A DNA stretch of 64,000 nt from an uncultured Bacteroidota bacterium. Lineage in GTDB: Bacteria > Bacteroidota > Ignavibacteria > Palsa-1295. The notes below the pieces were generated by a model. It made no database searches, had not been told where the DNA came from, and saw only the letters and a list, made by a program, of their open reading frames with translations. Positions 1 through 64,000 of the stretch are shown here, piece by piece. A program made the translations under genes and the position numbers. The stretch spans positions 1,681,533-1,745,532 of the forward strand of contig OY969726.1 in the NCBI GenBank assembly GCA_963702215.1, written 5' to 3'. Position 1 is the first letter of the stretch. Each line of letters begins with the position of its first letter.

Positions 1-334
1 GCATTACTATTCGATCCCGGCCGAGATCGAAATGATACTTGCAGACTTCCGATATAGACTGGAACATTCGCCGCCTACTGCCCGCAGTGAGTGGGACCGG
101 CTCGGCGCGGAATTCCATCACCGCATCGTAACGGTCCATTATTTCAACAACGGGAACGGACGCCATGCCCGCGAACTCACGGACTTACTCCTTATCCAAT
201 ACGGTCAGGAACCGTTCACATGGGGAAGCGAATCGCTCACAACGATGAATGAGACTCGTGCCCGATACATTGCGGCACTTCATGCGGCCGATCGGGGCGA
301 ATACCGGGCACTTACCGAGTTTGTGCGGAGCTGA
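1..334 (+). CDS. Fic/DOC family protein, C-terminal part (5' end cut by the window edge)
   Basis: The reading frame is open back to nt 2. The motif HYFNNGNGRHAR fits the Fic signature HxFx(D/E)GNGRxxR, and the frame stops at TGA at 332-334. Confidence 0.7.
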   Translation, partial: HYYSIPAEIEMILADFRYRLEHSPPTARSEWDRLGAEFHHRIVTVHYFNNGNGRHARELTDLLLIQYGQEPFTWGSESLTTMNETRARYIAALHAADRGEYRALTEFVRS

Positions 335-525
335 TTTTTCCTTCGGCATTTTAGGCGCGGGAACCGCGCCGCTACAAACCGCTGGGCACCTGTTTGCCCT
401 CGGAATCCTATTTTTCCATAATGTTCTTGTAACATTTTTGCCTTTTATGGGTTATATTGTCGGTACGCTTATAGGCACCTGCCTATAAAATTGACTTACA
501 CTAACCCTACAAGAGAGGCCAAACC

Positions 526-1293
526 ATGAAACAAGAAGGACAAGAAGCGCAGATCGGGAAGCTGGCGGAGCCATTACGGATCGCGGAGGTATTCCAAATA
601 GCGGAGGCGCGGGCGGCGCGGGAACCGGAGAAGCTGATTACGTTCGTGAACGGGATGCAATCGTTCCACGGGTATCGCGGAGAACTAACGATCGTCCTGT
701 GCCGGGAACTGAAACGGTCGGTGGAGATCGCGAGCGCCGTGGCGCTCAAGCTCGCCCTCAAGTTCCCGGAACGGAACGTGCTCCTCTTCAATACCTACGC
801 GAGCGCGGAGCTGCTGACGAGCGGGTTCGTTCAGGCGCTGCATTTGTTGGATATAAAAGTTCCGTATATCTTCCAGCGTTATCTTCCGAAAGCGTCCGCG
901 GCGGATTTTAGCGATACGGTCGATCTTCCCTCGCCCGAAAATCTTCGCGTGATCGACTGCCCGACTTCCACGCTCACGCCGGAGACGCTCGCGCGGGACA
1001 TCGAGCGCACCGGCGCGGAAATCGTCATCCTGAACTCGCTCGAATACGCGGGGTTCTCGGATCGCCGCCGGCGTGAAATCGCGCGCGGGTTACTGGATCT
1101 GCGGCACCGCACGGGCGTTTCGATCTTCATTTTCTCGCACGAGATGCGCCGGCTGCTACCTTATATGGGCGGCCGTGGGACGCTCGGGATGCTCAGCGCC
1201 TTCACAAAATCGGTCTGGCCAATCCTCAATGAATGGGAGCGGTCGGCGTGGGTTCAGCGGCTCTATTCGGAGCTCGATCAACTGGGGAATTGA
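526..1293 (+). CDS. hypothetical protein with a RecA-superfamily (DnaB/KaiC/RepA-like) C-terminal fold and a degenerate Walker A
   Basis: 255 aa ORF. The segment 'GAEIVILNSLEYAGFSD...RREIARGLLDLRHRTGVSIFIFSHEMRR' resembles DnaB/KaiC/AAA_25 C-terminal strands. 'VLCRELKRS' sits where the GxxxxGK[ST] P-loop would be. An SD-like AGAGAGG precedes the ATG. Confidence 0.35.
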   Translation: MKQEGQEAQIGKLAEPLRIAEVFQIAEARAAREPEKLITFVNGMQSFHGYRGELTIVLCRELKRSVEIASAVALKLALKFPERNVLLFNTYASAELLTSGFVQALHLLDIKVPYIFQRYLPKASAADFSDTVDLPSPENLRVIDCPTSTLTPETLARDIERTGAEIVILNSLEYAGFSDRRRREIARGLLDLRHRTGVSIFIFSHEMRRLLPYMGGRGTLGMLSAFTKSVWPILNEWERSAWVQRLYSELDQLGN

Positions 1294-1464
1294 GAGCGAT
1301 TTTAGAGCCGATTCATGAAGCAATTTCAAAAAGTGGCGATTTGAGACGATTCGGATAGTTTTCTATGAATTATGAACTCACACACACAACAAAAGTAGCT
1401 ACCTCGCTTTTCTTAAAGGCAGCATTGATTCATGGATGAGTTCCCAACACCGGCAACAAAAGTG

Positions 1465-2535
1465 CTATGCCGCCGCCAGCTTCTCCGCCCGGTCGGCAAC
1501 ACGCAGGGCTTCGATGACCCCATCCAAATCGCCTTCCATGATTTCGGCGAGATTATAGAGGGTGAGATTGATACGGTGATCCGTCATCCGGTTTTGCGGG
1601 AAGTTATAGGTGCGAATTTTCTCGGAGCGGTCGCCGGAACCAATCATGGAGCGGCGTTCGGCGGAATATTTTGCGTCCGCCTCGCTGCGGGCCTTCTCAT
1701 AAATGCGCGCCCGAAGCACCTTCATCGCTTTGTTGCGATTTTTGAGCTGCGACCGCTCTTCCTGGCAGCTTACGACAATGCCCGTCGGGATATGCGTGAG
1801 CCGCACCGCCGTTTCGACTTTATTGACATTCTGTCCGCCTTTGCCGCCGGAACGAAATATATCGACGCGAATATCGTTGGGATTGATATTGACATCGACA
1901 TCCTCCACTTCCGGGAGCACCGCGACGGAAGCGGCGCTGGTATGTACGCGGCCCTGCGTTTCCGTTTGCGGCACGCGCTGCACGCGGTGTACGCCGGATT
2001 CGAATTTCATCTTGGCGTACACATCCGTTCCGGAAAGCGAAAACGAGACTTCTTTGTAGCCGCCGATCGTCCCCTCGTTCACTTCGATTACTTCGAGCTT
2101 CCAGCCTTCGCGCTCGGCAAAGCGCGAATACATGCGGAAAAGATCGCCGGCGAAGATCGCGGCTTCATCGCCGCCCGTGCCGGCGCGAATTTCAATGATG
2201 CTATCGCGCGAGTCGTTCGGATCGGCAGGAATGAGCAGGATCTTTACTTCTTCTTCGGCCTTTACGAGTTCGGCTTCGAGAGAGTGCAATTCTTCTTCGG
2301 CCAACTCGCGCATTTCGGGATCGTGCGTTTCGCGGAGCACCTCGCGCGCGCCTTCGATGTTTCGGGTGAGCCGCTCATATCGATGGAATGCAACCTCGAT
2401 GGGTTCGAGCAACCGCCGCTCTTTCGAAAGCGCGCGCAGCTTCTCCAAATCGGAGGCCACGGCGGGATTTTCCAGCTCCCGCTCGATTCCTTCGAATTTC
2501 AGATGCACTTGCCGCAGTTTTTCGAGAAGTTCCAT
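1465..2535 (-). CDS. prfA: peptide chain release factor 1
   Basis: 356 aa with a GGQ motif (FRSGGKGGQNVNK) and an RF1-type tripeptide region (RVQRVPQTETQGRVHTS). The length matches RF1. Confidence 0.9.
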   Translation of the reverse strand: MELLEKLRQVHLKFEGIERELENPAVASDLEKLRALSKERRLLEPIEVAFHRYERLTRNIEGAREVLRETHDPEMRELAEEELHSLEAELVKAEEEVKILLIPADPNDSRDSIIEIRAGTGGDEAAIFAGDLFRMYSRFAEREGWKLEVIEVNEGTIGGYKEVSFSLSGTDVYAKMKFESGVHRVQRVPQTETQGRVHTSAASVAVLPEVEDVDVNINPNDIRVDIFRSGGKGGQNVNKVETAVRLTHIPTGIVVSCQEERSQLKNRNKAMKVLRARIYEKARSEADAKYSAERRSMIGSGDRSEKIRTYNFPQNRMTDHRINLTLYNLAEIMEGDLDGVIEALRVADRAEKLAAA

Positions 2536-2595
2536 TTCGGCGGGCTAAACGCGGAGAGCGGAAAGAATGTCCCACGATGCGACAAAGATTACCTC

Positions 2596-4296
2596 TCACG
2601 TTACGGCACTTCCCGATCTCTCGGACCGAGGCGCGGCGGCGCGGCGCTTTCGGATACGCAGCGCAAGCCAGTTCCCGATTCCCCAGAGGAGCGCGAGGAT
2701 GCCGTAGAACATGGCTGGAATCGCAATGTAATCGCCCAATCGAACGTACAATGTCTTTCGCTCGATGAGTGGGACCCGTTCCGTGATGGAACCCGAAACA
2801 AAGATTGGCAAAGACTTTATCGTTTGGCCTCGGTCGTCGAAGAAGGCGGAGATGCCGGTGTTTGCGCAGCGGACGATCCAGCGCCGGTCCTCGATGGCGC
2901 GCAGCGTGGCGAATTGTTCATGCTGATACGGCCCCGGTCTCTTGCCCCACCAGCCATCGTTCGTGATAATGGCAAGCATGTTCGCCCCGCGCTCGACGAA
3001 ATGGCGCACAAAGCTTGGATAGATGGATTCGTAGCAAATGGTCGGCGTTATGCGTAAGGTATCGCGTTCGGAGGGCAGCGGTAATGCGAGGGGCTCGTAG
3101 CCGCGCCCGAAGTTCCAGCTTCCGATTCCCACGTTCCATTCGAACCATTTATCGAGGAACGGGAAGTATTCGTTGAAGGGAATATGCTCGCCAAGTGGCA
3201 CAAGCTTTTGCTTGTGATAAACCTCGCGGTGCATCCGGCCATTCGAATCTTCGTGAATCAGCATGGCGGCGTTCCAACTTTTGGAATACACACCGTCCAC
3301 GCCAGCATAATGTGCATGGGGAGGAATGGTGTCCTCTCCGGCAACATACGTTTTCCGATCCGGGAACCCGGTGAGCAAGGGATGATCGATATGCCCCAGA
3401 AAATTGTACAATTCCCCGAGCTCGTAGGATTCCGCCGGGGACGTAATGTAAAATGTAATCGCTGTTTCCGGCCAGAGGACGAGATCGGTGGAATCGTGGC
3501 ACACGGCGAGTGCATTGCGGGTGGCATCGAAGTTGGTATCGAGCGTACGCCGGGCATCGTTATACCATTTCGCCCATGGATCGATGTTGGGCTGCACGAT
3601 CGTCACCCGAAGCGAGGCGCGCGAAGCTTCATGCTCGTGCATGGCGGGAATACCATATAACAGCGGCGCAGCCACCAAAATGATTAAAGTTACCAGATGG
3701 CCTTTGATTTCGTGCCGTCCGTTTTGCCCCTTCACCAACCGCGTAAGAATCTGAAAAACCTCGACATTCACCAGCACGATAAGGATCGAAAGCAAATACG
3801 GCCCGCTGAATTCGATAAACTGAACATACGGGAGATTGTACGTTTGCGTGTTGTAGAGATTAAGCCACGGATATGCGAGGTCGCCGAACGAATGCGCGTA
3901 TTCGAACCCCGCCTGAAAAATCGGGAGCGAATAGAGCGCAGCATTCCTTCCCACACGCCTGCGGACGACATCATAGAGCAGCCATGGCACGACCAAAAAA
4001 AATGGATGCACGACCGCCAGCAGCACCCCGCCTACCATCAGGAAGGGATCGACCTGGCCCGAAGCCTTCCATCCGCCTACCCAAAAATTCGCAACGATAC
4101 CGAGGACGAACATTGCGATCCAGCAAATCCAAAACGCCTGACGAAGCCGAGTGCCATCTTCGAGCGCGAAAAGCAACGGAACGAGCGCGACGAACGCGAA
4201 CAGACCGCCCGCGAGTCCGGTTGGCGGAAAAGCGAGCCCCAGCAATGCACCGGAAAGCGTGGCGAGTAAGTATCGGTTGCGGCGAGACAGCATCAA
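2596..4296 (-). CDS. lnt: apolipoprotein N-acyltransferase
   Basis: 566 aa with an N-terminal polytopic membrane region and a C-terminal CN-hydrolase domain (WPETA..., ...ICYES...). Confidence 0.85.
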   Translation of the reverse strand: MMLSRRNRYLLATLSGALLGLAFPPTGLAGGLFAFVALVPLLFALEDGTRLRQAFWICWIAMFVLGIVANFWVGGWKASGQVDPFLMVGGVLLAVVHPFFLVVPWLLYDVVRRRVGRNAALYSLPIFQAGFEYAHSFGDLAYPWLNLYNTQTYNLPYVQFIEFSGPYLLSILIVLVNVEVFQILTRLVKGQNGRHEIKGHLVTLIILVAAPLLYGIPAMHEHEASRASLRVTIVQPNIDPWAKWYNDARRTLDTNFDATRNALAVCHDSTDLVLWPETAITFYITSPAESYELGELYNFLGHIDHPLLTGFPDRKTYVAGEDTIPPHAHYAGVDGVYSKSWNAAMLIHEDSNGRMHREVYHKQKLVPLGEHIPFNEYFPFLDKWFEWNVGIGSWNFGRGYEPLALPLPSERDTLRITPTICYESIYPSFVRHFVERGANMLAIITNDGWWGKRPGPYQHEQFATLRAIEDRRWIVRCANTGISAFFDDRGQTIKSLPIFVSGSITERVPLIERKTLYVRLGDYIAIPAMFYGILALLWGIGNWLALRIRKRRAAAPRSERSGSAVT

Positions 4297-4311
4297 TGCA
4301 AAGGATACGGG

Positions 4312-5442
4312 CTATTGCTTTGCCAGTTCCGCCATCGCAAGCAGAAACGCGCCGGTTCCCCACCACCACTCGCCGGTCGAAAGCGATTTGTAATACTCCA
4401 CCGTGCCCGGCCATGTGCCTTCGGAGACGCCCGTTACGCTCCCCTCAGAATCCACCCTCGACGCCAATGCGCGCGCACCCAGCGTAACAAGGTTCATTGG
4501 CCCTCTGTGTTGAATCACTCCCAAATTCTGCGCCTTTTGAAACGCAAAAACGAACATCGCGGAAGCCGAAACCTCTTCATAACTGGAACTATCATCGAGA
4601 ATGGTACGCCATAGGCCCTGGGTGGTTTGCTCGCCGGCAATGGCTCCGGCCAGCCGCTCGAAAATGGCAAGCAAATTCTTGTAGAGGGAAGTCTTCCGAT
4701 CTAACAATGGCAGAATCTCGGCCAGGGTCATCATGACCCATCCATTGCCGCGTGCCCAGCTTCCCTCCGATCTTGCCCCTCCATGATTTTCTTCGCAATG
4801 AATAAAAAATGGCTTCTCGCCATCCTGCAATCGTTCCAAATGGAGAACGATTTGCTTCACCGCTTCATCTTCCCACGGGATGCCCAGGACAGGCCCGAGC
4901 TTCGAAAGCACCACGGCAGAATAATAGACCGTGTCAATATAAATATTTGGCAAATCGACATTGTGCAACAAGATCCCCTCACCATTGCGCAAAGCCTTAT
5001 CGCGAATAAAATCGTAAATCCCGCGCGCGGTGCCGAGAAGTTGCATTTGGAACTCCGGGAACTCGCGGATGACATCGGGATAGAGCAATCCGAAGCTCCA
5101 CGAGCCGCAAAAATAGTTCACGGGGACACCCTCCGCCAAATGAAAGGCCAGCCATCTTCGAAGATGGTCGCGCACCTTCGGATTATTGTCGATCTCCAAG
5201 CCGCGTAGCAAGCCGTATATCGCGAGCGATTGCCCCCAATCCGTCGATTGCGATTCCGGGCGATGACGTGCAACGAAGGACTCGCTCACTGTGCGAATTA
5301 GGGATAAAGGCTGAAGGGAAGAATTCCCTCCCTTTTGTATCCCGGTGCGCTTTGCCCTGTGCCCTTGACGCTTACTTCTTTCTGGCATTTGAGACAATTT
5401 GGCGCGCGCGATTTTCGATAACGGAGAAATCTCCGGCTTCAA
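4312..5442 (-). CDS. glycoside hydrolase family 105 (unsaturated rhamnogalacturonyl/glucuronyl hydrolase, YteR-like)
   Basis: 376 aa with GH105/GH88-type motifs (...WARGNGWVMM...; six-hairpin fold signature). The start is ambiguous: 5442 overlaps the eda stop by 70 nt, and the alternative start at 5388 still overlaps eda by 17 nt. Confidence 0.75.
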   Translation of the reverse strand: MKPEISPLSKIARAKLSQMPERSKRQGHRAKRTGIQKGGNSSLQPLSLIRTVSESFVARHRPESQSTDWGQSLAIYGLLRGLEIDNNPKVRDHLRRWLAFHLAEGVPVNYFCGSWSFGLLYPDVIREFPEFQMQLLGTARGIYDFIRDKALRNGEGILLHNVDLPNIYIDTVYYSAVVLSKLGPVLGIPWEDEAVKQIVLHLERLQDGEKPFFIHCEENHGGARSEGSWARGNGWVMMTLAEILPLLDRKTSLYKNLLAIFERLAGAIAGEQTTQGLWRTILDDSSSYEEVSASAMFVFAFQKAQNLGVIQHRGPMNLVTLGARALASRVDSEGSVTGVSEGTWPGTVEYYKSLSTGEWWWGTGAFLLAMAELAKQ

Positions 5443-6007
5443 TATCGCGATCGGTAATCAGCGGCGTTCCCACTCCGGTTGCGGAGGCGCCGGCCTCGAA
5501 CCACTCTCCGACGTTTTCGACGGTCACGCCGTTGGTTGGAACGAAACGAATATCCGGGAACGGGCCGCGCAGCGCGCGGATGTATTGCGGGCCGAGCCCG
5601 GCGAGCGGAAAGAGTTTCACGAAATCGGAACCGGCGGCGGATGCCTGCCATGCTTCGGTCGGAGTGAGCGCGCCGGCCATCGAAGCAACATCGGCGGCAT
5701 CGGCCACGGCGAGCATATCAAGATCGGTAACGGGGCTAACAAGAAACTTCGCGCCGCTTTCAACAGCTTTCGTTGCCGCTTCTACGCCGATTACGGTTCC
5801 GGCGCCGACGAGCACCGCGGGAAAATCCTTTGCGATGCGATGGATCGCTTCACTGGCGGCGCGCGAGTTCATCGTGATCTCGATCGTTTTGATCCCGCCG
5901 CGCAGCAACGCTTCAATCACCAGTTCGATCTTCTCGGTTCGTTTCAATCGCAGCACGGCGAAGACGCGCTCCTCCAGAATTCGCTGAATGGTAGTCTCTT
6001 TCTTCAT
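5372..6007 (-). CDS. eda: 2-dehydro-3-deoxyphosphogluconate / 4-hydroxy-2-oxoglutarate aldolase
   Basis: 211 aa KDPG-aldolase fold (..VLRLK.., GAGTV.., FVSP.., KLFPA..). Confidence 0.85.
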   Translation of the reverse strand: MKKETTIQRILEERVFAVLRLKRTEKIELVIEALLRGGIKTIEITMNSRAASEAIHRIAKDFPAVLVGAGTVIGVEAATKAVESGAKFLVSPVTDLDMLAVADAADVASMAGALTPTEAWQASAAGSDFVKLFPLAGLGPQYIRALRGPFPDIRFVPTNGVTVENVGEWFEAGASATGVGTPLITDRDIEAGDFSVIENRARQIVSNARKK

Positions 6008-6015
6008 AGAAGGGA

Positions 6016-6675
6016 TTAGAACGTTTCGAATTTCGAAAATAGCTCCCGGGCTTCACGCCCTGCAGCAAGGCCGGCCGCGGTTTTGTGTTCGCCTTCGATG
6101 GATTTCATCAGCTCCGCATAAATCATTTCAAAATGTACGCTCGGAATGACGATGACTCCATTCGCGTCTCCAAAAATAATATCGTTCGGCTTGATGGTTA
6201 CACCGCCGATTTGGAGGGTGGTATTATATTCCGCCATATATCCGCGTCGCCGGATATCCTTGATGCACCGGTACGCCCCGAAAACCGGGAACCCCAAATT
6301 CGCGATTTGCTCGAAATCTCGGATGCCGCCATTTACAAGTGCACCGACTGCGCCACGCGCCTTCGCCCGTGTGGACATGAGGCCGCCCCAGAGCGCTGCA
6401 TCGATATCGCGATCGGCAGCGACCGCAACAAATGCATTGGCTGAGATAGAATCCACCATTTCGAGGAGTCTGTCGATTTCGACGTACTCTGTCGTGGGCA
6501 CAACCCGGCATGGGAACGCCCGTCCCACCACTTTTAAGCTGGGATCGAAAGGAACGGATTGAATCTCTCGCGGCAAGACATGCGATGGAATTCCGAGGCG
6601 GTCCATCACATCCGAAACGAGCGGAGTAAAAAAATGCTCGAAGCTGCCGAGTTCGACTGGATTAGAAATAGGCAT
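6016..6675 (-). CDS. RraA-family protein (putative class II 4-hydroxy-2-oxoacid aldolase / RraA-like)
   Basis: RraA / dimethylmenaquinone-MTase-like fold (…GGLMSTRAKARGAVGALVNGGIRD…). The start was chosen at ATG 6675..6673, which gives a TGATG overlap with the kduI stop (translational coupling). The longer ORF to 6741 is less likely. Confidence 0.7.
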   Translation of the reverse strand: MPISNPVELGSFEHFFTPLVSDVMDRLGIPSHVLPREIQSVPFDPSLKVVGRAFPCRVVPTTEYVEIDRLLEMVDSISANAFVAVAADRDIDAALWGGLMSTRAKARGAVGALVNGGIRDFEQIANLGFPVFGAYRCIKDIRRRGYMAEYNTTLQIGGVTIKPNDIIFGDANGVIVIPSVHFEMIYAELMKSIEGEHKTAAGLAAGREARELFSKFETF

Positions 6676-7523
6676 CAGCGGAGACCAGTGGGCATCTGTT
6701 CGAAACCAGTCTGCACATTCACGCCTGCAAGCGTGCGCCACGTGTCATCTTCGAGCGAACAAAGCACCCAGCAGAAGTTAATCGGGTAGCCCGGCGCGGC
6801 GACGTTGGGGTGGTAACCTTTTACGATTGTAACGGCATCGTCCTCATACACGGGCTGGACAAATTCCGGGTGTTCCAAATCCGAATAAATAAATTGCGTT
6901 CCGAATCCTGGACGCGGCATATCGAAGAAAAGATAGAGTTCCTCCCGCGTTGCGGCATGTTCGTGCGGTGGCCAACTCGTCCAGTTGCCGGGCTTTGACA
7001 TCGTGGTGCCCATTAGAAGCCGCGAACCTTCCACATTCTCGGCGAGCACTTTGTAAATATCGCGGTAATATGGTTCGTGCCCGACGCGGAGCGTGAGCGC
7101 ATCATTGCTTTTCACCTCACTCTCGAAGTTCACATAATCGGTTGGATGGGACCGATCAGTTGGAGCGGAGGCTTCCACGAGGTCCAGAAAGTCCTCAGTT
7201 GCGATTCTAAACGCCTCGCCGCGCCGAACATAGACCCCATCGAACCTTTGAAGCTCGAATGTTTCCGTTCCCACCTGCACACGCCCGGTTCCGTGCAGGC
7301 AGAAGAGCATCGTCTCGCGGCCCGCGTTTTGGCCAGACGCATTGGGAACGGATTTATCGAGAATGATTCGCCCGGCACGGATCGCTTTGAATGCGGAGTT
7401 CTCCGGTGTAATAGAAATATTACGGCCCTTTTTGGCGGCCGTGTTGCGAAAAAGCCACCCCTGATTTTCCTGATTCATGTAATAACGATTGATTGGATTT
7501 CTAACATCTTTATTGGTAAACAA
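6675..7523 (-). CDS. kduI: 5-dehydro-4-deoxy-D-glucuronate isomerase
   Basis: 282 aa. The N-terminal 'DVR...' and the cupin motifs align with KduI (…WPPHEH…, …GYHPNVAAPGY…). Confidence 0.85.
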   Translation of the reverse strand: MFTNKDVRNPINRYYMNQENQGWLFRNTAAKKGRNISITPENSAFKAIRAGRIILDKSVPNASGQNAGRETMLFCLHGTGRVQVGTETFELQRFDGVYVRRGEAFRIATEDFLDLVEASAPTDRSHPTDYVNFESEVKSNDALTLRVGHEPYYRDIYKVLAENVEGSRLLMGTTMSKPGNWTSWPPHEHAATREELYLFFDMPRPGFGTQFIYSDLEHPEFVQPVYEDDAVTIVKGYHPNVAAPGYPINFCWVLCSLEDDTWRTLAGVNVQTGFEQMPTGLR

Positions 7524-7563
7524 TCATCCGAATCAAAGCAATCACATAAATCATAGTTCAGGA

Positions 7564-8346
7564 TTAATAGGCCAGCCACCCCCCATCGACTACGAGCACG
7601 TGCCCGCTCACGTAATCCGAAGCGGCGGAGGCAAGATACAGAATCGCTCCCTGTATATCTTCCGGCTCGCCCCAGCGCCCGGCGGGAATACGGGAAAGAA
7701 TTTGCTCTTTGCGCTTGGTGTCCGCACGAAGCGCGGCCGTCGCATTCGTTTCGATGTATCCGGGGGCAATGGCATTCACTTGCACTCCATATTTTGCCCA
7801 TTCGTTCGATAGCGCTTTCGTTAGCTGCGCGACGCCGCCTTTCGCCGCCGTATAAGCTGCAACATTCACCCCTCCCTGGAACGAAAGCAGAGAAGCCATA
7901 TTGATGATCTTTCCGCTGCCTTGCTCGATCATCACTTTGCCCACGGCTTGCGCCCAACTAAAAACGGCGTTCAAGTTCGTATCGATCACGTCATACCAAT
8001 CGTGTGCGGTGAAATCGGTGGCTGGTGCGCGGCGAATGATTCCGGCGTTATTCAGAAGAATGTCTATCGTTCGGAATCGCTGAAGCGTCGTGGAGATAAC
8101 CTCCATCATCTTCGCCGGGTCTTTGACATCGGCAACCGCAATGATGGACTGCTCACTCTGCTTTGTCCGATTAGCATCGATGGATTGCTTCACCTCGTTC
8201 AGCGCCGCCTCTTCGCGTCCGACGAGCACGACGTTTGCACCAGACGCGGCCAACGCGAGCGCGCCGGCGCGCCCGAGCCCGCGCGAACCGCCAGTGACGA
8301 TTGCGGTTTTGCCGTCTAAAGAAAATAGCGATTCGAGGAATGACAT
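7564..8346 (-). CDS. kduD: 2-dehydro-3-deoxy-D-gluconate 5-dehydrogenase (SDR)
   Basis: 260 aa SDR with TGGSRGLG, NNAG and YxxxK motifs. It sits in the kdu context. Confidence 0.85.
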   Translation of the reverse strand: MSFLESLFSLDGKTAIVTGGSRGLGRAGALALAASGANVVLVGREEAALNEVKQSIDANRTKQSEQSIIAVADVKDPAKMMEVISTTLQRFRTIDILLNNAGIIRRAPATDFTAHDWYDVIDTNLNAVFSWAQAVGKVMIEQGSGKIINMASLLSFQGGVNVAAYTAAKGGVAQLTKALSNEWAKYGVQVNAIAPGYIETNATAALRADTKRKEQILSRIPAGRWGEPEDIQGAILYLASAASDYVSGHVLVVDGGWLAY

Positions 8347-8690
8347 TACACAAAATTACGAAAAGGAAGAGTCAGCTCCTGACGTTTCGCTCGAATCAAC
8401 ATTCAGCCTCATACACGCTCTACGCATGCCGCTTGAAATATTGCACCTCCCGCTCGTGCTTTTTGGCGGCTCGCTCCGTTTTGAATGTTCCCAAATTTCG
8501 CCGCTTGCCTGTTTTCGGATTCCTTTTTCTGGAATAGAGGCGATATTCCCCGGATGCTAATTTGCGTATCGTAACAGGATTTCACACAATCTCAATGCCA
8601 CTTCACTGAATAATTAACACCGGTCGGTGTGGCTCCGAATAAGAATTTATTTTGTTCCAACTTCAACTTAGCACTTATCCATGAACGAAT

Positions 8691-8978
8691 ATGGGCGACC
8701 AGGAAGTATTTTCAGATCACAACAACGAGAATGATGAGGAGCACGCCAAGCGTGTCAGCGGGGCGTTTGGCTCGCTCGAAAAAAAACTTGGGGAGCGATT
8801 TACCGAAGAGGAGGAGCGCGTTCTCGACATTCGCGAGGCTGCCATTCATCGGGATAAAGCCGCCCTTGAACGGCATTTGAAAGCCACCAAGCTCGAATCG
8901 AGCTGGCTCTATGACGAATTGATGAAGCACCCCGAAGTCTCCGCGATCATCAGCGAGCTTTCGATTATGGGACTGTGA
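8691..8978 (+). CDS. small acidic hypothetical protein
   Basis: 95 aa ORF in an otherwise non-coding gap. There is no recognisable family, so it is an ORF-only call. Confidence 0.3.
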   Translation: MGDQEVFSDHNNENDEEHAKRVSGAFGSLEKKLGERFTEEEERVLDIREAAIHRDKAALERHLKATKLESSWLYDELMKHPEVSAIISELSIMGL

Positions 8979-8994
8979 GCATCGCGGAGCTACG

Positions 8995-9396
8995 CTACGC
9001 CCCGCCGGCCAGCGAAAAAATCAGAATGCCGAGCACGACGAGCGTGAGAACCACGTACATATAGTCCTTCTCAAAGAGGAACGCGAAGACGGAGACGGCA
9101 ACGCGCAGGATGGGCGTGAGAATAAGCAGAAGCATTCCGGTTTGGATGATGGCCTTTCCGTCGCCTGACACTGCTGCGCCGAGAATTCCCCAAACGGAAC
9201 GAAAGATGGCCGGTTCACTCACAAATTTTTGATATGAGGGATGCAGCAAATACGCCGAGGGCATATACACGCCAGCACCAAACACCACGACAACGATGGT
9301 CGCAATCACGCAGATGCGCAGCAGGTTGCCGATGAAAAGCTCGATCTTGTGGTACTCGCGAGTTTCGGTCGCGTCAAATGTTCCCGGTCGCGCCAT
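8995..9396 (-). CDS. DUF1634 family membrane protein
   Basis: 133 aa with 3-4 TM segments. It overlaps the TSUP gene stop by 23 nt; this pairing is typical of DUF1634. Confidence 0.6.
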   Translation of the reverse strand: MARPGTFDATETREYHKIELFIGNLLRICVIATIVVVVFGAGVYMPSAYLLHPSYQKFVSEPAIFRSVWGILGAAVSGDGKAIIQTGMLLLILTPILRVAVSVFAFLFEKDYMYVVLTLVVLGILIFSLAGGA

Positions 9397-10216
9397 TGTA
9401 AATCATCTCCAGTGCCAAGATAAAAATCACGACTGCAAAAATCCTTCGGAGCGTTTTTGGATCGGAACGTCCGAGAACTTTTACGCCCACGAGCGAGCCG
9501 CCGAGCACGCCGAGTACGACCGGCAATGCCAGAACAGGATCGATATAACCCCGGCTCAAATAAATTCCCGCGCTCGCCGCCGCCGTCACGCCGATCATAA
9601 AATTGCTTGTGGTCGTCGAAACTTTGAACGGAAGCTTCATCGCATGATCCATCGCGACGACTTTCACGGCCCCGCCGCCAATCCCAAGGAGGCCCGACAT
9701 GATTCCGGCAAACGCCGATATGCTAAACCCGCCCGCGACATTATGGACGCCATATTTCACCATCCGTCCCTCGTAGGGATATTCCGACGGCAGCTTGAGT
9801 TTTCGCGCGATCGGATCCGAGGTATGTTCCGGGTGATGCTCCAGGCGCGGCCGGCTGGACATCCAAGCAGAGTACAAGAGCATTACTCCGAAAATAATGG
9901 CGATAATGTCCGGCGAAAGAATCCCGGCGAGAAACGCGCCAATCAGCGCGCCAATCGTCGTCGCTATTTCGAGGAACATGCCGATGCGGATATTCGAATA
10001 GCCCTCTTTCACATACGCCGAAGCCGCACCCGACGAGGTAGCGATCACGCTTATGAGCGAGGCGCCGATCGCGTAGCGAATATTAACACCAAAGCCCAGC
10101 GTGAGAAGGGGAACGATAACGATGCCACCGCCCAGGCCGGTGAGTGAGCCCAGAAAACCGGCCAGCAGCGCTCCGCCGAAAAGAATGGCGTCAAATTCAG
10201 CAATGTTCAGGTGCAT
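9374..10216 (-). CDS. TSUP family (TauE/SafE) sulfite/anion exporter
   Basis: 280 aa polytopic protein with duplicated 4-TM halves and G-rich motifs (LTGLGGGIVIVPLL ... LLGIGGGAVKVVAM). Confidence 0.8.
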   Translation of the reverse strand: MHLNIAEFDAILFGGALLAGFLGSLTGLGGGIVIVPLLTLGFGVNIRYAIGASLISVIATSSGAASAYVKEGYSNIRIGMFLEIATTIGALIGAFLAGILSPDIIAIIFGVMLLYSAWMSSRPRLEHHPEHTSDPIARKLKLPSEYPYEGRMVKYGVHNVAGGFSISAFAGIMSGLLGIGGGAVKVVAMDHAMKLPFKVSTTTSNFMIGVTAAASAGIYLSRGYIDPVLALPVVLGVLGGSLVGVKVLGRSDPKTLRRIFAVVIFILALEMIYNGATGNI

Positions 10217-10401
10217 GAGCGGGCGCTACAACACCCAAGGTACAACTCTTTATCCCGACGCGCAAGGACAAGCTCCCGCTCGTCCCGGCGGGTTGGCAGC
10301 CACATCGGGTGCTGGACAAGCTGGAGCCGGGGCCTACACACGGCCTCTCTAAATTCTTATTTATGGCACTCTGAATTCATTCTGCTGTTGTTAGTAATTG
10401 G

Positions 10402-12027
10402 ATGCTCAGGCTTCGGCTCACCATATGGTACTCCGTGCTGGTCGTGCTCACGATTGGCGCAATTGGACTGTTCCAATATTACAAAATCCGGCAGTCACTC
10501 TTCCAGGCACTGGATGCCTCCCTTATAGACGATGCGAAAATTACGCTGACCCTCATCGCTACGCTTCCGCCGGAAGCCAATCCGCAGATGATCGTCCAAC
10601 ACGGCGAGGCCCATGAAGCCAATTCGCTCCGGGATTTGATTGACCAGGCGCTGCGCCGAGTTCCCGATACGCTGAAAGGACCCGCACTGGCGGACCGCGT
10701 CGTCAACGAGATCATTGATCAGGTCATAACAGAACTTTCCTTTGTCGATTCGACGGGCAAAACGGTCGATCCGCTCGACGCCATCGTCGAGCGGTCGGTT
10801 TCCAGCCGACGAAATAATCTCGTCGAAATCTATGCAATCGCGGAGGATAGCACGGGCCGGCGGCACGAGGAATCCTTCTTCCGAACGCCCAATCTTGGAT
10901 CCGATACGCTGATGCGGCTGGTGCGCGGCGCGCATTTGCACACCGAGTCCGATACAACGTCGGCCTATCATACAGTCACGATTCGGAAGGAGCACGTGCG
11001 TGTCGCTCGGGCGCATAACGCCCGATTCGATGTATATGTGGGCTATCCGGTGACGGATATCGAGCAGAGCCTTCGAAGCGTCCGATCCTCGTTCTATATC
11101 GGTATTCCGCTGGCGCTGGCGATTTCGATTTTCGGCGGACTCTGGTTCGCCCGAAAGGCTCTCAAGCCGATGGAGCGGATCGCCGATCAGGCTCGGGAGA
11201 TTACCGCGAAGAATCTTTCACAGCGCATCGATCTCCCCGGCAAAACGGACCGGGAACTCGTCCAACTCATCGGCACGCTGAATCTCATGTTCACCCGCCT
11301 CGAAAGTTCCTTCCAGCAGGTCACACAATTTACTTCCGACGCATCGCACGAGCTGAAAACGCCGCTCGCGATTATGAAGGGCGAAATAGAGCAGGCCGAA
11401 CGCCATCTGGATGCCGCGCAAGCTTTGGAACCCGAAGAATCCAGGGAAGTCCTGGCAAGCATTATGGAGGAAGTTGATCGAATGCAGCGCATTGTCGAAG
11501 GCCTGCTCATGCTTTCCCGCGCGGACGACCGCCGTTTGCCGCTTGCCAAGGAAACGATCAAGATTTACGATTATTTAAATTCCCTCTGCGAAGACGCCGA
11601 GATCCTGGCTGAAGAACGCGGCCTCACCCTTCGCGGCCGTCTCGATGAGCACGCTAAGTCGAAAGAGGTTTCGGCCGATGCCACGCGCTTATACCAGGTA
11701 GTAATGAATCTGGTCGATAACGCGCTCAAATATACGCCGGCCGGTGGCAAGGTTACGCTGTTCCTGAATGGCGAGGGCCATCAAGTCCACTTCGGCGTGT
11801 CCGATACCGGCATTGGGATTGCGAAGGAAGAGTTACCAAAAGTCTTCCGAAGATTTTACCGAACCGATGAAGCCCGGACCGGCCCCCACGGCGATGGCGA
11901 ACGTTCTCTTGGCCTCGGGCTCGCCATCGTCAAATCCATCGTCGAAGCCCACGGCGGAACAATCGGCGTCGAAAGCGAGCTCGGCCGCGGTACCCGATTT
12001 ACGATCACGATGCCGTCGATGAATTAG
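10402..12027 (+). CDS. sensor histidine kinase (two TM segments, HAMP, HisKA and HATPase_c domains)
   Basis: H-box SHELKTPLA; N, G1 and G2 boxes (LVDNALKYT, SDTGIGI, GLGLAIVK). No response-regulator gene is adjacent. Confidence 0.85.
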   Translation: MLRLRLTIWYSVLVVLTIGAIGLFQYYKIRQSLFQALDASLIDDAKITLTLIATLPPEANPQMIVQHGEAHEANSLRDLIDQALRRVPDTLKGPALADRVVNEIIDQVITELSFVDSTGKTVDPLDAIVERSVSSRRNNLVEIYAIAEDSTGRRHEESFFRTPNLGSDTLMRLVRGAHLHTESDTTSAYHTVTIRKEHVRVARAHNARFDVYVGYPVTDIEQSLRSVRSSFYIGIPLALAISIFGGLWFARKALKPMERIADQAREITAKNLSQRIDLPGKTDRELVQLIGTLNLMFTRLESSFQQVTQFTSDASHELKTPLAIMKGEIEQAERHLDAAQALEPEESREVLASIMEEVDRMQRIVEGLLMLSRADDRRLPLAKETIKIYDYLNSLCEDAEILAEERGLTLRGRLDEHAKSKEVSADATRLYQVVMNLVDNALKYTPAGGKVTLFLNGEGHQVHFGVSDTGIGIAKEELPKVFRRFYRTDEARTGPHGDGERSLGLGLAIVKSIVEAHGGTIGVESELGRGTRFTITMPSMN

Positions 12028-12049
12028 GCTTTTTATTTCCACGTTCCGA

Positions 12050-12070
12050 CCCGCCGCGGCGGGTTAATTC
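12050..12070 (+). terminator. perfect 14-nt GC palindrome CCCGCCGCGGCGGG downstream of the histidine kinase
   Basis: The hairpin lies 22 nt after the kinase stop, but it is followed by TTAATTCGGTTT rather than a clean U-tract. Confidence 0.35.
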
Positions 12071-12280
12071 GGTTTAAGACTCGGAAAAACAGGAATTCCT
12101 CGTGCGCGGTAATAGTTAGCCGATGCAGAGAACGCTTCTGCACCAAAGACCCACGCAATCACTTACGTTTTTTTGCATGATTCTTTTTATAGTACTTCCG
12201 TGTTAAACCGGGCAACCGTGGGAACCTCGGATGATTCATCATCCCGTTCCCGCGTATTCGAAGCAGCTTTTACCTTCGCG

Positions 12281-12688
12281 ATGAGCGGCGCACTTCTTCT
12301 GGCGTCTGCTTCACTCATGAGTCATTCGTTAGCGGCACGTCCGCGTCAGGGTCCGCCGATTCCGGGAGCGGTGGTGGTTTCGGGAACGTTTGTTGTTCCC
12401 GATCAGCATCGCGGCCCCGCGCCGAGGATTGTTCATGTCGATCCGCGGCCATTCACTCCGGTCTCGGCACCGGCGGTCTCGGGGCCGGGTGTCGCCAGGC
12501 CGGCGGTTTCCGCCCCGATAGTTTCATCGCCTGGGGTTCCAGTCGAGCGTATGGAGCCATTGCGGATCGATCCGGCGGAGCGTCAGCAAATCGTGGCGCG
12601 CCATGCCGATGAGATGAAGCGCGAGCATTGCCTTCGCAAGCTCGAAGCACGCCAGCGGGCACTGCGCGAGCGTAACGCAAACCATTGA
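12281..12688 (+). CDS. secreted proline/valine-rich hypothetical protein
   Basis: The signal-peptide-like 'MSGALLLASASLMSHSLAARP' is followed by low-complexity PV-rich sequence. The ORF could begin at 12173. Confidence 0.3.
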   Translation: MSGALLLASASLMSHSLAARPRQGPPIPGAVVVSGTFVVPDQHRGPAPRIVHVDPRPFTPVSAPAVSGPGVARPAVSAPIVSSPGVPVERMEPLRIDPAERQQIVARHADEMKREHCLRKLEARQRALRERNANH

Positions 12689-12936
12689 ACTCCACGGGTC
12701 GCCGACGCCCGGACGCCGCCCCGCGGGGCGAGAACCATACGGGTCGAAAGCCCTTCGATATTTGCTGAAAGACGCCTGCCCCGAAGAAAATAAATAATTT
12801 GGAAACAGGCGGAACTTCGGCATGAATCGTGCGGTTGTATTTTTTTACAAGAAGCAAAGTGTGAGACTTATAGATGTAGGCGGGTTCCATTTAGGCCGTT
12901 TGTATCTAAAGTCAAGGTGAGAGAAAAGACACTGTT

Positions 12937-12977
12937 GGCCTCATCGGAGCAATCCGGTGAGGCCGCAGTGTTTTTTA
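12937..12977 (+). terminator. rho-independent terminator with no annotated upstream gene
   Basis: GGCCTCA-N14-TGAGGCC followed by GCAGTGTTTTTTAT. The nearest plus-strand CDS ends about 250 nt upstream. Confidence 0.5.
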
Positions 12978-13135
12978 TACGTGGCGAATCTGTAATGGAG
13001 ATGAGCAATCGCTTCGGTCAACACGGAAGAGTAATTTGCCGCAACCATTTGGCAAGCGCGGGCGTGGCTCTAGGAGTCACCGCGGGCCATGAAGCATCTC
13101 GGCAGCGGGCTTACCGCGGAAAATGGTTGTAGCCT

Positions 13136-13531
13136 TCACGAGTCGAAAAGCAGGCGCGAAAAACGATTGCGCCGCCGGTAGGGCGCCCTTCGGAAACGCA
13201 CTTCCCTACCCGAGAGAAGCTGGAATTCCCGCTGCATCCGAAGCCGCTCTGCGAAGGACCATTCCGCCTCCGGCTCGAAACGCACGCTAAGATGCGGATC
13301 GGCCGCCGGCAAATCCACTGTCTGGTCACGATCGAGCGATAGCTCATCCACGCGCCAGCGGCGGCAAAATTCTGATATATTTTCGGCTGTAAGGTCGAGT
13401 TCGGATTGCATGGATTCCATTATGTAAAATCGGATTTCAGACCGTTGAAAAAATAGATTGGAAAAATGCCCTAACGCCTTCGGAATGGCCACGCAATTCT
13501 GCAAGAATACGTGGGCAAATGCAGTGAGCAA
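13136..13531 (-). CDS. hypothetical protein (the start is probably the internal MESMQ at 13420)
   Basis: ORF only, with no recognisable motif. Confidence 0.3.
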   Translation of the reverse strand: MLTAFAHVFLQNCVAIPKALGHFSNLFFQRSEIRFYIMESMQSELDLTAENISEFCRRWRVDELSLDRDQTVDLPAADPHLSVRFEPEAEWSFAERLRMQREFQLLSGREVRFRRAPYRRRNRFSRLLFDS

Positions 13532-13547
13532 TTTCTATTCCGTTCGA

Positions 13548-13739
13548 TTATGGGATGTTCACACCTCGTTTTTCGAGGGCGCGGCGTGTTCGATTCTCTC
13601 GGTACTGCCGCCCAATCTTTTCCCAGATGGCGGTCATCCAAATGATGCCGACGAACGTAATGACGAGAAGGCCGGCTGCGAAAACGATCAGGAATATCAG
13701 AATTTCTCGTGCTATCATACCCTCCTTCCCAACCAACAT
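13548..13739 (-). CDS. small single-TM hypothetical protein
   Basis: 63 aa with one hydrophobic helix and a basic C-terminal tail. Confidence 0.3.
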   Translation of the reverse strand: MLVGKEGMIAREILIFLIVFAAGLLVITFVGIIWMTAIWEKIGRQYRENRTRRALEKRGVNIP

Positions 13740-13897
13740 TAGCCCGACGAGCTGGCTTTTCCTGGAAAGAAAGCGTTGGCTGAGAAAGAAGTAAGATTGC
13801 CGGAATGGCCTAAAGAGCTTCTTTTTAGAATGACGAAAACATAATTAAATCGAGAGTGGAACGGAAGGTCAGATCCATCAGTTATAACTTATACATT

Positions 13898-14284
13898 ATG
13901 AGTCGTCCGTTTGCAACACCGAGTATTTACATGGCTATCGCGGATCCGAACCGGCGGGTCCTGCTCGATCTGCTGGCGAGTGGGGAACAGCCCGTTCGCG
14001 AGCTCCATGCGCGCGTCCGGCTGTCGCAGCCGGCGCTGTCGCAGCATTTGAAAGTCCTGCGCGATGTGGGCCTGGTGCGCCAACGCCGCGCGGGACGCGA
14101 ACGAATTTATGCACTCAATCCGAAGCCGCTCAAGGAAATATCGGACTGGGTGAAACACTATGAAGCATTTTGGGAACAAAAACTCGCCGCGCTGGGAGAG
14201 CACCTCGATCGCGCGGCGGGCAGGAGAGGGCATGCAATGAGCAATCATTCCATGAGCGATCCTGCTTCGAGATCGAAGAAATAA
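13898..14284 (+). CDS. ArsR/SmtB family transcriptional regulator
   Basis: HTH region 'RRVLLDLLASGEQPVRELHARVRLSQPALSQHLKVLRDVGLV'. The start was chosen at MSRP; the ORF extends to 13856. Confidence 0.8.
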   Translation: MSRPFATPSIYMAIADPNRRVLLDLLASGEQPVRELHARVRLSQPALSQHLKVLRDVGLVRQRRAGRERIYALNPKPLKEISDWVKHYEAFWEQKLAALGEHLDRAAGRRGHAMSNHSMSDPASRSKK

Positions 14285-14315
14285 CGATCATTTTCACACA
14301 AACCAAAGTCACAAT

Positions 14316-14807
14316 ATGCAAGAGAAGACTACCATTGAAAAACACCAAAACTTAGGAGTTCTCACGGCAAGGCAAAAAGATCTCATATACAGCATCAAAG
14401 CCGGCATAACTCCCGCGGAAGCAACCGAAAAAATCAGCCGCGTCTCCGAATGGTGGGGAAGAAATATCGAGGGCATCTCTCGGAAGCAGGGAGATGTTTT
14501 TACCTATCATGCCGGCAACACTTGGGTCACCTTTAAAATAGCGGAAGTCATACCAGATAAAAAAATTGTGTGGCATGTTACGGATTGCAATCTGCACTGG
14601 ATCCATGACAAAAAAGAATGGAAGGACACTAGCATCGTCTGGGATATCGCCGGCAACGGCGAGGTAACGCAAATCCATTTCACACACCTGGGCTTAGTTC
14701 CAGGAATGGAATGCTACAACGACTGCGAAAAAGGCTGGAGCGATTACATTCAACAAAGCCTCTTTCAATTTCTTACGAAGGACAAAGGGCTTCCAGATAA
14801 ATTTTAA
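14316..14807 (+). CDS. SRPBCC superfamily protein (AHSA1/Aha1-like domain)
   Basis: 163 aa. ArsR regulators are typically followed by SRPBCC genes, and this one has a conserved core. Confidence 0.7.
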   Translation: MQEKTTIEKHQNLGVLTARQKDLIYSIKAGITPAEATEKISRVSEWWGRNIEGISRKQGDVFTYHAGNTWVTFKIAEVIPDKKIVWHVTDCNLHWIHDKKEWKDTSIVWDIAGNGEVTQIHFTHLGLVPGMECYNDCEKGWSDYIQQSLFQFLTKDKGLPDKF

Positions 14808-14840
14808 CATCCGCTCATTTATTTAAAACCAAAATACACT

Positions 14841-15293
14841 ATGCAAGAAACGATTACGATAGAAAAACAATATCCATACAGCGTGGACGAAGTTTGGAAC
14901 GCGCTTACGGATGCCGAGTCGCTCGGCGAATGGCTTATGAAGAATAACTTCGAGCCACGCATCGGACACGTCTTCCAATTTAGCTACGTCATGGACGGCA
15001 AACGGGTCATCATCGACTGCAAAGTCCTGGAAGTGAAGCGACCGAGCAAGCTTTCCTATACCTGGACGTTGGATCCCATTCAGAAGGCGGGGGCTGATCT
15101 GGGCGGAGCCGATACCATTGTCACCTGGTCGCTCGAAGCAGCGAGCGGTGGGACGAAGCTTCTCCTCGAACATTCCGGCTTTGACAGCGAGAAGGATGAG
15201 CAAATCTTTAACGCGCTCTCCGGCGGCTGGAAGCAAAAACTCGACGAAGTGCTTCCGGCGTCCATCGAAAAACGACAGAGCGTTGCTGCGTAA
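14841..15293 (+). CDS. SRPBCC superfamily protein (AHSA1/Aha1-like domain)
   Basis: 150 aa with 'YSVDEVWNALTDAESLGEWLM...', the canonical Aha1-domain N-terminus. Confidence 0.75.
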   Translation: MQETITIEKQYPYSVDEVWNALTDAESLGEWLMKNNFEPRIGHVFQFSYVMDGKRVIIDCKVLEVKRPSKLSYTWTLDPIQKAGADLGGADTIVTWSLEAASGGTKLLLEHSGFDSEKDEQIFNALSGGWKQKLDEVLPASIEKRQSVAA

Positions 15294-15368
15294 TTCAGGA
15301 CAGGAATCGCGAATGACAACGGGGTAGCCTTGGCTCGTTTGTAGAATCGCGAATGTAATGGGAATTTT

Positions 15369-15421
15369 AAGCTCCGTTAGGAGCGGCCCTCGGTCGCTCC
15401 CAACGGAGCTTTATTTTTTTG
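15369..15421 (+). terminator. rho-independent terminator
   Basis: AAGCTCCGTT-(inner GGAGCG..CGCTCC hairpin)-AACGGAGCTT followed by TATTTTTTT. It lies 75 nt after the SRPBCC stop. Confidence 0.6.
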
Positions 15422-15522
15422 TCTTCTTGGTTCTGCAATCGAGCTGGCTCTGACGGAGCTATCATCCGACACGAATTGGAAAGAATCGGTGAGTTTTCCA
15501 TGATTCGGTTGTTATTGAAAAT

Positions 15523-16944
15523 ATGAAGTATCCTTCAATCCTGCTTCTCTGCCTTGTACCGATATCGGCAACGGCCAAAACCTGGCTCGTCGGCCCCACG
15601 CATCCAAACACCGCACCGAGCGCGGTCGCCTCGCTCGTCTCCGATGGCGATACCGTGCTCATCGACTCCGGCCTGTACATTGGCGATGTGGCCACGTGGT
15701 CGAAAAGCAATCTGGTTTTGCGATGTCCGGATGGCATGGCGCGGTTCGATGCTGCGGGAAACATCGCGGACACGAAGGGCATTTGGGTGATGTACGGGAA
15801 TAATACCTACGTGGAAGGCTTCGAATTTTACGGCGCGGCGATTTCTTTCAACGATGGCAATAACGGTGCGGGCATCCGCGTGCAGGGCGATGGCTTTACG
15901 TGCCGCCGCTGCTACTTTCATAGCAATCAGGAAGGCATTCTGACCGGCAACGATACGGCGAACGACAACATACTAATCGAATCCTGCATCTTCGATTCTA
16001 ATGGCGTCGAGGGAACGGAGAATGGCGGTTGGCAGCATAATATCTACATCGGTGAATCGAGCAGCTGCACGATAGAGTTCTGCTATTTCCATCACGCAAT
16101 GGTGGGACACGAGCTGAAATGCCGCGCGAACCGAAGCTATATTCTCTATAATTATATTGTCGATGGGCCGGTGAGCGATGCGAGCCTTTCGATCGATATT
16201 CCGCAGGGCGGCCTTGCCATTGTGATGGGCAATATTATCGAAAAAGGACCGATGACGGAAAATTCCACCGTCATCGGATATGGCGAAGAGGGATTTAAAA
16301 ATCCCGACACGGATTTTTATTTCGTCTATAATACTATTGTGACTGATCGCAATCCGACAACCTTATTTGAAATAGCAACAGGAACGAAGATCGCATACGT
16401 CTCGAATAATATTTTTGCAGGCACTACGCATCCCATCGTCGGTTTTACGGATACCGGCAGAAACGTAATGAGTACTGACACGGCGTTCTTCCATTTTGCC
16501 GATCCACTGAATTACGATTATCATTTCAGGTCCTTCCCCGGTTTCGATAGGGCCTCGAACCCGATCAACGTGGACGGATTTACACTTGCACCCATCTGGG
16601 AATACGCCGATCCTGAAGATAGCACGCCGAGAAATAATTATTATGAAATTGGTGCCTTTGAAGATAAGTTTGCGCTTTCAGTCGCTCCACAAGTAACGTA
16701 TCCTGAAATAACAAACTATCCAAATCCTTTCAGTTCCCAAACAACGATTTCCTTGCCCAACGGCATTTCTGGTTCCCTCCAGTTATCCAACGAATGTGGA
16801 AACCGAATAGAGGCTGCAACGCATCCGGATCAGAACGGCCTCGTCTTCGAGCGCGGGAATTTGCCGGCGGGAATTTATTTTTATCGCATTACTGCCGCCG
16901 ACGGCAAAGAACAGTTCGGCGGTAACTTTGTGATTGCACCCTGA
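15523..16944 (+). CDS. secreted right-handed parallel beta-helix (pectate-lyase-like fold) protein with a T9SS C-terminal sorting domain
   Basis: Signal peptide, PbH1-type repeats (NIYIG…, CYFH…) and a C-terminal 'NYPNPFSSQTTISL…GIYFYRI' module typical of Por/T9SS CTDs. Confidence 0.75.
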   Translation: MKYPSILLLCLVPISATAKTWLVGPTHPNTAPSAVASLVSDGDTVLIDSGLYIGDVATWSKSNLVLRCPDGMARFDAAGNIADTKGIWVMYGNNTYVEGFEFYGAAISFNDGNNGAGIRVQGDGFTCRRCYFHSNQEGILTGNDTANDNILIESCIFDSNGVEGTENGGWQHNIYIGESSSCTIEFCYFHHAMVGHELKCRANRSYILYNYIVDGPVSDASLSIDIPQGGLAIVMGNIIEKGPMTENSTVIGYGEEGFKNPDTDFYFVYNTIVTDRNPTTLFEIATGTKIAYVSNNIFAGTTHPIVGFTDTGRNVMSTDTAFFHFADPLNYDYHFRSFPGFDRASNPINVDGFTLAPIWEYADPEDSTPRNNYYEIGAFEDKFALSVAPQVTYPEITNYPNPFSSQTTISLPNGISGSLQLSNECGNRIEAATHPDQNGLVFERGNLPAGIYFYRITAADGKEQFGGNFVIAP

Positions 16945-16962
16945 ACCAAACCGGATTCATCG

Positions 16963-18393
16963 ATGAAGGCCACCCTTATTTTTTTTCTTCTCCTTTCGCC
17001 GCTTCCGTCCTCGGCCAAAACGTGGCTCGTCGGCGCAACGCGGCAATACAAAGTTCCGAGCGCCGTCGCTTCGCTTGTTTCGAATGGGGATACCGTGCTC
17101 GTCGATTCCGGCTCGTACACGGGCGATGTGAGTGTTTGGAACGCGAGCAATCTCGTCCTTCGCTGCCCCGATGGCATGGCGCGCTTCGATGCAAACGGCA
17201 ACATCGCACAGCAGAAGGGAATTTTTGTTATTTACGGCGATAACGATTACATGGAAGGCTTCAAACTCTTCGGCGCAGCGATTTCCGAAGCCAACGGCGA
17301 TAATGGCGCGGGCATTCGCATGCAGGGCCACGGCTTCACCGTACGCCGATGCTATATCCACGATAACCAGGATGGTATCCTTACCGGCATCGGCAGCGAC
17401 ACTACCAACAATATCCTGATCGAGGCGTGCGAATTTTATCATAATGGTGTTGAATCGGGTTCCGCGGCCGGGTACGAGCATAATATCTATATCGGCCATT
17501 GTGCAAGCCTGACGGTGAAATTCTGCTATTTCCACGGCTCGGTGCAAGGGCACGAACTCAAGACGCGCGCCAGCAGGAATTATATTCTCTATAACAAAAT
17601 CGTGGACGGGCAAACCGGCGATGGAAGCTTTTCGATCGATATTCCGAATGGCGGCTTAAGCTATGTGATTGGGAACGCAATCGAGAAGGGGCCGATGAAT
17701 GTGAATCATACGGTTACAATTGATTATGGTGGAGAAGGCATAATCAATGGCGATTCGGAATTCTATTTCGTGAACAACACGGTAGTGACGGACCGAGCGG
17801 CTACTACGCTTTTTCATCTTCAACCGGGAGCTACTGCGCTCATCGCCAACAATATTTTCGCGGGACAGATAAGCGGCTTCGCGAATTCCGATGCAACTAC
17901 GCCTGATACGGAGGCGAACGTCGAATCGCTGGATACGGCGTTCTTCCATTTTCGCAATGTGATTGGTTATGATTACTATCCGGTATCGAATTTCCCTGGA
18001 CTTCGGAGCGCCATTTTAATGGCGACCAATGGCGTGTTACCCGTACCACTGGTAGAATATGTCGATCCGCTCGATAGCGCCGCTCGGCCGTGGGAGAATC
18101 AGGTGGGTGCATTCAATGAAATCGGGGGCGCCGGTGTTGCAAATATCGTTCCCTCCTGTCCGCAACTGGCAAATTATCCAAATCCCTTCTCGCGCGAAAC
18201 GACGCTCGAAGGCCCTTCCGGGCGGCTCGCCCTGTTCGATGCCTCCGGCAACCGGCAAACAATCGCGTATCATCAAACGCAGGACGGGCTTGTTCTCGAG
18301 CGCGGCAGTCTGCCTGCCGGCATTTATTTCTACGGCATTACTTCGCTTTCCGGCGGCACGATTGCCAAGGGTTCGCTGGTTATCCGCAATTGA
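16963..18393 (+). CDS. paralogous secreted beta-helix protein with a T9SS C-terminal sorting domain
   Basis: ~55-60% identical to the preceding gene by eye along the whole length, with the same N-terminus (AKTWLVG…VASLVS.GDTVL.DSG.Y) and CTD (NYPNPFSRETTL…GIYFYGI). Confidence 0.75.
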   Translation: MKATLIFFLLLSPLPSSAKTWLVGATRQYKVPSAVASLVSNGDTVLVDSGSYTGDVSVWNASNLVLRCPDGMARFDANGNIAQQKGIFVIYGDNDYMEGFKLFGAAISEANGDNGAGIRMQGHGFTVRRCYIHDNQDGILTGIGSDTTNNILIEACEFYHNGVESGSAAGYEHNIYIGHCASLTVKFCYFHGSVQGHELKTRASRNYILYNKIVDGQTGDGSFSIDIPNGGLSYVIGNAIEKGPMNVNHTVTIDYGGEGIINGDSEFYFVNNTVVTDRAATTLFHLQPGATALIANNIFAGQISGFANSDATTPDTEANVESLDTAFFHFRNVIGYDYYPVSNFPGLRSAILMATNGVLPVPLVEYVDPLDSAARPWENQVGAFNEIGGAGVANIVPSCPQLANYPNPFSRETTLEGPSGRLALFDASGNRQTIAYHQTQDGLVLERGSLPAGIYFYGITSLSGGTIAKGSLVIRN

Positions 18394-19259
18394 TGCGGAA
18401 GACTGTCCTCGTTCTCGCTGTACTCCCCATCGCGGTTACCCTCACGCGCGCACAGCCGGCGCGGACGGATTCCGCGACCGTGCTCGGTGTTGCTGCAGCT
18501 TCGCTAATTCCGGCATCGCTCATTTCGGCGATTATCGTTTTGAATCAGGAAGCGTTTTGGAAATACGCGAGAGAAGTTCCGTTCCACGTTTCGAACGATC
18601 CGCCCTATGCAATGCACATCGATAAGTTCTCACATTTCTACGGGTCGATGGCGGGCTCCTCGCTCATGAGTTATGGATATGAGCGGGCGGGACTCTCGCA
18701 GCAAACATCCGTTTGGCTTGGCGCCGGTCTTACCTTTGCGGCAGGATTTGCCATCGAAATGGAGGATGCCCGGCACGGCGACGATCCGGAATACGGCTTC
18801 TCTCCGGGCGATCTTGGCGGCGATATTCTCGGCTCATCGCTTCCGATCCTGCGATACTATTTCCCCGTTGTGGAACGGTTCCAGGCCAAGCTGAGCATTT
18901 GGCCCTCGGAAGCCTACAAAACCGGGGTTTATAAATCTATTACGGACGATTACGAGAGCCAGTATTACTGGCTCTGCTTCGATCTCCATGGCTGGACGCC
19001 GTTGCCTCCGTGGCTTAACGTCGCCTTCGGCTTCAGCGCGGAGAATTTACTCAGGCCATCGAATGGACTTGGCTACCAGTTGCCGCCGCCCACGGGAATT
19101 CCTTACACCGATGTTTATTTCGGGCCGGATATAAATTTAAGAGGCATTCCGATCCGTGGGTGGTTCTGGGATGGGCTGACGAGTGTGCTCGCGTATGTTC
19201 GCATCCCACTTCCGGCGCTTCAGTTTTATCCGAGAATGAAATTTTGGTGGCTGCGATAA
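18390..19259 (+). CDS. secreted/membrane-associated hypothetical protein, DUF2279-like
   Basis: Signal peptide. The start has an ATGA overlap with the upstream beta-helix gene. The DUF2279 assignment rests on memory of 'DKFSHFYGS…' and is tentative. Confidence 0.45.
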   Translation: MMRKTVLVLAVLPIAVTLTRAQPARTDSATVLGVAAASLIPASLISAIIVLNQEAFWKYAREVPFHVSNDPPYAMHIDKFSHFYGSMAGSSLMSYGYERAGLSQQTSVWLGAGLTFAAGFAIEMEDARHGDDPEYGFSPGDLGGDILGSSLPILRYYFPVVERFQAKLSIWPSEAYKTGVYKSITDDYESQYYWLCFDLHGWTPLPPWLNVAFGFSAENLLRPSNGLGYQLPPPTGIPYTDVYFGPDINLRGIPIRGWFWDGLTSVLAYVRIPLPALQFYPRMKFWWLR

Positions 19260-19275
19260 TGTATTCAGCGGTGGA

Positions 19276-20034
19276 ATGGTAAAAAAAATCAAAGCGCCCA
19301 TCGTGAAACTGGCCGGCGCCGGCAGCGAGAACCTGGGCTGGCGCGGCGTCGAAATTCCCTTCGATGTCAAGAAGGCATTCGGCAAAAGTGGGCGCGTCCC
19401 GGTGCGCGGCGAAGTAAATGGATTCCCGCTGCGCACCTCACTATTTCCGCGCAAAGGCGAGCCGCATTTTCTTATGCTGAACAAACAAGTCCAGAAGGGC
19501 GCTGGGCTTTCCGAGCTTGGGCAAATCGTTTCCATCGAACTGGAACTGGATACGGAGGAACGAACCGTAGAGACGCCGCGAATCCTCGCAGAAATATTGG
19601 AGGATGAGGACGGCCTTCTCGAGTATTTTGAATCTTTCACCTATTCGACGCGCAAATTCATGGCGGATTCTATCTCGAACACTAAAAGCCCTGGGGCACA
19701 ACACCGGCGCGCCGAGCGAATCGCGATGATCCTCATGGAAATGCGCGATGGAGAAGCCCATCCACCGCCGATTTTGGAAGTGGAGTTCGCGAACAACCCG
19801 AAAGCGCGGAGCGGGTGGAAACGCATGTCCGTCGCACAACGCCGGGGACATTTGTGGGGAATTTTCTATTATCAAACCCCGGAATCGCGCGCGCGCCGGG
19901 GGAAGCAGGCGATTCAGGATATGGTAAAACATGCAGAATCAGATGCAACTCGAAGCAAGAAGCCTTTGTCGAACATCGGTAACGTCATTCCCGCGAAGGC
20001 GGGAATCGAGGCCCGGGGCCGAAAGGTGGAATGA
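19276..20034 (+). CDS. DUF1905 plus YdeI/OmpD-associated (bacteriocin-protection-like) domain protein
   Basis: N-terminal DUF1905-like beta region (GRVPVRGEVNGFPLRTSLFP) and a C-terminal YdeI-like helical region. Confidence 0.6.
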   Translation: MVKKIKAPIVKLAGAGSENLGWRGVEIPFDVKKAFGKSGRVPVRGEVNGFPLRTSLFPRKGEPHFLMLNKQVQKGAGLSELGQIVSIELELDTEERTVETPRILAEILEDEDGLLEYFESFTYSTRKFMADSISNTKSPGAQHRRAERIAMILMEMRDGEAHPPPILEVEFANNPKARSGWKRMSVAQRRGHLWGIFYYQTPESRARRGKQAIQDMVKHAESDATRSKKPLSNIGNVIPAKAGIEARGRKVE

Positions 20035-20093
20035 GGGATCTGGATTCCCGCATTCGCGGGAATGACATCGAGAGCACTTTTTCATACAGCCAG

Positions 20094-20804
20094 ATGATCA
20101 GAACTCTGAAATCCAAACTGCTTCTCGCTCAGCGCCAGCTTCTCCACCGGCTCTATATCAGCCGCGGCCGGGAGCGCACCGTGCTCGACGAGTTCCATAA
20201 GCTCTATTACTACTCGAACAATGCCGGCAAAACGTGGAGCGACACGTGGTGGCAGGGAACTCAAGTCCTGAAATGCCCGCTCGATCTTTGGATCTATCAG
20301 GAAATTATTTTCCGAACGAAGCCGGACCTCATTATCGAGACGGGAACCTACAAAGGCGGCACGGCGCATTTCTTCGCTTCGATGTGCGATTTGAATGAGC
20401 GCGGTGAAGTGATAACAATCGACATCGAGGAGTATCCCGGCAGGTCAACGCATCCGCGCATTACCTATTTGCATGGTTCCTCGACGGATGAAGCCATCGT
20501 TCACGGCGTCAGTTCGAAGGCCAAAGGAAAAGATTCCATTCTTGTCATACTCGATTCCGATCACAGCATGGCTCACGTTCGGCGGGAGTTGGAACTATAT
20601 GCGCCGCACGTGACCGCCGGGAATTATGTGATTGCCGAAGATACGAATATCAACGGCAACCCGGTGCTTCCCGAATCCGGCCCTGGCCCGAACGAAGCAA
20701 TTATCGATTTTTTGCGAACGCACAAAGAGTTCGAAGTCGATCGCTCAATGGAAAAGCTGCTGATGACATTCAATCCGGGGGGGTATTTAAAGAAAATTCG
20801 CTGA
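20094..20804 (+). CDS. CmcI-family (cephalosporin hydroxylase / rhamnosyl O-methyltransferase-like) class I SAM methyltransferase
   Basis: '…WQGTQVLKCPLDLWIYQEII…PDLIIETGTYKGGTAHFFA…' is the CmcI signature. The start was chosen at MIRTLKS; the ORF to 20031 overlaps the upstream gene. Confidence 0.7.
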   Translation: MIRTLKSKLLLAQRQLLHRLYISRGRERTVLDEFHKLYYYSNNAGKTWSDTWWQGTQVLKCPLDLWIYQEIIFRTKPDLIIETGTYKGGTAHFFASMCDLNERGEVITIDIEEYPGRSTHPRITYLHGSSTDEAIVHGVSSKAKGKDSILVILDSDHSMAHVRRELELYAPHVTAGNYVIAEDTNINGNPVLPESGPGPNEAIIDFLRTHKEFEVDRSMEKLLMTFNPGGYLKKIR

Positions 20805-20846
20805 CACGGAACTTGCTTTTCAGGAGTTGGGTTAGGAAGAAATACT

Positions 20847-20918
20847 ATGCGACGGAATTTTTCTCAGCCGGCATCGTTCGCGATGCATCATCATCATCAT
20901 CCAACACGCGGCTGGTGA
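20847..20918 (+). CDS. his operon leader peptide (23 aa, five consecutive His codons)
   Basis: SD AGGAAG, then ATG CGA CGG AAT TTT TCT CAG CCG GCA TCG TTC GCG ATG CAT CAT CAT CAT CAT CCA ACA CGC GGC TGG TGA. It lies 117 nt upstream of hisG and was absent from the ORF track because it is under 60 aa. Confidence 0.6.
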   Translation: MRRNFSQPASFAMHHHHHPTRGW

Positions 20919-20947
20919 TGGCTGAACTTATTCCATAAGTTTTTTCA

Positions 20948-20980
20948 AGCGCCGGCCAATGTGCCGGCGCTGCTGTTTCT
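20948..20980 (+). terminator. attenuator terminator of the his leader
   Basis: AGCGCCGGC-CAATGT-GCCGGCGCT (9-bp GC stem) followed by GCTGTTTCT. An upstream complementary pair, TCAGCCG…CGGCTGG, brackets the His codons and is a candidate pause/anti-terminator hairpin. Confidence 0.55.
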
Positions 20981-21034
20981 AATCGGTTTTTCGCAGCTTT
21001 GGTACATGGTCCCGGCCTCATTTAGAAGCTGCAA

Positions 21035-21919
21035 ATGACGATACAATCGAATTTATCAGACATAACCACCGACGCGATTCGCCTGGCGCTGCCGAAAGGC
21101 CGCATGCAGGAGGGAGTCTTGCGCCTGTTGGGCGATGCGGGCATCCGGGTTCACCAGGGAAGCCGCGGATACCGGCCAAGCATTTCGCTGGCCGGGTTCG
21201 AGGTTAAGATTCTCAAGCCGCAAAACATCGTAGAGATGCTGCACTTTGGCTCGCGCGATCTTGGTTTCGCCGGAGCCGATTGGGTTGCCGAGCTGGACGG
21301 CGAGCTTATGGAATTGCTGGATACAGGTCTCGATCCCGTATCGCTCGTTGCAGCAATGCCGCGTAGTGCGGACTTTCAGTCCGCGAATCCGCCGCTGGTT
21401 ATTGCCTCCGAATACCGGAACTTAACGGAACGATGGATCGCCGAATCCGGTATGCAAGCGACCTGCATTCGTTCCTATGGCGCGACCGAAGTGTTCCCGC
21501 CGGAAGATGCGGATTGCATTGTCGATATTACCGCAACGGGTGCGACCCTCCGGGCGAACGGCCTCGAAATTGTTGCAACACTGCTTGAATCTTCAACGCG
21601 CCTGTATTGCAATCCGCGTGCGCTCGACGAGCCCGGGAAGCGCGACTCGATCGAAAGCTTTACGCTTTTATTACGGTCGGTTCTGGATGCTCGCGACCGC
21701 GTGATGCTGGAATTGAATGTAACCGGCGAATCTCTCGAAGGCATCGTCCACCTGTTGCCGGCCATGCGCGAGGCCACGATCGCCACGCTCCATGGCAATC
21801 GCGGCTACGCCGTAAAAGCCGCCGTATGCCGAACATTGCTACCCACGCTCATCCCGCAACTCAAACGTGCGGGCGGAAGCGATATTATCATTTCGTCGCC
21901 GAGCCAAATCGTACCATGA
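21035..21919 (+). CDS. hisG: ATP phosphoribosyltransferase (long form with a C-terminal regulatory domain)
   Basis: 294 aa with a HisG catalytic core and a C-terminal ACT-like extension. Confidence 0.9.
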   Translation: MTIQSNLSDITTDAIRLALPKGRMQEGVLRLLGDAGIRVHQGSRGYRPSISLAGFEVKILKPQNIVEMLHFGSRDLGFAGADWVAELDGELMELLDTGLDPVSLVAAMPRSADFQSANPPLVIASEYRNLTERWIAESGMQATCIRSYGATEVFPPEDADCIVDITATGATLRANGLEIVATLLESSTRLYCNPRALDEPGKRDSIESFTLLLRSVLDARDRVMLELNVTGESLEGIVHLLPAMREATIATLHGNRGYAVKAAVCRTLLPTLIPQLKRAGGSDIIISSPSQIVP

Positions 21920-22980
21920 GCGTTGTGGAACAACTTATTCGAACGTCGATTCGCGCTTACCAAGCGGCACCGAAGGATCCCGCAATCGAGCTTGCGCTCG
22001 ACCGCACGGAGCCCCCAATTCCGTATCGCGCGATGAGCGGAAATTATTATTCATCGCCAACCTTCTGGTCACGCTATCCTTCGCCGCGTCCGCTCGAAGC
22101 CCAGCTTGCTCGCCGCCATAATATCCAACCCGAGAACGTTATCGTTACCGCCGGCGCGGACGAAGCGCTCGACCGGGCATGCCGCGCAGCGCTAACGAGC
22201 GGGAATGAATTGCTCACAACCACTCCTGCCTTCGAAATGATCGCAAAATACGCTTGCCTTGCCGCTGCGGAGATCGCGGACGTTCCATGGCTGGGTGGAG
22301 AATTCCCGATTGCGGATTTTCTCGATCGAATTTCATCGAAGACGCGACTTATTATTTTGGTCAGCCCGAATAATCCAACCGGGCAATCAATTCCATCCGG
22401 CATGCTCGAACGGATCGCACGGGAAAGCCCAAATATTCTTATCGTGGTCGATCTCGCATATGTCGAATTTGCCGAGATCGACCCTACGCTTGAACTTTCA
22501 CAGTTCCCAAATATTGTAATCGTTCGCAGTTTTTCGAAAGCATGGGGCTTGCCGGGGCTTAGGCTTGGCTATGCGCTCGGCGATAAGGAAGTCATTCAGG
22601 CGATGCGCGCGGCGGGAGGGCCTTATTCTGTCGCCGCTGGCTCGATGGAACTTCTTAGCAATCGTCTCGAACAATTCGAGGGCGAAATGCTCACGTACGT
22701 CGCGCGAATCAAACGGGAGCGAGCCATCACCGAGGAATGGTTGCGATCCAAGGCCATTTCGTTCATTCCTTCCCAATCAAATTTTATTCTGCTCTTCCCC
22801 GAAGATTCATCGAACTTTGATGAATTGTTCCGCTCATCCGGAATTGGAGCACGCTCCTTTGAATCTTCCGCTAACATTTCGGGAGCACGGCGGGTAACGT
22901 TACCCGGCAATACCGAGGCATTTGCACGGCTCCTATTCGCGCTGGAAACCTTCTTTCAATCACAATCTCTCGAATCATGA
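21916..22980 (+). CDS. hisC: histidinol-phosphate aminotransferase
   Basis: Start MSVVEQL at 21916, with an ATGA overlap on the hisG stop. PLP-lysine region '…IVRSFSKAWGLPGLRLGY…'. The upstream part of ORF 21607.. is an out-of-frame overlap of hisG. Confidence 0.85.
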   Translation: MSVVEQLIRTSIRAYQAAPKDPAIELALDRTEPPIPYRAMSGNYYSSPTFWSRYPSPRPLEAQLARRHNIQPENVIVTAGADEALDRACRAALTSGNELLTTTPAFEMIAKYACLAAAEIADVPWLGGEFPIADFLDRISSKTRLIILVSPNNPTGQSIPSGMLERIARESPNILIVVDLAYVEFAEIDPTLELSQFPNIVIVRSFSKAWGLPGLRLGYALGDKEVIQAMRAAGGPYSVAAGSMELLSNRLEQFEGEMLTYVARIKRERAITEEWLRSKAISFIPSQSNFILLFPEDSSNFDELFRSSGIGARSFESSANISGARRVTLPGNTEAFARLLFALETFFQSQSLES

Positions 22981-23564
22981 CACGCACAGCCACCATAGAA
23001 CGGACGACCCGAGAAACGCGAATCACAGGCCACGTGAATTTGGACGGAACGGGCACGTCCCAAATTAAAACAGGCCTCGGCTTCCTGGATCACATGCTCC
23101 ACACGCTGGCAAAGCATAGCCGCATCAATCTCACACTCGAATGTGCGGGCGATCTTACGGTGGACGACCACCACACGGTCGAAGATGCAGCCATCGCGAT
23201 CGCGGAAGCGATCAGCCAAGCGCTCGGAGATGGCCGCGGTATCGAGCGGTTCGGCGAGGCGCTCGTCCCGATGGATGAATCGCTGGTTCGCTGCGCGATT
23301 GATCTATCCGGCCGCCCCGCGCCCGTGATTGCGCTCGATCTTAATCGGGAACGCATTGGCGAGGTTTCCTGCGAGAACATCGAGCATTTCTTTCGCAGCT
23401 TCGCGAATACGCTGCGTTGCGCACTGCATCTCGATACGTTGCGCGGCGCCAACGATCATCACAAAGCAGAAGCGGCGTTCAAAGCATGCGCGCGGGCGCT
23501 GAAGCAAGCCATTTGCATTTCCGAATTCAACGATATTGCGAGCACGAAAGGATCCATCCGGTGA
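22977..23564 (+). CDS. hisB: imidazoleglycerol-phosphate dehydratase
   Basis: 195 aa with 'RETRITGHVNLDGTG…LDHMLHTLAKHS…' IGPD motifs. ATGA overlap with hisC. Confidence 0.9.
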   Translation: MTRTATIERTTRETRITGHVNLDGTGTSQIKTGLGFLDHMLHTLAKHSRINLTLECAGDLTVDDHHTVEDAAIAIAEAISQALGDGRGIERFGEALVPMDESLVRCAIDLSGRPAPVIALDLNRERIGEVSCENIEHFFRSFANTLRCALHLDTLRGANDHHKAEAAFKACARALKQAICISEFNDIASTKGSIR

Positions 23565-24169
23565 GAATAGTTACGATCGTTCCAACCGGCACTGCGAATC
23601 TCGCCTCGGTGATAACGGCACTGAGGCGCGCTGGTGCCCAGCCGATGCTTGCGGCTGGCCCGCTGGACGTGCTCCATTCCCAAGCTTTAATACTTCCGGG
23701 CGTTGGCAATTTCGGTGCGGCGATGGCGAAGCTCGAAGCGGATGGCACCGCCGAGACTCTTCGCGAGAAGCTTCTCGATGGCACGCCGGCGCTTGCCATT
23801 TGCCTCGGAATGCAAATTCTCTTTGAAGCAAGTGAAGAAAATCAGGATGTTCACGGACTTTCGATCTTGCCGGGCCGGTTCGGGCGCTTCCCAAATACTG
23901 TTCGCTCGCCGCATGTGGGATGGAATACCGTTGAGCCGATCGGTGCAGCGAAGTTCCTGCGTCCGGGCGATGCCTACTTTACCCACTCCTATCGATTGAC
24001 TGAATTGCCGCCAAACTCGATCGGAGCGATGACCGGCTATGGTGCGCCATTTGTTTCCGCCATCGAGTGCGGGAATATCCTCGCCTGCCAATTCCACCCG
24101 GAACTTTCCGGTGCGTGGGGAATCGAGCTGCTCCGACGATGGATCGATGCGGAGGGTATGCCATGCTAA
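23561..24169 (+). CDS. hisH: imidazole glycerol phosphate synthase, glutaminase subunit
   Basis: GTG start overlapping the hisB stop (GTGA). Class I GATase motifs (…LILPGVGNFG…, …ICLGMQIL…, …QFHPE…). Confidence 0.85.
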   Translation: MRIVTIVPTGTANLASVITALRRAGAQPMLAAGPLDVLHSQALILPGVGNFGAAMAKLEADGTAETLREKLLDGTPALAICLGMQILFEASEENQDVHGLSILPGRFGRFPNTVRSPHVGWNTVEPIGAAKFLRPGDAYFTHSYRLTELPPNSIGAMTGYGAPFVSAIECGNILACQFHPELSGAWGIELLRRWIDAEGMPC

Positions 24170-24915
24170 AGGCTCGAATCATGCCCTGCCTCAATTGTGA
24201 TGCGGGCCGCGTAGTGAAGGGCATTCGGTTTGCGAATCTTCACGATGCCGGCGATCCGGCGCAACTTGCAACGCGCTATGAGGCCGAAGGCGCGGACGAG
24301 ATCATCGTTCTCGATATCTCCGCAACCCTCGAAGCGAGGCAGCACCATGCCGGAACGATTCGCGCGATTCGGGATGCGATATCGATCCCAATCACCGCGG
24401 GCGGCGGCATTCGGACGCTCTCCGATTGTGAAGCATTGCTCGAAGCCGGAGCGGATAAGGTGAGCGTCAATAGCGCCGCGCATCGCACGCCGGATTTGAT
24501 CGATGCCATTGCAAACCGTTTCGGAACCCAATGCGCTATTCTCGCCATCGACGCGCGCCGGAATGAGAAAGAATGGCGAGTTCTCATCGATGCAGGACGC
24601 ACGCAAACCGAACGCTCGGTTACCAATTGGGCTTGCGAGGCAGCCGAGCGAGGCGCGGGAGAAATTCTGCTCACCAGTTGGGACCGCGACGGAACCCGGC
24701 TGGGTTACGATCTCGAACTCTTGCGAGCCGTCACTTCTGTGGTGGACATTCCTGTCATCGCTTCAGGCGGCGCCGCTAATGCGACGCATTTGGCGGAGGC
24801 ATTCCATGCAGGAGCATCGGGGCTGCTTGCGGCTTCTCTTTTTCACGATAACGATTATTCCATTTCCAAAATCAAGCGAAAACTTTATGATTTCGGAGTG
24901 CCAATCAGAATATGA
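24163..24915 (+). CDS. hisF: imidazole glycerol phosphate synthase, cyclase subunit
   Basis: Start MLKARIMPCLN at 24163, overlapping the hisH stop by 7 nt. Classic HisF N-terminus and (beta/alpha)8 motifs. Confidence 0.9.
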   Translation: MLKARIMPCLNCDAGRVVKGIRFANLHDAGDPAQLATRYEAEGADEIIVLDISATLEARQHHAGTIRAIRDAISIPITAGGGIRTLSDCEALLEAGADKVSVNSAAHRTPDLIDAIANRFGTQCAILAIDARRNEKEWRVLIDAGRTQTERSVTNWACEAAERGAGEILLTSWDRDGTRLGYDLELLRAVTSVVDIPVIASGGAANATHLAEAFHAGASGLLAASLFHDNDYSISKIKRKLYDFGVPIRI

Positions 24916-26184
24916 TTATTCCTTCTATCGATATTGAATCCGGCAATGCCGTGCAGCTTGTGGGCGGCGAGAAGAAAGCGATTGACGCCGGCGATCCACG
25001 AGTCATCGCGCGGAAGTTCGGGATTGTGGGCGAAGTGGCGCTTATCGATCTCGATGCCGCGCGCGGGATCGGCTCGAACGAGGCCATGATCGAAGAACTA
25101 TTGCCAATGGGGGCGTTTCGCTTTGGCGGTGGCATTCGTTCCTACGAGCAGGCCGTCCGTTGGCTCGATCGCGGCGCTACAAAGATCATTCTGGGAACCG
25201 CGGCGAGTGCGAAACTCTTGCAGCAATTACCACGGGAACGAACCATCGTGGCACTCAATGCGCGGCATGGTGAGGTTTATGATGAAGGCTGGCAGCGTGC
25301 AACCGGGGCGAGCGTGGCCAGCCGGATGCACGAGCTCGCGCCTTACACTGGCGGATTCCTCGTAACACTCATCGAACGCGAAGGCCGAATGGTGGGAACG
25401 GACATTTCCGTCATTCAGAAACTTCTCAGCGCCACCGGAAATGCTCGCCTCACGATCGCCGGGGGGATTTCCTCGGCGGACGAAATTTCCGAGCTGGACC
25501 GGATGGGCGTGGATGCGCAAGTGGGCATGGCGCTCTATGCTGGACGATTCGATTTCGCGAATGTGTACGCGGTCATGCTCCGCACCGATCGGCCGGATGG
25601 GTTGTGGCCAACGGTTGTCGCCGATGAAGACGGAATCGCACTCGGCCTTACCTATTCGAACGAAGAAAGCCTTCGATGCGCAATCAACGAACAGCGTGGG
25701 ATTTATTTTTCACGCACGCGCGGCCTGTGGCGAAAGGGCGAAACCTCCGGCAACACGCAGGAATTGCTTCGCATCGATCTCGATTGCGACCGCGATACAC
25801 TTCGGTTTACCGTGAAGCAAATCGGGGAAGGATTCTGCCACTCCGGGACGGACACGTGTTGGGATAACCTTCGTGGCATTCGCGCGCTCGAAGAACGGAT
25901 CGCGGAACGAATGAAATCGCCGGAAGAGGGCTCTTACACGAACAAGCTCCTTTCCTCCTTGGATTTTCTCTCCGCGAAATTAGTCGAAGAGGCGCAGGAA
26001 CTTTCAGAACGCCATCGGCCAAGAAGCCATCTACGAAGCGGCCGATTTGCTTTATTTCACGCTGGTTGCAATGCGCAAGCAAGGCGTTTCGATTGCCAAG
26101 GTTGCACGTGAATTAGACATGCGCGCCCTCAAACTCACGCGGCGACCGGGACTTCCCAAACATGGTAACGCTTTTGCAAAATAA
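24912..26184 (+). CDS. hisA/hisIE: fused HisA (ProFAR isomerase), HisI (PR-AMP cyclohydrolase) and HisE (PR-ATP pyrophosphatase), with an apparent +1 frameshift near 26005
   Basis: HisA N-terminus (MIIPSIDIESGNAVQLVGG…) runs to about residue 230. HisI follows (…GLWPTVVADEDG…CWDNL… with zinc-ligand cysteines). HisE follows (…EGSYTNKLL…LVEEAQEL). The canonical HisE continuation 'AIGQEAIYEAADLLYFTLVAMRKQGVSIAKVARELD…' is in the +1 frame and ends at TAA 26182-26184. The in-frame continuation to 26111 is arginine-rich nonsense. Confidence 0.7.
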
Positions 26185-26193
26185 AAAGGCAGG

Positions 26194-27447
26194 ATGATGC
26201 TCAAACAGATTACTATAGAAGAAGCACGTTCGCTCGATAGAACAGCTTCGCTCAATGATGTTTTACCGAACGCGGTTCAAATCGTGGAGGACGTTCGAAC
26301 CGGGAAGGATCTCGCGTTGCGCAGGCTTGCGGAACGATTTGGCGATCTTGCGCCGAATGCTCCGCTGATTATCGAGCGGGAGGAACTTGCGCGCGCGCTC
26401 GATGCGATACGTTCCAGCGAGCGAGCGATTTTGGAACGCACCGCGACACGAATCCGTCGTTTTGCCGAAGCACAGCGCGCGGCACTCAGCGATATAAAGG
26501 TTTCCGTAGAAGGCGGTTTCGCCGGACACACTGTCATGCCGCTCGAACGCGCCGCATGTTATGCGCCGGGTGGACGGTATCCGCTGCCCTCGAGCGTCCT
26601 AATGACGGCGGTCACTGCGCGCGTGGCCGGTGTAAATGCGGTTTGGGTTGCTACGCCGAAGCCATCGGACATCATGCTCGCCGCAGCCGCCGTTGCAGGG
26701 GCAGATGCGGTGCTCGCTGTTGGCGGCGCCCATGCCGTTGCTGCACTTGCATATGGCACCGAAAGTATTCCGCAATTCGATACAATCGTTGGGCCCGGGA
26801 ACCGGTGGGTTACCGCAGCGAAGCAATTGGTTGCGGGTATCGTAAAAATCGATATGCTCGCAGGCCCATCCGAACTTGCGGTTGTCGCCGATGACGCCGC
26901 AAATCCCGCCTGGGTAGCCGCCGATCTTCTCGCGCAAGCCGAGCACGACCCCGATGCACGCGTATTTTTGATTGCGTTTAGCGACCGAATTGTGCGATTG
27001 GTCGAGCGAGAGCTTGAATCACAATTGACGGATTTGCCGACGCAAGCCATAGCGCGCGAAGCCATCGGCAACAGTTTTTGTCTGATCGTGAATAGCGTGG
27101 AAGTGGCGGCGGAACTTTGTAATCAGATTGCGCCGGAACATCTTTCGCTGCAATTGGAACAGAAATCCATCGAGCGCTTGCACCCCATGCTTCGGCATTA
27201 CGGTGGATTATTTATCGGCGCTGGAAGCGCGGAAGTGCTTGGCGACTATGGGATCGGGCCGAATCACGTGCTGCCAACGCAAGGTTCCGCACGCGCGCGC
27301 GGCGGCCTTTCCGTATTCGATTTCCTGAAAGTTCAGACGTGGATGGATGTCTCGCGGGTTCCAGCTGGAGTATCCGAGGACATTGAGGCCCTCGCGCGCA
27401 TCGAGGGCTTGGAAGCGCATCGCCGCTCAATGGCGATGCGCGCTTAG
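26194..27447 (+). CDS. hisD: histidinol dehydrogenase
   Basis: 417 aa with HisD motifs (…AGPSE…, …QAEHD…, zinc-ligand His/Asp region). Confidence 0.9.
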   Translation: MMLKQITIEEARSLDRTASLNDVLPNAVQIVEDVRTGKDLALRRLAERFGDLAPNAPLIIEREELARALDAIRSSERAILERTATRIRRFAEAQRAALSDIKVSVEGGFAGHTVMPLERAACYAPGGRYPLPSSVLMTAVTARVAGVNAVWVATPKPSDIMLAAAAVAGADAVLAVGGAHAVAALAYGTESIPQFDTIVGPGNRWVTAAKQLVAGIVKIDMLAGPSELAVVADDAANPAWVAADLLAQAEHDPDARVFLIAFSDRIVRLVERELESQLTDLPTQAIAREAIGNSFCLIVNSVEVAAELCNQIAPEHLSLQLEQKSIERLHPMLRHYGGLFIGAGSAEVLGDYGIGPNHVLPTQGSARARGGLSVFDFLKVQTWMDVSRVPAGVSEDIEALARIEGLEAHRRSMAMRA

Positions 27448-28340
27448 TATTCGGGACCGAGCGTCGCTTTTGCGGCGACCTGCACCGCCGATTTCGCCTG
27501 CGCCGCTGCATCTTTCGCGGCAAGAGCCGCTTCGTGGACGCGGTGGGCGGCATTCTCTTTCGCGGCCAGCGCGGCCTGCTTGAAGTTGGGAACCGCGTGC
27601 TGGACGACTTGCACTTTCGCTAGCCCGAACAGCCTCAAAATCTGAATATACCACCATCCCATATCCACTTCGAACCAGCGTTTCGAAAATTTCGCACTCG
27701 ATGGGAACTTATGGTGGTTATTATGCAACTCTTCACCGGAAAGTAAAAATCCGAGTGGAATGATATTGCGGCTCGCATCCTTCACTTTATAATTGCGGTA
27801 GCCGAGTGTATGCCCAAGGCCATTTACAATGCCTGCAGCCCAAAAGGGAACCCACAATACCTGTCCACCCCAAACCAGCACGCCAGCGATCGGACCGAAG
27901 AGGAACAGATCGGCGACGAGCAGCGAAATGGGCCCAATGAATTTGTGGGGGATGAAAATCTTTCGCTCAATAACGTCATCCGGGCAGCCTTTCGAGAATC
28001 GCTCGATGGTTGCCGCATCGCTCGCCGCATCACGGTAATACTTGACACCAAAGAAAAGAATGCGCGCCCAGCCATGAATGACGGGCGAATGGGGATCCTC
28101 CTCGGTCTCGACAAACGCATGGTGCTTCCGGTGAACCGATACCCATTCCCGCGTGCTCATCCCGGTAAAAATCCAGAGCCACCAACGCATCGGCCAGCTT
28201 GCAATCGGGTGAAGCTTGAGGCCGTTATGAGTCATCGCTCGGTGCAAGTAGAGCGAGGTACACATGATGGTCAGGTGCCCGGTGAGAATTACAAAAAGAA
28301 CGGCTCCGTACCAGGTATGGAATAAAAACGATAGATTCAT
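27444..28340 (-). CDS. membrane fatty-acid (acyl-CoA / acyl-lipid delta-9-like) desaturase
   Basis: Histidine boxes HRKHH and HNNHH, a third HxxHH region, and four TM segments. Confidence 0.8.
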   Translation of the reverse strand: MNLSFLFHTWYGAVLFVILTGHLTIMCTSLYLHRAMTHNGLKLHPIASWPMRWWLWIFTGMSTREWVSVHRKHHAFVETEEDPHSPVIHGWARILFFGVKYYRDAASDAATIERFSKGCPDDVIERKIFIPHKFIGPISLLVADLFLFGPIAGVLVWGGQVLWVPFWAAGIVNGLGHTLGYRNYKVKDASRNIIPLGFLLSGEELHNNHHKFPSSAKFSKRWFEVDMGWWYIQILRLFGLAKVQVVQHAVPNFKQAALAAKENAAHRVHEAALAAKDAAAQAKSAVQVAAKATLGPEY

Positions 28341-28450
28341 GTATTAAAGATGGTCGGCGGGGCAAATAATGCGAGGCGACAGGTATCAAATCCTATTTTG
28401 ACCACGAAAGTTCACCGATGCTACTGAACTGTGATTAATGGACGCAAAAT

Positions 28451-29140
28451 ATGGTTCTTGGAATAACCATGAATTCGAACAATGCTATGAAATCGGGCTG
28501 GCGCCGCGAGTGGCTGCTTGCCATCATTCTCGTCGCGCCGTTCATTGCCCTCGCAATCGTCTGGCCCTCACTGCCAGCGCGGGTACCCACGCACTTCGGG
28601 CTACGGGGAAATGTGAATCATTATAGCGGCCCTTCCGGACTCCTGATCCTGCCGGTGATAAATGTGCTGGTCGCCGCTATTCTCTATTTTATTCCACGTC
28701 TCGATCCGAAGCAAGAGAATATCCTTCATTCCATGCCCGCGTATCGCTGGATTCGATTCTGGCTCGCCGCATTCTTCACCTATATTTTTGCCCTAACGCT
28801 CGACAAGACGTTCAATCCGGCGATCGAGATAGGGCTGTCCATTTCGCTGGGATTGTTCGCATTATTTTTTTCACTCGGTCTCCTAATGCCGAAGTTGAAG
28901 CAGAACTATATGATTGGCATTCGGCTCCCATGGACGCTCGAAAGCGAGGACAATTGGAACCGCACCCACGCTTTCGCCGGCAAATTATGGATGTGGGGTT
29001 CCCTGATTGGAATCGTTCTCGTACTAATTTTTCAGTCCGATGGGCTCTTCATCGCATTCGGAACTGTGATCGCGCTGATCGTTTGGACCATCGTCTATTC
29101 CTATCGGATTTTCAAACGCCAGAGGGAGCATTCCAATTAA
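28451..29140 (+). CDS. DUF1648 / SdpI-YhfL family membrane protein
   Basis: '…PARVPTHFGLRGNVNHYSG…' (DUF1648) followed by an SdpI-like 4-TM region. Confidence 0.6.
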   Translation: MVLGITMNSNNAMKSGWRREWLLAIILVAPFIALAIVWPSLPARVPTHFGLRGNVNHYSGPSGLLILPVINVLVAAILYFIPRLDPKQENILHSMPAYRWIRFWLAAFFTYIFALTLDKTFNPAIEIGLSISLGLFALFFSLGLLMPKLKQNYMIGIRLPWTLESEDNWNRTHAFAGKLWMWGSLIGIVLVLIFQSDGLFIAFGTVIALIVWTIVYSYRIFKRQREHSN

Positions 29141-29232
29141 CGATCCGATTCCTGCTTCCTGACGGCTGAGTTCGCCGCAAATCCCGGCATGGAAAATGAT
29201 GAGGCATTCGTCCTCATTAATTCTACTTTTCC

Positions 29233-30066
29233 ATGAAAGCAATCCTTAGTGCAGTTTTTTTCGCACTCGTGTCTGTTTTTGCGCTCAACCGTGCGTACGG
29301 CCAAACGAGCAATACCGAACCGATCATAGTCGGTGTCGAGGCCGGCACGAATTACACGCCTTGGCAGCACGCAGCCCCGAATTATTTCTCAACGGTTTAT
29401 CCGTACCCACCCGGCGCAGACACGGTGCAAATTCCCTTTCATTCCGGCGCGAAAGCGCTCTTCGGTTTTTACGCGGCGCTCTCCGGTAATTTCTTTCTCA
29501 ATTCGCACTGGTCCGTGCTCGCAAAATTCGGCTATTCGGAATGGCGCGGGGAGTGGAACTCGACGGAGCCGGTGGATTTCGATACGAACGGCGTGGCCGG
29601 GACAATTCCCGTTTCGAGCGATCTTGTCTTCATGCTTCGCACGGTAGCGCTCGAAGGGTACTTGGAATATCATTTCTGTGGAACGAAGGGATTTTATCTT
29701 GGCGCTGGCGTTGCGGTGCGGGCGCTGGCATCTAGCCATTACGATCTCGACCGCTCCATTACCGGCGGCCCGGCAAACCTGAGCTTTGTCGATTTTTCGA
29801 CCGGAACCGGGACCGGCAGTCGATCCTATTCCATCGGCGGGGATCAACCGATTACTACCTCAATTGCGGATGCGAAGCTGCTTGCCGGAATTCCCATCCC
29901 GCTTTCAGACCGCTGGAGTTTATGTCCCGAACTCGCATTCGATCTGCCGCTCGGAAGCATCTGGACCTCCGCGAAACAAGCCGAATATGACGCAAGCACC
30001 TACGGGAATTCGCCGGAACCGATTGCCATTACGGGTATCATTGCGCTGCGCTATCAGGCGCAGTAG
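29233..30066 (+). CDS. outer-membrane beta-barrel (porin-like) hypothetical protein
   Basis: Signal peptide, alternating amphipathic strands, and a C-terminal '…ALRYQAQ'. Confidence 0.5.
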   Translation: MKAILSAVFFALVSVFALNRAYGQTSNTEPIIVGVEAGTNYTPWQHAAPNYFSTVYPYPPGADTVQIPFHSGAKALFGFYAALSGNFFLNSHWSVLAKFGYSEWRGEWNSTEPVDFDTNGVAGTIPVSSDLVFMLRTVALEGYLEYHFCGTKGFYLGAGVAVRALASSHYDLDRSITGGPANLSFVDFSTGTGTGSRSYSIGGDQPITTSIADAKLLAGIPIPLSDRWSLCPELAFDLPLGSIWTSAKQAEYDASTYGNSPEPIAITGIIALRYQAQ

Positions 30067-30088
30067 CAAATTCAATGTTGTTTGGAGG

Positions 30089-30160
30089 GAGGAATCTTCG
30101 GTATTTTCGGCAAAACTCGAAGATTCCTCGACTCCGCTCATTCCGGCTTTCGCCGGAATG
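30089..30160. terminator. two stem-loops between convergent genes (GAGGAATCTTCG-N17-CGAAGATTCCTC; CATTCCGGC-TTTC-GCCGGAATG)
   Basis: Perfect 12-bp and 9-bp inverted repeats. Neither has a strong U-tract, so the terminator role is inferred from position only. Confidence 0.4.
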
Positions 30161-30267
30161 AACTCCGCTCGGAATGACAATAAGACTTTTCGGGGATCAC
30201 TGCTCTTCGTTCCGTGATGCCTCCTCGCAATGACGTAGAAAAGTCGGTAGCCGGTTAAATCCGCCTT

Positions 30268-31056
30268 CTACCACCCCCGGTGCCGAAGCCAGATCGCGTA
30301 TTGCGTGGGCGTCAGGATCACTTGTATGGTAAGGGTTAGTTCCGTCCGGCACGTTGCCAGATCGTTGAAGAAGGCGGTGCGGAGCGGCAGCGTCGCACTT
30401 TCGTAAAACGCTATAGCAGAATCGAGTTCGATGCGCGCACTATCGCGAGTAATCGTGCCCGAATCCATCGAGGCGACAATTGCGGCGCGCTGCACGCGGA
30501 ACGTATCGCGATAGGGTGCCAGCCGGACGGCGAACGAATCAATTGCGGGCGTTGCGCAATCTAAGAATGAGATCATGGCGGTATCGATCTCGCTCTTCTC
30601 GATCTCGGTCAATCTGAGCGAATCAGTCCAGTCCTCCTCGTGATCGCTGATATAGACGCCATGATTGTGCTTGGAACCCTTCACGAATTCGTGGATGTGG
30701 TTGTGATCGCCGTAACCGTGGCCATTCTTTACATACTGCACGATGAACTTGTAGTGGGGATCGTTATCGCCGTCATTCGCATCGTGGAGCGACTTGAGAT
30801 AATCCTGCTCATCCAAGAAGAAGGAGTAATCGACATCGTCCTCTGTGTCATTCAGGATGTAGAAGTCATCGGCATCGCCATTCGGCGGGAGCGTGAAGAA
30901 CTCGTCCAGCGTGATGGTGTTCGTGGTTGTAGCTGTTGCGGGTTGTGTTGGATATTTCGTAGCGCACGAAGAGAGTGTGATCGCGGCAAAGGCAACCGCG
31001 AAAAGCGCGACGGAAGAATAGCCCGCGCGCTTATGGATGAGTAACTGTGATCGCAT
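30268..31056 (-). CDS. lipoprotein with a His-rich motif
   Basis: The lipobox 'LSSC' follows a signal peptide. The protein contains 'NGHGYGDHNHIHEFVKGSKHNHG', a possible metal-binding segment. Confidence 0.5.
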   Translation of the reverse strand: MRSQLLIHKRAGYSSVALFAVAFAAITLSSCATKYPTQPATATTTNTITLDEFFTLPPNGDADDFYILNDTEDDVDYSFFLDEQDYLKSLHDANDGDNDPHYKFIVQYVKNGHGYGDHNHIHEFVKGSKHNHGVYISDHEEDWTDSLRLTEIEKSEIDTAMISFLDCATPAIDSFAVRLAPYRDTFRVQRAAIVASMDSGTITRDSARIELDSAIAFYESATLPLRTAFFNDLATCRTELTLTIQVILTPTQYAIWLRHRGW

Positions 31057-31166
31057 AAGAGTGAGTGTTCGTTAATATTCCGCCTGTTTTTTTAGATTCA
31101 TTCGGCGGCCGGCGGGGAGCAGTGCAAGTAGCGTACCGTTGGCCAGAAAGTCCGTATTTTGTACAG

Positions 31167-31514
31167 ATGAAACTACCGAATGCAGAGCAAGCCATAGTCA
31201 TGCTTGAGAAACTTGAAGGTTATTGCCTTAATCCGGGACACGAGAAAGGCAAGCACAAGGCCCGGGTCTTTTGGCGAGCACTCGGGATTGGCCGGGAGCA
31301 CTCATTGCTGTTGAGAACGGTTCTCCTCGAACGTGCCGTGACCGCAGATGCGATCAAGATCGAGTCGAACAGATTCGGAGATCATTATTTCGTTGATTTC
31401 ATCTTGGAACACGAGGGTAAAAAGGCGGAGATTCGTAGTAAATGGACTGTTCGAACAGGTGAGAATTTTCGTCGGCTTGGAAGCTGTTACGTTAAGAGAA
31501 GGATAAAGGAATAG
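31167..31514 (+). CDS. DUF6883-like protein (upstream partner of a two-gene module)
   Basis: '…KLEGYCLNPGHEKGKHKARVF…GDHYFVDFILEHEGKKAEIRSKWTVRTGENFRRL…'. The family assignment is from memory. The start was chosen at MKLPNAEQ; the ORF extends to 31065. Confidence 0.5.
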   Translation: MKLPNAEQAIVMLEKLEGYCLNPGHEKGKHKARVFWRALGIGREHSLLLRTVLLERAVTADAIKIESNRFGDHYFVDFILEHEGKKAEIRSKWTVRTGENFRRLGSCYVKRRIKE

Positions 31515-31516
31515 AT

Positions 31517-31741
31517 ATGGTGGAAAATCTAAAATTGCTGGATGTCGTCGCATTGTTGGAAGACGTTCCCGAACTCAAGCTCCACCGCGGAGAAGTTGGA
31601 ACCATTGTGGAAGAATTCGAGGACGGTTCGGTTGAAGTCGAGTTTGCAGACAAGCGAGGCGTGGCATACGCTTTCGCGGATTTACCAAAGAGCAAGCTCT
31701 TGGCGCTTCATACGGTAGATGTGGCGGAAGAGGTAGCGTGA
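31517..31741 (+). CDS. DUF4926 domain protein
   Basis: 74 aa with 'LLDVVALLEDVPELKLHRGEVGTIVEEFEDGSVEVEF', the characteristic DUF4926 architecture. It starts 2 nt after the upstream stop. Confidence 0.65.
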   Translation: MVENLKLLDVVALLEDVPELKLHRGEVGTIVEEFEDGSVEVEFADKRGVAYAFADLPKSKLLALHTVDVAEEVA

Positions 31742-31962
31742 ATACCTCAATCAATGAATTAGACGTGGTAGCACTCCTGGAAGATATTCCAGAGGACAAA
31801 CTTGTTCGCGGGGATGTTGGAACTATTGTGGACGATTCCGGAACGGGCCTCTATCTCGTCGAATTCGCCGACCGGTACGGACAAACCTACGCGATGCCTG
31901 CCTTGCGCGCGGAACAGTTCCTTGTGCTGGATCACATCGATAATGAGAAGGTGGAAGTGTAA
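31738..31962 (+). CDS. DUF4926 domain protein (tandem paralog)
   Basis: 74 aa with 'ELDVVALLEDIPEDKLVRGDVGTIVDD…YLVEF'. The GTG start has a GTGA overlap with the previous stop. Confidence 0.65.
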   Translation: MNTSINELDVVALLEDIPEDKLVRGDVGTIVDDSGTGLYLVEFADRYGQTYAMPALRAEQFLVLDHIDNEKVEV

Positions 31963-32451
31963 AATTTACTTCAACCTATGGAATGGATGAAAGTTTGTAA
32001 GGGTGACTAAGATTCAAGGTCTCAATCCAGATTCTAATATGGCTCTGTATTTGATAGTAACAGAAGGCGAAAACGTATATCACGAAGTGGTGCCGTTGAC
32101 TGCGGGGTGGATAGTGCAGCGCGCGTTTCCGTTTCGAAGACTTAGACGCCCTTATTTGTGGATGATGCTGAACGAGCCTCTTCAAGGTTCAGCATCAATA
32201 TTTAAGGCCGGTCGCTGGAAAGAATCTTTGTGCTGTCCCGTGAGATGAATCGCGGACTGCATCTGTTGAGATCGTTTCCCATCGAAGTGGAAGCGTGGGT
32301 GCAAACTAATCCCAATGCCTTATTAGACGATTTGCTCGAAACCAAACTTTGCTTGGTGTCGGGATGCTGACTAACAGGGCAGATGATGTTTCTTCAATGA
32401 GGAGTTGGCTAGAAAAGCACTCTTATTGAGTTAGCACAGGTTTTCCTCCAA

Positions 32452-34182
32452 TCAATTCTTCGAACTGATTTCCGTTCGAATAAGCTTTCCATTCGTCGGA
32501 ATCCGCCTATTCACCGTCCCATTCCGATGACCCTCCATCATCTCCCGCTGCTCCTGATGCAGCAAACTCGCCCGCACAAATTCGCGGAAGATGGGATGCG
32601 CCTTCGTGGCGCGGCTTTTTAGTTCCGGATGGAACTGCACGCCAATGAAGAAGGGATGCGCTTCGCGTTCCAATTCGATGATTTCCACCAAGTTCCCATC
32701 CGGCGAAACGCCGCTCATCACCATACCTTTGTCCGAGAGCAGGGCGCGGTAAGCATTGTTCACTTCATAGCGATGCCGATGCCGCTCGGTGATAAATTGA
32801 TCGCGGTAGGCGCGGTTGGCGATCGAGCCGCGCTTGAGGATGCACGGATAACTTCCCAGCCGCATCGTCGCGCCTTTGGTTTGCACTTGCTTTTGTTCCG
32901 GCATGAGGTCGATGACGGCGTTCGGCGTTTTCTTGAACTCGCTGGAATTCGCATCCTTCAGTCCGCACACATTCCGCGCATATTCTATGACAGCGCATTG
33001 CATTCCGAGGCAAATCCCGAAGAAGGGAATTTTCTTTTTGCGCACGTATTCGAGCGCCTTGATTTTTCCTTCCACGCCACGGGAACCAAATCCCGGAGCA
33101 ATGAGCACGCCATCGATTCCCTCGAAATAGGAGTCGATCTTCTGTTTGGATTCCAGTTCTTCGGAATTGATCCAGACGACCTCTACTTTCGCATCGTTCT
33201 CCGCTCCGGCATGGACAAACGCCTCACTGATGGATTTATACGCATCCTGAAGCTGAATATACTTCCCAATCATCCCGATGCGCACCGATTTTTTCGGATG
33301 CTTTACGCGCTCGACAAACTTTCGCCATTTGGCGAGATCGCGCTTCGCCGTCGTTGGCAAGCCAAGCTTCTCAAGCACGATCCCATCGACATTCTCATCG
33401 GCGAAGGTAAGCGGAACTTCGTAAATCGTTGGCGCATCGCGCGCTTCGATGACGGCGCGCGTTTCGACGTTGCAGAACAGCCCGATCTTCTCGCGAATCG
33501 CTTTCGAAAGCGGCTGCTCGCTACGGCAAACAAGCACGTCCGGCTGAATCCCGATTTCGAGGAGCGTCTTTACCGAATGCTGCGTCGGCTTTGTTTTCAG
33601 TTCCCCCGCGCTCGCGATGTAGGGAACATAGGAAAGATGAATCGTGATGCAATTCTTCTTCCCAACTTTCATCATGAGCTGGCGAATCGCTTCTAAGAAC
33701 GGCAGCGATTCAATATCGCCTACCGTCCCGCCGATTTCGCTGATGATGACATCGAAATCGCCGGACTTCGCAAGCTGCGTCATGCGGCGGCGGATTTCAT
33801 CCGTGATGTGGGGAACTACTTGCACGGTCGCGCCCAAGTAATCGCCGCGCCGCTCCCGCTGGATGACTTCGTTATAGACCTGCCCGGTCGTCGTGTTGTT
33901 GGCGCGGGTCATGTTCACATCGAGGAACCGCTCGTAGTGGCCAAGATCGAGGTCGGTCTCCGCGCCATCCTCCGTCACATACACTTCGCCATGCTGGTAC
34001 GGCGACATGGTTCCCGGATCGACATTGATATAGGGATCGAATTTCTGCACCGTCACGCGCAGACCGCGTGATTTCAGCAACAGACCGAGAGAAGAGGAGA
34101 CGATTCCCTTTCCGAGTGAGGAGACCACCCCGCCCGTAATAAATATAAACTTTGTCTGCTTCTTCGCCTTTGCTTTCGCCAC
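32452..34182 (-). CDS. pyrG: CTP synthase
   Basis: 576 aa with an N-terminal synthetase domain ([13 protein letters not shown]) and a C-terminal GATase domain (…GICLGMQ…). Confidence 0.95.
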
Positions 34183-34292
34183 TCTAAATTACAAAATTAC
34201 GACCGCACACACGATTGCGCGTCCACGATTGACCGGGACGTGAACGCGGAAAATGGGAAGTAGGTGCGCGAGGGGCAAATTATGTCGTAAAT

Positions 34293-34635
34293 TTGTGTCG
34301 CCTGATGGTGATTTCAAAAGACGCGACGATTCCCGTTGAGAAAATTCGAGACTATCTCCTGAAATGGATCGAGAAGGATGATAAGTCCGGATATTTGAAA
34401 CACGCGGGATATTCTAGTGAGAATTACCAGCAATTAATCGATGATATTCGGGAGCAACTTCTGCCGGCCGAGGCCGTGTTGCAGGAACAAAGGCAGGATG
34501 GAGATCTGTATAGAATTCGAGGCCGCCTTCGAGGACCAAAACGGCCGGGAACTTCCAGTAAGAACCGTTTGGCTTGCGAGCGAAGGAGCTAAACCACCTT
34601 TTATCACGCTTGTACCGGATAAGGAGAGAGGATAA
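34293..34635 (+). pseudogene. DUF6883-like gene disrupted by a single-base frameshift near 34520
   Basis: The N-terminal frame (34293..) reads '…IPVEKIRDYLLKWIEKDDKSGYLKHAGY…QDGDLYRI'. The conserved C-terminal block '…EFEAAFEDQNGRELPVRTVWLASEGAKPPFITLVP' is in the +1 frame (ORF 34441..34635). Both halves align to the intact copy at 31167..31514. Confidence 0.5.
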
Positions 34636-34880
34636 TGACCTACGAACTCTACTCACAAATTGCACTTACAGGGGAGATCCCGGAGCACGGCCTCAGGCGT
34701 GGCGATATTGCTCGTGTGGTCGAAAAAATCCCGCCGGAAAGTTCCGATCCCACATCCTATGTGCTTGAAGTGTCTAACGCACTCGGTGAGTCCATGAACG
34801 TCATCATCGTGAAAGCCAACCAGATTGAGCCGCTGCAAAACGACGAGTATTTCTCCGTGCGGCACATGGAGGCCGCGTAG
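34635..34880 (+). CDS. DUF4926 domain protein
   Basis: 81 aa with 'IALTGEIPEHGLRRGDIARVVE…YVLEV'. TAATG overlap with the upstream partner, and an AAGGAGAGAGG Shine-Dalgarno. Confidence 0.6.
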   Translation: MTYELYSQIALTGEIPEHGLRRGDIARVVEKIPPESSDPTSYVLEVSNALGESMNVIIVKANQIEPLQNDEYFSVRHMEAA

Positions 34881-34971
34881 ACCCGTTGCGCGGTACATTC
34901 GGGAAGGAATTCGGCTGGATGCGTGGAGGTAACATTACTTAGGGCGCCGAAGAATAGGAAGTATTTAACTT

Positions 34972-35382
34972 ATGAAATTCTTAGTGATGGTTGCAACCCC
35001 GTTGGCGTATTTGGTGATGTTATCATCGCCCGTCATGTCCCAAACTATTCGGGATGCCCATTACAATGTCGAATTTCAAGTGAGCATAGACGGGACGGTG
35101 AAGGACGCCCATTACAACAGCTACTGGCATATCAAGTCGGACGGAACTATTCGGGATGCCCATTATAATACGATTGGTTACCTCAAGAATGGCGTGGTTG
35201 AAGATTCCCATTATAACACGCTCGGCCACGTAAAAACGAATGGCGACGTTCTGGATGCCCATTACAATACGATTGGTCATCTTAAAGACGATGGGACGGT
35301 TCTCGATGCGCACTACAACACCATCGCGCACGCGCCCGGGATTCGAAAGGAATGGACCGCCGCCCTTCTTTTCTTTTTCTGA
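34972..35382 (+). CDS. secreted protein with six tandem ~17-aa 'DAHYN' repeats
   Basis: Signal peptide (MKFLVMVATPLAYLVMLSSPVMSQ) followed by the repeat DAHYN(x)2(IG/..)(x)3-4(D/N)G(T/V)(V/I)x, six times. It lies in a locally lower-GC region. Confidence 0.55.
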   Translation: MKFLVMVATPLAYLVMLSSPVMSQTIRDAHYNVEFQVSIDGTVKDAHYNSYWHIKSDGTIRDAHYNTIGYLKNGVVEDSHYNTLGHVKTNGDVLDAHYNTIGHLKDDGTVLDAHYNTIAHAPGIRKEWTAALLFFF

Positions 35383-35530
35383 ATCTAAAACTCGTTTTTT
35401 CCTTCCCCCGGAGAATGTGTCGCCGTCGCGCGAGCGCACATAGTTCCCGGTATTGAGGGCGAAATCTTTATTCCGCCCGGCAGGTTCGCAAGCTGGCGGG
35501 TGTGGTGCCCGCCGAGGGTTTTTACAACAC

Positions 35531-35568
35531 AAGCTCCGTTTGCTATGCAGGCGGAGCTTTTTATTTTT
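35531..35568 (+). terminator. rho-independent terminator
   Basis: AAGCTCCG-N12-CGGAGCTT followed by TTTATTTTT. A second GGCGGG-N7-CCCGCC hairpin lies just upstream. Confidence 0.55.
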
Positions 35569-35571
35569 ACA

Positions 35572-36123
35572 ATGAATACAACAGAAAATATCGTTGAGAC
35601 TTACTATCGGGTCTGCCGAAAGTGCTTTACAATGCAAGACATTAAGGTTCTCGGCGGTAATAATCGGCAATTCGATCTTCTGGCGTTTAGCGTCATTGAC
35701 CAAACAGCATTTCATGTCGAATCGTCCATCTCGATAACCGACGCTCGACCACTTCGAATGAAAGATGAATTAGGAGTAATTGAATCCCTGAAAAAGAAAT
35801 TTTTTGGAGACCCACCAATTCGCCAAGGAGCTCGGACGGATCACGCTAGGGGAATTAATTACGGAGATAAAATTGACTACATGTACAAATCCTTAGGTCT
35901 TAACCCGCAGAAGATCGAGAGAGTCTGTTGCAGGTGGGCTTTTTACGATGAAAATGAGAAGTTAAAGTCCTTTCTCAACACTAATAAAATAATTCAATTG
36001 AGTTTTAGGGACACAGTTCTTCCCGAATTGGAGCAGACCCTTACAACTGCTCACTACGAGAATGATGGCATGAGAACAATAAGTTTGATTCGCGAGTATA
36101 GGCGCCAAACAACCACGGCATGA
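35572..36123 (+). CDS. hypothetical protein (low-GC island)
   Basis: Start MNTTENIV, immediately after the terminator. The upstream part of ORF 35500.. spans that terminator and is rejected. No confident family. A speculative PD-(D/E)xK nuclease resemblance rests on 'FDLLAF…HVESS' and is weak. Confidence 0.45.
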   Translation: MNTTENIVETYYRVCRKCFTMQDIKVLGGNNRQFDLLAFSVIDQTAFHVESSISITDARPLRMKDELGVIESLKKKFFGDPPIRQGARTDHARGINYGDKIDYMYKSLGLNPQKIERVCCRWAFYDENEKLKSFLNTNKIIQLSFRDTVLPELEQTLTTAHYENDGMRTISLIREYRRQTTTA

Positions 36124-36658
36124 TTTTTTTGAGCGGGTTTTTATTTCGTATTTTTGTGATATGAAAAAGACCAAGGGAGTCGAACCAAAATTGAGGAACC
36201 CAAATTCGCTTACGATTTGGCGAATTGGCCGAACTATAGTCCTGAAGGAACTGCACAAAAAAGTGCCGACCTGCAGGCCGATTCGTCGGTTTATTGATTG
36301 CCCGGGGATCGGAAAATTGAAGGTTGTGTCCTCGTCCTATCGTAAGCCCGATAAAAGCACACCATGCTGGCATTGGGGCTGGGGCCTCGTTCGAAAAAAA
36401 GAGAAAATCGCCTTCACACACGTTGTGTGCGTTGCACTCGACAAAAAAAAACAAAGTGCACAATTATTATATTATTAACCGAGCCGATGTTAATGCCTTT
36501 CCCCAATGGCCGCGCCATTACAGCGAAAAGCATTCCCTGATTATCGCCGACGGAACTAAACCTTGCGCAACCGAATACGATGAGCTTGCACGGACCAAAG
36601 TGAAGAATGCAAAGCCTGGAACTCTTTTTCAGACATTCAAAAATTTGGAGGCACAATC

Positions 36659-38170
36659 ATGAAAAATGCTATAAAACTGATGGTGGGAACACTTGCCTTG
36701 TTTCTAGTCGGGATCCTTCTGGGGGGGTGCTACGTCATGCATTTAGGAGAGCATTTCGAAGAACTTAAGAATGCGGAAAGTATTGCGCAATCCAATGACG
36801 TTTCTCATGGCATCCCAGATTTCATTCTAGCCTCAATTGATGACGTAAAAAAAGTAATAAATGAGGACTCTACGGATGGAGAGGCGTGGTACCTATATGC
36901 AAAGATTTCATACCTTAAGTATCTCCAGTGGAATAGTTCCTCTTATAATAATGCCGATCCGTCGGATTTGGTCATCGCGATGCAGAAAGGCGTTGAATAT
37001 TCCCCCGCGCCTTTTTTCCCGTGGAGTCGTCGCGGAGAACTTATTGTCGAAGCGGATAGCCTTTGTAACTATTTAAGCAATAATGATGCCATAAACCCTA
37101 GTATTGGAAGGCTTCTAAGTGATTTGGTACCTAATAATGCTGGACTTTATTTAGGTTTAGGAAGTTGGTGTATGCGTGCCGGTGACACCTCAAACGCCGC
37201 AATGAATTGGGTTCATGCAGCTAATCTTCGCCGCAGTCTGACGAGTGTAACGCCAACGTGCGCCGCAGTGATTGCCGATTATTACATAAATTTGGGAGTT
37301 CGGAACATGCAAGCCGGCGATAGCATGATGTCCTCTCTTGATTTTGATAGTTCGTCAGTGTATTTTGATTTAGTTACAGACAGGAATCAACGTTCGTTGG
37401 TCTACGCGTCCCTTGGGAACGCTAGAGCTGGATTCCATGATTTTGACAGCGCCATTGAAGACTACAGCGAGGCTGTTGGCTTAGATTCCTCAGAAATTAG
37501 TGACCTGCAATATTTAGCTCTCGAATTAGGGCCGGAGGAAAAGAAAGGAATCCAGCGAAGTATGAGCCCCGCATCTATGCAACTTGCCGGAGTACTGCTT
37601 CGCAAATTGCTCTTGCAACAGGATGTGGAAAGTGCAAATTATGACGAAACCGAAAAAGCCCTCATGGCCATCTTCCAATTGCTGAACGATCAAGCGGGAA
37701 TAAAGTCGCTCGTGGTCTACAAGGCAAAGAAGGAGCAAGAGAGGTTGCAAGCTCAGGAGGTGGCGCGTCAAAAAGAGGAGGCCCGGCTTCAAGCAGAGGT
37801 GGCGGAACGTCAAAAAGAGGAGGTGGAGCAGCAAAGGGAGGAGGCCGCGCGTCAAGCTGATGATCGCCGAGCTGATGCGGCTGCACTAAGGATCGAAGGG
37901 CGCCTTAGCGCAGGCCTTATTCAAGAAATTGCGAATAACTTAATGGAGCCAGAGGATGTGATGAAAACCACGTTCAGATTGAATAGCTCATTCGGAACTA
38001 ACTTCAACCCTCAGCTTCTGAACGCGTATGCATACGCCGGAAATAACGCAGCAATAAAAAATTATTTTGCGCAACAATTTAAATCCATCGTCCCTCTCAG
38101 CGATATGCAGATAGGGATTTTAGCCCGATGCCTTAATGTGAGTACCGATGAACTGGGAGCTTTTCGGTAG
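36659..38170 (+). CDS. hypothetical lipoprotein/membrane-anchored protein with a charged coiled-coil (QK/E-rich) segment
   Basis: N-terminal hydrophobic anchor '…LFLVGILLGGCYV'. Central helical repeats, then 'ERLQAQEVARQKEEARLQAEVAERQKEEVEQQREEAARQADDRR'. Confidence 0.5.
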   Translation: MKNAIKLMVGTLALFLVGILLGGCYVMHLGEHFEELKNAESIAQSNDVSHGIPDFILASIDDVKKVINEDSTDGEAWYLYAKISYLKYLQWNSSSYNNADPSDLVIAMQKGVEYSPAPFFPWSRRGELIVEADSLCNYLSNNDAINPSIGRLLSDLVPNNAGLYLGLGSWCMRAGDTSNAAMNWVHAANLRRSLTSVTPTCAAVIADYYINLGVRNMQAGDSMMSSLDFDSSSVYFDLVTDRNQRSLVYASLGNARAGFHDFDSAIEDYSEAVGLDSSEISDLQYLALELGPEEKKGIQRSMSPASMQLAGVLLRKLLLQQDVESANYDETEKALMAIFQLLNDQAGIKSLVVYKAKKEQERLQAQEVARQKEEARLQAEVAERQKEEVEQQREEAARQADDRRADAAALRIEGRLSAGLIQEIANNLMEPEDVMKTTFRLNSSFGTNFNPQLLNAYAYAGNNAAIKNYFAQQFKSIVPLSDMQIGILARCLNVSTDELGAFR

Positions 38171-38751
38171 TGAGCAAACTCTCCCGCCTCCATCGTGGTG
38201 ATAAAGTCCTCTGGCAGCCTTCAATTGAGGAGGCGGATGACCACGCACTGCTGAAGCGCGCGCGGTGGTCGGATATGCCGGTGAGCCAGCACGCCGTCGT
38301 CGAAAGCATCAATCGCAAGCAGATTGAAATAACGCTACTCGATTTGCCAGACACAGCAAGCGGCGGTGAAATTCATCTGACTGTACATCGCGCATCGATC
38401 ACGCCGCTGCCGGGGCCTCCTCTGCCCCACGGACGGAAGTCGAAAGTAGATGCAAACGTACGAGAAATAAGGAGAGCGCGCAGTCCGAAAGATGTAATGC
38501 GTGTTGTTACGCGCGTGAACCATCAAGTCGGAATCATCATCAATATTTTGCTCTTTGCCTGGACGGTCTGTTCGTTCCTGAGCATTAAAATCCCACTTTT
38601 CATTTACGGTGCTCTGCCCTCTGGCATTGTACCTCTGCTTGGCCTGCGTGCAAGTGTGCGCGCCGCCGCCAAGAAAAAGCTAGGGAAGGAATACGTGGAG
38701 GAATTCCTGCGGGTTTACAATGGCCGCCGCAAGTGGAAGAGGATTATTTAG
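38170..38751 (+). CDS. hypothetical membrane protein
   Basis: GTG start with a TAGTG overlap on the previous gene. Two C-terminal TM helices. Confidence 0.4.
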   Translation: MSKLSRLHRGDKVLWQPSIEEADDHALLKRARWSDMPVSQHAVVESINRKQIEITLLDLPDTASGGEIHLTVHRASITPLPGPPLPHGRKSKVDANVREIRRARSPKDVMRVVTRVNHQVGIIINILLFAWTVCSFLSIKIPLFIYGALPSGIVPLLGLRASVRAAAKKKLGKEYVEEFLRVYNGRRKWKRII

Positions 38752-39204
38752 CAACCTCGAGGAGCACGAGCGCGGGCTTGTGCGCCTCTCCAATCAGTCG
38801 TTATAGCAACCGGACGTGCGCGGCGCGTCCCTAGGAGCGCCTTCGCGATACCCAAAAACTTCTCACCGCCATGTCCATCATCCCCGCCCATGGCTGGTTT
38901 TTCTATGCTATTCTCTTAGCAAGATAGCTTTCTAAGTTTTTCAAAACCACCCCACAAAAAAGTGAGCAAAAAAGTTACCACTTTTTAAAGACTGGCGAAA
39001 ACAGTCTGCAAATGGCACAGTTCATGAAGCACAAACGCGCGCGCACTATATAAAGTAGTTTTCCGGGATTTTTTCAAGCTGTAGAAAATTTGGAGATTCC
39101 TTCGCGCCGCTCGCAGCGAAGGCGAGTGGGAAAGGATTAGGAAAGAATCTCGGAATATTCCGGATTTTCAGGAACCTGTCAGGAGGGTAGGGAAAGGACG
39201 AAGA

Positions 39205-39396
39205 TTATTGCGCGCGCTTGCCACGCGCACCGGCGAACCACACAATCACTGCCACCGCGACCATTATCCCGCCGATGATGGCCCATTTGCTATCGTTCGT
39301 CATCACGCTGCCGTGAATTACGCCGATGCCCTGTCCGAACCAGACGAGGCCGATGAGGCCGATGATTATTGTAACTACGCGCCAAAGAGTTCGCAT
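39205..39396 (-). CDS. small two-TM hypothetical protein
   Basis: 63 aa with two hydrophobic helices and a basic C-terminus (ARGKRAQ). Confidence 0.35.
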   Translation of the reverse strand: MRTLWRVVTIIIGLIGLVWFGQGIGVIHGSVMTNDSKWAIIGGIMVAVAVIVWFAGARGKRAQ

Positions 39397-39442
39397 TTCA
39401 GACTAACCTTTAATTCGTGGAGTATCATTCCGGCATCGCAGC

Positions 39443-40768
39443 CTACCTTCTGGACCACCCCTTGAGGCGCCGGCGTTCGGCCTGGCTCATCTCGATGGGC
39501 GGCGGGGGCGCATAGCCTTCGCGGATCGTCCGCTCAATTTCGGTTCCCACGCGCTTTTCGATTTCGCGCATTAATGGTTCCTCTTCGGGGCCGACGAGGG
39601 TGATCGCCACACCGGTCTTCTCGGCCCTTGCCGTGCGGCCCACGCGGTGAACGTAATCGTCCGGCGACATCGGCGGCTCGTAGTTGATGACGTGCGTAAT
39701 GTCCTCGATGTCCAGACCGCGCGACGCCACATCGGTTGCGACGAGAATATTAAACTTCCCAGCTTTGAAATTGGCAAGCGCTTTGGTTCGGTCGCTTTGC
39801 GAAAGATCGGAATGCAGTTTTGTAACGCTCATTCCGGCATGGGCAAGGACGTGCGCTACGCGATCCGCATCATGTTTGGTGCGGGTAAAAATGAGGGTTC
39901 GCATCGGGATCGATTCTTGCCCGTCGGTCGTAATTTCCTCCTGCGAAAGTTCCTTTAGCAATTTTAGTAATAGTTCCGGCTTCTTCAGCCGCATCACGGA
40001 ATAGACCTTTTGTGTAATCCCCTCGGCGGGTTTGCGCCGACCGCCGACCTCGATCAGCGTCGGATCGTGAGTGAGGCGGCGGGCGAGTTCCTCGATGTCG
40101 TGCGAGAGCGTAGCGGAAAACATCAGCGTTTGGCGGTCATGCGGGACGTGGGCGGTGATGCGCTTGATCTGCGGCAGGAAGCCCATATCGAGCATACGAT
40201 CGGCCTCGTCGAGCACCAGAAACTCGACGACGGCGAGCGAAACGACGCGCTGATTGAGGAGGTCGTTCAGCCGGCCGGGCGTGGCGATGAGGACGTCGCA
40301 GCCGCGGGAGAGTTCCCGCTCCTGGGGCCGCTGCCCGACGCCACCGAAGATGACGACGGCGCGCAGTCGGGTTCCCTGCGCGAAGCTGACGGTCGCCTCG
40401 TGAATTTGCGTAGCGAGTTCCCGCGTGGGGGTGAGCACGAGGACGCGCGGCTGCTCCTTATGCTTCGGCGGTGGCGAGCAGATAAGCGCATCCAAAAGTG
40501 GTAACATAAAAGCGGCGGTTTTGCCGGTCCCCGTTTGGGCGATGCCGATGGCATCGTGCCCCTCTAAGATGAGGGGAATTGCTTCCCTCTGGATTGGAGT
40601 CGGCGTGGAATAGCCAATCTGCTGCACGCGTTCGCAGATTTCAGGGATGAGGCCGAGTTCGAAGAATGGGAGCTTTTCTGTGGTTGCCTCACGCTCCCCC
40701 TCCGCTTCGGTGTGGTGAGCCACTGGCTCGCTGTGGTGAGATTCGGCGTTGTGATTCTTTTTTGTCAT
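39443..40768 (-). CDS. DEAD-box ATP-dependent RNA helicase
   Basis: Q-motif (…TPTPIQ…), Walker A AQTGTGKT, DEAD, SAT and HRVGRTAR motifs. Both termini are His/charge-rich. Confidence 0.9.
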   Translation of the reverse strand: MTKKNHNAESHHSEPVAHHTEAEGEREATTEKLPFFELGLIPEICERVQQIGYSTPTPIQREAIPLILEGHDAIGIAQTGTGKTAAFMLPLLDALICSPPPKHKEQPRVLVLTPTRELATQIHEATVSFAQGTRLRAVVIFGGVGQRPQERELSRGCDVLIATPGRLNDLLNQRVVSLAVVEFLVLDEADRMLDMGFLPQIKRITAHVPHDRQTLMFSATLSHDIEELARRLTHDPTLIEVGGRRKPAEGITQKVYSVMRLKKPELLLKLLKELSQEEITTDGQESIPMRTLIFTRTKHDADRVAHVLAHAGMSVTKLHSDLSQSDRTKALANFKAGKFNILVATDVASRGLDIEDITHVINYEPPMSPDDYVHRVGRTARAEKTGVAITLVGPEEEPLMREIEKRVGTEIERTIREGYAPPPPIEMSQAERRRLKGWSRR

Positions 40769-40864
40769 TTAACTCTGCGGGTAACGCTTTTTTGGATGAG
40801 AGGGGTTCAGGCAGCGCGGTTATCTTTTCGGGATGTTCTGGAATCTTCGGGCGTTTGCCTTTAG

Positions 40865-41284
40865 ATGAAAACACGCGGCTCTTTTAGTCCCGCCAAATGG
40901 GACGAACGGACGGTCGATCAAATTTCGGCCACAAAGAAAATAACAAAGGCGTCCGTTGTTCTCGAATTTGGCGAGACGGGCGAAATGTCAGGGAAAGCCA
41001 CGGTCGAGTGGCTCATGTTTTATAAATACGCGGATGAGAAGGACCAGCATAATTCCTCCGCGACGTTTGTTGGACTCATGCGATTCGAAGGAACGCTCAA
41101 TGGCAAGATGGGTTCGTTTGTTATGGAAGATCGTGGCACGTTCGACAGTGGTGGGTTGAACGCGGCGTTAACCATTCTGGAAGGTTCGGGGACCGGGGAA
41201 CTCGAAGGGATGAGTGGTAGGGCGAGATACAGCTCTAAAGGAATGGCGGTTGACTTCGAGATCGAGTATGAGTGGAAGAGCTGA
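40865..41284 (+). CDS. DUF3224 domain protein
   Basis: 139 aa with '…GEMSGKATVEWLMFY…FEGTLNGKMGSFVMEDRGTFDSGG…', the DUF3224 pattern. Confidence 0.65.
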   Translation: MKTRGSFSPAKWDERTVDQISATKKITKASVVLEFGETGEMSGKATVEWLMFYKYADEKDQHNSSATFVGLMRFEGTLNGKMGSFVMEDRGTFDSGGLNAALTILEGSGTGELEGMSGRARYSSKGMAVDFEIEYEWKS

Positions 41285-41438
41285 GCATTTCTGCTCGGAC
41301 ATTCTTTCCTCCGCCCGCCTTTAGCCCGCCGAAAGAGACCTTCCTGGTCCCCGAAGGTTATTTGTTGTCAAAAGGACGTGAACCTTCCGTCGCTCGTAGA
41401 GTTGTGTGGCACGATTTCCCTGTTCTGAGGGGATCCCC

Positions 41439-41993
41439 CTACCGGCTACCGCCTCGCATCGACTCGGCAATGAGAGTAGCAATCTCTTCAAAGAAGAGAA
41501 GATCGTCGCCATCGAAAGACCGGCCCGTGCCGGAGGTGAGAAGCGTCAGCGCACCCAGGATATGCCCGCGCGCCACCAATGGCACGCAGATATACGAGCG
41601 GACGGCGAGGCCATCCAATATAAGTTCCGCTTCCGGGAAAAGGCGCCCGGCGATTCTGTCGCTCACGCCCGGAATGAATTGGGACTTGCCCGTCTTGATC
41701 ACACGCGGATAACCGTACGATGACGTCATGGCTAAAGGATGATCCGCGCGTTCTTTAATTAGCACGTTCTGCTTGTCGCCATCGGCGTGGCGGGTAAAGG
41801 CGCGCACGAGGGAACCATCGTCCTGAATCAAATCGATGGAAGCGGAATCGGTCGCCTCGTTAATCAATATTGCGAGAACCGCGGCAACCAGCGTATCGGA
41901 CGTCCCATCGTTGGATAACGCATCCTGAACCCTTAGACGAATGACGTCTCGGTCGCCGGTGCGAATAATTCCGTTCCTCTTGTTAGTTCCCAT
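41439..41993 (-). CDS. GAF domain protein
   Basis: 184 aa with a GAF-like core (…SYICVPLVARGHILGALTL…). Confidence 0.7.
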   Translation of the reverse strand: MGTNKRNGIIRTGDRDVIRLRVQDALSNDGTSDTLVAAVLAILINEATDSASIDLIQDDGSLVRAFTRHADGDKQNVLIKERADHPLAMTSSYGYPRVIKTGKSQFIPGVSDRIAGRLFPEAELILDGLAVRSYICVPLVARGHILGALTLLTSGTGRSFDGDDLLFFEEIATLIAESMRGGSR

Positions 41994-42898
41994 GGATTCC
42001 AGTTCTTGCAGCCTGCATAAAGAATTTCGAACAGTTAGACGAGTCGTTACGCTGAACGCGGCCGCAGTTCACGAATGTTGTCCATGCGGAGCAGCCGTGC
42101 TTAGTACGGAGAGAGAAATTGGAACCATAACAGTGGAATCGAACTCACGCGGGCGGTTCCATCCGAGTGCACTTCGCCGTCCCCCGGCGGGCTTCGTAGC
42201 GTCCGGTTGTCGCAGTGCGGTTCAGGCGATGCCTGCACTCCGGCATGAAATACGGTCAGTTGAAAACGGACCGTGCAAAGAGTAGTCGATAAAACTGCAA
42301 CGCCGATAAGGTTCCCATTCCGTCCCATCGAGCCACCAATGATCCTCGGAGGCTGGCTGAGCCGGGGAGGCCGGATCGATTCATCCGGCGAAGCGCTGCA
42401 AAGAACGAAGACGGCATTAAGCGGAAGCATCCGGCTTAATAAAGAATCAGTGTGCAGTTCAGGCCGTGCCGCACATCGGGATCAGGAACACACCCTGCTA
42501 CTTTGGTGCCGCAGCAGCATGCACCATCGAGCCATGAAGATACCCAAAATCAGAATCGAAGGTTCCGGTAAATGAAAGAAATTTTCATAAAACTCCTGGA
42601 GGAGAAAACCAGGACAGATCGTCAGACTATTCGGTCATGACAAAAGCACGAGTTCGATTCAACTTTCGCGTAATCACGTTGGCGGTAAGATGAGAAGCGT
42701 AGTTTAATCATAAATTTTGGATTGAAAAAAGCCTAAAAATCGAAGAGAGCCGCTTGGCGTGGATAACAATGCAGAACGACTCCAAGCAGAGCGCATTCAT
42801 CCAATAAAACAAAGGTCGAAACATGAAGAGATTTATCCACATCCGGATATGGAGGAAACGCAAATCACCGGAATTCAAACAAAACATAAGTTACCAAA

Positions 42899-43900
42899 TC
42901 AAGCCTCGGCAGCGTCCTCTCGCTTCTCTTTGAAAAGCTCCAATCGTTCGACACAACGCTCCACCGAAGTAATCTGCATCAGTTCCGAACGGACCCGCGA
43001 ACCGCCGTGAACTTCCCGCAAATATCCAGCATAATGCTTTCGAAACGCGAAAACACCCCGCTGTTCGCCGCGAATTTCGCAGGAATGAAGTAGATGACGA
43101 ACGCACAGCTCAATGCGCTCCTCGATGGTTGGCTGCCGGTAAGAGCCCGTTGCCCGAAACTCCTTAATTTGCTGGAAAATAAAGGGATTTGTGATGGCTC
43201 CGCGCGCGATCATCACGCCATCGGCTCCGGTTTCTCGGAACGCGCGCTCCGCATCTTCCGGAGTTTTTACATCGCCGTTCAGGAATACGGGAATCGAAAC
43301 CACCTGCTTAATGCGAGGAATCCAGCTCCAATCCGCCTGGCCATTGTGACCCTGGGAACGGGTGCGGCAATGAATAGTAAGCGCCTTCGCTCCAGCCTGC
43401 TCCAGCATTGGGGCGATATTCAGAATATTGATCGTCTCATGGTCCCAACCCAGCCGGGTTTTCACTGTAACAGGTAATTTCACAGCGTCGGCAACTGCAC
43501 GGACCATCCGCTCCATTCGAGGCGGATCCTTCAATAATCCCGCACCGGCGCCGTGCCCCACCACGTTTTTCACCCAGCAACCGCAATTAATGTCGACGAA
43601 ATCCGGCTCGGCTGCTTCGGAAATTTGGGCGGCTTCTCGCATCACATCCGGATCGCCGCCATAGATTTGGATGGCAACCGGTCGCTCTTTTGGGTCAGTC
43701 ACGAGCTTTTTGACCGATTTCGCTGCCTGCCGGATCAGCGCCTCGCTTGAAATAAACTCGGTGTAAACGGCATCGGCACCGTGCTCGCGCATGATGAGCC
43801 GGAAGGAAACATCCGTGACGTCCTCCATTGGCGCCAGCAGCAAAAGCTGCTTCGGATGATCGCTCATCCGGCCAAGCTCCAAATTGCCGATCTTTACCAT
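42899..43900 (-). CDS. dus: tRNA-dihydrouridine synthase
   Basis: '…LLLAPMEDVTDVSFRLI…' FMN-binding TIM barrel. 333 aa. Confidence 0.85.
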   Translation of the reverse strand: MVKIGNLELGRMSDHPKQLLLLAPMEDVTDVSFRLIMREHGADAVYTEFISSEALIRQAAKSVKKLVTDPKERPVAIQIYGGDPDVMREAAQISEAAEPDFVDINCGCWVKNVVGHGAGAGLLKDPPRMERMVRAVADAVKLPVTVKTRLGWDHETINILNIAPMLEQAGAKALTIHCRTRSQGHNGQADWSWIPRIKQVVSIPVFLNGDVKTPEDAERAFRETGADGVMIARGAITNPFIFQQIKEFRATGSYRQPTIEERIELCVRHLLHSCEIRGEQRGVFAFRKHYAGYLREVHGGSRVRSELMQITSVERCVERLELFKEKREDAAEA

Positions 43901-44041
43901 TCTGCCATGCCTAAACGAGAATTTGGGAAGGAAGTTCTACCTGCGCTATTAAACCAATCTTCATCCACGACAGCAAGGGACGCGTTGGACATTAACGACT
44001 GAAAGAGCTTTTTATCTTTTTCGTCCCCTAGCCGTTGGGCT

Positions 44042-44995
44042 TTACGCATCACGCATTACCGTAACCAGCTCATGTGCCAAATCGAAGCTGGTTCGCTGGT
44101 GTGCAACGATTCGGTCCAATTCGGCTTCCAAGAGGGCCGATCGATCCGGCGTCCAAAAATCGACGCGGCGCATCACTTCCACCAGTTCACGCACGCGTTC
44201 GCGCTCGCGCCCCTTGCGGCGGGTCAGAAGCTGACCGGTCGATTCGAGGTATGTGCGATGTTTCTCGATTTCGCGCAACACATCCGCCGTGCCGATATTC
44301 TTGCTTGCTGTCGTTTTGATAACAGGCGGAATCCATTCATCGGCCGCATGGGTGATGCGCATGGTCAGGATGGTCTTCAGTGCGCGAACCGCCTGATCGG
44401 CACCTTCGCGGTCGCTTTTGTTGACGACAAAGAAATCGGCGATTTCCATCAGCCCCGATTTCATTGCCTGCACCGCATCGCCGGATTCAGGAACTAACAC
44501 AACGATCGTTGTATCCGCGGCTTTTGCGATGTCGAGCTCCGATTGGCCGACGCCAACCGTTTCGAAGATCACAAAATCGAAACCGGCGGCATCGAGGATA
44601 TCGGCGGCGTCCTTCGCTTTCGCGGAAAGCCCGCCGAGCGATCCGCGCGTGGCCATCGAGCGAACATACACGCCCGCGTCCATCGAAATTTCCTGCATAC
44701 GTATGCGGTCGCCCAGGAGCGCGCCGCCGGTAAACGGCGAGGTGGGATCGACGGCGATGATTCCGACGCTCCTTCCTTGCGAGCGAAGTAGTTTTGTGAG
44801 TTCCGCGGTGAGCGTGGATTTCCCTGCGCCCGGCGGACCAGTTATGCCGACGCGATAAGCGCGGCCAGTATGTGGTGCGAGCAGGTGCAGCAAGGTGCCA
44901 GTTTCGGGAGAATCATTTTCGACGAGAGAAATCGCGCGCGCAACGGCGCGGCGGTCGCGCTTCGAAACCTGCGCGGCAAGCTCGGCAGTAGTCAT
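44042..44995 (-). CDS. meaB: methylmalonyl-CoA-mutase-associated GTPase MeaB/ArgK family
   Basis: P-loop GITGPPGAGKST, '…DPTSPFTGGALLGDR…', and switch regions. The start was chosen at MTTAELAAQ to avoid a 77-nt overlap. Confidence 0.8.
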   Translation of the reverse strand: MTTAELAAQVSKRDRRAVARAISLVENDSPETGTLLHLLAPHTGRAYRVGITGPPGAGKSTLTAELTKLLRSQGRSVGIIAVDPTSPFTGGALLGDRIRMQEISMDAGVYVRSMATRGSLGGLSAKAKDAADILDAAGFDFVIFETVGVGQSELDIAKAADTTIVVLVPESGDAVQAMKSGLMEIADFFVVNKSDREGADQAVRALKTILTMRITHAADEWIPPVIKTTASKNIGTADVLREIEKHRTYLESTGQLLTRRKGRERERVRELVEVMRRVDFWTPDRSALLEAELDRIVAHQRTSFDLAHELVTVMRDA

Positions 44996-45053
44996 CGGGG
45001 GCAGTAAACGTGTGCTCGAGCGTTTTCGAGCCGGCCCTGAGCGTGTCGAAAGA

Positions 45054-45932
45054 TCACGAGTGGGCGATGCAGATAAAATTCTCGGTCCAAACCGCTTGCG
45101 ATTTATTAGACTCGATTCGCCGAACCACATTTGCGGCCGCGCGAATTATTTTCCATGCGAGCGCGCGGAAGGCTCCCCTGTTTCCTTTGGGAACCGGCGC
45201 ACATTCGTAGGAACGAATATCTTGGAATCCCGTCGCGCGAAGCAGTTGGCCTAGCGAGCCGGGCGAGAGAATTGTTTCATGCGTAAGATCGCCATACATT
45301 ACCTGTCGCGCGAAGAGGCCTTCCGCATTTGGAGTTTGAAGTAAAAGAGTGCCACCGGGCTTCATGGCAGCATGAATCGCTCCGAACATGCGAAGAAGCT
45401 CATCTTTTGTAAAATGCTCGGCGAAGTCAATCGCAATGACCGCTTCGAATCCTTCAGAGTGTCGGTCCAGGAATTCAAAAACATCGGCCAATTCCGCATC
45501 GAGCCGATCGCGCAGAGCGATGTCGATTTGCTCCTGCGAGATATCAATGCCCTTCGCCTTGTCAAATCCTTTATGTCGAAGATAATTAAGAATCCTTCCA
45601 TGGCCGCAGCCCAATTCGAGAATCGAAGCCGACTGCGGGAGATGCTTTAGGTGAGGAAAATACCGGGCATCGCACCATCCATAATAATGGCGAAGTTCCG
45701 TGGGGGTGAGGGCCGCATTCTCCGGCTTGAACTCGCTGACGTAGCGATTATAGAGTTCCCGAACCGAACCTGGAGTGCGCGGATTAGTTGGATTCACTGG
45801 ATTACTTTCGGGAGGATCAAGTTTGCTTGAACTCGAACTATGGGGGTTCAGTGGGTTTCCTGCCTTCGGCAGATTTGTTTTGAGTTTTGGTTTTAGGTCG
45901 CTATACACAGCCGATGTATTCCGCAGCTCCAT
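45054..45932 (-). CDS. class I SAM-dependent methyltransferase
   Basis: Motif I 'ILELGCGHGRIL' and a motif II/III pattern. Confidence 0.7.
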   Translation of the reverse strand: MELRNTSAVYSDLKPKLKTNLPKAGNPLNPHSSSSSKLDPPESNPVNPTNPRTPGSVRELYNRYVSEFKPENAALTPTELRHYYGWCDARYFPHLKHLPQSASILELGCGHGRILNYLRHKGFDKAKGIDISQEQIDIALRDRLDAELADVFEFLDRHSEGFEAVIAIDFAEHFTKDELLRMFGAIHAAMKPGGTLLLQTPNAEGLFARQVMYGDLTHETILSPGSLGQLLRATGFQDIRSYECAPVPKGNRGAFRALAWKIIRAAANVVRRIESNKSQAVWTENFICIAHS

Positions 45933-47084
45933 CTAGTACGCGTGGACCAGATTCAGAGGCTTCCGATAGACTCGGTACGTCTTATACCTCACCCCGTTCA
46001 TCATCTCCGCGGCTCGGTTCATAGGCACATTCGTTTCCTGCACCCACGATGCCTCGCCGTAATGGTAACCTTTTCGCTTGGCGGTGTTCATCGTTTCCGA
46101 ATAAAGCATTGCATCCACACCGCGGCCACGATATTCTTTGAGCACGCCAAGCACGATAATGCGAACCGTATCGATTGCTTTCTTTTTCGTCATGAGCTTC
46201 CAGATCCCCACCGGCAGATTCATTGCGCCGCGGGGAATTGAGGTTCCCGTATGAAAAGCCTGATTCACGTCCGGTAACGAAAGCGCGAAACCAACAGCTT
46301 TGCCATCCACTTCGGCGAAGAGAACTAACTCAGGATCGTAAATCTGCTTCAGATCCTTTGCAAGAAAATCCATCTCGGCATCGGTAAACGGGACGAATCC
46401 AACATTCTCCCAGGCATTATTGTAAATTTGCTTGATGCGCTCCACTTCGGCGTTGAATTGCTTCGTATTCATTGGCCGCACAGTAACCTTTCCCCGCGTG
46501 GCTAAGGCGCTCGAAACGCGCGCGAGCTTTTCGGAACGCGCCGTATCCTGCGAAAGCAACCAGGCGTATAAATCCTGATCTTTGATAAATCCATTCTGCT
46601 CGATGAGTGAGGCGTAGTAGGGCGGATTATACGTCATGAGTAGCACCGGCGGCCGGTTGAAGCCTTCGACGAGCAAGCCGTACTCATCATTCGAGGATGG
46701 ATTCGCGGGGCCATAGACGACGTTCATCCCGCGCCCTCGGAGCCAGCCCTCCGCCTCTCGGAAGAGCGCGGAGGCAACACTGAAATCATTAATGGATTCG
46801 AAAAATCCGAAAAAGCCGGCTTTCTCATTCTGCACTTCATTGTAATTGTGGTTCACGATCGCGGCGATACGGCCCACCGGTTTTCCGTTTCGTTCCGCCA
46901 GCCACCAACCGCTATCTGCGTGGGAATAGAAAGGATTCTTTACCTCGTCGATGAGTTTCATCCGGTCCATTTCGAGTGGTGGAACCCAATTTGGATCACC
47001 CGCATAGATATCCCACATCATGCGCACGAAACGTCGCTTATCGGCTTTCGTTGATAGTTGGCGAATGGTTATCGAATCACTCAT
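45933..47084 (-). CDS. GNAT-family N-acetyltransferase (long, ~380 aa type)
   Basis: '…IRQL…FVRMMWDIYAGDPNWVPPL…' and a C-terminal acetyl-CoA binding 'RGRGVDAMLY'. Confidence 0.6.
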   Translation of the reverse strand: MSDSITIRQLSTKADKRRFVRMMWDIYAGDPNWVPPLEMDRMKLIDEVKNPFYSHADSGWWLAERNGKPVGRIAAIVNHNYNEVQNEKAGFFGFFESINDFSVASALFREAEGWLRGRGMNVVYGPANPSSNDEYGLLVEGFNRPPVLLMTYNPPYYASLIEQNGFIKDQDLYAWLLSQDTARSEKLARVSSALATRGKVTVRPMNTKQFNAEVERIKQIYNNAWENVGFVPFTDAEMDFLAKDLKQIYDPELVLFAEVDGKAVGFALSLPDVNQAFHTGTSIPRGAMNLPVGIWKLMTKKKAIDTVRIIVLGVLKEYRGRGVDAMLYSETMNTAKRKGYHYGEASWVQETNVPMNRAAEMMNGVRYKTYRVYRKPLNLVHAY

Positions 47085-47772
47085 GGTTTGGCGCCGACCC
47101 TTCTTCCTTTTGCTTCGTTAGTTGGTTCGCTTTCGCGTTCGCACGGCGCAGCGCCTCGTTAGCTGCGTTCAGTGTTTTCGAATCGGCATCGACCGTGCCC
47201 ATCAACTGCATGTATTCTTTAACCTGGTCGTGAGTCTCGAAGACCGGTTGGTCTTTACGAATCGTGTAATGCGTATGCTGCAAAAAAAGCAGGGCATCGA
47301 GCACGTCCGCATAGACTTTGTTCATCGCATCGAGAAAATTATTGAAGGCGGTGCGTTCAGTTCGGAACGAAGTTTCGACGTTCGCCGCATCGAGCACTTT
47401 CAAGTTAGCCGGCCGGTCTTCAGAGAGCACGTACATGGAATCGAGGAACGAATGATCGAGCGAATCGCTCCACTGGCGCTCCCGCTGGAGGTACGTCGCG
47501 AAGTCCATAACACGCGCGACGTTTGCGGTAACATCGGTCGAATCCAAGTGCTGCGGAGCCAATGGTTGGGCAGCGTTCATTTCCGCAATGTGCGCGTTGA
47601 ATTCCACATTCTCGGCGTTTTGTCCGGCGGTCATGGAATTAATGTTGCCATTCAGCCGCTGGACGTAAATGGCCTCGGGGCTTCCGGCAACAAGTTTGGT
47701 CTGTGCGTTCAACTGCCCCGCCGTCGCCAGCAACAGCAACGGGAGGCATCGTCTTCCGAAATTACTTGACAT
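47077..47772 (-). CDS. secreted hypothetical protein
   Basis: Signal peptide 'LPLLLLATAGQLNAQ'. No family recognised. Confidence 0.45.
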   Translation of the reverse strand: MSSNFGRRCLPLLLLATAGQLNAQTKLVAGSPEAIYVQRLNGNINSMTAGQNAENVEFNAHIAEMNAAQPLAPQHLDSTDVTANVARVMDFATYLQRERQWSDSLDHSFLDSMYVLSEDRPANLKVLDAANVETSFRTERTAFNNFLDAMNKVYADVLDALLFLQHTHYTIRKDQPVFETHDQVKEYMQLMGTVDADSKTLNAANEALRRANAKANQLTKQKEEGSAPNHE

Positions 47773-47922
47773 GTACGTTCCGTAACGGCGAAGCGATTGG
47801 GAAAGATTCGTAAAACATTTTGAAACGGGTGGAATGCCGCTCCGGTTAATCGCGTTTTAGCATTTGCGGCTCTGACCCACCGGGCAGGCTTACGAAATCC
47901 GCACAACCCAGGTTCTCTCTTT

Positions 47923-49083
47923 ATGAATTTTCAACTCTCCGAAGACCACATCGCAATCCGCGATGCCGCACGCGAATTTGCGATCAATGAAATTGCTTCG
48001 AGCGCCCTCGAACGCGATAAATCGGGCACATTCCCGGATGAGATCGTCCAGAATATGGGCGAGCTTGGTTTCATGGGAATGATGGTTTCCTCTCAATGGG
48101 GCGGCGCGGGGCTCGATGCAGTGAGCTACGTGCTCGCGCTCGAAGAGATAGCGAAGATCGACGCAAGTGTGGCAGTGATTATGTCTGTAAATAATTCGCT
48201 CGTTTGCTGGGTCATCCAAACATTTGGCACGGAGAAACAAAAAGAACAATTCCTTCGCCCGCTCGCGACCGGCCGTAAACTCGGCGCGTATTGCCTCAGC
48301 GAGCCCGGCATCGGTTCCGATGCCACGCAGCAGGCCACCACGGCAAAGCTGCAACCTGATGGCAGTTATCTCATCAACGGGGCAAAAAATTGGATCACAA
48401 ACGGTACGAAAGCCGATCACTATATCGTCTTTGCGCAAAACGATGCCACGAAAGGGCATCGCGGTATTACGTGCTTCCTCATTGATAAGGGAATGCCCGG
48501 ATTCGAAATCGGCCTCAAGGAAGACAAACTCGGCATCCGTTCCAGCGATACGTGCTCGCTCGGATTTACGGACGTGAAGGTGGGCGCGGATCGTGTGATT
48601 GGCGAGGTAGGAAACGGATTCAAAATCGCCATGGAGACGCTGAACGGTGGACGCATCGGAATTGCCGCGCAGGCCCTGGGCATCGCAACCGGCGCGATGG
48701 AACGTTCAACGCGCTATAGTTTCGAGCGTCATGCCTTCGGCAAGCCGATCAACCAGTTGCAGGCGATTCAGTTCAAACTTGCCGACATGCAGGTGAAGAC
48801 CGAGGCGGCGCGCGCGCTAATCCTTCGCGCCGCAAGAACTAAGGATGCCGGCGAGAATTATATCAAGGAAGCAGCGATGGCAAAGCTTTATGCCTCCAAG
48901 ATCGCGATGGAAGTGGCGACCGAAGCCATTCAGGTTCACGGCGGATATGGATACGTCCGCGAATATTTGGTCGAGCGCGCGTTGCGCGATGCGAAGATCA
49001 CCGAAATCTACGAAGGCACGAGCGAGATTCAACACATCGTCATCGCGCGGCAATTGTTGAAAGAGTATGAGCTTCAATCCTGA
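47923..49083 (+). CDS. acyl-CoA dehydrogenase (short/branched-chain type)
   Basis: 386 aa. The ACAD N-terminal, middle and C-terminal domains are all present, and the catalytic Glu region 'YEGTSEIQ' is near the C-terminus. Confidence 0.9.
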   Translation: MNFQLSEDHIAIRDAAREFAINEIASSALERDKSGTFPDEIVQNMGELGFMGMMVSSQWGGAGLDAVSYVLALEEIAKIDASVAVIMSVNNSLVCWVIQTFGTEKQKEQFLRPLATGRKLGAYCLSEPGIGSDATQQATTAKLQPDGSYLINGAKNWITNGTKADHYIVFAQNDATKGHRGITCFLIDKGMPGFEIGLKEDKLGIRSSDTCSLGFTDVKVGADRVIGEVGNGFKIAMETLNGGRIGIAAQALGIATGAMERSTRYSFERHAFGKPINQLQAIQFKLADMQVKTEAARALILRAARTKDAGENYIKEAAMAKLYASKIAMEVATEAIQVHGGYGYVREYLVERALRDAKITEIYEGTSEIQHIVIARQLLKEYELQS

Positions 49084-49645
49084 AATAACCGCGTGGTTCC
49101 AGGAGTTTCCTCCCGGCACCACGCGGAGGGTTTTGTTCCTCATATTTTTGTGTCTTCCCGTTGGAGCATTGGCCCAATCCGCCGGCAAATACGAATTCTA
49201 CCGCTACAAGCAGGCGTACGCCATTCAAGTCGATCCACTCGGACAAATCCTGGGACGGTTAAGCGGGCAATTCGAGGACCGGCTCGATCCAAATTTCACG
49301 CGCACCTACGAATTCGTCTATCACAAAGACGTGGGCGATAAACATCTCGGCGGCTGGTATCCGGAATCGGCAGCTTCAATCGGCGCAATCGAGCGGATTT
49401 ACTTGGTCGATAATGCGGCGATGCTTGGCCTCTACGTCGGGGTTGGCGGAGGCGTAGGAATGACCCATCTGACAGGAACCTTAAGGCTCACCGCAGAGAT
49501 CGGCTACAAATTTTGCTTCGGTGGTGGCGCAGCGCATTACTTCATCGAGCCGCGTGTGATCATGGATTCGTACCTCATTACCAACCACGATAGCCAGCGG
49601 GTTCTGCCCTACATCTCACTTCCGTTCGGATATGCGTGGTGGTGA
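49067..49645 (+). CDS. small outer-membrane beta-barrel protein
   Basis: Signal peptide, amphipathic strands, and a C-terminal '…FGYAWW'. Confidence 0.45.
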   Translation: MSFNPEITAWFQEFPPGTTRRVLFLIFLCLPVGALAQSAGKYEFYRYKQAYAIQVDPLGQILGRLSGQFEDRLDPNFTRTYEFVYHKDVGDKHLGGWYPESAASIGAIERIYLVDNAAMLGLYVGVGGGVGMTHLTGTLRLTAEIGYKFCFGGGAAHYFIEPRVIMDSYLITNHDSQRVLPYISLPFGYAWW

Positions 49646-49657
49646 AGGTTCACCGTG

Positions 49658-50311
49658 TTACGTGGTTCGTTCGCGCAGCATTTGAATCACCGGCTCAATA
49701 TGACGCGAGAGAATTATCAGTACTACGATGCCGACGGATATCTGAACCGCTCCGCTATTTCCAGCCAGGCCACTCATCGAAAGCGACGTCATTTCGAGGA
49801 GTGGGTGCGGAACGATTAGCAACAGTGTAAGCACCCCGCCGCTTGCCAGGATCGAGGCAAAATGCACATCGAATCCATCCCACTTGTCCGTGGGCATGAG
49901 CTTCTTCGTCAGTCCATAGAACAGAATCCATACCGCCACGGCGGCGGGGTTCACCAGCGCGAGCGCTCCCGCCGACGTTGCAAGCCCGCGCCCGCCGTGG
50001 AAACGAAGCCACACCGGATAGCAATGCCCCAGAACCAAAGCGGGCACAAGCACGGGGATTGGTGCCAGCCAGCCCTCCAATTCGAAGGCGAGGATGGGGA
50101 TCAATCCCTTCAACAGATCGGCGACGAGCACGATCGCGCCGATGGAGCGGTTCCCGGTCACCTCGAAGGCATTGCGCGCCCCAATATTCCGGGAGCCTAA
50201 TCGCCGAAGATCCTGCCCCGTCTTCCATTTTGTGACCAGGTAGGCCGAAGGTATTGAGCCAATGAAATAGCCGAGGATGCTGCCGAGAAGCAGGGAATGT
50301 AGTGAAAGCAT
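49658..50311 (-). CDS. plsY: glycerol-3-phosphate acyltransferase PlsY
   Basis: '…GSRNIGARNAF…' and a 5-TM architecture. 217 aa. Confidence 0.85.
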   Translation of the reverse strand: MLSLHSLLLGSILGYFIGSIPSAYLVTKWKTGQDLRRLGSRNIGARNAFEVTGNRSIGAIVLVADLLKGLIPILAFELEGWLAPIPVLVPALVLGHCYPVWLRFHGGRGLATSAGALALVNPAAVAVWILFYGLTKKLMPTDKWDGFDVHFASILASGGVLTLLLIVPHPLLEMTSLSMSGLAGNSGAVQISVGIVVLIILSRHIEPVIQMLRERTT

Positions 50312-50417
50312 TCTAATCCTGAATTACCTAATACCGAACGAAAAAGTGGCCACGTGAATTGCAGCCCCTGCACGTCCTTATCGAAATCCGTTTAATCCTT
50401 CCCATCCTTTACTCGTT

Positions 50418-51251
50418 TTGAAGGAAATGGATATTATTCAGGATTATCTGGAACTCGCAATCCAGACCGCGCGCGAAGCCGGCGATTTTGCCCGGCACAT
50501 TCAACGAAGCGAACTCGAAATTAGCACCAAAACAAACGAGATGGATATCGTTACCCAAGTCGATTCGCGGAACGAGCGAACCATTCGCGATACCGTTCTC
50601 GCCCGCTATCCGGATCATGTATTCCTGGGAGAAGAGTTGGGTGCGAGCGATGGGCAGGCGGAAAGCCGGGCCGGCAGCACTGACCCACGCGGAACATCGC
50701 GAGTTCGATGGATTATCGATCCCATCGACGGGACGGTAAACTTCGCGCACGGCCTGCCCATCTGGTGCGTTTCGATCGGCGTTGAGGTGGATGGCATCGT
50801 CGAGTGCGGCGCGATATACCAACCGAATTTGGGGGAGATTTTTAGCGCGCGGCGCGGTAAGGGCGCCTACCTGAATGGCGAACGAATTCAAGTTTCCGAA
50901 AATTCGATTCCCAGCAAAAGCCTTTTCGTTACCGGCTTCCCATACAATGTTGACGAGAACCCCGAATCGGTAATCGAGCAATTTGCACGGTTTCTCCGCC
51001 GCGGGTTGCTAATCCGGCGCTTAGGCAGCGCAGCGCTCGATCTCGCCTATGTCGCCTGTGGCCGCATGGAGGGGTTCTGGGAAATCGGGCTTTCGCCGTG
51101 GGATACCTCGGCCGGGCAGCTCATGGTGCGCGAAGCAGGGGGCCGCGTGACGCACTACGATGGAACCGATTATGATATCTATAAACGTTCCATCATCGCG
51201 ACGAACAGCCTGCACCACGATATGATTTTCGAGGTACTATTGCAACCATGA
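50418..51251 (+). CDS. suhB: inositol monophosphatase family protein
   Basis: '…WIIDPIDGTVNFAHGLP…' and '…WDTSAG…' IMPase motifs. Confidence 0.85.
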   Translation: MKEMDIIQDYLELAIQTAREAGDFARHIQRSELEISTKTNEMDIVTQVDSRNERTIRDTVLARYPDHVFLGEELGASDGQAESRAGSTDPRGTSRVRWIIDPIDGTVNFAHGLPIWCVSIGVEVDGIVECGAIYQPNLGEIFSARRGKGAYLNGERIQVSENSIPSKSLFVTGFPYNVDENPESVIEQFARFLRRGLLIRRLGSAALDLAYVACGRMEGFWEIGLSPWDTSAGQLMVREAGGRVTHYDGTDYDIYKRSIIATNSLHHDMIFEVLLQP

Positions 51252-52306
51252 CGGCCTCCAGAAGCGTGACGTTTCCGCTAATCGCGATCGCAGTCGTGAT
51301 CGTTGGCGGAGCGTTGCATCTGATGCAGCCGGTTCTGCTGCCCTTCGTGGTCGCTTTGTTTCTTTCAAATATCTTCCGGCCCATCGTCGCCTGGCTGCAT
51401 AGGCGGCGCGTGCCAATGGCGGTCTCGCTCATTTTGATCTTGCTACTGGTGGGCGCGCTATTGTTCGGTATCGGAATGGTAACGATTTCGAGCGTACAAT
51501 CACTCATCGCGGCTTTGCCACGGTACGAACTTCGATGGAACGATTCCATTCTGCCGGCCCTCGAACGCCTCGTCTCCCAGTCGCCGGCGCCCTTGCAGGA
51601 ACAGGTCCGGTCTCTTCAGTGGGCTAATTTGGTCCAGACCTCGACTGTGTTCTCGTATCTTTACGCGGGCGCAGGAGGAATGATCAAGGTGCTGGGCGAT
51701 CTTGGCCTAATTCTGCTCTTCATGCTTTTCATTTTAGGGGGTCAGGGCCTGTTCGATCGAAAAGTGCGCGTGGCCTATCCGGATTCCGCAGACGAGCTTA
51801 TCGCGCTCCTCCGCCGCATTGACGCAAAGACGGAACGATACTTCATCACCGTGACCGGAGTAAACATCGTGAGCGGTGCGATCTCGGCCATGATTCTCAT
51901 GGCCTTCGGAGTCGATCTGGCACTGTTATGGGGCCTGATTACCTTCTTAGTTACTTTCATTCCTACGATCGGTTCCGTCATTGCGCTGGCACTGCCGATT
52001 TCAGTCGCATTTCTGCAATTTGATGCGCCATCAATCCCGATTGCAATCAGCGTCACGCTCGTCGTCGCACAATTCCTTTGGGGCAGCGTCCTGACGCCGC
52101 GCATCATGGGAACCAGCATGGATTTAAGTCCCCTTCTTGTGCTTATTTCCCTTATATTTTGGGGATGGATTTGGGGCCCCTGGGGCATGGTGCTTTCGGT
52201 TCCAATCACCTCGATGATTAAGATCGCGCTCGAAAGCGTTCCGGCCACGCGGCCCATCGGGCTCCTCATGAGCGCCAACGCCGAGGCATCAAAAGCGAGA
52301 GCGTGA
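51248..52306 (+). CDS. AI-2E family transporter (UPF0118/PerM-like)
   Basis: 352 aa with about 8 TM segments and a conserved '…GLITFLVTFIPTIGSVIA…' region. ATGA overlap with suhB. Confidence 0.8.
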   Translation: MTASRSVTFPLIAIAVVIVGGALHLMQPVLLPFVVALFLSNIFRPIVAWLHRRRVPMAVSLILILLLVGALLFGIGMVTISSVQSLIAALPRYELRWNDSILPALERLVSQSPAPLQEQVRSLQWANLVQTSTVFSYLYAGAGGMIKVLGDLGLILLFMLFILGGQGLFDRKVRVAYPDSADELIALLRRIDAKTERYFITVTGVNIVSGAISAMILMAFGVDLALLWGLITFLVTFIPTIGSVIALALPISVAFLQFDAPSIPIAISVTLVVAQFLWGSVLTPRIMGTSMDLSPLLVLISLIFWGWIWGPWGMVLSVPITSMIKIALESVPATRPIGLLMSANAEASKARA

Positions 52307-52419
52307 TCGCGAACGCGCTTTAATGGATTTGGTTGACTTCCTCTTGCGCCGCCCTTTCTGCCTCCGTTTGAGTACTGCCAGTGCCGAAATCATGATGAGG
52401 ACAACAGCCGCGATGATTC

Positions 52420-52818
52420 TTGGAAAAGCATGGATTAATGGCAGCGGCTTCATTGAATTATTTCGCAGCTTCTCGGCTTAGTTTAATTGTGGGAGCAATT
52501 ATCTATTGGGCGCTGATCCGTTTTGCCATCGTGATGCTGGCGGCATGGGCGCTCTTTGCGTACGTTCCAAAGTACAGCGATTGGTGGACGATGTTTTTCG
52601 TCTCCGTCACGCTGATCGTTGTCTATCCGGCTCAACTCGCGTGGCGCAAGCAGCAAGATGCAATTCGGCGTGCCGAGCAAAATGGCTTGTGCGCCACCTG
52701 CCGAAATTACGCGCGAAGGGAAATGCTCTGCACCAAGCTCGATGAGCATGTTCGAAAAGATTACACGCCGTGCGACGGCGAAGCGTGGGAACCGATCGGG
52801 ATCGAATTGCCCAGCTAA
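52420..52818 (+). CDS. hypothetical membrane protein with a C-terminal Cys cluster
   Basis: Three TM helices, then 'CATCRNY…C…C' (four Cys). Confidence 0.4.
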   Translation: MEKHGLMAAASLNYFAASRLSLIVGAIIYWALIRFAIVMLAAWALFAYVPKYSDWWTMFFVSVTLIVVYPAQLAWRKQQDAIRRAEQNGLCATCRNYARREMLCTKLDEHVRKDYTPCDGEAWEPIGIELPS

Positions 52819-53456
52819 ACAACAGCCCGGCTCGCAAATTGCGCCAGGTATCGTTCCATCGCCTCGCGAACATCGGGGCGCGTCCTTGCCACATCGAAAA
52901 TATTCGCCAGCGCGAATACCGGCAGTCCGGTTTCGTTTTCGAAATGCTCTTTCGCGGTTAGCGCGGAGCCTTCGGCCGGCTCGGCGCGGTTGAAGGCGAT
53001 GATTAGCCCCAGCGGTTCCGCGCCGGCTTCCCGCAGCTTTTCAATGGCCTCCAGTTTCGTTCCGCCGGTCGAAATGACATCATCGACGATGACGACCGAA
53101 TCCCCACGCTTCAGCGTTCCCAAAAAAGAACTCGTGTCGCCGTGGGTCTTCGCTTCTTTGCGGTCGCTTACGGCGCGAATATTCGGGCGCGAATCCGATA
53201 GTGCAACGGCGGTTGCAACGGAAATCGGAATTCCTTTATAGGCCGAGCCAAAAACGACATCGGCGTTATCGAACACGCGCTCCGCTACCAATTTCGCAGC
53301 GTATAGTTCTCCAAGCTTTTTTAGCTGCCGCGCGGTACACAGCGAACCAGTATTAAAAAAATATGGTGATTTGCGGCCGCTTTTGAGCGTGAAGTCGCCG
53401 AATTTCAGGACTTCTTCTTGCAAAAAAAATTCGATGGCTTCGTGTTCGATCGTCAT
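52815..53456 (-). CDS. pyrE: orotate phosphoribosyltransferase
   Basis: PRPP-binding 'VVIVDDVISTGGT' and '…FGSAYKGIP…'. Confidence 0.85.
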   Translation of the reverse strand: MTIEHEAIEFFLQEEVLKFGDFTLKSGRKSPYFFNTGSLCTARQLKKLGELYAAKLVAERVFDNADVVFGSAYKGIPISVATAVALSDSRPNIRAVSDRKEAKTHGDTSSFLGTLKRGDSVVIVDDVISTGGTKLEAIEKLREAGAEPLGLIIAFNRAEPAEGSALTAKEHFENETGLPVFALANIFDVARTRPDVREAMERYLAQFASRAVV

Positions 53457-53773
53457 TCCGATTCGTCTTCCAATTCGCCCAGTGCGGCTTCGAGTTCGCT
53501 CATGGCATGGCGGTCATTCCCCTTTCGGGCCTGAACAATGCCCTCCTGATAGATGAGTTTCGCGCTCTCGTTGTCGTGAGTTTTTCGGTAATATCCGGCG
53601 AGCATGTAGTAGGTGGGAACATATTCCGGAGCCTGCTCGCGGAGTACTTCGAGCGCGCGAATGGCCTCATCGTATTTCCCCGCTTTGGCAAGCTCCAGTC
53701 CGATCGCGTAGCGCGTAAACGCATCCCTCGGATCCTGTTCGAGCAGAGCTTGCAATTGTTCTAAACGAGCCAT
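53453..53773 (-). CDS. TPR-repeat protein
   Basis: 106 aa with two to three TPR-like helices (…AIRALEVLREQAPEYVPTYYMLAGYY…). Its stop overlaps the pyrE start. Confidence 0.6.
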   Translation of the reverse strand: MARLEQLQALLEQDPRDAFTRYAIGLELAKAGKYDEAIRALEVLREQAPEYVPTYYMLAGYYRKTHDNESAKLIYQEGIVQARKGNDRHAMSELEAALGELEDESE

Positions 53774-53813
53774 GCCGTAATCCTCTTGGTACTCATTAAG
53801 CTGTACCGACTTG

Positions 53814-53885
53814 CTGGGGCGGGAGGATTCGAACCTCCGAATGCCGCCTCCAAAGGGCGGTGCCTTACCGCTTGGCGACGCCCCA
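53814..53885 (-). tRNA. tRNA-Gln (anticodon UUG)
   Basis: The reverse complement reads TGGGGCGTCGCCAAGCGGTAAGGCACCGCCCTTTGGAGGCGGCATTCGGAGGTTCGAATCCTCCCGCCCCAG. Acceptor pairs TGGGGCG/CGCCCCA, anticodon stem CCGCC/GGCGG, loop CUUUGGA, T-arm GGAGG-TTCGAAT-CCTCC, discriminator G73. CCA is not encoded. The sequence is nearly identical to E. coli tRNA-Gln in the first 30 nt. Confidence 0.9.
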
Positions 53886-53930
53886 ATTTGGGCAAAACAT
53901 GGGTCGGTCTGGAAGCACCGACCAACGCGA

Positions 53931-54602
53931 TCAAAATGCCGTTGTATCCTGACGGATCTCCGCTACACCTTGAAGCGAGGCGGTAACAGCCTCGAGCAAG
54001 CGGAAGTTCTGAACGTGCGCAGTGGGATTTTTTGGCGGGACAAGCTCGATCATCCCCAGTTCATAGAATTTCGCTCCTGTCGTGAAGAGCACAACGCGGT
54101 TTTGGATGGCGCGCGAGGAATCGGCGCCCAGCACCGAGTAGTCGTAGCATGCCAGCACTTTTCCATTTTCGGTGTATAGATCGGTGGGTCGCGTAATCAT
54201 AAGCTTGCCGGGCGCGACCGCTGATTTCGTAGCGAAGGATTCATCTGCCAGCGCGAGCATGCCATCTCGCTCGACGCTCCGGCGGAATTCTGCAGTCGAA
54301 GGAATCTCGGCTAATACTAACGCGCGCGTTCTGGCACGGTCCGTATAAACTTCCTCGATATTATCCATTGGAATAGTTCGAATATCGACATGCAGCCATC
54401 CCTTTGGATAATGGGCTGCAATATCGCCGGATGGAGAATGAATGTAGTCTTCATCCAGTGTTCCGCTTGGAGGATAGGGCGGGATTGGAAGCACCGGATG
54501 TATCGCATTGCCGGAAGGGCCGCAACCCGTAAGGCCCGCAAGCATCAAAGCCGCCACGAATGCGGCAGCCACAAGACCGTTTCTTATCTGCACGCTTGGC
54601 AT
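53931..54602 (-). CDS. hypothetical lipoprotein
   Basis: Signal peptide plus the lipobox 'LTGC'. Confidence 0.5.
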   Translation of the reverse strand: MPSVQIRNGLVAAAFVAALMLAGLTGCGPSGNAIHPVLPIPPYPPSGTLDEDYIHSPSGDIAAHYPKGWLHVDIRTIPMDNIEEVYTDRARTRALVLAEIPSTAEFRRSVERDGMLALADESFATKSAVAPGKLMITRPTDLYTENGKVLACYDYSVLGADSSRAIQNRVVLFTTGAKFYELGMIELVPPKNPTAHVQNFRLLEAVTASLQGVAEIRQDTTAF

Positions 54603-55418
54603 CTATTGAATAGATATCGTCTCGCTCGGCGAATTGAAAGTTCCTGGCACAGCGGTGCCATTCGGCGATGTGAGCTGGAGCTTGATCGCGTGCTCGCCAG
54701 TCGGGAGTCCTTCAATATAATAGGCTTGCCAGAACATGAGGTCCGGCATCGACTTGCCATCGATCCAGAGCTTCACGCGGTAACGGTCGGGCGCGAGCTT
54801 CGCATTCGAAACGTAAAAATCGAGCAATATCCTTTTGGCTTCATCGCCCGAATAGGTTCCCTTCGGCCGCGAATAGGTGAGCAGCGGTCCATCCAAGTTA
54901 TTCGCCGGTTCGACTTTTCCTTTCGCCGCGCGCCCAACGTAAAACGTCCGCGTTGCAAAGGCGTTCGGTGACTTAATGCTTTCGTGCCAGGAAAACGCCG
55001 GAAACGCCCGAATCGTATGCATTCCCGAAGCGAGAACACCGATATTAAAGGGCTGCCCGTTCTGGAAGTTCGCCATGTATGGCCTATCGTCTATAATTAC
55101 GTGGATGTGCTGCCCTTCCCTTGCGTACGCGATTCCGCGCGTGCTGTCATCTTTGGTCCGAATCCCGAGCGCTATGCCGGTCACTTGAATCACAATCCGT
55201 ACCGAATCTCTTGGATTCTTGAACACCTCGCCCTCGCGAGGCTCGACGATTTTTAGCTGAACCTCCGGATATTGCATTTGCGGCGCGGGAATGACACGAA
55301 TGACGCTCGGCGAACTTGCGGGCGGCGAAACTTCCGGTTCTTTTTTCGAGCACGATGCGAGGGCCAGTGCGATCATGGCGCCAGCGATCGCAATACCTTT
55401 TTTGCGCATTTCCTTCAT
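54603..55418 (-). CDS. hypothetical lipoprotein
   Basis: The start was chosen at MKEMRKKG…ALASCSKK (lipobox). The long N-terminal extension to 55694 is not supported. Confidence 0.5.
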   Translation of the reverse strand: MKEMRKKGIAIAGAMIALALASCSKKEPEVSPPASSPSVIRVIPAPQMQYPEVQLKIVEPREGEVFKNPRDSVRIVIQVTGIALGIRTKDDSTRGIAYAREGQHIHVIIDDRPYMANFQNGQPFNIGVLASGMHTIRAFPAFSWHESIKSPNAFATRTFYVGRAAKGKVEPANNLDGPLLTYSRPKGTYSGDEAKRILLDFYVSNAKLAPDRYRVKLWIDGKSMPDLMFWQAYYIEGLPTGEHAIKLQLTSPNGTAVPGTFNSPSETISIQ

Positions 55419-55505
55419 ACCTTTCAATGCAAAAATACGAAGAATTCTTCGCATGGAACAGCATTCGCTTATCTGAGAAAGAAAACGATCCATAATTAAA
55501 GGCCA

Positions 55506-56447
55506 ATGCCATATCGCAACCCCGTTTATCCGCATGATTTCCCGGATCCCTTCGTCGCAAAATTCGGCGAGGAGTATTGGGGCTACTGCACAGGCTTCCA
55601 GCCGGATGGGAATGCTTTCGGCATTATTCGATCGAGCGATCTCGTCCACTGGAGCTATGTTGCGAGCGCTCTGAGGCCGATTCCTGGAAACCATCCATGC
55701 TATTGGGCCCCGGAAGTCAGCCGGGAAGCCGACGGTACGTTCCTTCTATACTACAGCGTCGGCAATGAAGAGACGATGCAAATTCGAATTGCCCGAAGCG
55801 AAAAAGCAGAAGGCCCGTTCGAGGATACGGGCATCGGGCTCACAAAAGAACCTTTTGCGATCGACCCGCACGTTTTTATCGACGACGATGGTTCCCGCTA
55901 CCTTTTTTATGCTACCGATTTTCTTACCCATTCGCACATCGGGACGGGAACGGTGGTCGATCGGATGCTGGATCCATTCAAACTCGCAGGAAAGCCGGAA
56001 GCAGTTACGCGGGCGCGATATGAGTGGCAAGTCTATGATCCTCATCGCGCTTCCAAAGGGGGTGTAAAATGGCATACTGTTGAAGGGCCATTCGTGCTAA
56101 AGCACAATGGCATCTATTACCAAATGTTCTCCGGTGGGAATTGGCAAAATCTTACTTACGGGGTTAGTTATGCAACGAGCGATAAAATTAAACCGGGCCG
56201 AGAGTGGGAGCAGCATGCCGATGGAGCGCGCGTCCTGCCTATCCTTCGCACGATTCCCGGAAAAGTGATCGGACCGGGACATAACTCCGCAGTGCTAGGC
56301 CCGGATGGCAAGGAGTGGTTCTGCGTTTATCACGTTTGGCACGAAGGAATGCGCGCAATGTGCATCGACCGTATGGAATGGAGCGGCGATGAACTTATCA
56401 TCCACGGACCAACAACGACTGAGCAGCCCTCTCCTGGCAATCCGTAA
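55506..56447 (+). CDS. glycoside hydrolase family 43-like (five-bladed beta-propeller) protein
   Basis: '…FPDPFV…YYCTG…', '…WAPEV…LYYS…', '…IDPHVFIDDDG…' catalytic Asp/Glu blocks. There is no signal peptide, so it is likely cytoplasmic. Confidence 0.7.
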   Translation: MPYRNPVYPHDFPDPFVAKFGEEYWGYCTGFQPDGNAFGIIRSSDLVHWSYVASALRPIPGNHPCYWAPEVSREADGTFLLYYSVGNEETMQIRIARSEKAEGPFEDTGIGLTKEPFAIDPHVFIDDDGSRYLFYATDFLTHSHIGTGTVVDRMLDPFKLAGKPEAVTRARYEWQVYDPHRASKGGVKWHTVEGPFVLKHNGIYYQMFSGGNWQNLTYGVSYATSDKIKPGREWEQHADGARVLPILRTIPGKVIGPGHNSAVLGPDGKEWFCVYHVWHEGMRAMCIDRMEWSGDELIIHGPTTTEQPSPGNP

Positions 56448-56567
56448 AGGGGAACGGGCGGGGTAAAGATAATCGGCAGCTACAAACAGTGATAAATTCG
56501 GACGAGACGGCATTCGGGAACGATAAGGTCGAGGAAACATCGCAATCTTCTACCCTAAACGAGCCTT

Positions 56568-57872
56568 TTGGCTGTGCTCCGGAACAATTCGTTCTGGGCG
56601 ACCGGTATTGAAAATACCTTCGTCGTACAATCGCGGAAAGGCCATCGGCCACTGGACGAATACGATCTCATGGGCCATTACCAGCATTGGCGTGGAGATC
56701 TGAAGCTTGCGAAGTCCATAGGATTTACGGCAATTCGATGGGGCGTACCATGGTACCGTGTCGAACCCAGGGAAGGGCAGTTCGATTGGTCTTGGACTGA
56801 CGAAGTGATTCCTTTCATAGTTCAGGATCTCGGGTTAACGCCTATCATCGATCTCATGCACTATGGCTGCCCGCTCTGGTTAGAAAAAGAATTTATCAAT
56901 AAGCGATATCCCACCGCCGTCGCGCGTTATGCCAAGGCTTTCGCGGAGCATTACAAATCACTGGTCCGCTATTATACGCCGCTCAACGAGCCAGTAGTCA
57001 ATGCGCTGTGGTGCGGTAAACGTGGCGTTTGGCCGCCTTATTTGAAGGGTGATAGCGGGTATATCCGAATCATGCTACAACTCGCGAGGGGCATTCAGAA
57101 TACAGTCGATGCAATCAAAGAAATTCAGCCGGATGCCGTGATGGTGCACGTCGAGGCCACCGGACTTAGCCGCGCTGCAACGGAGGAACTCCGCGCGCTC
57201 GCCGTTGAAGATTCCCACAAAAATAATCTGTGTCTCGATCTGCTCTCCGGTAAGCTGGTGCGCGATCATCCGCTGATCTCATGGCTCATTCGCAACGGCA
57301 TTTCAATCAATGAGGTAGCGGAAATTACAAGCCGAGGCCGCGCCTTCGATATTCTGGGCCTCAATTTTTACCCGCAGTGGTCCACGCAGCAGTTGTATAT
57401 CGACGCGCGGGGCAAGCTGGCGTATCGCGCGCACGAGCAAGATGGCTCCGGCTTCGGCACTCTGATTCACGATGTGTATGACCGGTACCGATGCCCCATC
57501 ATGATCACCGAAACAAGTGCGTTCGGTTCGGACGAACTGCGAGCCAAGTGGCTCAAAACTTCAACCAGCACTGTGAAGGAATTGCGAGGAAAGGGCGTGC
57601 CCGTTCTAGGCTACACCTGGTTCCCAATGTTTACGATGATTGACTGGCGTTACCGCTTTGGCCACGGGCCGAAGGAGCAATATCGAATGGAATTGGGACT
57701 TTTCAAGCTGGGACACCCCATGGATCAGATGGGCGAACTTGAGATGGAGGGCACTCGCTGGGTTCCAACGCCGCTCATCGAGCGATTTCGCCAGTTGATT
57801 GCGAATCCCCTCGAGGCCGTAGGAACAGTGAGGAACGAAGAGCCTGCTACCGCCGAGCAAGCCCGATCATGA
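56568..57872 (+). CDS. family 1 glycoside hydrolase-like TIM-barrel protein
   Basis: 'LNEP' acid/base-like and 'IMITETSAFG' nucleophile-like blocks, and a 'YTWFPMF' C-terminal block. The family assignment is tentative (GH1 vs GH5-like). Confidence 0.55.
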   Translation: MAVLRNNSFWATGIENTFVVQSRKGHRPLDEYDLMGHYQHWRGDLKLAKSIGFTAIRWGVPWYRVEPREGQFDWSWTDEVIPFIVQDLGLTPIIDLMHYGCPLWLEKEFINKRYPTAVARYAKAFAEHYKSLVRYYTPLNEPVVNALWCGKRGVWPPYLKGDSGYIRIMLQLARGIQNTVDAIKEIQPDAVMVHVEATGLSRAATEELRALAVEDSHKNNLCLDLLSGKLVRDHPLISWLIRNGISINEVAEITSRGRAFDILGLNFYPQWSTQQLYIDARGKLAYRAHEQDGSGFGTLIHDVYDRYRCPIMITETSAFGSDELRAKWLKTSTSTVKELRGKGVPVLGYTWFPMFTMIDWRYRFGHGPKEQYRMELGLFKLGHPMDQMGELEMEGTRWVPTPLIERFRQLIANPLEAVGTVRNEEPATAEQARS

Positions 57873-58210
57873 TACCACCGGCAATACCGGCCATGCTGCT
57901 AACGGCGTGGGTCTCAAAGCGCGAAAGCTCGAATTGCTCGGTGAGCAATTCGCGAGCAAGCTCCTGTGCCAGCCGGGAATCTGGAACGCAAGTGGCGAGC
58001 TCCGGCCCACTGTGCGCGGGCGCGTATTCCCGACTAAAAATTGAGAATTCCGAATCACGGCTGCAGGACAGGTCAGGACCTTTCATAGTTTCTCTCCCCG
58101 GATTAATTTAATAGCAGTTTTTCAACCTTTCGCATCCCGCGAAAGTTCAGAGTTTCTATGCTAATGGAAAACCAGCGATTCTTGACTTCACAGCCTTCAA
58201 TTTTACTAGT

Positions 58211-59224
58211 ATGATTCCCTACTATTGGCAAGGAGTAGCTGTTCCGCTTGCAATTGTGCTTGGTGGATTAGTGCTCGGATTCATTGCGGAGCATATCCTT
58301 CTCAGCCTTCTGCCGAGCTTTTTCCAGCATCGCAAGCAGGCTAAGCGGGATGCCTGGAACCTGGGGCGGCGCCTTGTGCGCTCGTTCCGCGGCCTTATTA
58401 CCGTGTGGTTCGGGCTCGCGGCATTCCGGAGTGTGCTACATGAGTTCCCGCTTCGCCCCGCCGCGTTTCCCATCTTAGCGCACACGGCATCCGCGATACT
58501 GATTTTCTCCTTCGCCATCCTTTGCGCGCGCCTCCTGATCGCGCTGTTTCGCACCTATTCCACACCGCATGAGCGCGCAGTTCCCTCGATTACACTCGTA
58601 CAAAATATCGTCCGTTCCACGCTCTATCTTTTGGCAGTTCTCGCCATTCTGCATATCTATGGCATTGCCATCACGCCGCTCCTCGCTGCCTTGGGCGTTG
58701 GCGGGTTGGCGGTTGCGCTGGCCTTACAGGATACCCTCACGAATTTTTTCGCGGGAATTTATATCATGATTTCTCGCAATCTGGATCCGGGCGATTACGT
58801 CAAGCTCGATAGTGGTCAGGAAGGAATCATTCGCGACATTGCCTGGCGCGTGACCACCCTCAAAACTCCGGACGGTTCACTTACCGTCGTGCCCAATTCG
58901 AAATTTTCAACCAGCATCGTGACGAATTTCGACAGGCCCGACCGGAGTGTCATCCTACGAATAGACATTCCGTTGGATCAGACGATGGCGGCTTCCTCCC
59001 TCGAAACCGCCGCCAAGGAAGCAGCCGGTGAAACCGCCGAGGCGCTGAAGGATTTGATCGAAGGAGATCCTGAACTATTCTATACCGCGGTAACCACCAC
59101 CGGCGCGACGCTTCAGCTCTCAATTCGGATCACCGATTTTTCGCGCGCCACGGAATTGCGCCACGAGATTCTACGGCGAATATATTCGAAGCTTCACCCA
59201 CCGCCAAGCTCGAAGCCCGTATGA
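58211..59224 (+). CDS. mechanosensitive ion channel (MscS family)
   Basis: TM region plus '…LQDTLTNFFAGIYIMISRNLDPGDYVKLDSGQEGIIRDIAWRVTTLKTPDGSLTVVPNSKF…', the MscS beta-domain signature. Confidence 0.8.
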   Translation: MIPYYWQGVAVPLAIVLGGLVLGFIAEHILLSLLPSFFQHRKQAKRDAWNLGRRLVRSFRGLITVWFGLAAFRSVLHEFPLRPAAFPILAHTASAILIFSFAILCARLLIALFRTYSTPHERAVPSITLVQNIVRSTLYLLAVLAILHIYGIAITPLLAALGVGGLAVALALQDTLTNFFAGIYIMISRNLDPGDYVKLDSGQEGIIRDIAWRVTTLKTPDGSLTVVPNSKFSTSIVTNFDRPDRSVILRIDIPLDQTMAASSLETAAKEAAGETAEALKDLIEGDPELFYTAVTTTGATLQLSIRITDFSRATELRHEILRRIYSKLHPPPSSKPV

Positions 59225-59250
59225 TAAGATGAGCCCTTTAACAATGCGAA

Positions 59251-59290
59251 ACGGCCCGGTGGAATCCTTCCGCCGGGCCGTTCTGCGATT
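59251..59290. terminator. bidirectional terminator hairpin between convergent genes
   Basis: ACGGCCCGG-N13-CCGGGCCGT (9 bp) with T-rich tracts on both sides. Confidence 0.5.
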
Positions 59291-59312
59291 TCTTGTTATC
59301 GTTTTCGAAGGC

Positions 59313-62300
59313 TTACTTGCTCAGGGTCAGCTTCTTCGAGAGCGTGACGGTCTGTCCGTCGGCGCCGGTGGCTATGAGTTCATAGACATAGCTGCCGTTG
59401 GCGAGTCTCGAGAGATCGAGCGTTACGTTCTGCTCGCCCGCGCCATAGCTCGCGTTCGTCACCGGAGCGCTCACCACCTTGCCCGTCACATCCATGACGC
59501 GCAGTGTAACTTGCGAGGCTTCCGGAAGCGTGAAGCTCACGTCCGCCGCGCCACTCGTCGCCGGGTTCGGATAGCTCTGGCCTAGCGTGAACCCAAGCTC
59601 CGCCGCATCGGGGCCAAGTTCGATCGCGTTCGAATACGTCTTCGCCCCGCTCTGATCGATCGCTACCACGCGGTACGTGTAGCTCTTCGTCAGGTCGATC
59701 GTTGCATCCGTATAGGCATACTGCGTCTCGGTTATCGGCCGCACTGACGGAACCGAGTTTCTCCCACATCGGCTGCACGTCCGCGCCTGAGGCTGCGCCC
59801 GTACCCGGAACCATTTGTTCCACGTCGTACTGCGCCACATCCTTCTGCTGCGCGATCTGCCAGGAGATCAGGGCGTTCTGGCCCACATGCTCCGCCGTCG
59901 CATTCACGAACTCCACCGGAAGGATCGTACCCGCATGGCTGCGGAAGAAGGCGAAGGCTGCCGCCAGCGTCCGAGTCGTGCCGCTCGTCGTGTCCCCAAA
60001 CCCGCCCGGTATCGTTTGCACCGGATCCGACCAGTCGAACCCGTAGAATACCGTGTTGATCGTCGGGTTGTAGTACGTCGTACCCGCGCCGGAGTCCGCC
60101 GAACTGTTCGGATGCATCCGGTACGTATAGGCATAGCCCGTTACTTCCGGTCCAACTAACGGCGTCGAGAACGACGGTTTCACAACGTCCGGCGATGTCG
60201 AGTTCAGGCTGTCCGGATATTTCCAGAACGCCGGCTGCTGACCATCGATCCAGTTGTGGTACACCGCGCCGTCCATCATCGGATCGTTCTGCACGAACCG
60301 CGTGTGCATGTACGATTGCAGCCATTCCGTATCCGTCACCGGGATGAAGCCCGGCGCGTTGTTCGGCATGACGTAACCGTTATAGTAGGCAACGTTCTGA
60401 CCGGCTATCACCATGCTCTTCTTCGCATAGTCACGGCCCTGCTGCAGGTAGCGCTCCACTTCCTGCGTCTCCTTGAAGGAAAGACCACCCTGACCCGTCA
60501 CCTGACCGTAGGACGGGGCGATCGTCGGATCGCCGCTCACCCAGACCAGCGTCCACCACGGGGTGTAGTCGATGTCCGTCGAATCCGAAAGCCCGTCCGG
60601 AGCATTACGATCCAGCGTATCGAACGGTACGCCCAACCGGGTCAGCGCAAGCTTCACCGAGTCCAGATTCTGAAGCCCAAAGGCCGTCGCACCGTTGTAG
60701 CTTACCAGCACCGCGTTCTGCTTCAGCAATACGTGGAAGACCTTGACCTGCGAATTGTTCACATTGTCCTGATCCGTCGGTACGCTCACCGTTAGACGGA
60801 ATACGCTCTGCGATACCGTGTTCGGGTTGAGGGTCGGACCCTGCCAGACTACTTGCTGCGTCTCGCTCACGTCCCAGTTCATTGCCGACGAGTTCGAGTT
60901 GAAGATCGTCGTCCATGGGCCGCCATTGATCGCCTGTTCCACCTTCGCGTTCACCGTACGGCCAAAGACCGACTGGCTCGAAAGGTTCTTCACCTGCGCC
61001 GTGATCCACAGCGGATTCTCCGTCGTCACCAGCGAGGTGTCCGATGTCTCCGAGAAGCCCGCTGGCTGCGTGATCGACATCACCGCAAGGTCGTTCGTGT
61101 ATTGGAATCCATCCCATTCGTCCGCGCCGATATCGACCGACTGCGCGCTCAGACGCTGGTCGCCATCGAAATCGCGAGTCTGCGTCGCCGTCCCGAGCCA
61201 CGCCCCATTGCCCGAGGCCGCGCTTTCGATATACGTCAGCGCAGAAGGCATGTGAAGCGAATCCGTTCCAACCGCGAACCGGGGATCCCCTGTCAGCGAG
61301 TGCAGATCCTGACCCACATACGAACGCCAGTCGTTCAGCGTGCGGAAATAACGAGTCTGGAAGACCGTACCATACCGGACGTCATATTCCACTAACGAAT
61401 CGAATACGTTCGTGCCGCGAAGATCGAACAGGTTATAATCCGAACTGATCGCGCTCGCAAACGGTCGCGGAACCTCCAGCCAGTAGTTCGAATACGGACC
61501 CGAGCCGGTGTTCTGCAAAATGTTGTTCCACAAGAACACGTGCTTCGCGAACTGCACCTTGATATTGGCTAACGCGTTGTTCGTCGAGATCGAGTTGTTG
61601 AAGATCGAATCCTGGTCCGCAGAATACTGCGAGCCCGCCGTCGTCATCGCGATCGGGTACGAGCCAAACGTCCCTTCTTCTTCTTCGCCACCGCCGGCCT
61701 GAAGATCGAAGATCATGTTGTTCGTGATGCGGTTCTGCGTTTCGATCGGTAACGTCGATTGATCCCCAGGGCCCCCATTGCCGACCTGGTAGATCGTCAC
61801 CGCCTGCTGGATCGCTACACCATAGGCATCGCCACCCACCGAACGAATGTCGTGAATACGGTTGGCATCCACCCAGCAGCGAACCACGTTGCCCGCCGTG
61901 TCCGGAACTACGCCAAGCGTGTCCGTAACCAGCGTCAGAGGAACCGTCGTCTGAGGGCTTTCGATGCCATAGACGTTCCAGTTCATCCCCGTCGAACCCG
62001 CGTTCGCCGAGTTCACGTTCGTGATCTCGTTGTGCGATACCGTCAGATCCTGTTCGTTCGTGAACGAGATACCCGCAAACGAGAGCGGATCGCTCGAGGT
62101 CCCGATCGTATTCCGGGTGAACGTGTTCGAATTGTTACGCCACACGATATACTGCTCCGAGCCTAAGTTGAACATGTCGTGCAGCCCGTGATCGTACAAG
62201 CCATACTTCGCATTGCCAAGCTCGCAGTTGTTCACCACGATATGGTTGATCGGAATCGTGTCGTGAACCAACTGAAGGTAAATCGACCGGTTCTGCTGGT

Positions 62301-64000
62301 TGTAAATGCGAATCGCCGATGAGGAATCGCTCGTAAAGTTACCATTGCCGTGAAGAATCAAATCCTTCATCGTGAGATGGCTCGAGCCTTGCTCAATATC
62401 GAAGATCGAACCCGCGTTCGTCTCGTTATCCACGATCGTCAGGCCTCGCTTGGCCGGCTCCGCCATCAGTTTGTCCGGAACCGGTACGCCCAACGGGTTA
62501 TACCCTTCGAACGTCATGTAGCCGCCAAACAAATCGCCAAAGTAGAAGCACGATGGCTGACGGCCCGTGAATGTAATCGTCGGATGTACGCCCGGCTTCG
62601 GTTCCCAGATCACCGGTGTCGTCGGGGAAAGCTGGAGGTGCCGGAAGTCGATCGCCGCGTTCGGTGAAGAGGCGATGTCCGTCCCGTTCTCCGTGTAATT
62701 CGCATCCGTCAGGATGAGGTGAAGCGTATCCGATACGCCGCGGAAGGCAATCGAATCCGCCGCCGCGTGGATCGTTTGGAACCGCTGGCCTACACCTACA
62801 TAAATGTTCCCCTTGAGCTGCGGAATGATCGAAAACTCCGAACATGCCGTGTCGTTCGTGTGATCGCCATCGCCCGGATACTTCGCGATCGCGCAGATCG
62901 TGTAACAGCCCGGCGGCAAGTTCGAAATACGGTACGTCCCATTGACTGACGGGAAGTAGAACCGTACGTTGCCCTGATCGATGTTCAGTTCCGGTATCGT
63001 CGAGTCCGATATGAAGACCGGTGTCGTGGGATTCGAGCAGCTATAAATACGAACTTCCGTCGGTACGTCGAATAAATCCGAGACGCCCAGTGAAGCGAAT
63101 AGTGCACCCGGCTGCCACGTCGTCTTCTCCGGCTTCTCTTCATCCGGCTGTGGATTTACGATCGAAGTCGCCGCCGCATCGTAAATCGGACGAACGAGCA
63201 CCTGGCCGCATACCGTGTCATCGCCGGGTAGTTGGTCGCCGGGCAAGATCGAGATGCCGCAAATCTTATGGATGCCGACCACCGTCGGAGTCCATTGCTC
63301 CGGAAATGTCGTATCGTAATACGGGCCTTTGCCAGGACCCTGACCTGCCTGCGAGAAATCAGAACTGCCATCCGAATTGCCGCCGAGCGAACCCGTCGGC
63401 CAATTCGGTATCCAAAGCGTATCGCGGTATTCAACCGCGCCCGATGGATCGCGAATCACTGCCGTAAGCGGTACATTCGTTTGGTTCGCCGTGCCCGTAT
63501 TGCGGAACCGCATATCGATTGGCGTTGCGATAGCGATTGGAGTCCGGTCCGATGCGCCCAAACCCACCGGTGGACTCAGAATAGCCACAGCCTTGATGTC
63601 GTTCGGAGGCGAACAAATCCATTCGTTCGTCGTCGTGTTGTTCGACGGATCCTGATCCGCTGTCGGCTGTAAATTATAGACGATCGCCGTGTCCTCGTAA
63701 ATATTATAACCGTAATACAAGATTCCGTTGATCGTCGTATCGTGAGGTCTGTAAGGCGGGAAGGAAACCGTGCCCGTCGAAAACGCACCCGGTAGCGTTC
63801 CAGAAGGCGGAACCGTGATCGTTTGGTTATACACTTCCGGACCGTTCACGATCGACATCACCAAATTCACTTGAAGCGAAGTCGGAATTAAACGACCCTG
63901 GTTCGTAATCTGAACCCTCGGCGTAAAGACGGAGTCCTTCGCCACTAAGTCCTCGTTCCCGGGAGCCGTAATCGCATCGGCCGAAAAATCGTAATTCCAC
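59313..64000 (-). CDS. giant beta-helix (PbH1 repeat) surface protein with an Fn3-like domain and a T9SS C-terminal sorting domain; 5' end beyond the window; apparent frameshift near 59760
   Basis: The frame of ORF 59380..63945 is open to the window edge, so the GTG at 63945 is not a real start. It has many PbH1-type repeats (…NNCELGNAKYGLYDHG…). Its last ~120 codons are arginine-rich nonsense. The +1 frame (ORF 59313..59840) instead encodes an Fn3-like segment (…TQYAYTDATIDLTKSYTYRVVAIDQSG…) and a T9SS CTD (…GQSYPNPATS…VTLSKKLTLSK). Confidence 0.7.

Follow-up and report, generated by a model that had tools for sequence, protein, structure and literature searches.

Three small co-directional genes occupy positions 31167 to 31962 of the window, by which we mean the whole 64,000-nucleotide stretch of DNA analysed (Table 1). 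The tight coupling that had been predicted for them was confirmed: the first DUF4926 gene (d1) starts 2 nt after the stop codon of the upstream DUF6883 gene (toxin 1), and the start codon of the second DUF4926 gene (d2) overlaps the TGA stop of d1 as GTGA. An AAGGA motif is found 6 nt upstream of d1, within the toxin 1 gene. In the deposited annotation toxin 1 begins at Met12 (P0001, 104 aa), but comparison with homologues and the invariant L3-P4-N5 support the start at 31167 as the probable one.

Table 1. Positions of the genes and sites described in the text
Feature	Position	Strand	Details	Basis
Toxin 1, DUF6883 protein, predicted BECR-fold endoribonuclease	31167..31514	+	115 aa; ATG at 31167, TAG stop at 31512-31514	PF21814, AF2, Foldseek
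d1, first DUF4926 gene, predicted cognate inhibitor	31517..31741	+	74 aa; ATG at 31517	PF16277, AF2, partner identity
d2, second DUF4926 gene, divergent extra copy	31738..31962	+	74 aa; GTG at 31738	Pfam E=1.1e-22
pyrG	32452..34182	-	between the two modules	
Toxin 2, divergent DUF6883 gene	34305..34635	+		two ORF pieces, DUF6883 profile
A4 homopolymer run, frameshift site in toxin 2	34538..34541	+		L083 alignment, tblastn
d3, DUF4926 partner of toxin 2	34635..34880	+	81 aa	Pfam E=1.2e-8

The region has a modestly reduced GC content, in line with the original prediction, with values of 46-49% at 31000-32500 versus about 52-60% in the upstream flank. Scans of the locus for promoters and terminators gave chance-level results only, and hence the operon structure is read from gene spacing only. 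No Rfam matches and no nearby tRNA were found.

The pyrG gene separates this locus from a second, related module. In close relatives the module was found after gyrB, near rplM-rpsI, near an MBOAT gene or after guaA, and such differences in position between close relatives are typical of mobile modules. Some relatives lie in toxin-antitoxin islands next to BrnT/BrnA and PemK, and others at varied housekeeping sites. Since adjacency to pyrG is not kept in relatives, a functional link of the module to this gene was rejected, and the adjacency is incidental.

Family membership and co-inheritance

A Pfam search placed the three proteins in the families that had been proposed for them, with E-values far beyond chance. 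Toxin 1 matched DUF6883 (PF21814; gathering score 27 bits) over profile positions 1-109 of 110 (E=2.8e-26, 92.4 bits), and d1 and d2 matched DUF4926 (PF16277; gathering score 29.1 bits) with 75.2 bits (E=2.6e-21) and 79.6 bits, respectively. PADLOC-DB v2 returned no match at E<=1 for any of the five proteins, and PHROGs and NCBIfam gave no usable matches. DUF6883 is represented by 6065 cluster representatives at E<=1e-3, with a patchy spread across many phyla.

The association of the two families proved near-absolute in both directions. In 79 of 80 genomic loci, drawn from more than ten phyla, a DUF4926 gene begins -10 to 150 nt downstream of DUF6883; conversely, the gene immediately preceding DUF4926 encodes DUF6883 in 55 of 67 metagenomic loci. 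The identity matrices of toxins and partners are correlated (Mantel r=0.74; permutation maximum 0.19), and natural single-chain DUF6883-DUF4926 fusions occur (L010, P0310 and P0353). Toxin 1 is basic (pI 9.8) and d1 acidic (pI 4.4). The fusions, the co-variation and the opposite charge of toxin 1 and d1 bear indirectly on a predicted direct contact between toxin and partner; for the toxin domain the family-wide median pI is just 7.1, so that opposite charge is not universal.

Predicted fold and active site of toxin 1

Searches of the PDB by sequence, with single sequences and with the family profile, gave nothing meaningful; the toxin is tied to known proteins by structure comparison only. The AF2 model of toxin 1 (pLDDT 95.7) consists of three helices followed by a 4-stranded sheet; the sheet is antiparallel and the helices at the N-terminus pack against it, as in a BECR-type fold. 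The best Foldseek matches of this model were 6cp8 and 6vek (probability 1.00), with the toxin of Escherichia coli 3006 (EC3006) ranked first. The CdiA-CT toxins of EC3006 (PDB 6CP8, 6VEK) and of Klebsiella pneumoniae 342 (Kp342; 6CP9) are BECR tRNases that share this layout of N-terminal helices and then a 4-stranded sheet, although toxin 1 has no detectable sequence similarity to them and the structural alignments show 14-20% identity.

In the Kp342 and EC3006 toxins a Lys-Tyr-Thr triad acts together with a His and an Arg; the residues given are K157/Y160/H170/R252/T255 for Kp342 and K204/Y208/T330 for EC3006 (a review and a CASP13 paper: PMC9086364; PMC6851490). Toxin 1 has candidate counterparts of these residues, with Lys and Tyr in an N-terminal helix (K-x3-Y, as in EC3006), His next, and then Arg-x2-Thr/Ser in the last strand. 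The residues concerned, K15, Y19, H25, R103 and S/T106, show little or no variation, and are located in elements that would correspond to those of the CdiA-CT active site. Among toxin 1 homologues Y19, H25, G28, K31, D77, W93 and R103 are invariant. Across both DUF6883 subfamilies only Lys15, Tyr19, Gly71, Tyr74, Trp93, Arg103 and Ser/Thr106 are conserved, a set that, judged by conservation pattern and position, includes the putative counterparts of the reported Lys-Tyr-Thr triad and of the Arg.

The DUF4926 proteins

The AF2 model of d1 is an SH3-like barrel (pLDDT 89.6). The d2 protein has a pI of 4.05, and DUF4926 is acidic throughout (pI 4.05-5.33 across 78 partners). No DNA-binding domain was found in DUF4926, which gave no RHH, HTH or AbrB match and folds as a single SH3-like barrel, and no known immunity protein resembles it.

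The possibility that d1 and d2 arose by a recent tandem duplication was rejected, since d1 shares 82-89% identity with its counterparts next to the nearest toxin 1 homologues and only 46-50% with d2. The protein that d2 matches best (62%) accompanies a different toxin variant (in L017). The d2 gene is missing from L001, L084 and L087, which are the nearest relatives, and it was found in two independent short contigs (L081 and L082). On these comparisons d1 is the cognate partner of toxin 1, and d2 an additional, diverged copy of orphan-immunity type.

The second module

A homologous module had also been predicted across pyrG. This module is real (34305-34880), but its toxin gene belongs to a different DUF6883 subfamily, encodes neither the His nor the Arg, and is frameshifted in this assembly. 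The two ORF pieces of toxin 2 match positions 6-82 and 75-108 of the DUF6883 profile, and the repaired protein of 109 aa matches PF21814 with 62.7 bits (E=4.7e-17); its identity to toxin 1 is about 19%. A single additional A in the A4 run splits the gene. An independent contig (L083) has A3 at this place and an intact toxin 2, and the 361-nt alignment between both is identical save that one base. When a homologue from L003 was used in tblastn, the reading frame changed at the same run, and both comparisons place the frameshift there rather than near position 34513. The conserved His is absent from the whole toxin 2 subfamily, and at the position equivalent to R103 an Arg is present in 21 of the 25 aligned sequences and a Pro in toxin 2 only. 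The second module is a His-less DUF6883 variant and is probably inactive in this genome.

The start codon of d3 overlaps the stop of toxin 2 as TAATG, and a AAGGAGAGAGG motif lies upstream of d3, within the toxin 2 gene. Compared with the DUF4926 proteins that accompany subfamily-2 toxins in L003, L173 and L174, the d3 protein (34.6 bits with PF16277; pI 4.6) shows 43-48% identity.

A predicted toxin-inhibitor module

The Pfam matches, the conservation of the pair, the RNase-toxin fold of the upstream gene product and the gene order support the toxin-antitoxin-like character attributed to the locus by the original prediction. We consider it likely that these genes make up a two-component module of the type II toxin-antitoxin kind, in which the toxin, a predicted RNase, comes first and its inhibitor second. 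Toxin 1 would be a small, basic, metal-independent endoribonuclease with a BECR fold of the colicin-D-like branch, and its predicted active site would comprise K15, Y19 and S106 (the Lys-Tyr-Thr/Ser triad) together with H25 and R103. Its closest relatives of known structure cleave uncharged tRNA-Ile in the acceptor stem, and hence tRNA cleavage that halts translation would be its most likely action. Going by the same relatives, ribosome-dependent cleavage of mRNA is not expected. The d1 protein is predicted to bind the toxin 1:1, covering its RNA-binding or active-site face, and d2 would belong to a different specificity class. Given the tight spacing and the Shine-Dalgarno-like motifs inside the upstream genes, the inhibitor would be produced whenever the toxin is. 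The biological role may be addiction or abortive defence.

Toxin 1 and d1 form a small, adjacent, co-directional and coupled gene pair that is conserved as a pair, as in type II toxin-antitoxin systems. In the systems of this type with BECR-fold toxins, such as BrnT/BrnA, HigB/HigA and the RelE type, the toxin gene likewise precedes a tightly coupled antitoxin gene. Unlike most type II antitoxins, DUF4926 has no RHH, HTH or other DNA-binding domain with which to autoregulate its operon, and no operator-like inverted repeat was found upstream of either module. Furthermore, the structural match of toxin 1 to BrnT and RelE is much weaker than that to the CdiA-CT tRNases. The CdiA-CT toxins are neutralised by a small protein encoded immediately downstream, the position that the predicted inhibitor DUF4926 occupies with respect to toxin 1. 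Each of them, however, is the tip of a large secreted CdiA protein, whereas toxin 1 is standalone. The PBECR domains of phage polyvalent/MuF proteins (Iyer et al. 2017, PMC5512222) resemble it in their active-site pattern, with a His among the N-terminal helices and a Ser/Thr in the C-terminal part, and DUF6883 likewise occurs fused, as a C-terminal domain, to Phage_Mu_F (P0338). Toxin 1 differs from them in that it is chromosomal, standalone and paired with a predicted inhibitor.

The statement that neither family has a demonstrated function has to be qualified. A 2026 preprint names DUF6883 "BECR-Tox3", a colicin-like BECR RNase with a conserved downstream DUF4926, taken as putative immunity, and with Phage_Mu_F fusions (bioRxiv 10.64898/2026.08.28.747851). 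A functional prediction therefore exists for both families, although the case made there is purely computational. Three of its points (BECR fold, downstream DUF4926 and Phage_Mu_F fusion) were reproduced independently in the present analysis. The passages of that preprint consulted make no mention of the tandem extra DUF4926 genes, of a subfamily without the His, of single-chain fusions between DUF6883 and DUF4926, or of DUF4926 being acidic and SH3-like in fold.

If the prediction is true, DUF6883 represents a widespread type of toxin-antitoxin system, with a tRNase of a kind so far known from contact-dependent inhibition, and its antitoxin is a minimal acidic SH3-like barrel lacking a DNA-binding domain. 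The three DUF genes could be relabelled in annotation as a putative BECR RNase toxin and inhibitors. Within a small space the locus also provides a cognate pair, a second inhibitor whose natural divergence suits it to specificity tests, and a His-less paralogue with an Arg-to-Pro change.

Alternative interpretations

The locus could instead be an orphan polymorphic-toxin/immunity cassette for cell-cell or phage-host conflict, whose toxin is normally delivered via a secretion system or a phage particle. DUF4926 would then be a kin-protecting immunity protein, and its extra copies orphan immunities to foreign variants. The nearest structural relatives of toxin 1 are indeed contact-dependent inhibition toxins, DUF4926, like immunity proteins, has no DNA-binding domain, and in several lineages divergent extra DUF4926 genes gather at the 3' end of the module. 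Polymorphic toxins (CDI, Rhs and MuF) are C-terminal domains of delivery proteins, and this arrangement was seen in the Phage_Mu_F fusion and in a 301-aa plasmid protein (an ORF in L090) that ends in DUF6883 and is followed by DUF4926. A 925-aa ORF ending in DUF6883 (L051) has no other domain, and its length most likely reflects over-extension in a GC-rich contig; it was therefore left out of the fusion count. Toxin 1 itself, however, starts with its own Met in a conserved MKLPN sequence, and carries neither a delivery domain nor a hydrophobic leader; standalone proteins of ~110 aa are also found in 78 of the 80 genomic loci and make up most of the best 150 family representatives. There are no secretion or phage genes near toxin 1, tblastn against 50,697 phage records gave no match, and relatives are situated among classical toxin-antitoxin modules. 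We regard a delivered toxin at this locus as unlikely.

A narrower proposal concerns the extra inhibitors. Here d2, and d3 beside its Arg-less toxin gene, would be orphan inhibitors directed against incoming DUF6883 RNases from phage MuF fusions and plasmids, as an anti-effector or anti-addiction defence. Divergent DUF4926 arrays would then grow at the 3' end of modules in the manner of the orphan immunity genes of CDI and Rhs loci. We think such a role rather improbable.

Turning from the toxin-inhibitor module to a role outside addiction or conflict, the upstream protein could process or bind RNA without being toxic, with DUF4926 as a small regulatory partner. Some BECR domains are predicted to be inactive RNA binders, e.g., the C-terminal domain of phage Mu MuF (PMC5512222), relatives of the module lie directly behind gyrB or guaA with gaps of 0-4 nt, and the conserved His is absent from subfamily 2. 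This reading is at odds with the position of the module, which varies as in mobile modules, and with its patchy spread across phyla. In addition, the canonical subfamily strictly keeps the Lys, Tyr, His, Arg and Ser/Thr that are putatively catalytic, pairing with an acidic partner is obligatory, and copies fused to effector proteins of phages and plasmids occur. A non-toxic function is thus very unlikely.

Finally, the likeness to HicAB that had been proposed holds for the order of the genes, toxin first and antitoxin second, but literal membership of that family is refuted: there is no HicA or HicB Pfam match, the toxin has a BECR and not a HicA fold, its partner forms an SH3-like barrel and has no DNA-binding domain, and gene order is all that both have in common.

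Organization of the module

The original prediction placed three translationally coupled ORFs next to pyrG, separated by a 2-nt gap and a GTGA overlap, and these were confirmed. The upstream protein (toxin 1) matched Pfam DUF6883 over its full length (E=2.8e-26), and d1 and d2 matched DUF4926 (E=2.6e-21 and 1.1e-22, respectively), as proposed. The lower GC content was also observed, although the drop was modest (46-49% at 31000-32500 versus ∼52-60% in the upstream flank). A profile scan of all six frames of the 64-kb window detected two DUF6883 and three DUF4926 copies, all inside 3.7 kb around pyrG, and no further remnants of either family. In the deposited annotation toxin 1 starts at Met12 (P0001, 104 aa). 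The homologues are ∼110-115 aa long and carry an invariant L3-P4-N5. Since the Met12 start would remove these residues, and sits just three residues ahead of K15, it was probably mis-called, and the homologues support 31167 as the true start.

Features of the region around pyrG
Feature	Coordinates	Strand	Description
SdpI-domain gene	28451-29140		Membrane protein with DUF1648 and SdpI/YfhL domain
Toxin 1	ATG 31167, stop TAG 31512-31514	+	115 aa, DUF6883
d1	ATG 31517 to 31741	+	74 aa, DUF4926; starts 2 nt past the toxin 1 stop
d2	GTG 31738 to 31962	+	74 aa, DUF4926; GTG overlaps the d1 TGA stop
Small ORF	32003-32248		81 aa; called as a gene in L082, a short contig carrying d2; no family match
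Inverted repeat	32163-32197		Perfect 11-bp repeat, 13-nt loop, within the 490-nt gap between convergent d2 and pyrG; not followed by a T-run; may be a terminator common to both genes
pyrG	32452-34182	-	Normal CTP synthase gene
Toxin 2	34305-34635		DUF6883, frame interrupted
d3	34635-34880		DUF4926
Beta-flower gene	34972-35382		Just downstream of the second module; 136 aa, repeated DAHYN units; Pfam Bflower_2 (5-fold beta-flower protein), E=1e-26
Low-GC segment	35500-37500		Lowest GC (42-46%) of the profiled region 24000-42000
ORF	35500-36123		No Pfam match
ORF	36659-38170		No Pfam match

Toxin 1 has the fold of BECR RNases

Sequence searches with toxin 1 against solved structures gave no match. 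The AlphaFold2 model, built with 43 homologues (pLDDT 95.7, pTM 0.87), is very confident and has helices at residues 13-20, 29-39 and 43-59 ahead of four long strands. The toxin domain of CdiA-CT EC3006 ranked first in Foldseek (probability 1.00), and the relatives retrieved belong to the BECR (barnase/EndoU/colicin/RelE) RNase superfamily. The Kp342 and EC3006 toxins cut the acceptor stem of uncharged tRNA-Ile(GAU) by means of a Lys-Tyr-Thr triad plus His and Arg (K157/Y160/H170/R252/T255 in Kp342; K204/Y208/T330 in EC3006), and their immunity proteins, when bound, cover the active site (PMC9086364; PMC6851490). In DUF6883, Y19, H25, G28, K31, F35, G71, D77, W93 and R103 are invariant, K15 is almost so, and 42 of 43 sequences have Ser or Thr at position 106. 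Judged by conservation pattern and position, like kinds of residue appear to lie in like structural elements of DUF6883 and the CdiA-CT tRNases, and their equivalence is putative. [quoted passage not shown]

DUF4926 is an acidic partner

In the model of d1 (pLDDT 89.6), five strands form a barrel and the C-terminal tail is disordered. DUF4926 is an SH3-like barrel that lacks a DNA-binding domain. The DUF4926 proteins analysed are all strongly acidic (pI 4.05-5.33 in 78 partners; d1 4.4, d2 4.05, d3 4.6), and toxin 1 is basic (pI 9.8, net charge ∼+8). Acidity of this kind is common among nuclease inhibitors. Shine-Dalgarno-like motifs precede the starts of d1 (AAGGA, 6 nt ahead), d2 (GAGG, 4 nt ahead) and d3 (AAGGAGAGAGG), and none was found in the sequence upstream of toxin 1 or toxin 2. 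Such an arrangement would favour an excess of the inhibitor.

DUF6883 and DUF4926 are inherited as a unit

A DUF6883 pattern scan with one genome per species gave at least 589 confirmed loci. The best-scoring 80, a sample skewed towards relatives of the window proteins, span more than 10 phyla, including Cyanobacteria, Planctomycetota, Acidobacteriota, Chloroflexota, Poribacteria, Armatimonadota, Verrucomicrobiota, Actinomycetota, Bipolaricaulota, Myxococcota and Ignavibacteriota. The expected co-occurrence held in both directions: a DUF4926 domain in the same orientation starts -10 to 150 nt past the toxin stop in 79 of these 80 loci, and DUF6883 lies directly upstream of DUF4926 in 55 of the 67 metagenomic loci with enough upstream sequence. 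The pairing is more than chance. Pairwise identities of toxins and partners are correlated (r=0.74, 78 pairs; maximum of 1000 permutations, 0.19), hence the two genes have been inherited and have diverged as one unit. The two domains are fused in a single chain in locus L010 and in proteins P0310 and P0353.

The family comprises 6065 representatives of 50%-identity clusters (E≤1e-3), and the best 150 of these are mostly standalone proteins of ∼110 aa. Larger architectures are also found: Phage_Mu_F plus DUF6883 (P0338), a 301-aa Rahnella plasmid protein with a terminal DUF6883 followed by DUF4926, and a 561-aa Mycobacterium plasmid protein with an internal DUF6883. At locus L127 (1226-1686) a ParE_toxin-family ORF (E=5.8e-12) is followed, 20 nt after its end, by a DUF4926 gene lacking a DUF6883 partner. 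Other BECR-fold toxins may also have DUF4926 as a partner, or this copy may merely lie within a toxin-antitoxin cluster.

The two downstream copies are not equivalent

The sequence comparisons indicate that d1, and not d2, tracks toxin 1. The closest homologues of toxin 1 are 64-75% identical to it, and the partners of these homologues share 72-89% identity with d1. Among the matches listed, d2 is closest to the partner at locus L017 (62%), whose toxin is only ∼50% identical to toxin 1. We considered that d2 might be a recent duplicate of d1, but rejected this because the two are only 46-50% identical and the closest relatives (L001, L084/L085, L087) carry a single DUF4926; d2 is thus an added divergent copy. 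It also occurs on two short, independent contigs from the same organism. Tandem pairs are rare among the best-scoring loci (0/80 genomic, 3/80 metagenomic), both samples leaning towards relatives of the window proteins. The tandem arrangement has recurred independently: two DUF4926 genes follow one DUF6883 in L086 (3001-3883), where d2 and the second copy share 40% identity, and in L174 (5001-5810; subfamily 2, described below), where the two copies share 50% identity.

A second module beyond pyrG

A homologous module had been predicted on the other side of pyrG, and a DUF6883 gene was found there (repaired protein, E=4.7e-17), belonging to a separate subfamily (subfamily 2; ∼19% identity to toxin 1). 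Its frame is split: tblastn with the intact L003 homologue shifts frame after "GP", and the product in the source annotation is truncated to 95 aa (P0187). At 34538-34541 the window has A4, and the independent contig L083, otherwise identical over 361 nt, has A3 and an intact 109-aa ORF. A homopolymer error of the long-read assembly is the likeliest cause, a real polymorphism being less likely, and errors of this kind may explain further apparent frameshifts in the genome.

Subfamily 2 lacks His at the H25 position, and "DDKSG" replaces "GKHKA", but it retains K, Y, W and R-x2-T; only K15, Y19, G71, Y74, W93, R103 and S/T106 are common to both subfamilies. The conserved Arg is present in 21 of 25 members, and toxin 2 alone has Pro, so that toxin 2 may be inactive even if in frame. 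DUF4926 also lies downstream of subfamily-2 genes in L003, L173 and L174. In L003 (Pirellulaceae, 4001-5259) a canonical module is directly followed by a subfamily-2 module, the same pair as around pyrG. At L171/L172 (4219-5333) a subfamily-2 gene adjoins a BrnT/BrnA pair, and in L172 a PemK toxin gene is also nearby; this locus is a toxin-antitoxin island of a Kapabacteria assembly.

Proposed activity and alternative readings

On evidence that is computational throughout, we consider it quite probable that this is a toxin-first module, in which a BECR-fold RNase would be neutralised by direct binding of the acidic SH3-like DUF4926 barrel. The most likely target of such an RNase would be tRNA; a cut specifically in the acceptor stem, by analogy with Kp342 and EC3006, is less likely than not. 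Candidate roles are plasmid- or chromosome-type addiction, or abortive phage defence. Of the HicAB-like arrangement originally suggested, the toxin-first order stands, but not membership, since the toxin is BECR-fold and the partner an SH3-like barrel.

An orphan polymorphic-toxin and immunity cassette, directed against other cells or delivered by phage, would also suit the nearest structures, the fusions to MuF and plasmid proteins, and a partner that resembles an immunity protein. We regard this as rather improbable, since the toxin is standalone, neither a delivery domain nor secretion genes accompany it, and relatives have toxin-antitoxin modules as neighbours. A non-toxic role in RNA processing is very unlikely.

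The core toxin-immunity reading is already known as a prediction: the available part of a preprint of 29 August 2026 (bioRxiv 10.64898/2026.08.28.747851) renames DUF6883 "BECR-Tox3", within a colicin-like branch, reads the DUF4926 gene conserved downstream of it as a putative immunity gene, and notes MuF fusions. Relative to that part, the SH3-like fold, uniform acidity and absence of a DNA-binding domain in DUF4926, the single-chain fusions, the His-less subfamily and the recurring extra DUF4926 copies appear to be new. In the literature searched, mostly not in depth, DUF4926 is mentioned by three papers and DUF6883 by one, and no experiments on DUF6883 or DUF4926 came up.

Genomic context

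Among the matches listed, the closest relatives are Ignavibacteriota and Kapabacteria assemblies. In close relatives the module lies after gyrB (L001, L086) or guaA (L174), starting 0-4 nt past these genes, near rplM-rpsI (L084, L085), or near an MBOAT gene (L087). Hence, its adjacency to pyrG is incidental, and it behaves as a small mobile unit. The short spacing in L174, L086 and L001 suggests co-transcription with essential genes. DUF6883 is present in nine plasmid records, and tblastn against 50,697 phage records found none. Upstream of the module, the window encodes an SdpI-domain protein; in Bacillus, SdpI serves in signalling and in immunity to the SdpC toxin. Beyond the second module, the segment of lowest GC may be an acquired island.

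Follow-up and report, generated by a model that had tools for sequence, protein, structure and literature searches.

The window analysed here, a 64,000-nucleotide stretch of contig OY969726.1 from an uncultured Bacteroidota bacterium, carries two small gene modules in which a gene of the Pfam family DUF6883 precedes one or two genes of the family DUF4926. In the second of these (module 2), the upstream gene is divided between two reading frames and the downstream gene is intact. The features of module 2 and the gene that separates it from module 1 are as follows; L001 is an independent short-read contig from a sister strain.

34305..34538, plus strand: putative DUF6883 (BECR-Tox3-type) toxin gene, frame A, codons 1–78 (MVISKD...RGRLRGP), identified by Pfam and identical to the L001 allele
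34538..34541, plus strand: run of four A, the frameshift site, with one extra A (L001 has AAA)
34540..34635, plus strand: DUF6883 codons 79–109 (NGRELPVRTVW...FITLVPDKERG) and TAA, frame B, identified by Pfam, AF2 and the L001 translation
34590..34592, plus strand: premature TAA that closes frame A 17 codons past the shift, from the ORF list and the sequence
34621..34626, plus strand: AAGGAG, Shine–Dalgarno-like, 8 nt 5′ of the DUF4926 ATG, identified in the sequence, with a putative function
34635..34880, plus strand: intact DUF4926 gene, 81 aa, putative immunity protein or antitoxin, identified by Pfam and AF2
32452..34182, minus strand: pyrG (CTP synthase), a core gene between the modules, divergent from module 2, identified by Pfam

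The frame A open reading frame as listed starts with a TTG at 34293; we took the ATG at 34305 as the probable true start because the homologues all begin with MVI or MII. Frame A alone scored 40.8 bits against the Pfam DUF6883 profile (PF21814; 110 positions, gathering cut-off 27 bits) and covered profile positions 6–82. Frame B, which ends in the TAA at 34633–34635, covered positions 75–108 at 12.3 bits, below the cut-off. When one A was removed, the repaired protein of 109 aa scored 62.7 bits over positions 7–108. The profile coverage thus bears out an initial annotation of this DNA, which had placed the two halves of the gene in different frames. The same annotation had described the DUF4926 gene as intact, coupled to its neighbour through TAATG and preceded by a strong Shine–Dalgarno sequence, and this description also holds: the protein scored 34.6 bits against PF16277 (gathering cut-off 29.1 bits) over positions 1–56 of 57, its ATG shares one base with the frame B TAA in a stop–start overlap, and AAGGAG stands 8 nt upstream of that ATG. 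In the source genome, the annotated product for the broken toxin gene is a 95-aa protein (P0009).

We infer a toxin–immunity module of two genes here, chromosomal and stand-alone, with the toxin gene upstream. The module 2 toxin is a stand-alone protein of 109 aa with no fused delivery domain, encoded beside pyrG (Pfam CTP_synth_N, 431.7 bits, plus GATase). No delivery domain, secretion-system neighbour or phage context was found at either module of the window, and GC content gave no island signature. Promoter and terminator scans across 30900–35100 returned no more than shuffle level. The sequence TAAATTTG at 34288–34295 precedes the DUF6883 ATG by 9 nt and fits the Bacteroidota-type −7 promoter consensus (TAnnTTTG); a transcript started from it would have a very short leader. 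The gene that immediately follows module 2 (34972–35382) encodes 136 aa, with repeated DAHYN units and a Pfam match to Bflower_2 (5-fold beta-flower protein; 93.5 bits). Elsewhere in the window, about 0.9 kb at ~42000–42900 lacks a convincing ORF, Rfam match or tRNA.

Module 1 (31167–31962) contains one toxin gene and two candidate antidote genes:

31167..31514, plus strand: intact DUF6883 gene, putative toxin of module 1 and distant paralogue of that in module 2 (Pfam, 92.4 bits)
31517..31741, plus strand: first DUF4926 gene of module 1 (Pfam, 75.2 bits), identical in the short-read contigs L005 and L006
31738..31962, plus strand: second, tandem DUF4926 gene of module 1 (Pfam, 79.6 bits), overlapping the first by 4 nt

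The source annotation starts this DUF6883 gene at a later ATG, giving a 104-aa protein (P0033), and the tandem DUF4926 proteins are 50% identical to each other. Module 2 had initially been described as a second copy of this module, with both halves of its upstream gene aligning to 31167–31514. That relationship is much more distant than described. BLASTP returned no alignment between the two DUF6883 proteins at E<=100, and a MAFFT alignment placed their identity at 20%–22%; the DUF4926 proteins of module 1 are 24%–28% identical to that of module 2. As judged from sequence comparison, the two modules are distant paralogues, linked only through the Pfam profile. We also considered a recent duplication of module 1, which was ruled out because the DUF6883 copies give no BLASTP alignment.

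Structure prediction connects the repaired DUF6883 protein to known tRNA-cleaving toxins. The AF2 model, for which a 131-sequence alignment was the input, had a pLDDT of 93 and a pTM of 0.85, and comprised three helices (residues 11–18, 28–32 and 38–52) followed by a four-strand antiparallel sheet (58–63, 66–76, 82–91 and 98–104). The best PDB match in Foldseek was the toxin chain of 6CP9, the CdiA-CT/CdiI complex of Klebsiella pneumoniae 342, with which it shares the helices-then-sheet order (TM 0.70, probability 1.0), and the other top matches were 6CP8 and 6VEK (CdiA-CT of E. coli 3006). The toxins of 6CP9, 6CP8 and 6VEK are BECR-fold tRNases, and the topology of helices followed by four strands is that of the toxin, not of the immunity protein (PMC9086364). 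The arrangement that characterizes BECR RNase toxins, with N-terminal helices on a four-strand antiparallel sheet, is present in the model and predicts RNase activity for DUF6883. Sequence similarity to 6CP9 is undetectable, and a PDB sequence search with the DUF6883 family profile gave chance-level matches only. The window protein also differs from the Klebsiella system in standing alone rather than at the tip of a CdiA filament, and in having a small, SH3-like partner rather than one with the CdiI fold.

The distribution of the domain across proteins likewise supports a toxin. When 1.84 billion representative proteins were searched with a profile, 7318 DUF6883 relatives were recovered. Among the best 150 of these 7318, the majority were stand-alone proteins of ~110 aa; in a minority the domain formed the very C-terminal end of a longer protein. 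DUF6883 was found C-terminally on an RHS-repeat protein (P0319) and an eCIS-core protein (P0310), and it was joined to DUF4926 in a single chain in two proteins (P0265 and P0293). Predicted viral structures contained the same domain in MuF-like "minor capsid" proteins (TM 0.72–0.82). A 2026 preprint describes DUF6883 as BECR-Tox3, a colicin-like toxin with MuF fusions and with downstream DUF4926 as its immunity protein, a pairing that its relevant passages present as a computational prediction without experiment (bioRxiv 10.64898/2026.08.28.747851). The toxin–immunity pairing is already known as a prediction, and the window locus is an ordinary member of this group. Our results share with those passages the Pfam families, the toxin-first order, the predicted colicin-like BECR fold and the MuF fusions, which were recovered here as well. 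The RHS, eCIS-core and single-chain DUF6883–DUF4926 fusions found here are absent from the relevant passages of the preprint; in comparison with the systems described there, the window copy is interrupted, belongs to a subfamily without the common His residues and has a lineage-specific Pro at position 98.

Conservation within the family points to candidate active-site residues. The active site of CdiA-CT from Kp342 consists of K/Y/H/R/T (PMC9086364). The near-invariant residues K13, Y17, R98 and S/T101 of DUF6883 resemble K157, Y160, R252 and T255 of 6CP9, a comparison that comes from the conservation pattern and not from residue-level superposition. The window protein has K13, Y17, W89 and T101. 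Arg98, a candidate catalytic residue by analogy with the Kp342 active site, is found in 123/130 family members and 23/27 subfamily members, and this position (window 34596–34598) is Pro in both the window and L001. We note that Pro98 may have weakened the toxin already, prior to the frameshift. If so, the frameshift would have been neutral, and it would be mistaken to view the locus in terms of a "retained antidote".

For the DUF4926 partner, AF2 predicted a five-strand SH3-like barrel (pLDDT 79). PF16277 was its sole Pfam match, and no DNA-binding domain or match to a DNA-binding fold was found in it. Canonical autoregulated type II toxin–antitoxin systems, by contrast, have antitoxins with an RHH, HTH, AbrB or Phd/YefM domain. 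Since it has no recognizable DNA-binding domain, DUF4926 appears closer to the immunity protein of a polymorphic toxin than to an autoregulating antitoxin. The pairing itself was highly consistent: the family alignment located 31 genome loci, and in 28 of them, from Ignavibacteriota/Kapaibacterium, Planctomycetota, Proteobacteria and other taxa, DUF4926 was immediately downstream of DUF6883. Of the other three, L007 runs into the end of its contig, L017 has a frameshifted DUF4926 and L036 is degraded. PF16277 matched all 31 of the proteins scanned, comprising 28 downstream ORFs and the three of the window. At position 47 of DUF4926, where Phe is otherwise invariant within the subfamily, the window protein has Ser. 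F47S was considered as a sign of decay and rejected, as this position varies (V, L, T, A) in the wider family.

DUF4926 presumably binds and neutralizes the DUF6883 toxin. The initial proposal of an upstream toxin and a downstream antidote is well supported by inference from the CdiA-CT-like fold of the model, the C-terminal position of the domain on RHS, eCIS and MuF proteins, the synteny in 28/31 loci and the two-domain fusions, and it agrees with the prediction in the relevant passages of the preprint (bioRxiv 10.64898/2026.08.28.747851). We consider it quite unlikely that the pair is not toxin and antidote at all, with DUF6883 a non-toxic RNA- or protein-binder, DUF4926 serving some other role and any asymmetry in gene loss without meaning. 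In favour of that view, both families are known from computational prediction, including in the passages of the preprint that concern them, and a literature search found no experimental report on DUF6883 or DUF4926. PHROGs, PADLOC and NCBIfam gave no match for either protein. Additionally, two His residues that most family members have (H23 in 102/130 and H28 in 90/130) are absent from the whole Kapaibacterium-type subfamily to which the window protein belongs. However, the fold agrees with that of proven tRNase toxins, the domain sits at the C-terminus of proteins that deliver toxins, the downstream partner is strictly conserved and sometimes fused to it, and relatives are found inside clusters of other toxin–antitoxin genes (BrnT/BrnA, PemK).

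The lesion that divides the DUF6883 gene of module 2 is a single base. The frame switches in the A-run at 34538–34541 (ggaccAAAAcgg), between P78 and N79, and the extra A splits a GPNG motif that is invariant in 27/27 aligned subfamily sequences. The indel had initially been placed near 34515–34525; comparison with L001 moves it to the A-run. L001 is a 2368-bp Logan contig from run ERR11594399 that encodes exactly the same DUF4926 protein as the window. It is 99.87% identical to window positions 33938–36306, with two SNPs and one indel, and this sole indel in 2369 aligned bases is the A-run, which is AAA in L001 and AAAA in the window. In L001, DUF6883 is a continuous 109-aa frame whose sequence equals that of the repaired window protein, and the extra A is the sole difference between the two toxin genes. 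An exact-pattern scan of JGI metagenomes for both alleles (AAA or AAAA) found neither, suggesting that the organism is absent from that collection.

The consequences for the two proteins are predicted to differ. The extra A changes the frame past residue 78, with a stop 17 codons on. This replaces strands beta3 and beta4 (residues 82–91 and 98–104), so that two of the four beta-strands are gone, and also deletes W89 (invariant, 130/130) and the conserved positions 98 and 101. Because both strands are replaced by 17 unrelated residues, the truncated product should not fold and should be harmless. DUF4926 appears to retain its own ribosome-binding site (AAGGAG) and could still be made.

The locus had initially been read as selective decay of the upstream partner. 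With a one-base lesion in a gene that is otherwise identical to the intact L001 allele, there is no gradual decay to be seen: the extra A either broke the gene very recently or was introduced during assembly. We give an even chance to the extra A being a real, very young loss-of-function allele that segregates in the population, and we read it as young and segregating because the sister strain represented by L001 still has the intact gene. The competing explanation, for which we put the likelihood somewhat short of even, is an error of assembly or base calling, in which case the organism has a continuous 109-aa DUF6883 and nothing has been lost.

Several observations are consistent with an error. 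The source is one contig of 3,581,381 bp and is therefore probably a long-read assembly, and the residual errors of long-read assemblies are mostly 1-nt indels. The sole independent assembly of the locus, the short-read L001, has AAA and an intact gene. The broken toxin gene has no further changes and so bears no sign of time spent as a pseudogene. The frameshifted 95-aa product has no record in other assemblies, although this exact look-up of P0009 is weak because the source contig itself was also missing from the results. Additionally, a long-read MAG among the relatives (L017) has a comparable homopolymer indel, in DUF4926, and a second one-base frameshift is present in an unrelated gene of the same 64-kb window.

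This second frameshift affects a large gene on the minus strand. An ORF of 1521 aa (59380–63945) ends in R/G/E-rich out-of-frame residues, and the genuine C-terminus of the protein is in an overlapping ORF on the same strand (59313–59840), which matches Por_Secre_tail, a sorting domain for type IX secretion (41 bits; cut-off 27). The frame switches near 59735–59750 (~59740), where, as at the DUF6883 site, there appears to be a single surplus base in the window. Contig L038, which adjoins this frameshift, stops 45 bases short of the affected gene. A codon-usage frame scan flagged further switches, which on inspection proved to be normal boundaries between genes or ORFs chosen on the wrong strand; the switch at ~59740 was the sole additional one to hold up.

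Other observations fit poorly with an error in the source sequence. The A-run is just 3 to 4 bases long and the change is an insertion, which differs from the classic sequencing error in long homopolymers. Across ~4.7 kb of other window sequence, comparison with three independent short-read contigs (L005, L006 and L038) gave two SNPs and zero indels. Most ORFs of the window are long and unbroken, and two broken genes among ~60 are within ordinary pseudogene density by our estimate. Finally, toxin-side frameshifts also occur in relatives, including one (L022) with contig names of short-read style. A 1-nt sequencing error had been named as the alternative from the start, and we find little to choose in likelihood between such an error and a real, recent null allele.

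A third way to account for the two frames would be programmed +1 ribosomal frameshifting at CCA-AAA-C, joining them to produce a regulated, low level of toxin. The sole point in support is that the shift required is +1 and falls in a short A-run. We find this scarcely credible and ruled it out, as the two-frame layout is not conserved in homologues: the aligned homologues are each in one frame, the sister allele (AAA) is in frame, and the frameshifts of relatives are elsewhere, at codon 5 (L041) and ~codon 54 (L022). A stimulatory element was not evident either.

Lesions in relatives provide context for the window allele:

L041 (GCA_025450795.1): 1-nt deletion in codon 5 of DUF6883, gene not called; DUF4926 intact
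L022 (MAG with MEGAHIT-style (k141) names): 1-nt deletion in a C-run at ~codon 54 of DUF6883; DUF4926 intact
L039 and L040 (two long-read contigs from one sample): DUF6883 absent; DUF4926 directly behind a BrnA/CopG-type gene
L019 (same MAG as L022): DUF6883 at 4965–5300 with two compensating frameshifts, ~17 residues scrambled, frame open; DUF4926 intact
L036: both genes lost
L017 (long-read MAG MFD04540.bin.1.132): DUF4926 at 5327–5527 frameshifted in an A5/G4 run (TTTAAAAAGGGGATG); DUF6883 intact

At the place corresponding to the missing gene of L039 and L040, the gene order in L002–L004 is BrnT-BrnA-DUF6883-DUF4926. In L039 (3702–4246) and L040 (3708–4243), DUF4926 is 77%–80% identical to that of the window, and the junction lies at the stop–start overlap; these orthologues are inside toxin–antitoxin clusters (BrnT, PemK). 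The lesion in L017, a G-run deletion, is the sole antidote-side case. It is probably a homopolymer error, an artefact being more plausible because an active toxin beside a broken antidote is hard to reconcile with viability, and it indicates that errors of this kind do reach genes of these modules.

Loss on the toxin side with DUF4926 kept was seen at five loci (six including L019), compared with one locus for the reverse. With so few cases, and with genes of 330 and 246 nt, five versus one is not significant (p ~0.2 by our rough binomial estimate). The comparison of orthologous loci therefore agrees with the initial expectation insofar as toxin-side losses recur (L041, L022, L039 and L040), but only as a tendency of the family to lose the toxin first, which the window allele fits. 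We also note that the contigs of L002–L004 end ~100–120 bases past the DUF6883 stop, inside DUF4926, and that those of L042–L044 begin within DUF6883. Such repeated contig breaks at the modules suggest strain variation or multiple copies.

The module resembles several known kinds of system without coinciding with any of them. Like type II toxin–antitoxin systems with the toxin first (higBA, hicAB), it consists of small, adjacent, translationally coupled genes with an RNase-fold toxin. Among its relatives, loss of the toxin with the antidote kept recurs, the pattern known as an orphan antitoxin, and relatives also have BrnT/BrnA and PemK neighbours. The same toxin domain is C-terminal on polymorphic toxins elsewhere (RHS, eCIS, phage MuF-PBECR), and a DUF4926 gene retained without its toxin resembles the orphan immunity genes of such systems. 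The two window modules differ from polymorphic toxin systems in having no delivery domain, no neighbouring secretion system and no phage context.

Taking the extra A as a real null allele, we propose the following history of the locus. DUF6883 is a protein of ~109 aa with the Barnase/EndoU/Colicin/RelE-type fold of tRNA-cleaving toxins, which the coupled, SH3-like DUF4926 protein would bind and neutralize. Insertion of one base (A3 to A4, 34538–34541) would shift the toxin frame after residue 78 and yield a harmless product, and DUF4926 would still be expressible from its own ribosome-binding site. Before the null allele arose, the toxin had probably been weakened by Pro in place of the near-invariant Arg98, and toxin loss here would follow the family tendency, toxin first. 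A more adaptive account is also conceivable, in which Kapaibacterium-type DUF4926 is kept as orphan immunity against the RHS and eCIS effectors of neighbours and against phage MuF proteins, and toxin-first loss is selected for. We regard this as doubtful; if it is true, the window allele would be toxin-first loss caught in the act.

Should the extra A prove to be an error, it would serve, with the second frameshift at ~59740, only as a warning about the quality of the assembly. If it is real, the window allele would represent the first step in the decay of a toxin–antidote pair, with intact and null alleles in one population, and would add small support to the idea that antidote genes outlive their toxins. 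The comparative by-products are more useful for understanding the family: the fold and architecture provide evidence that DUF6883 is a delivered-toxin domain, and there is also evidence for DUF4926 as its physical partner.
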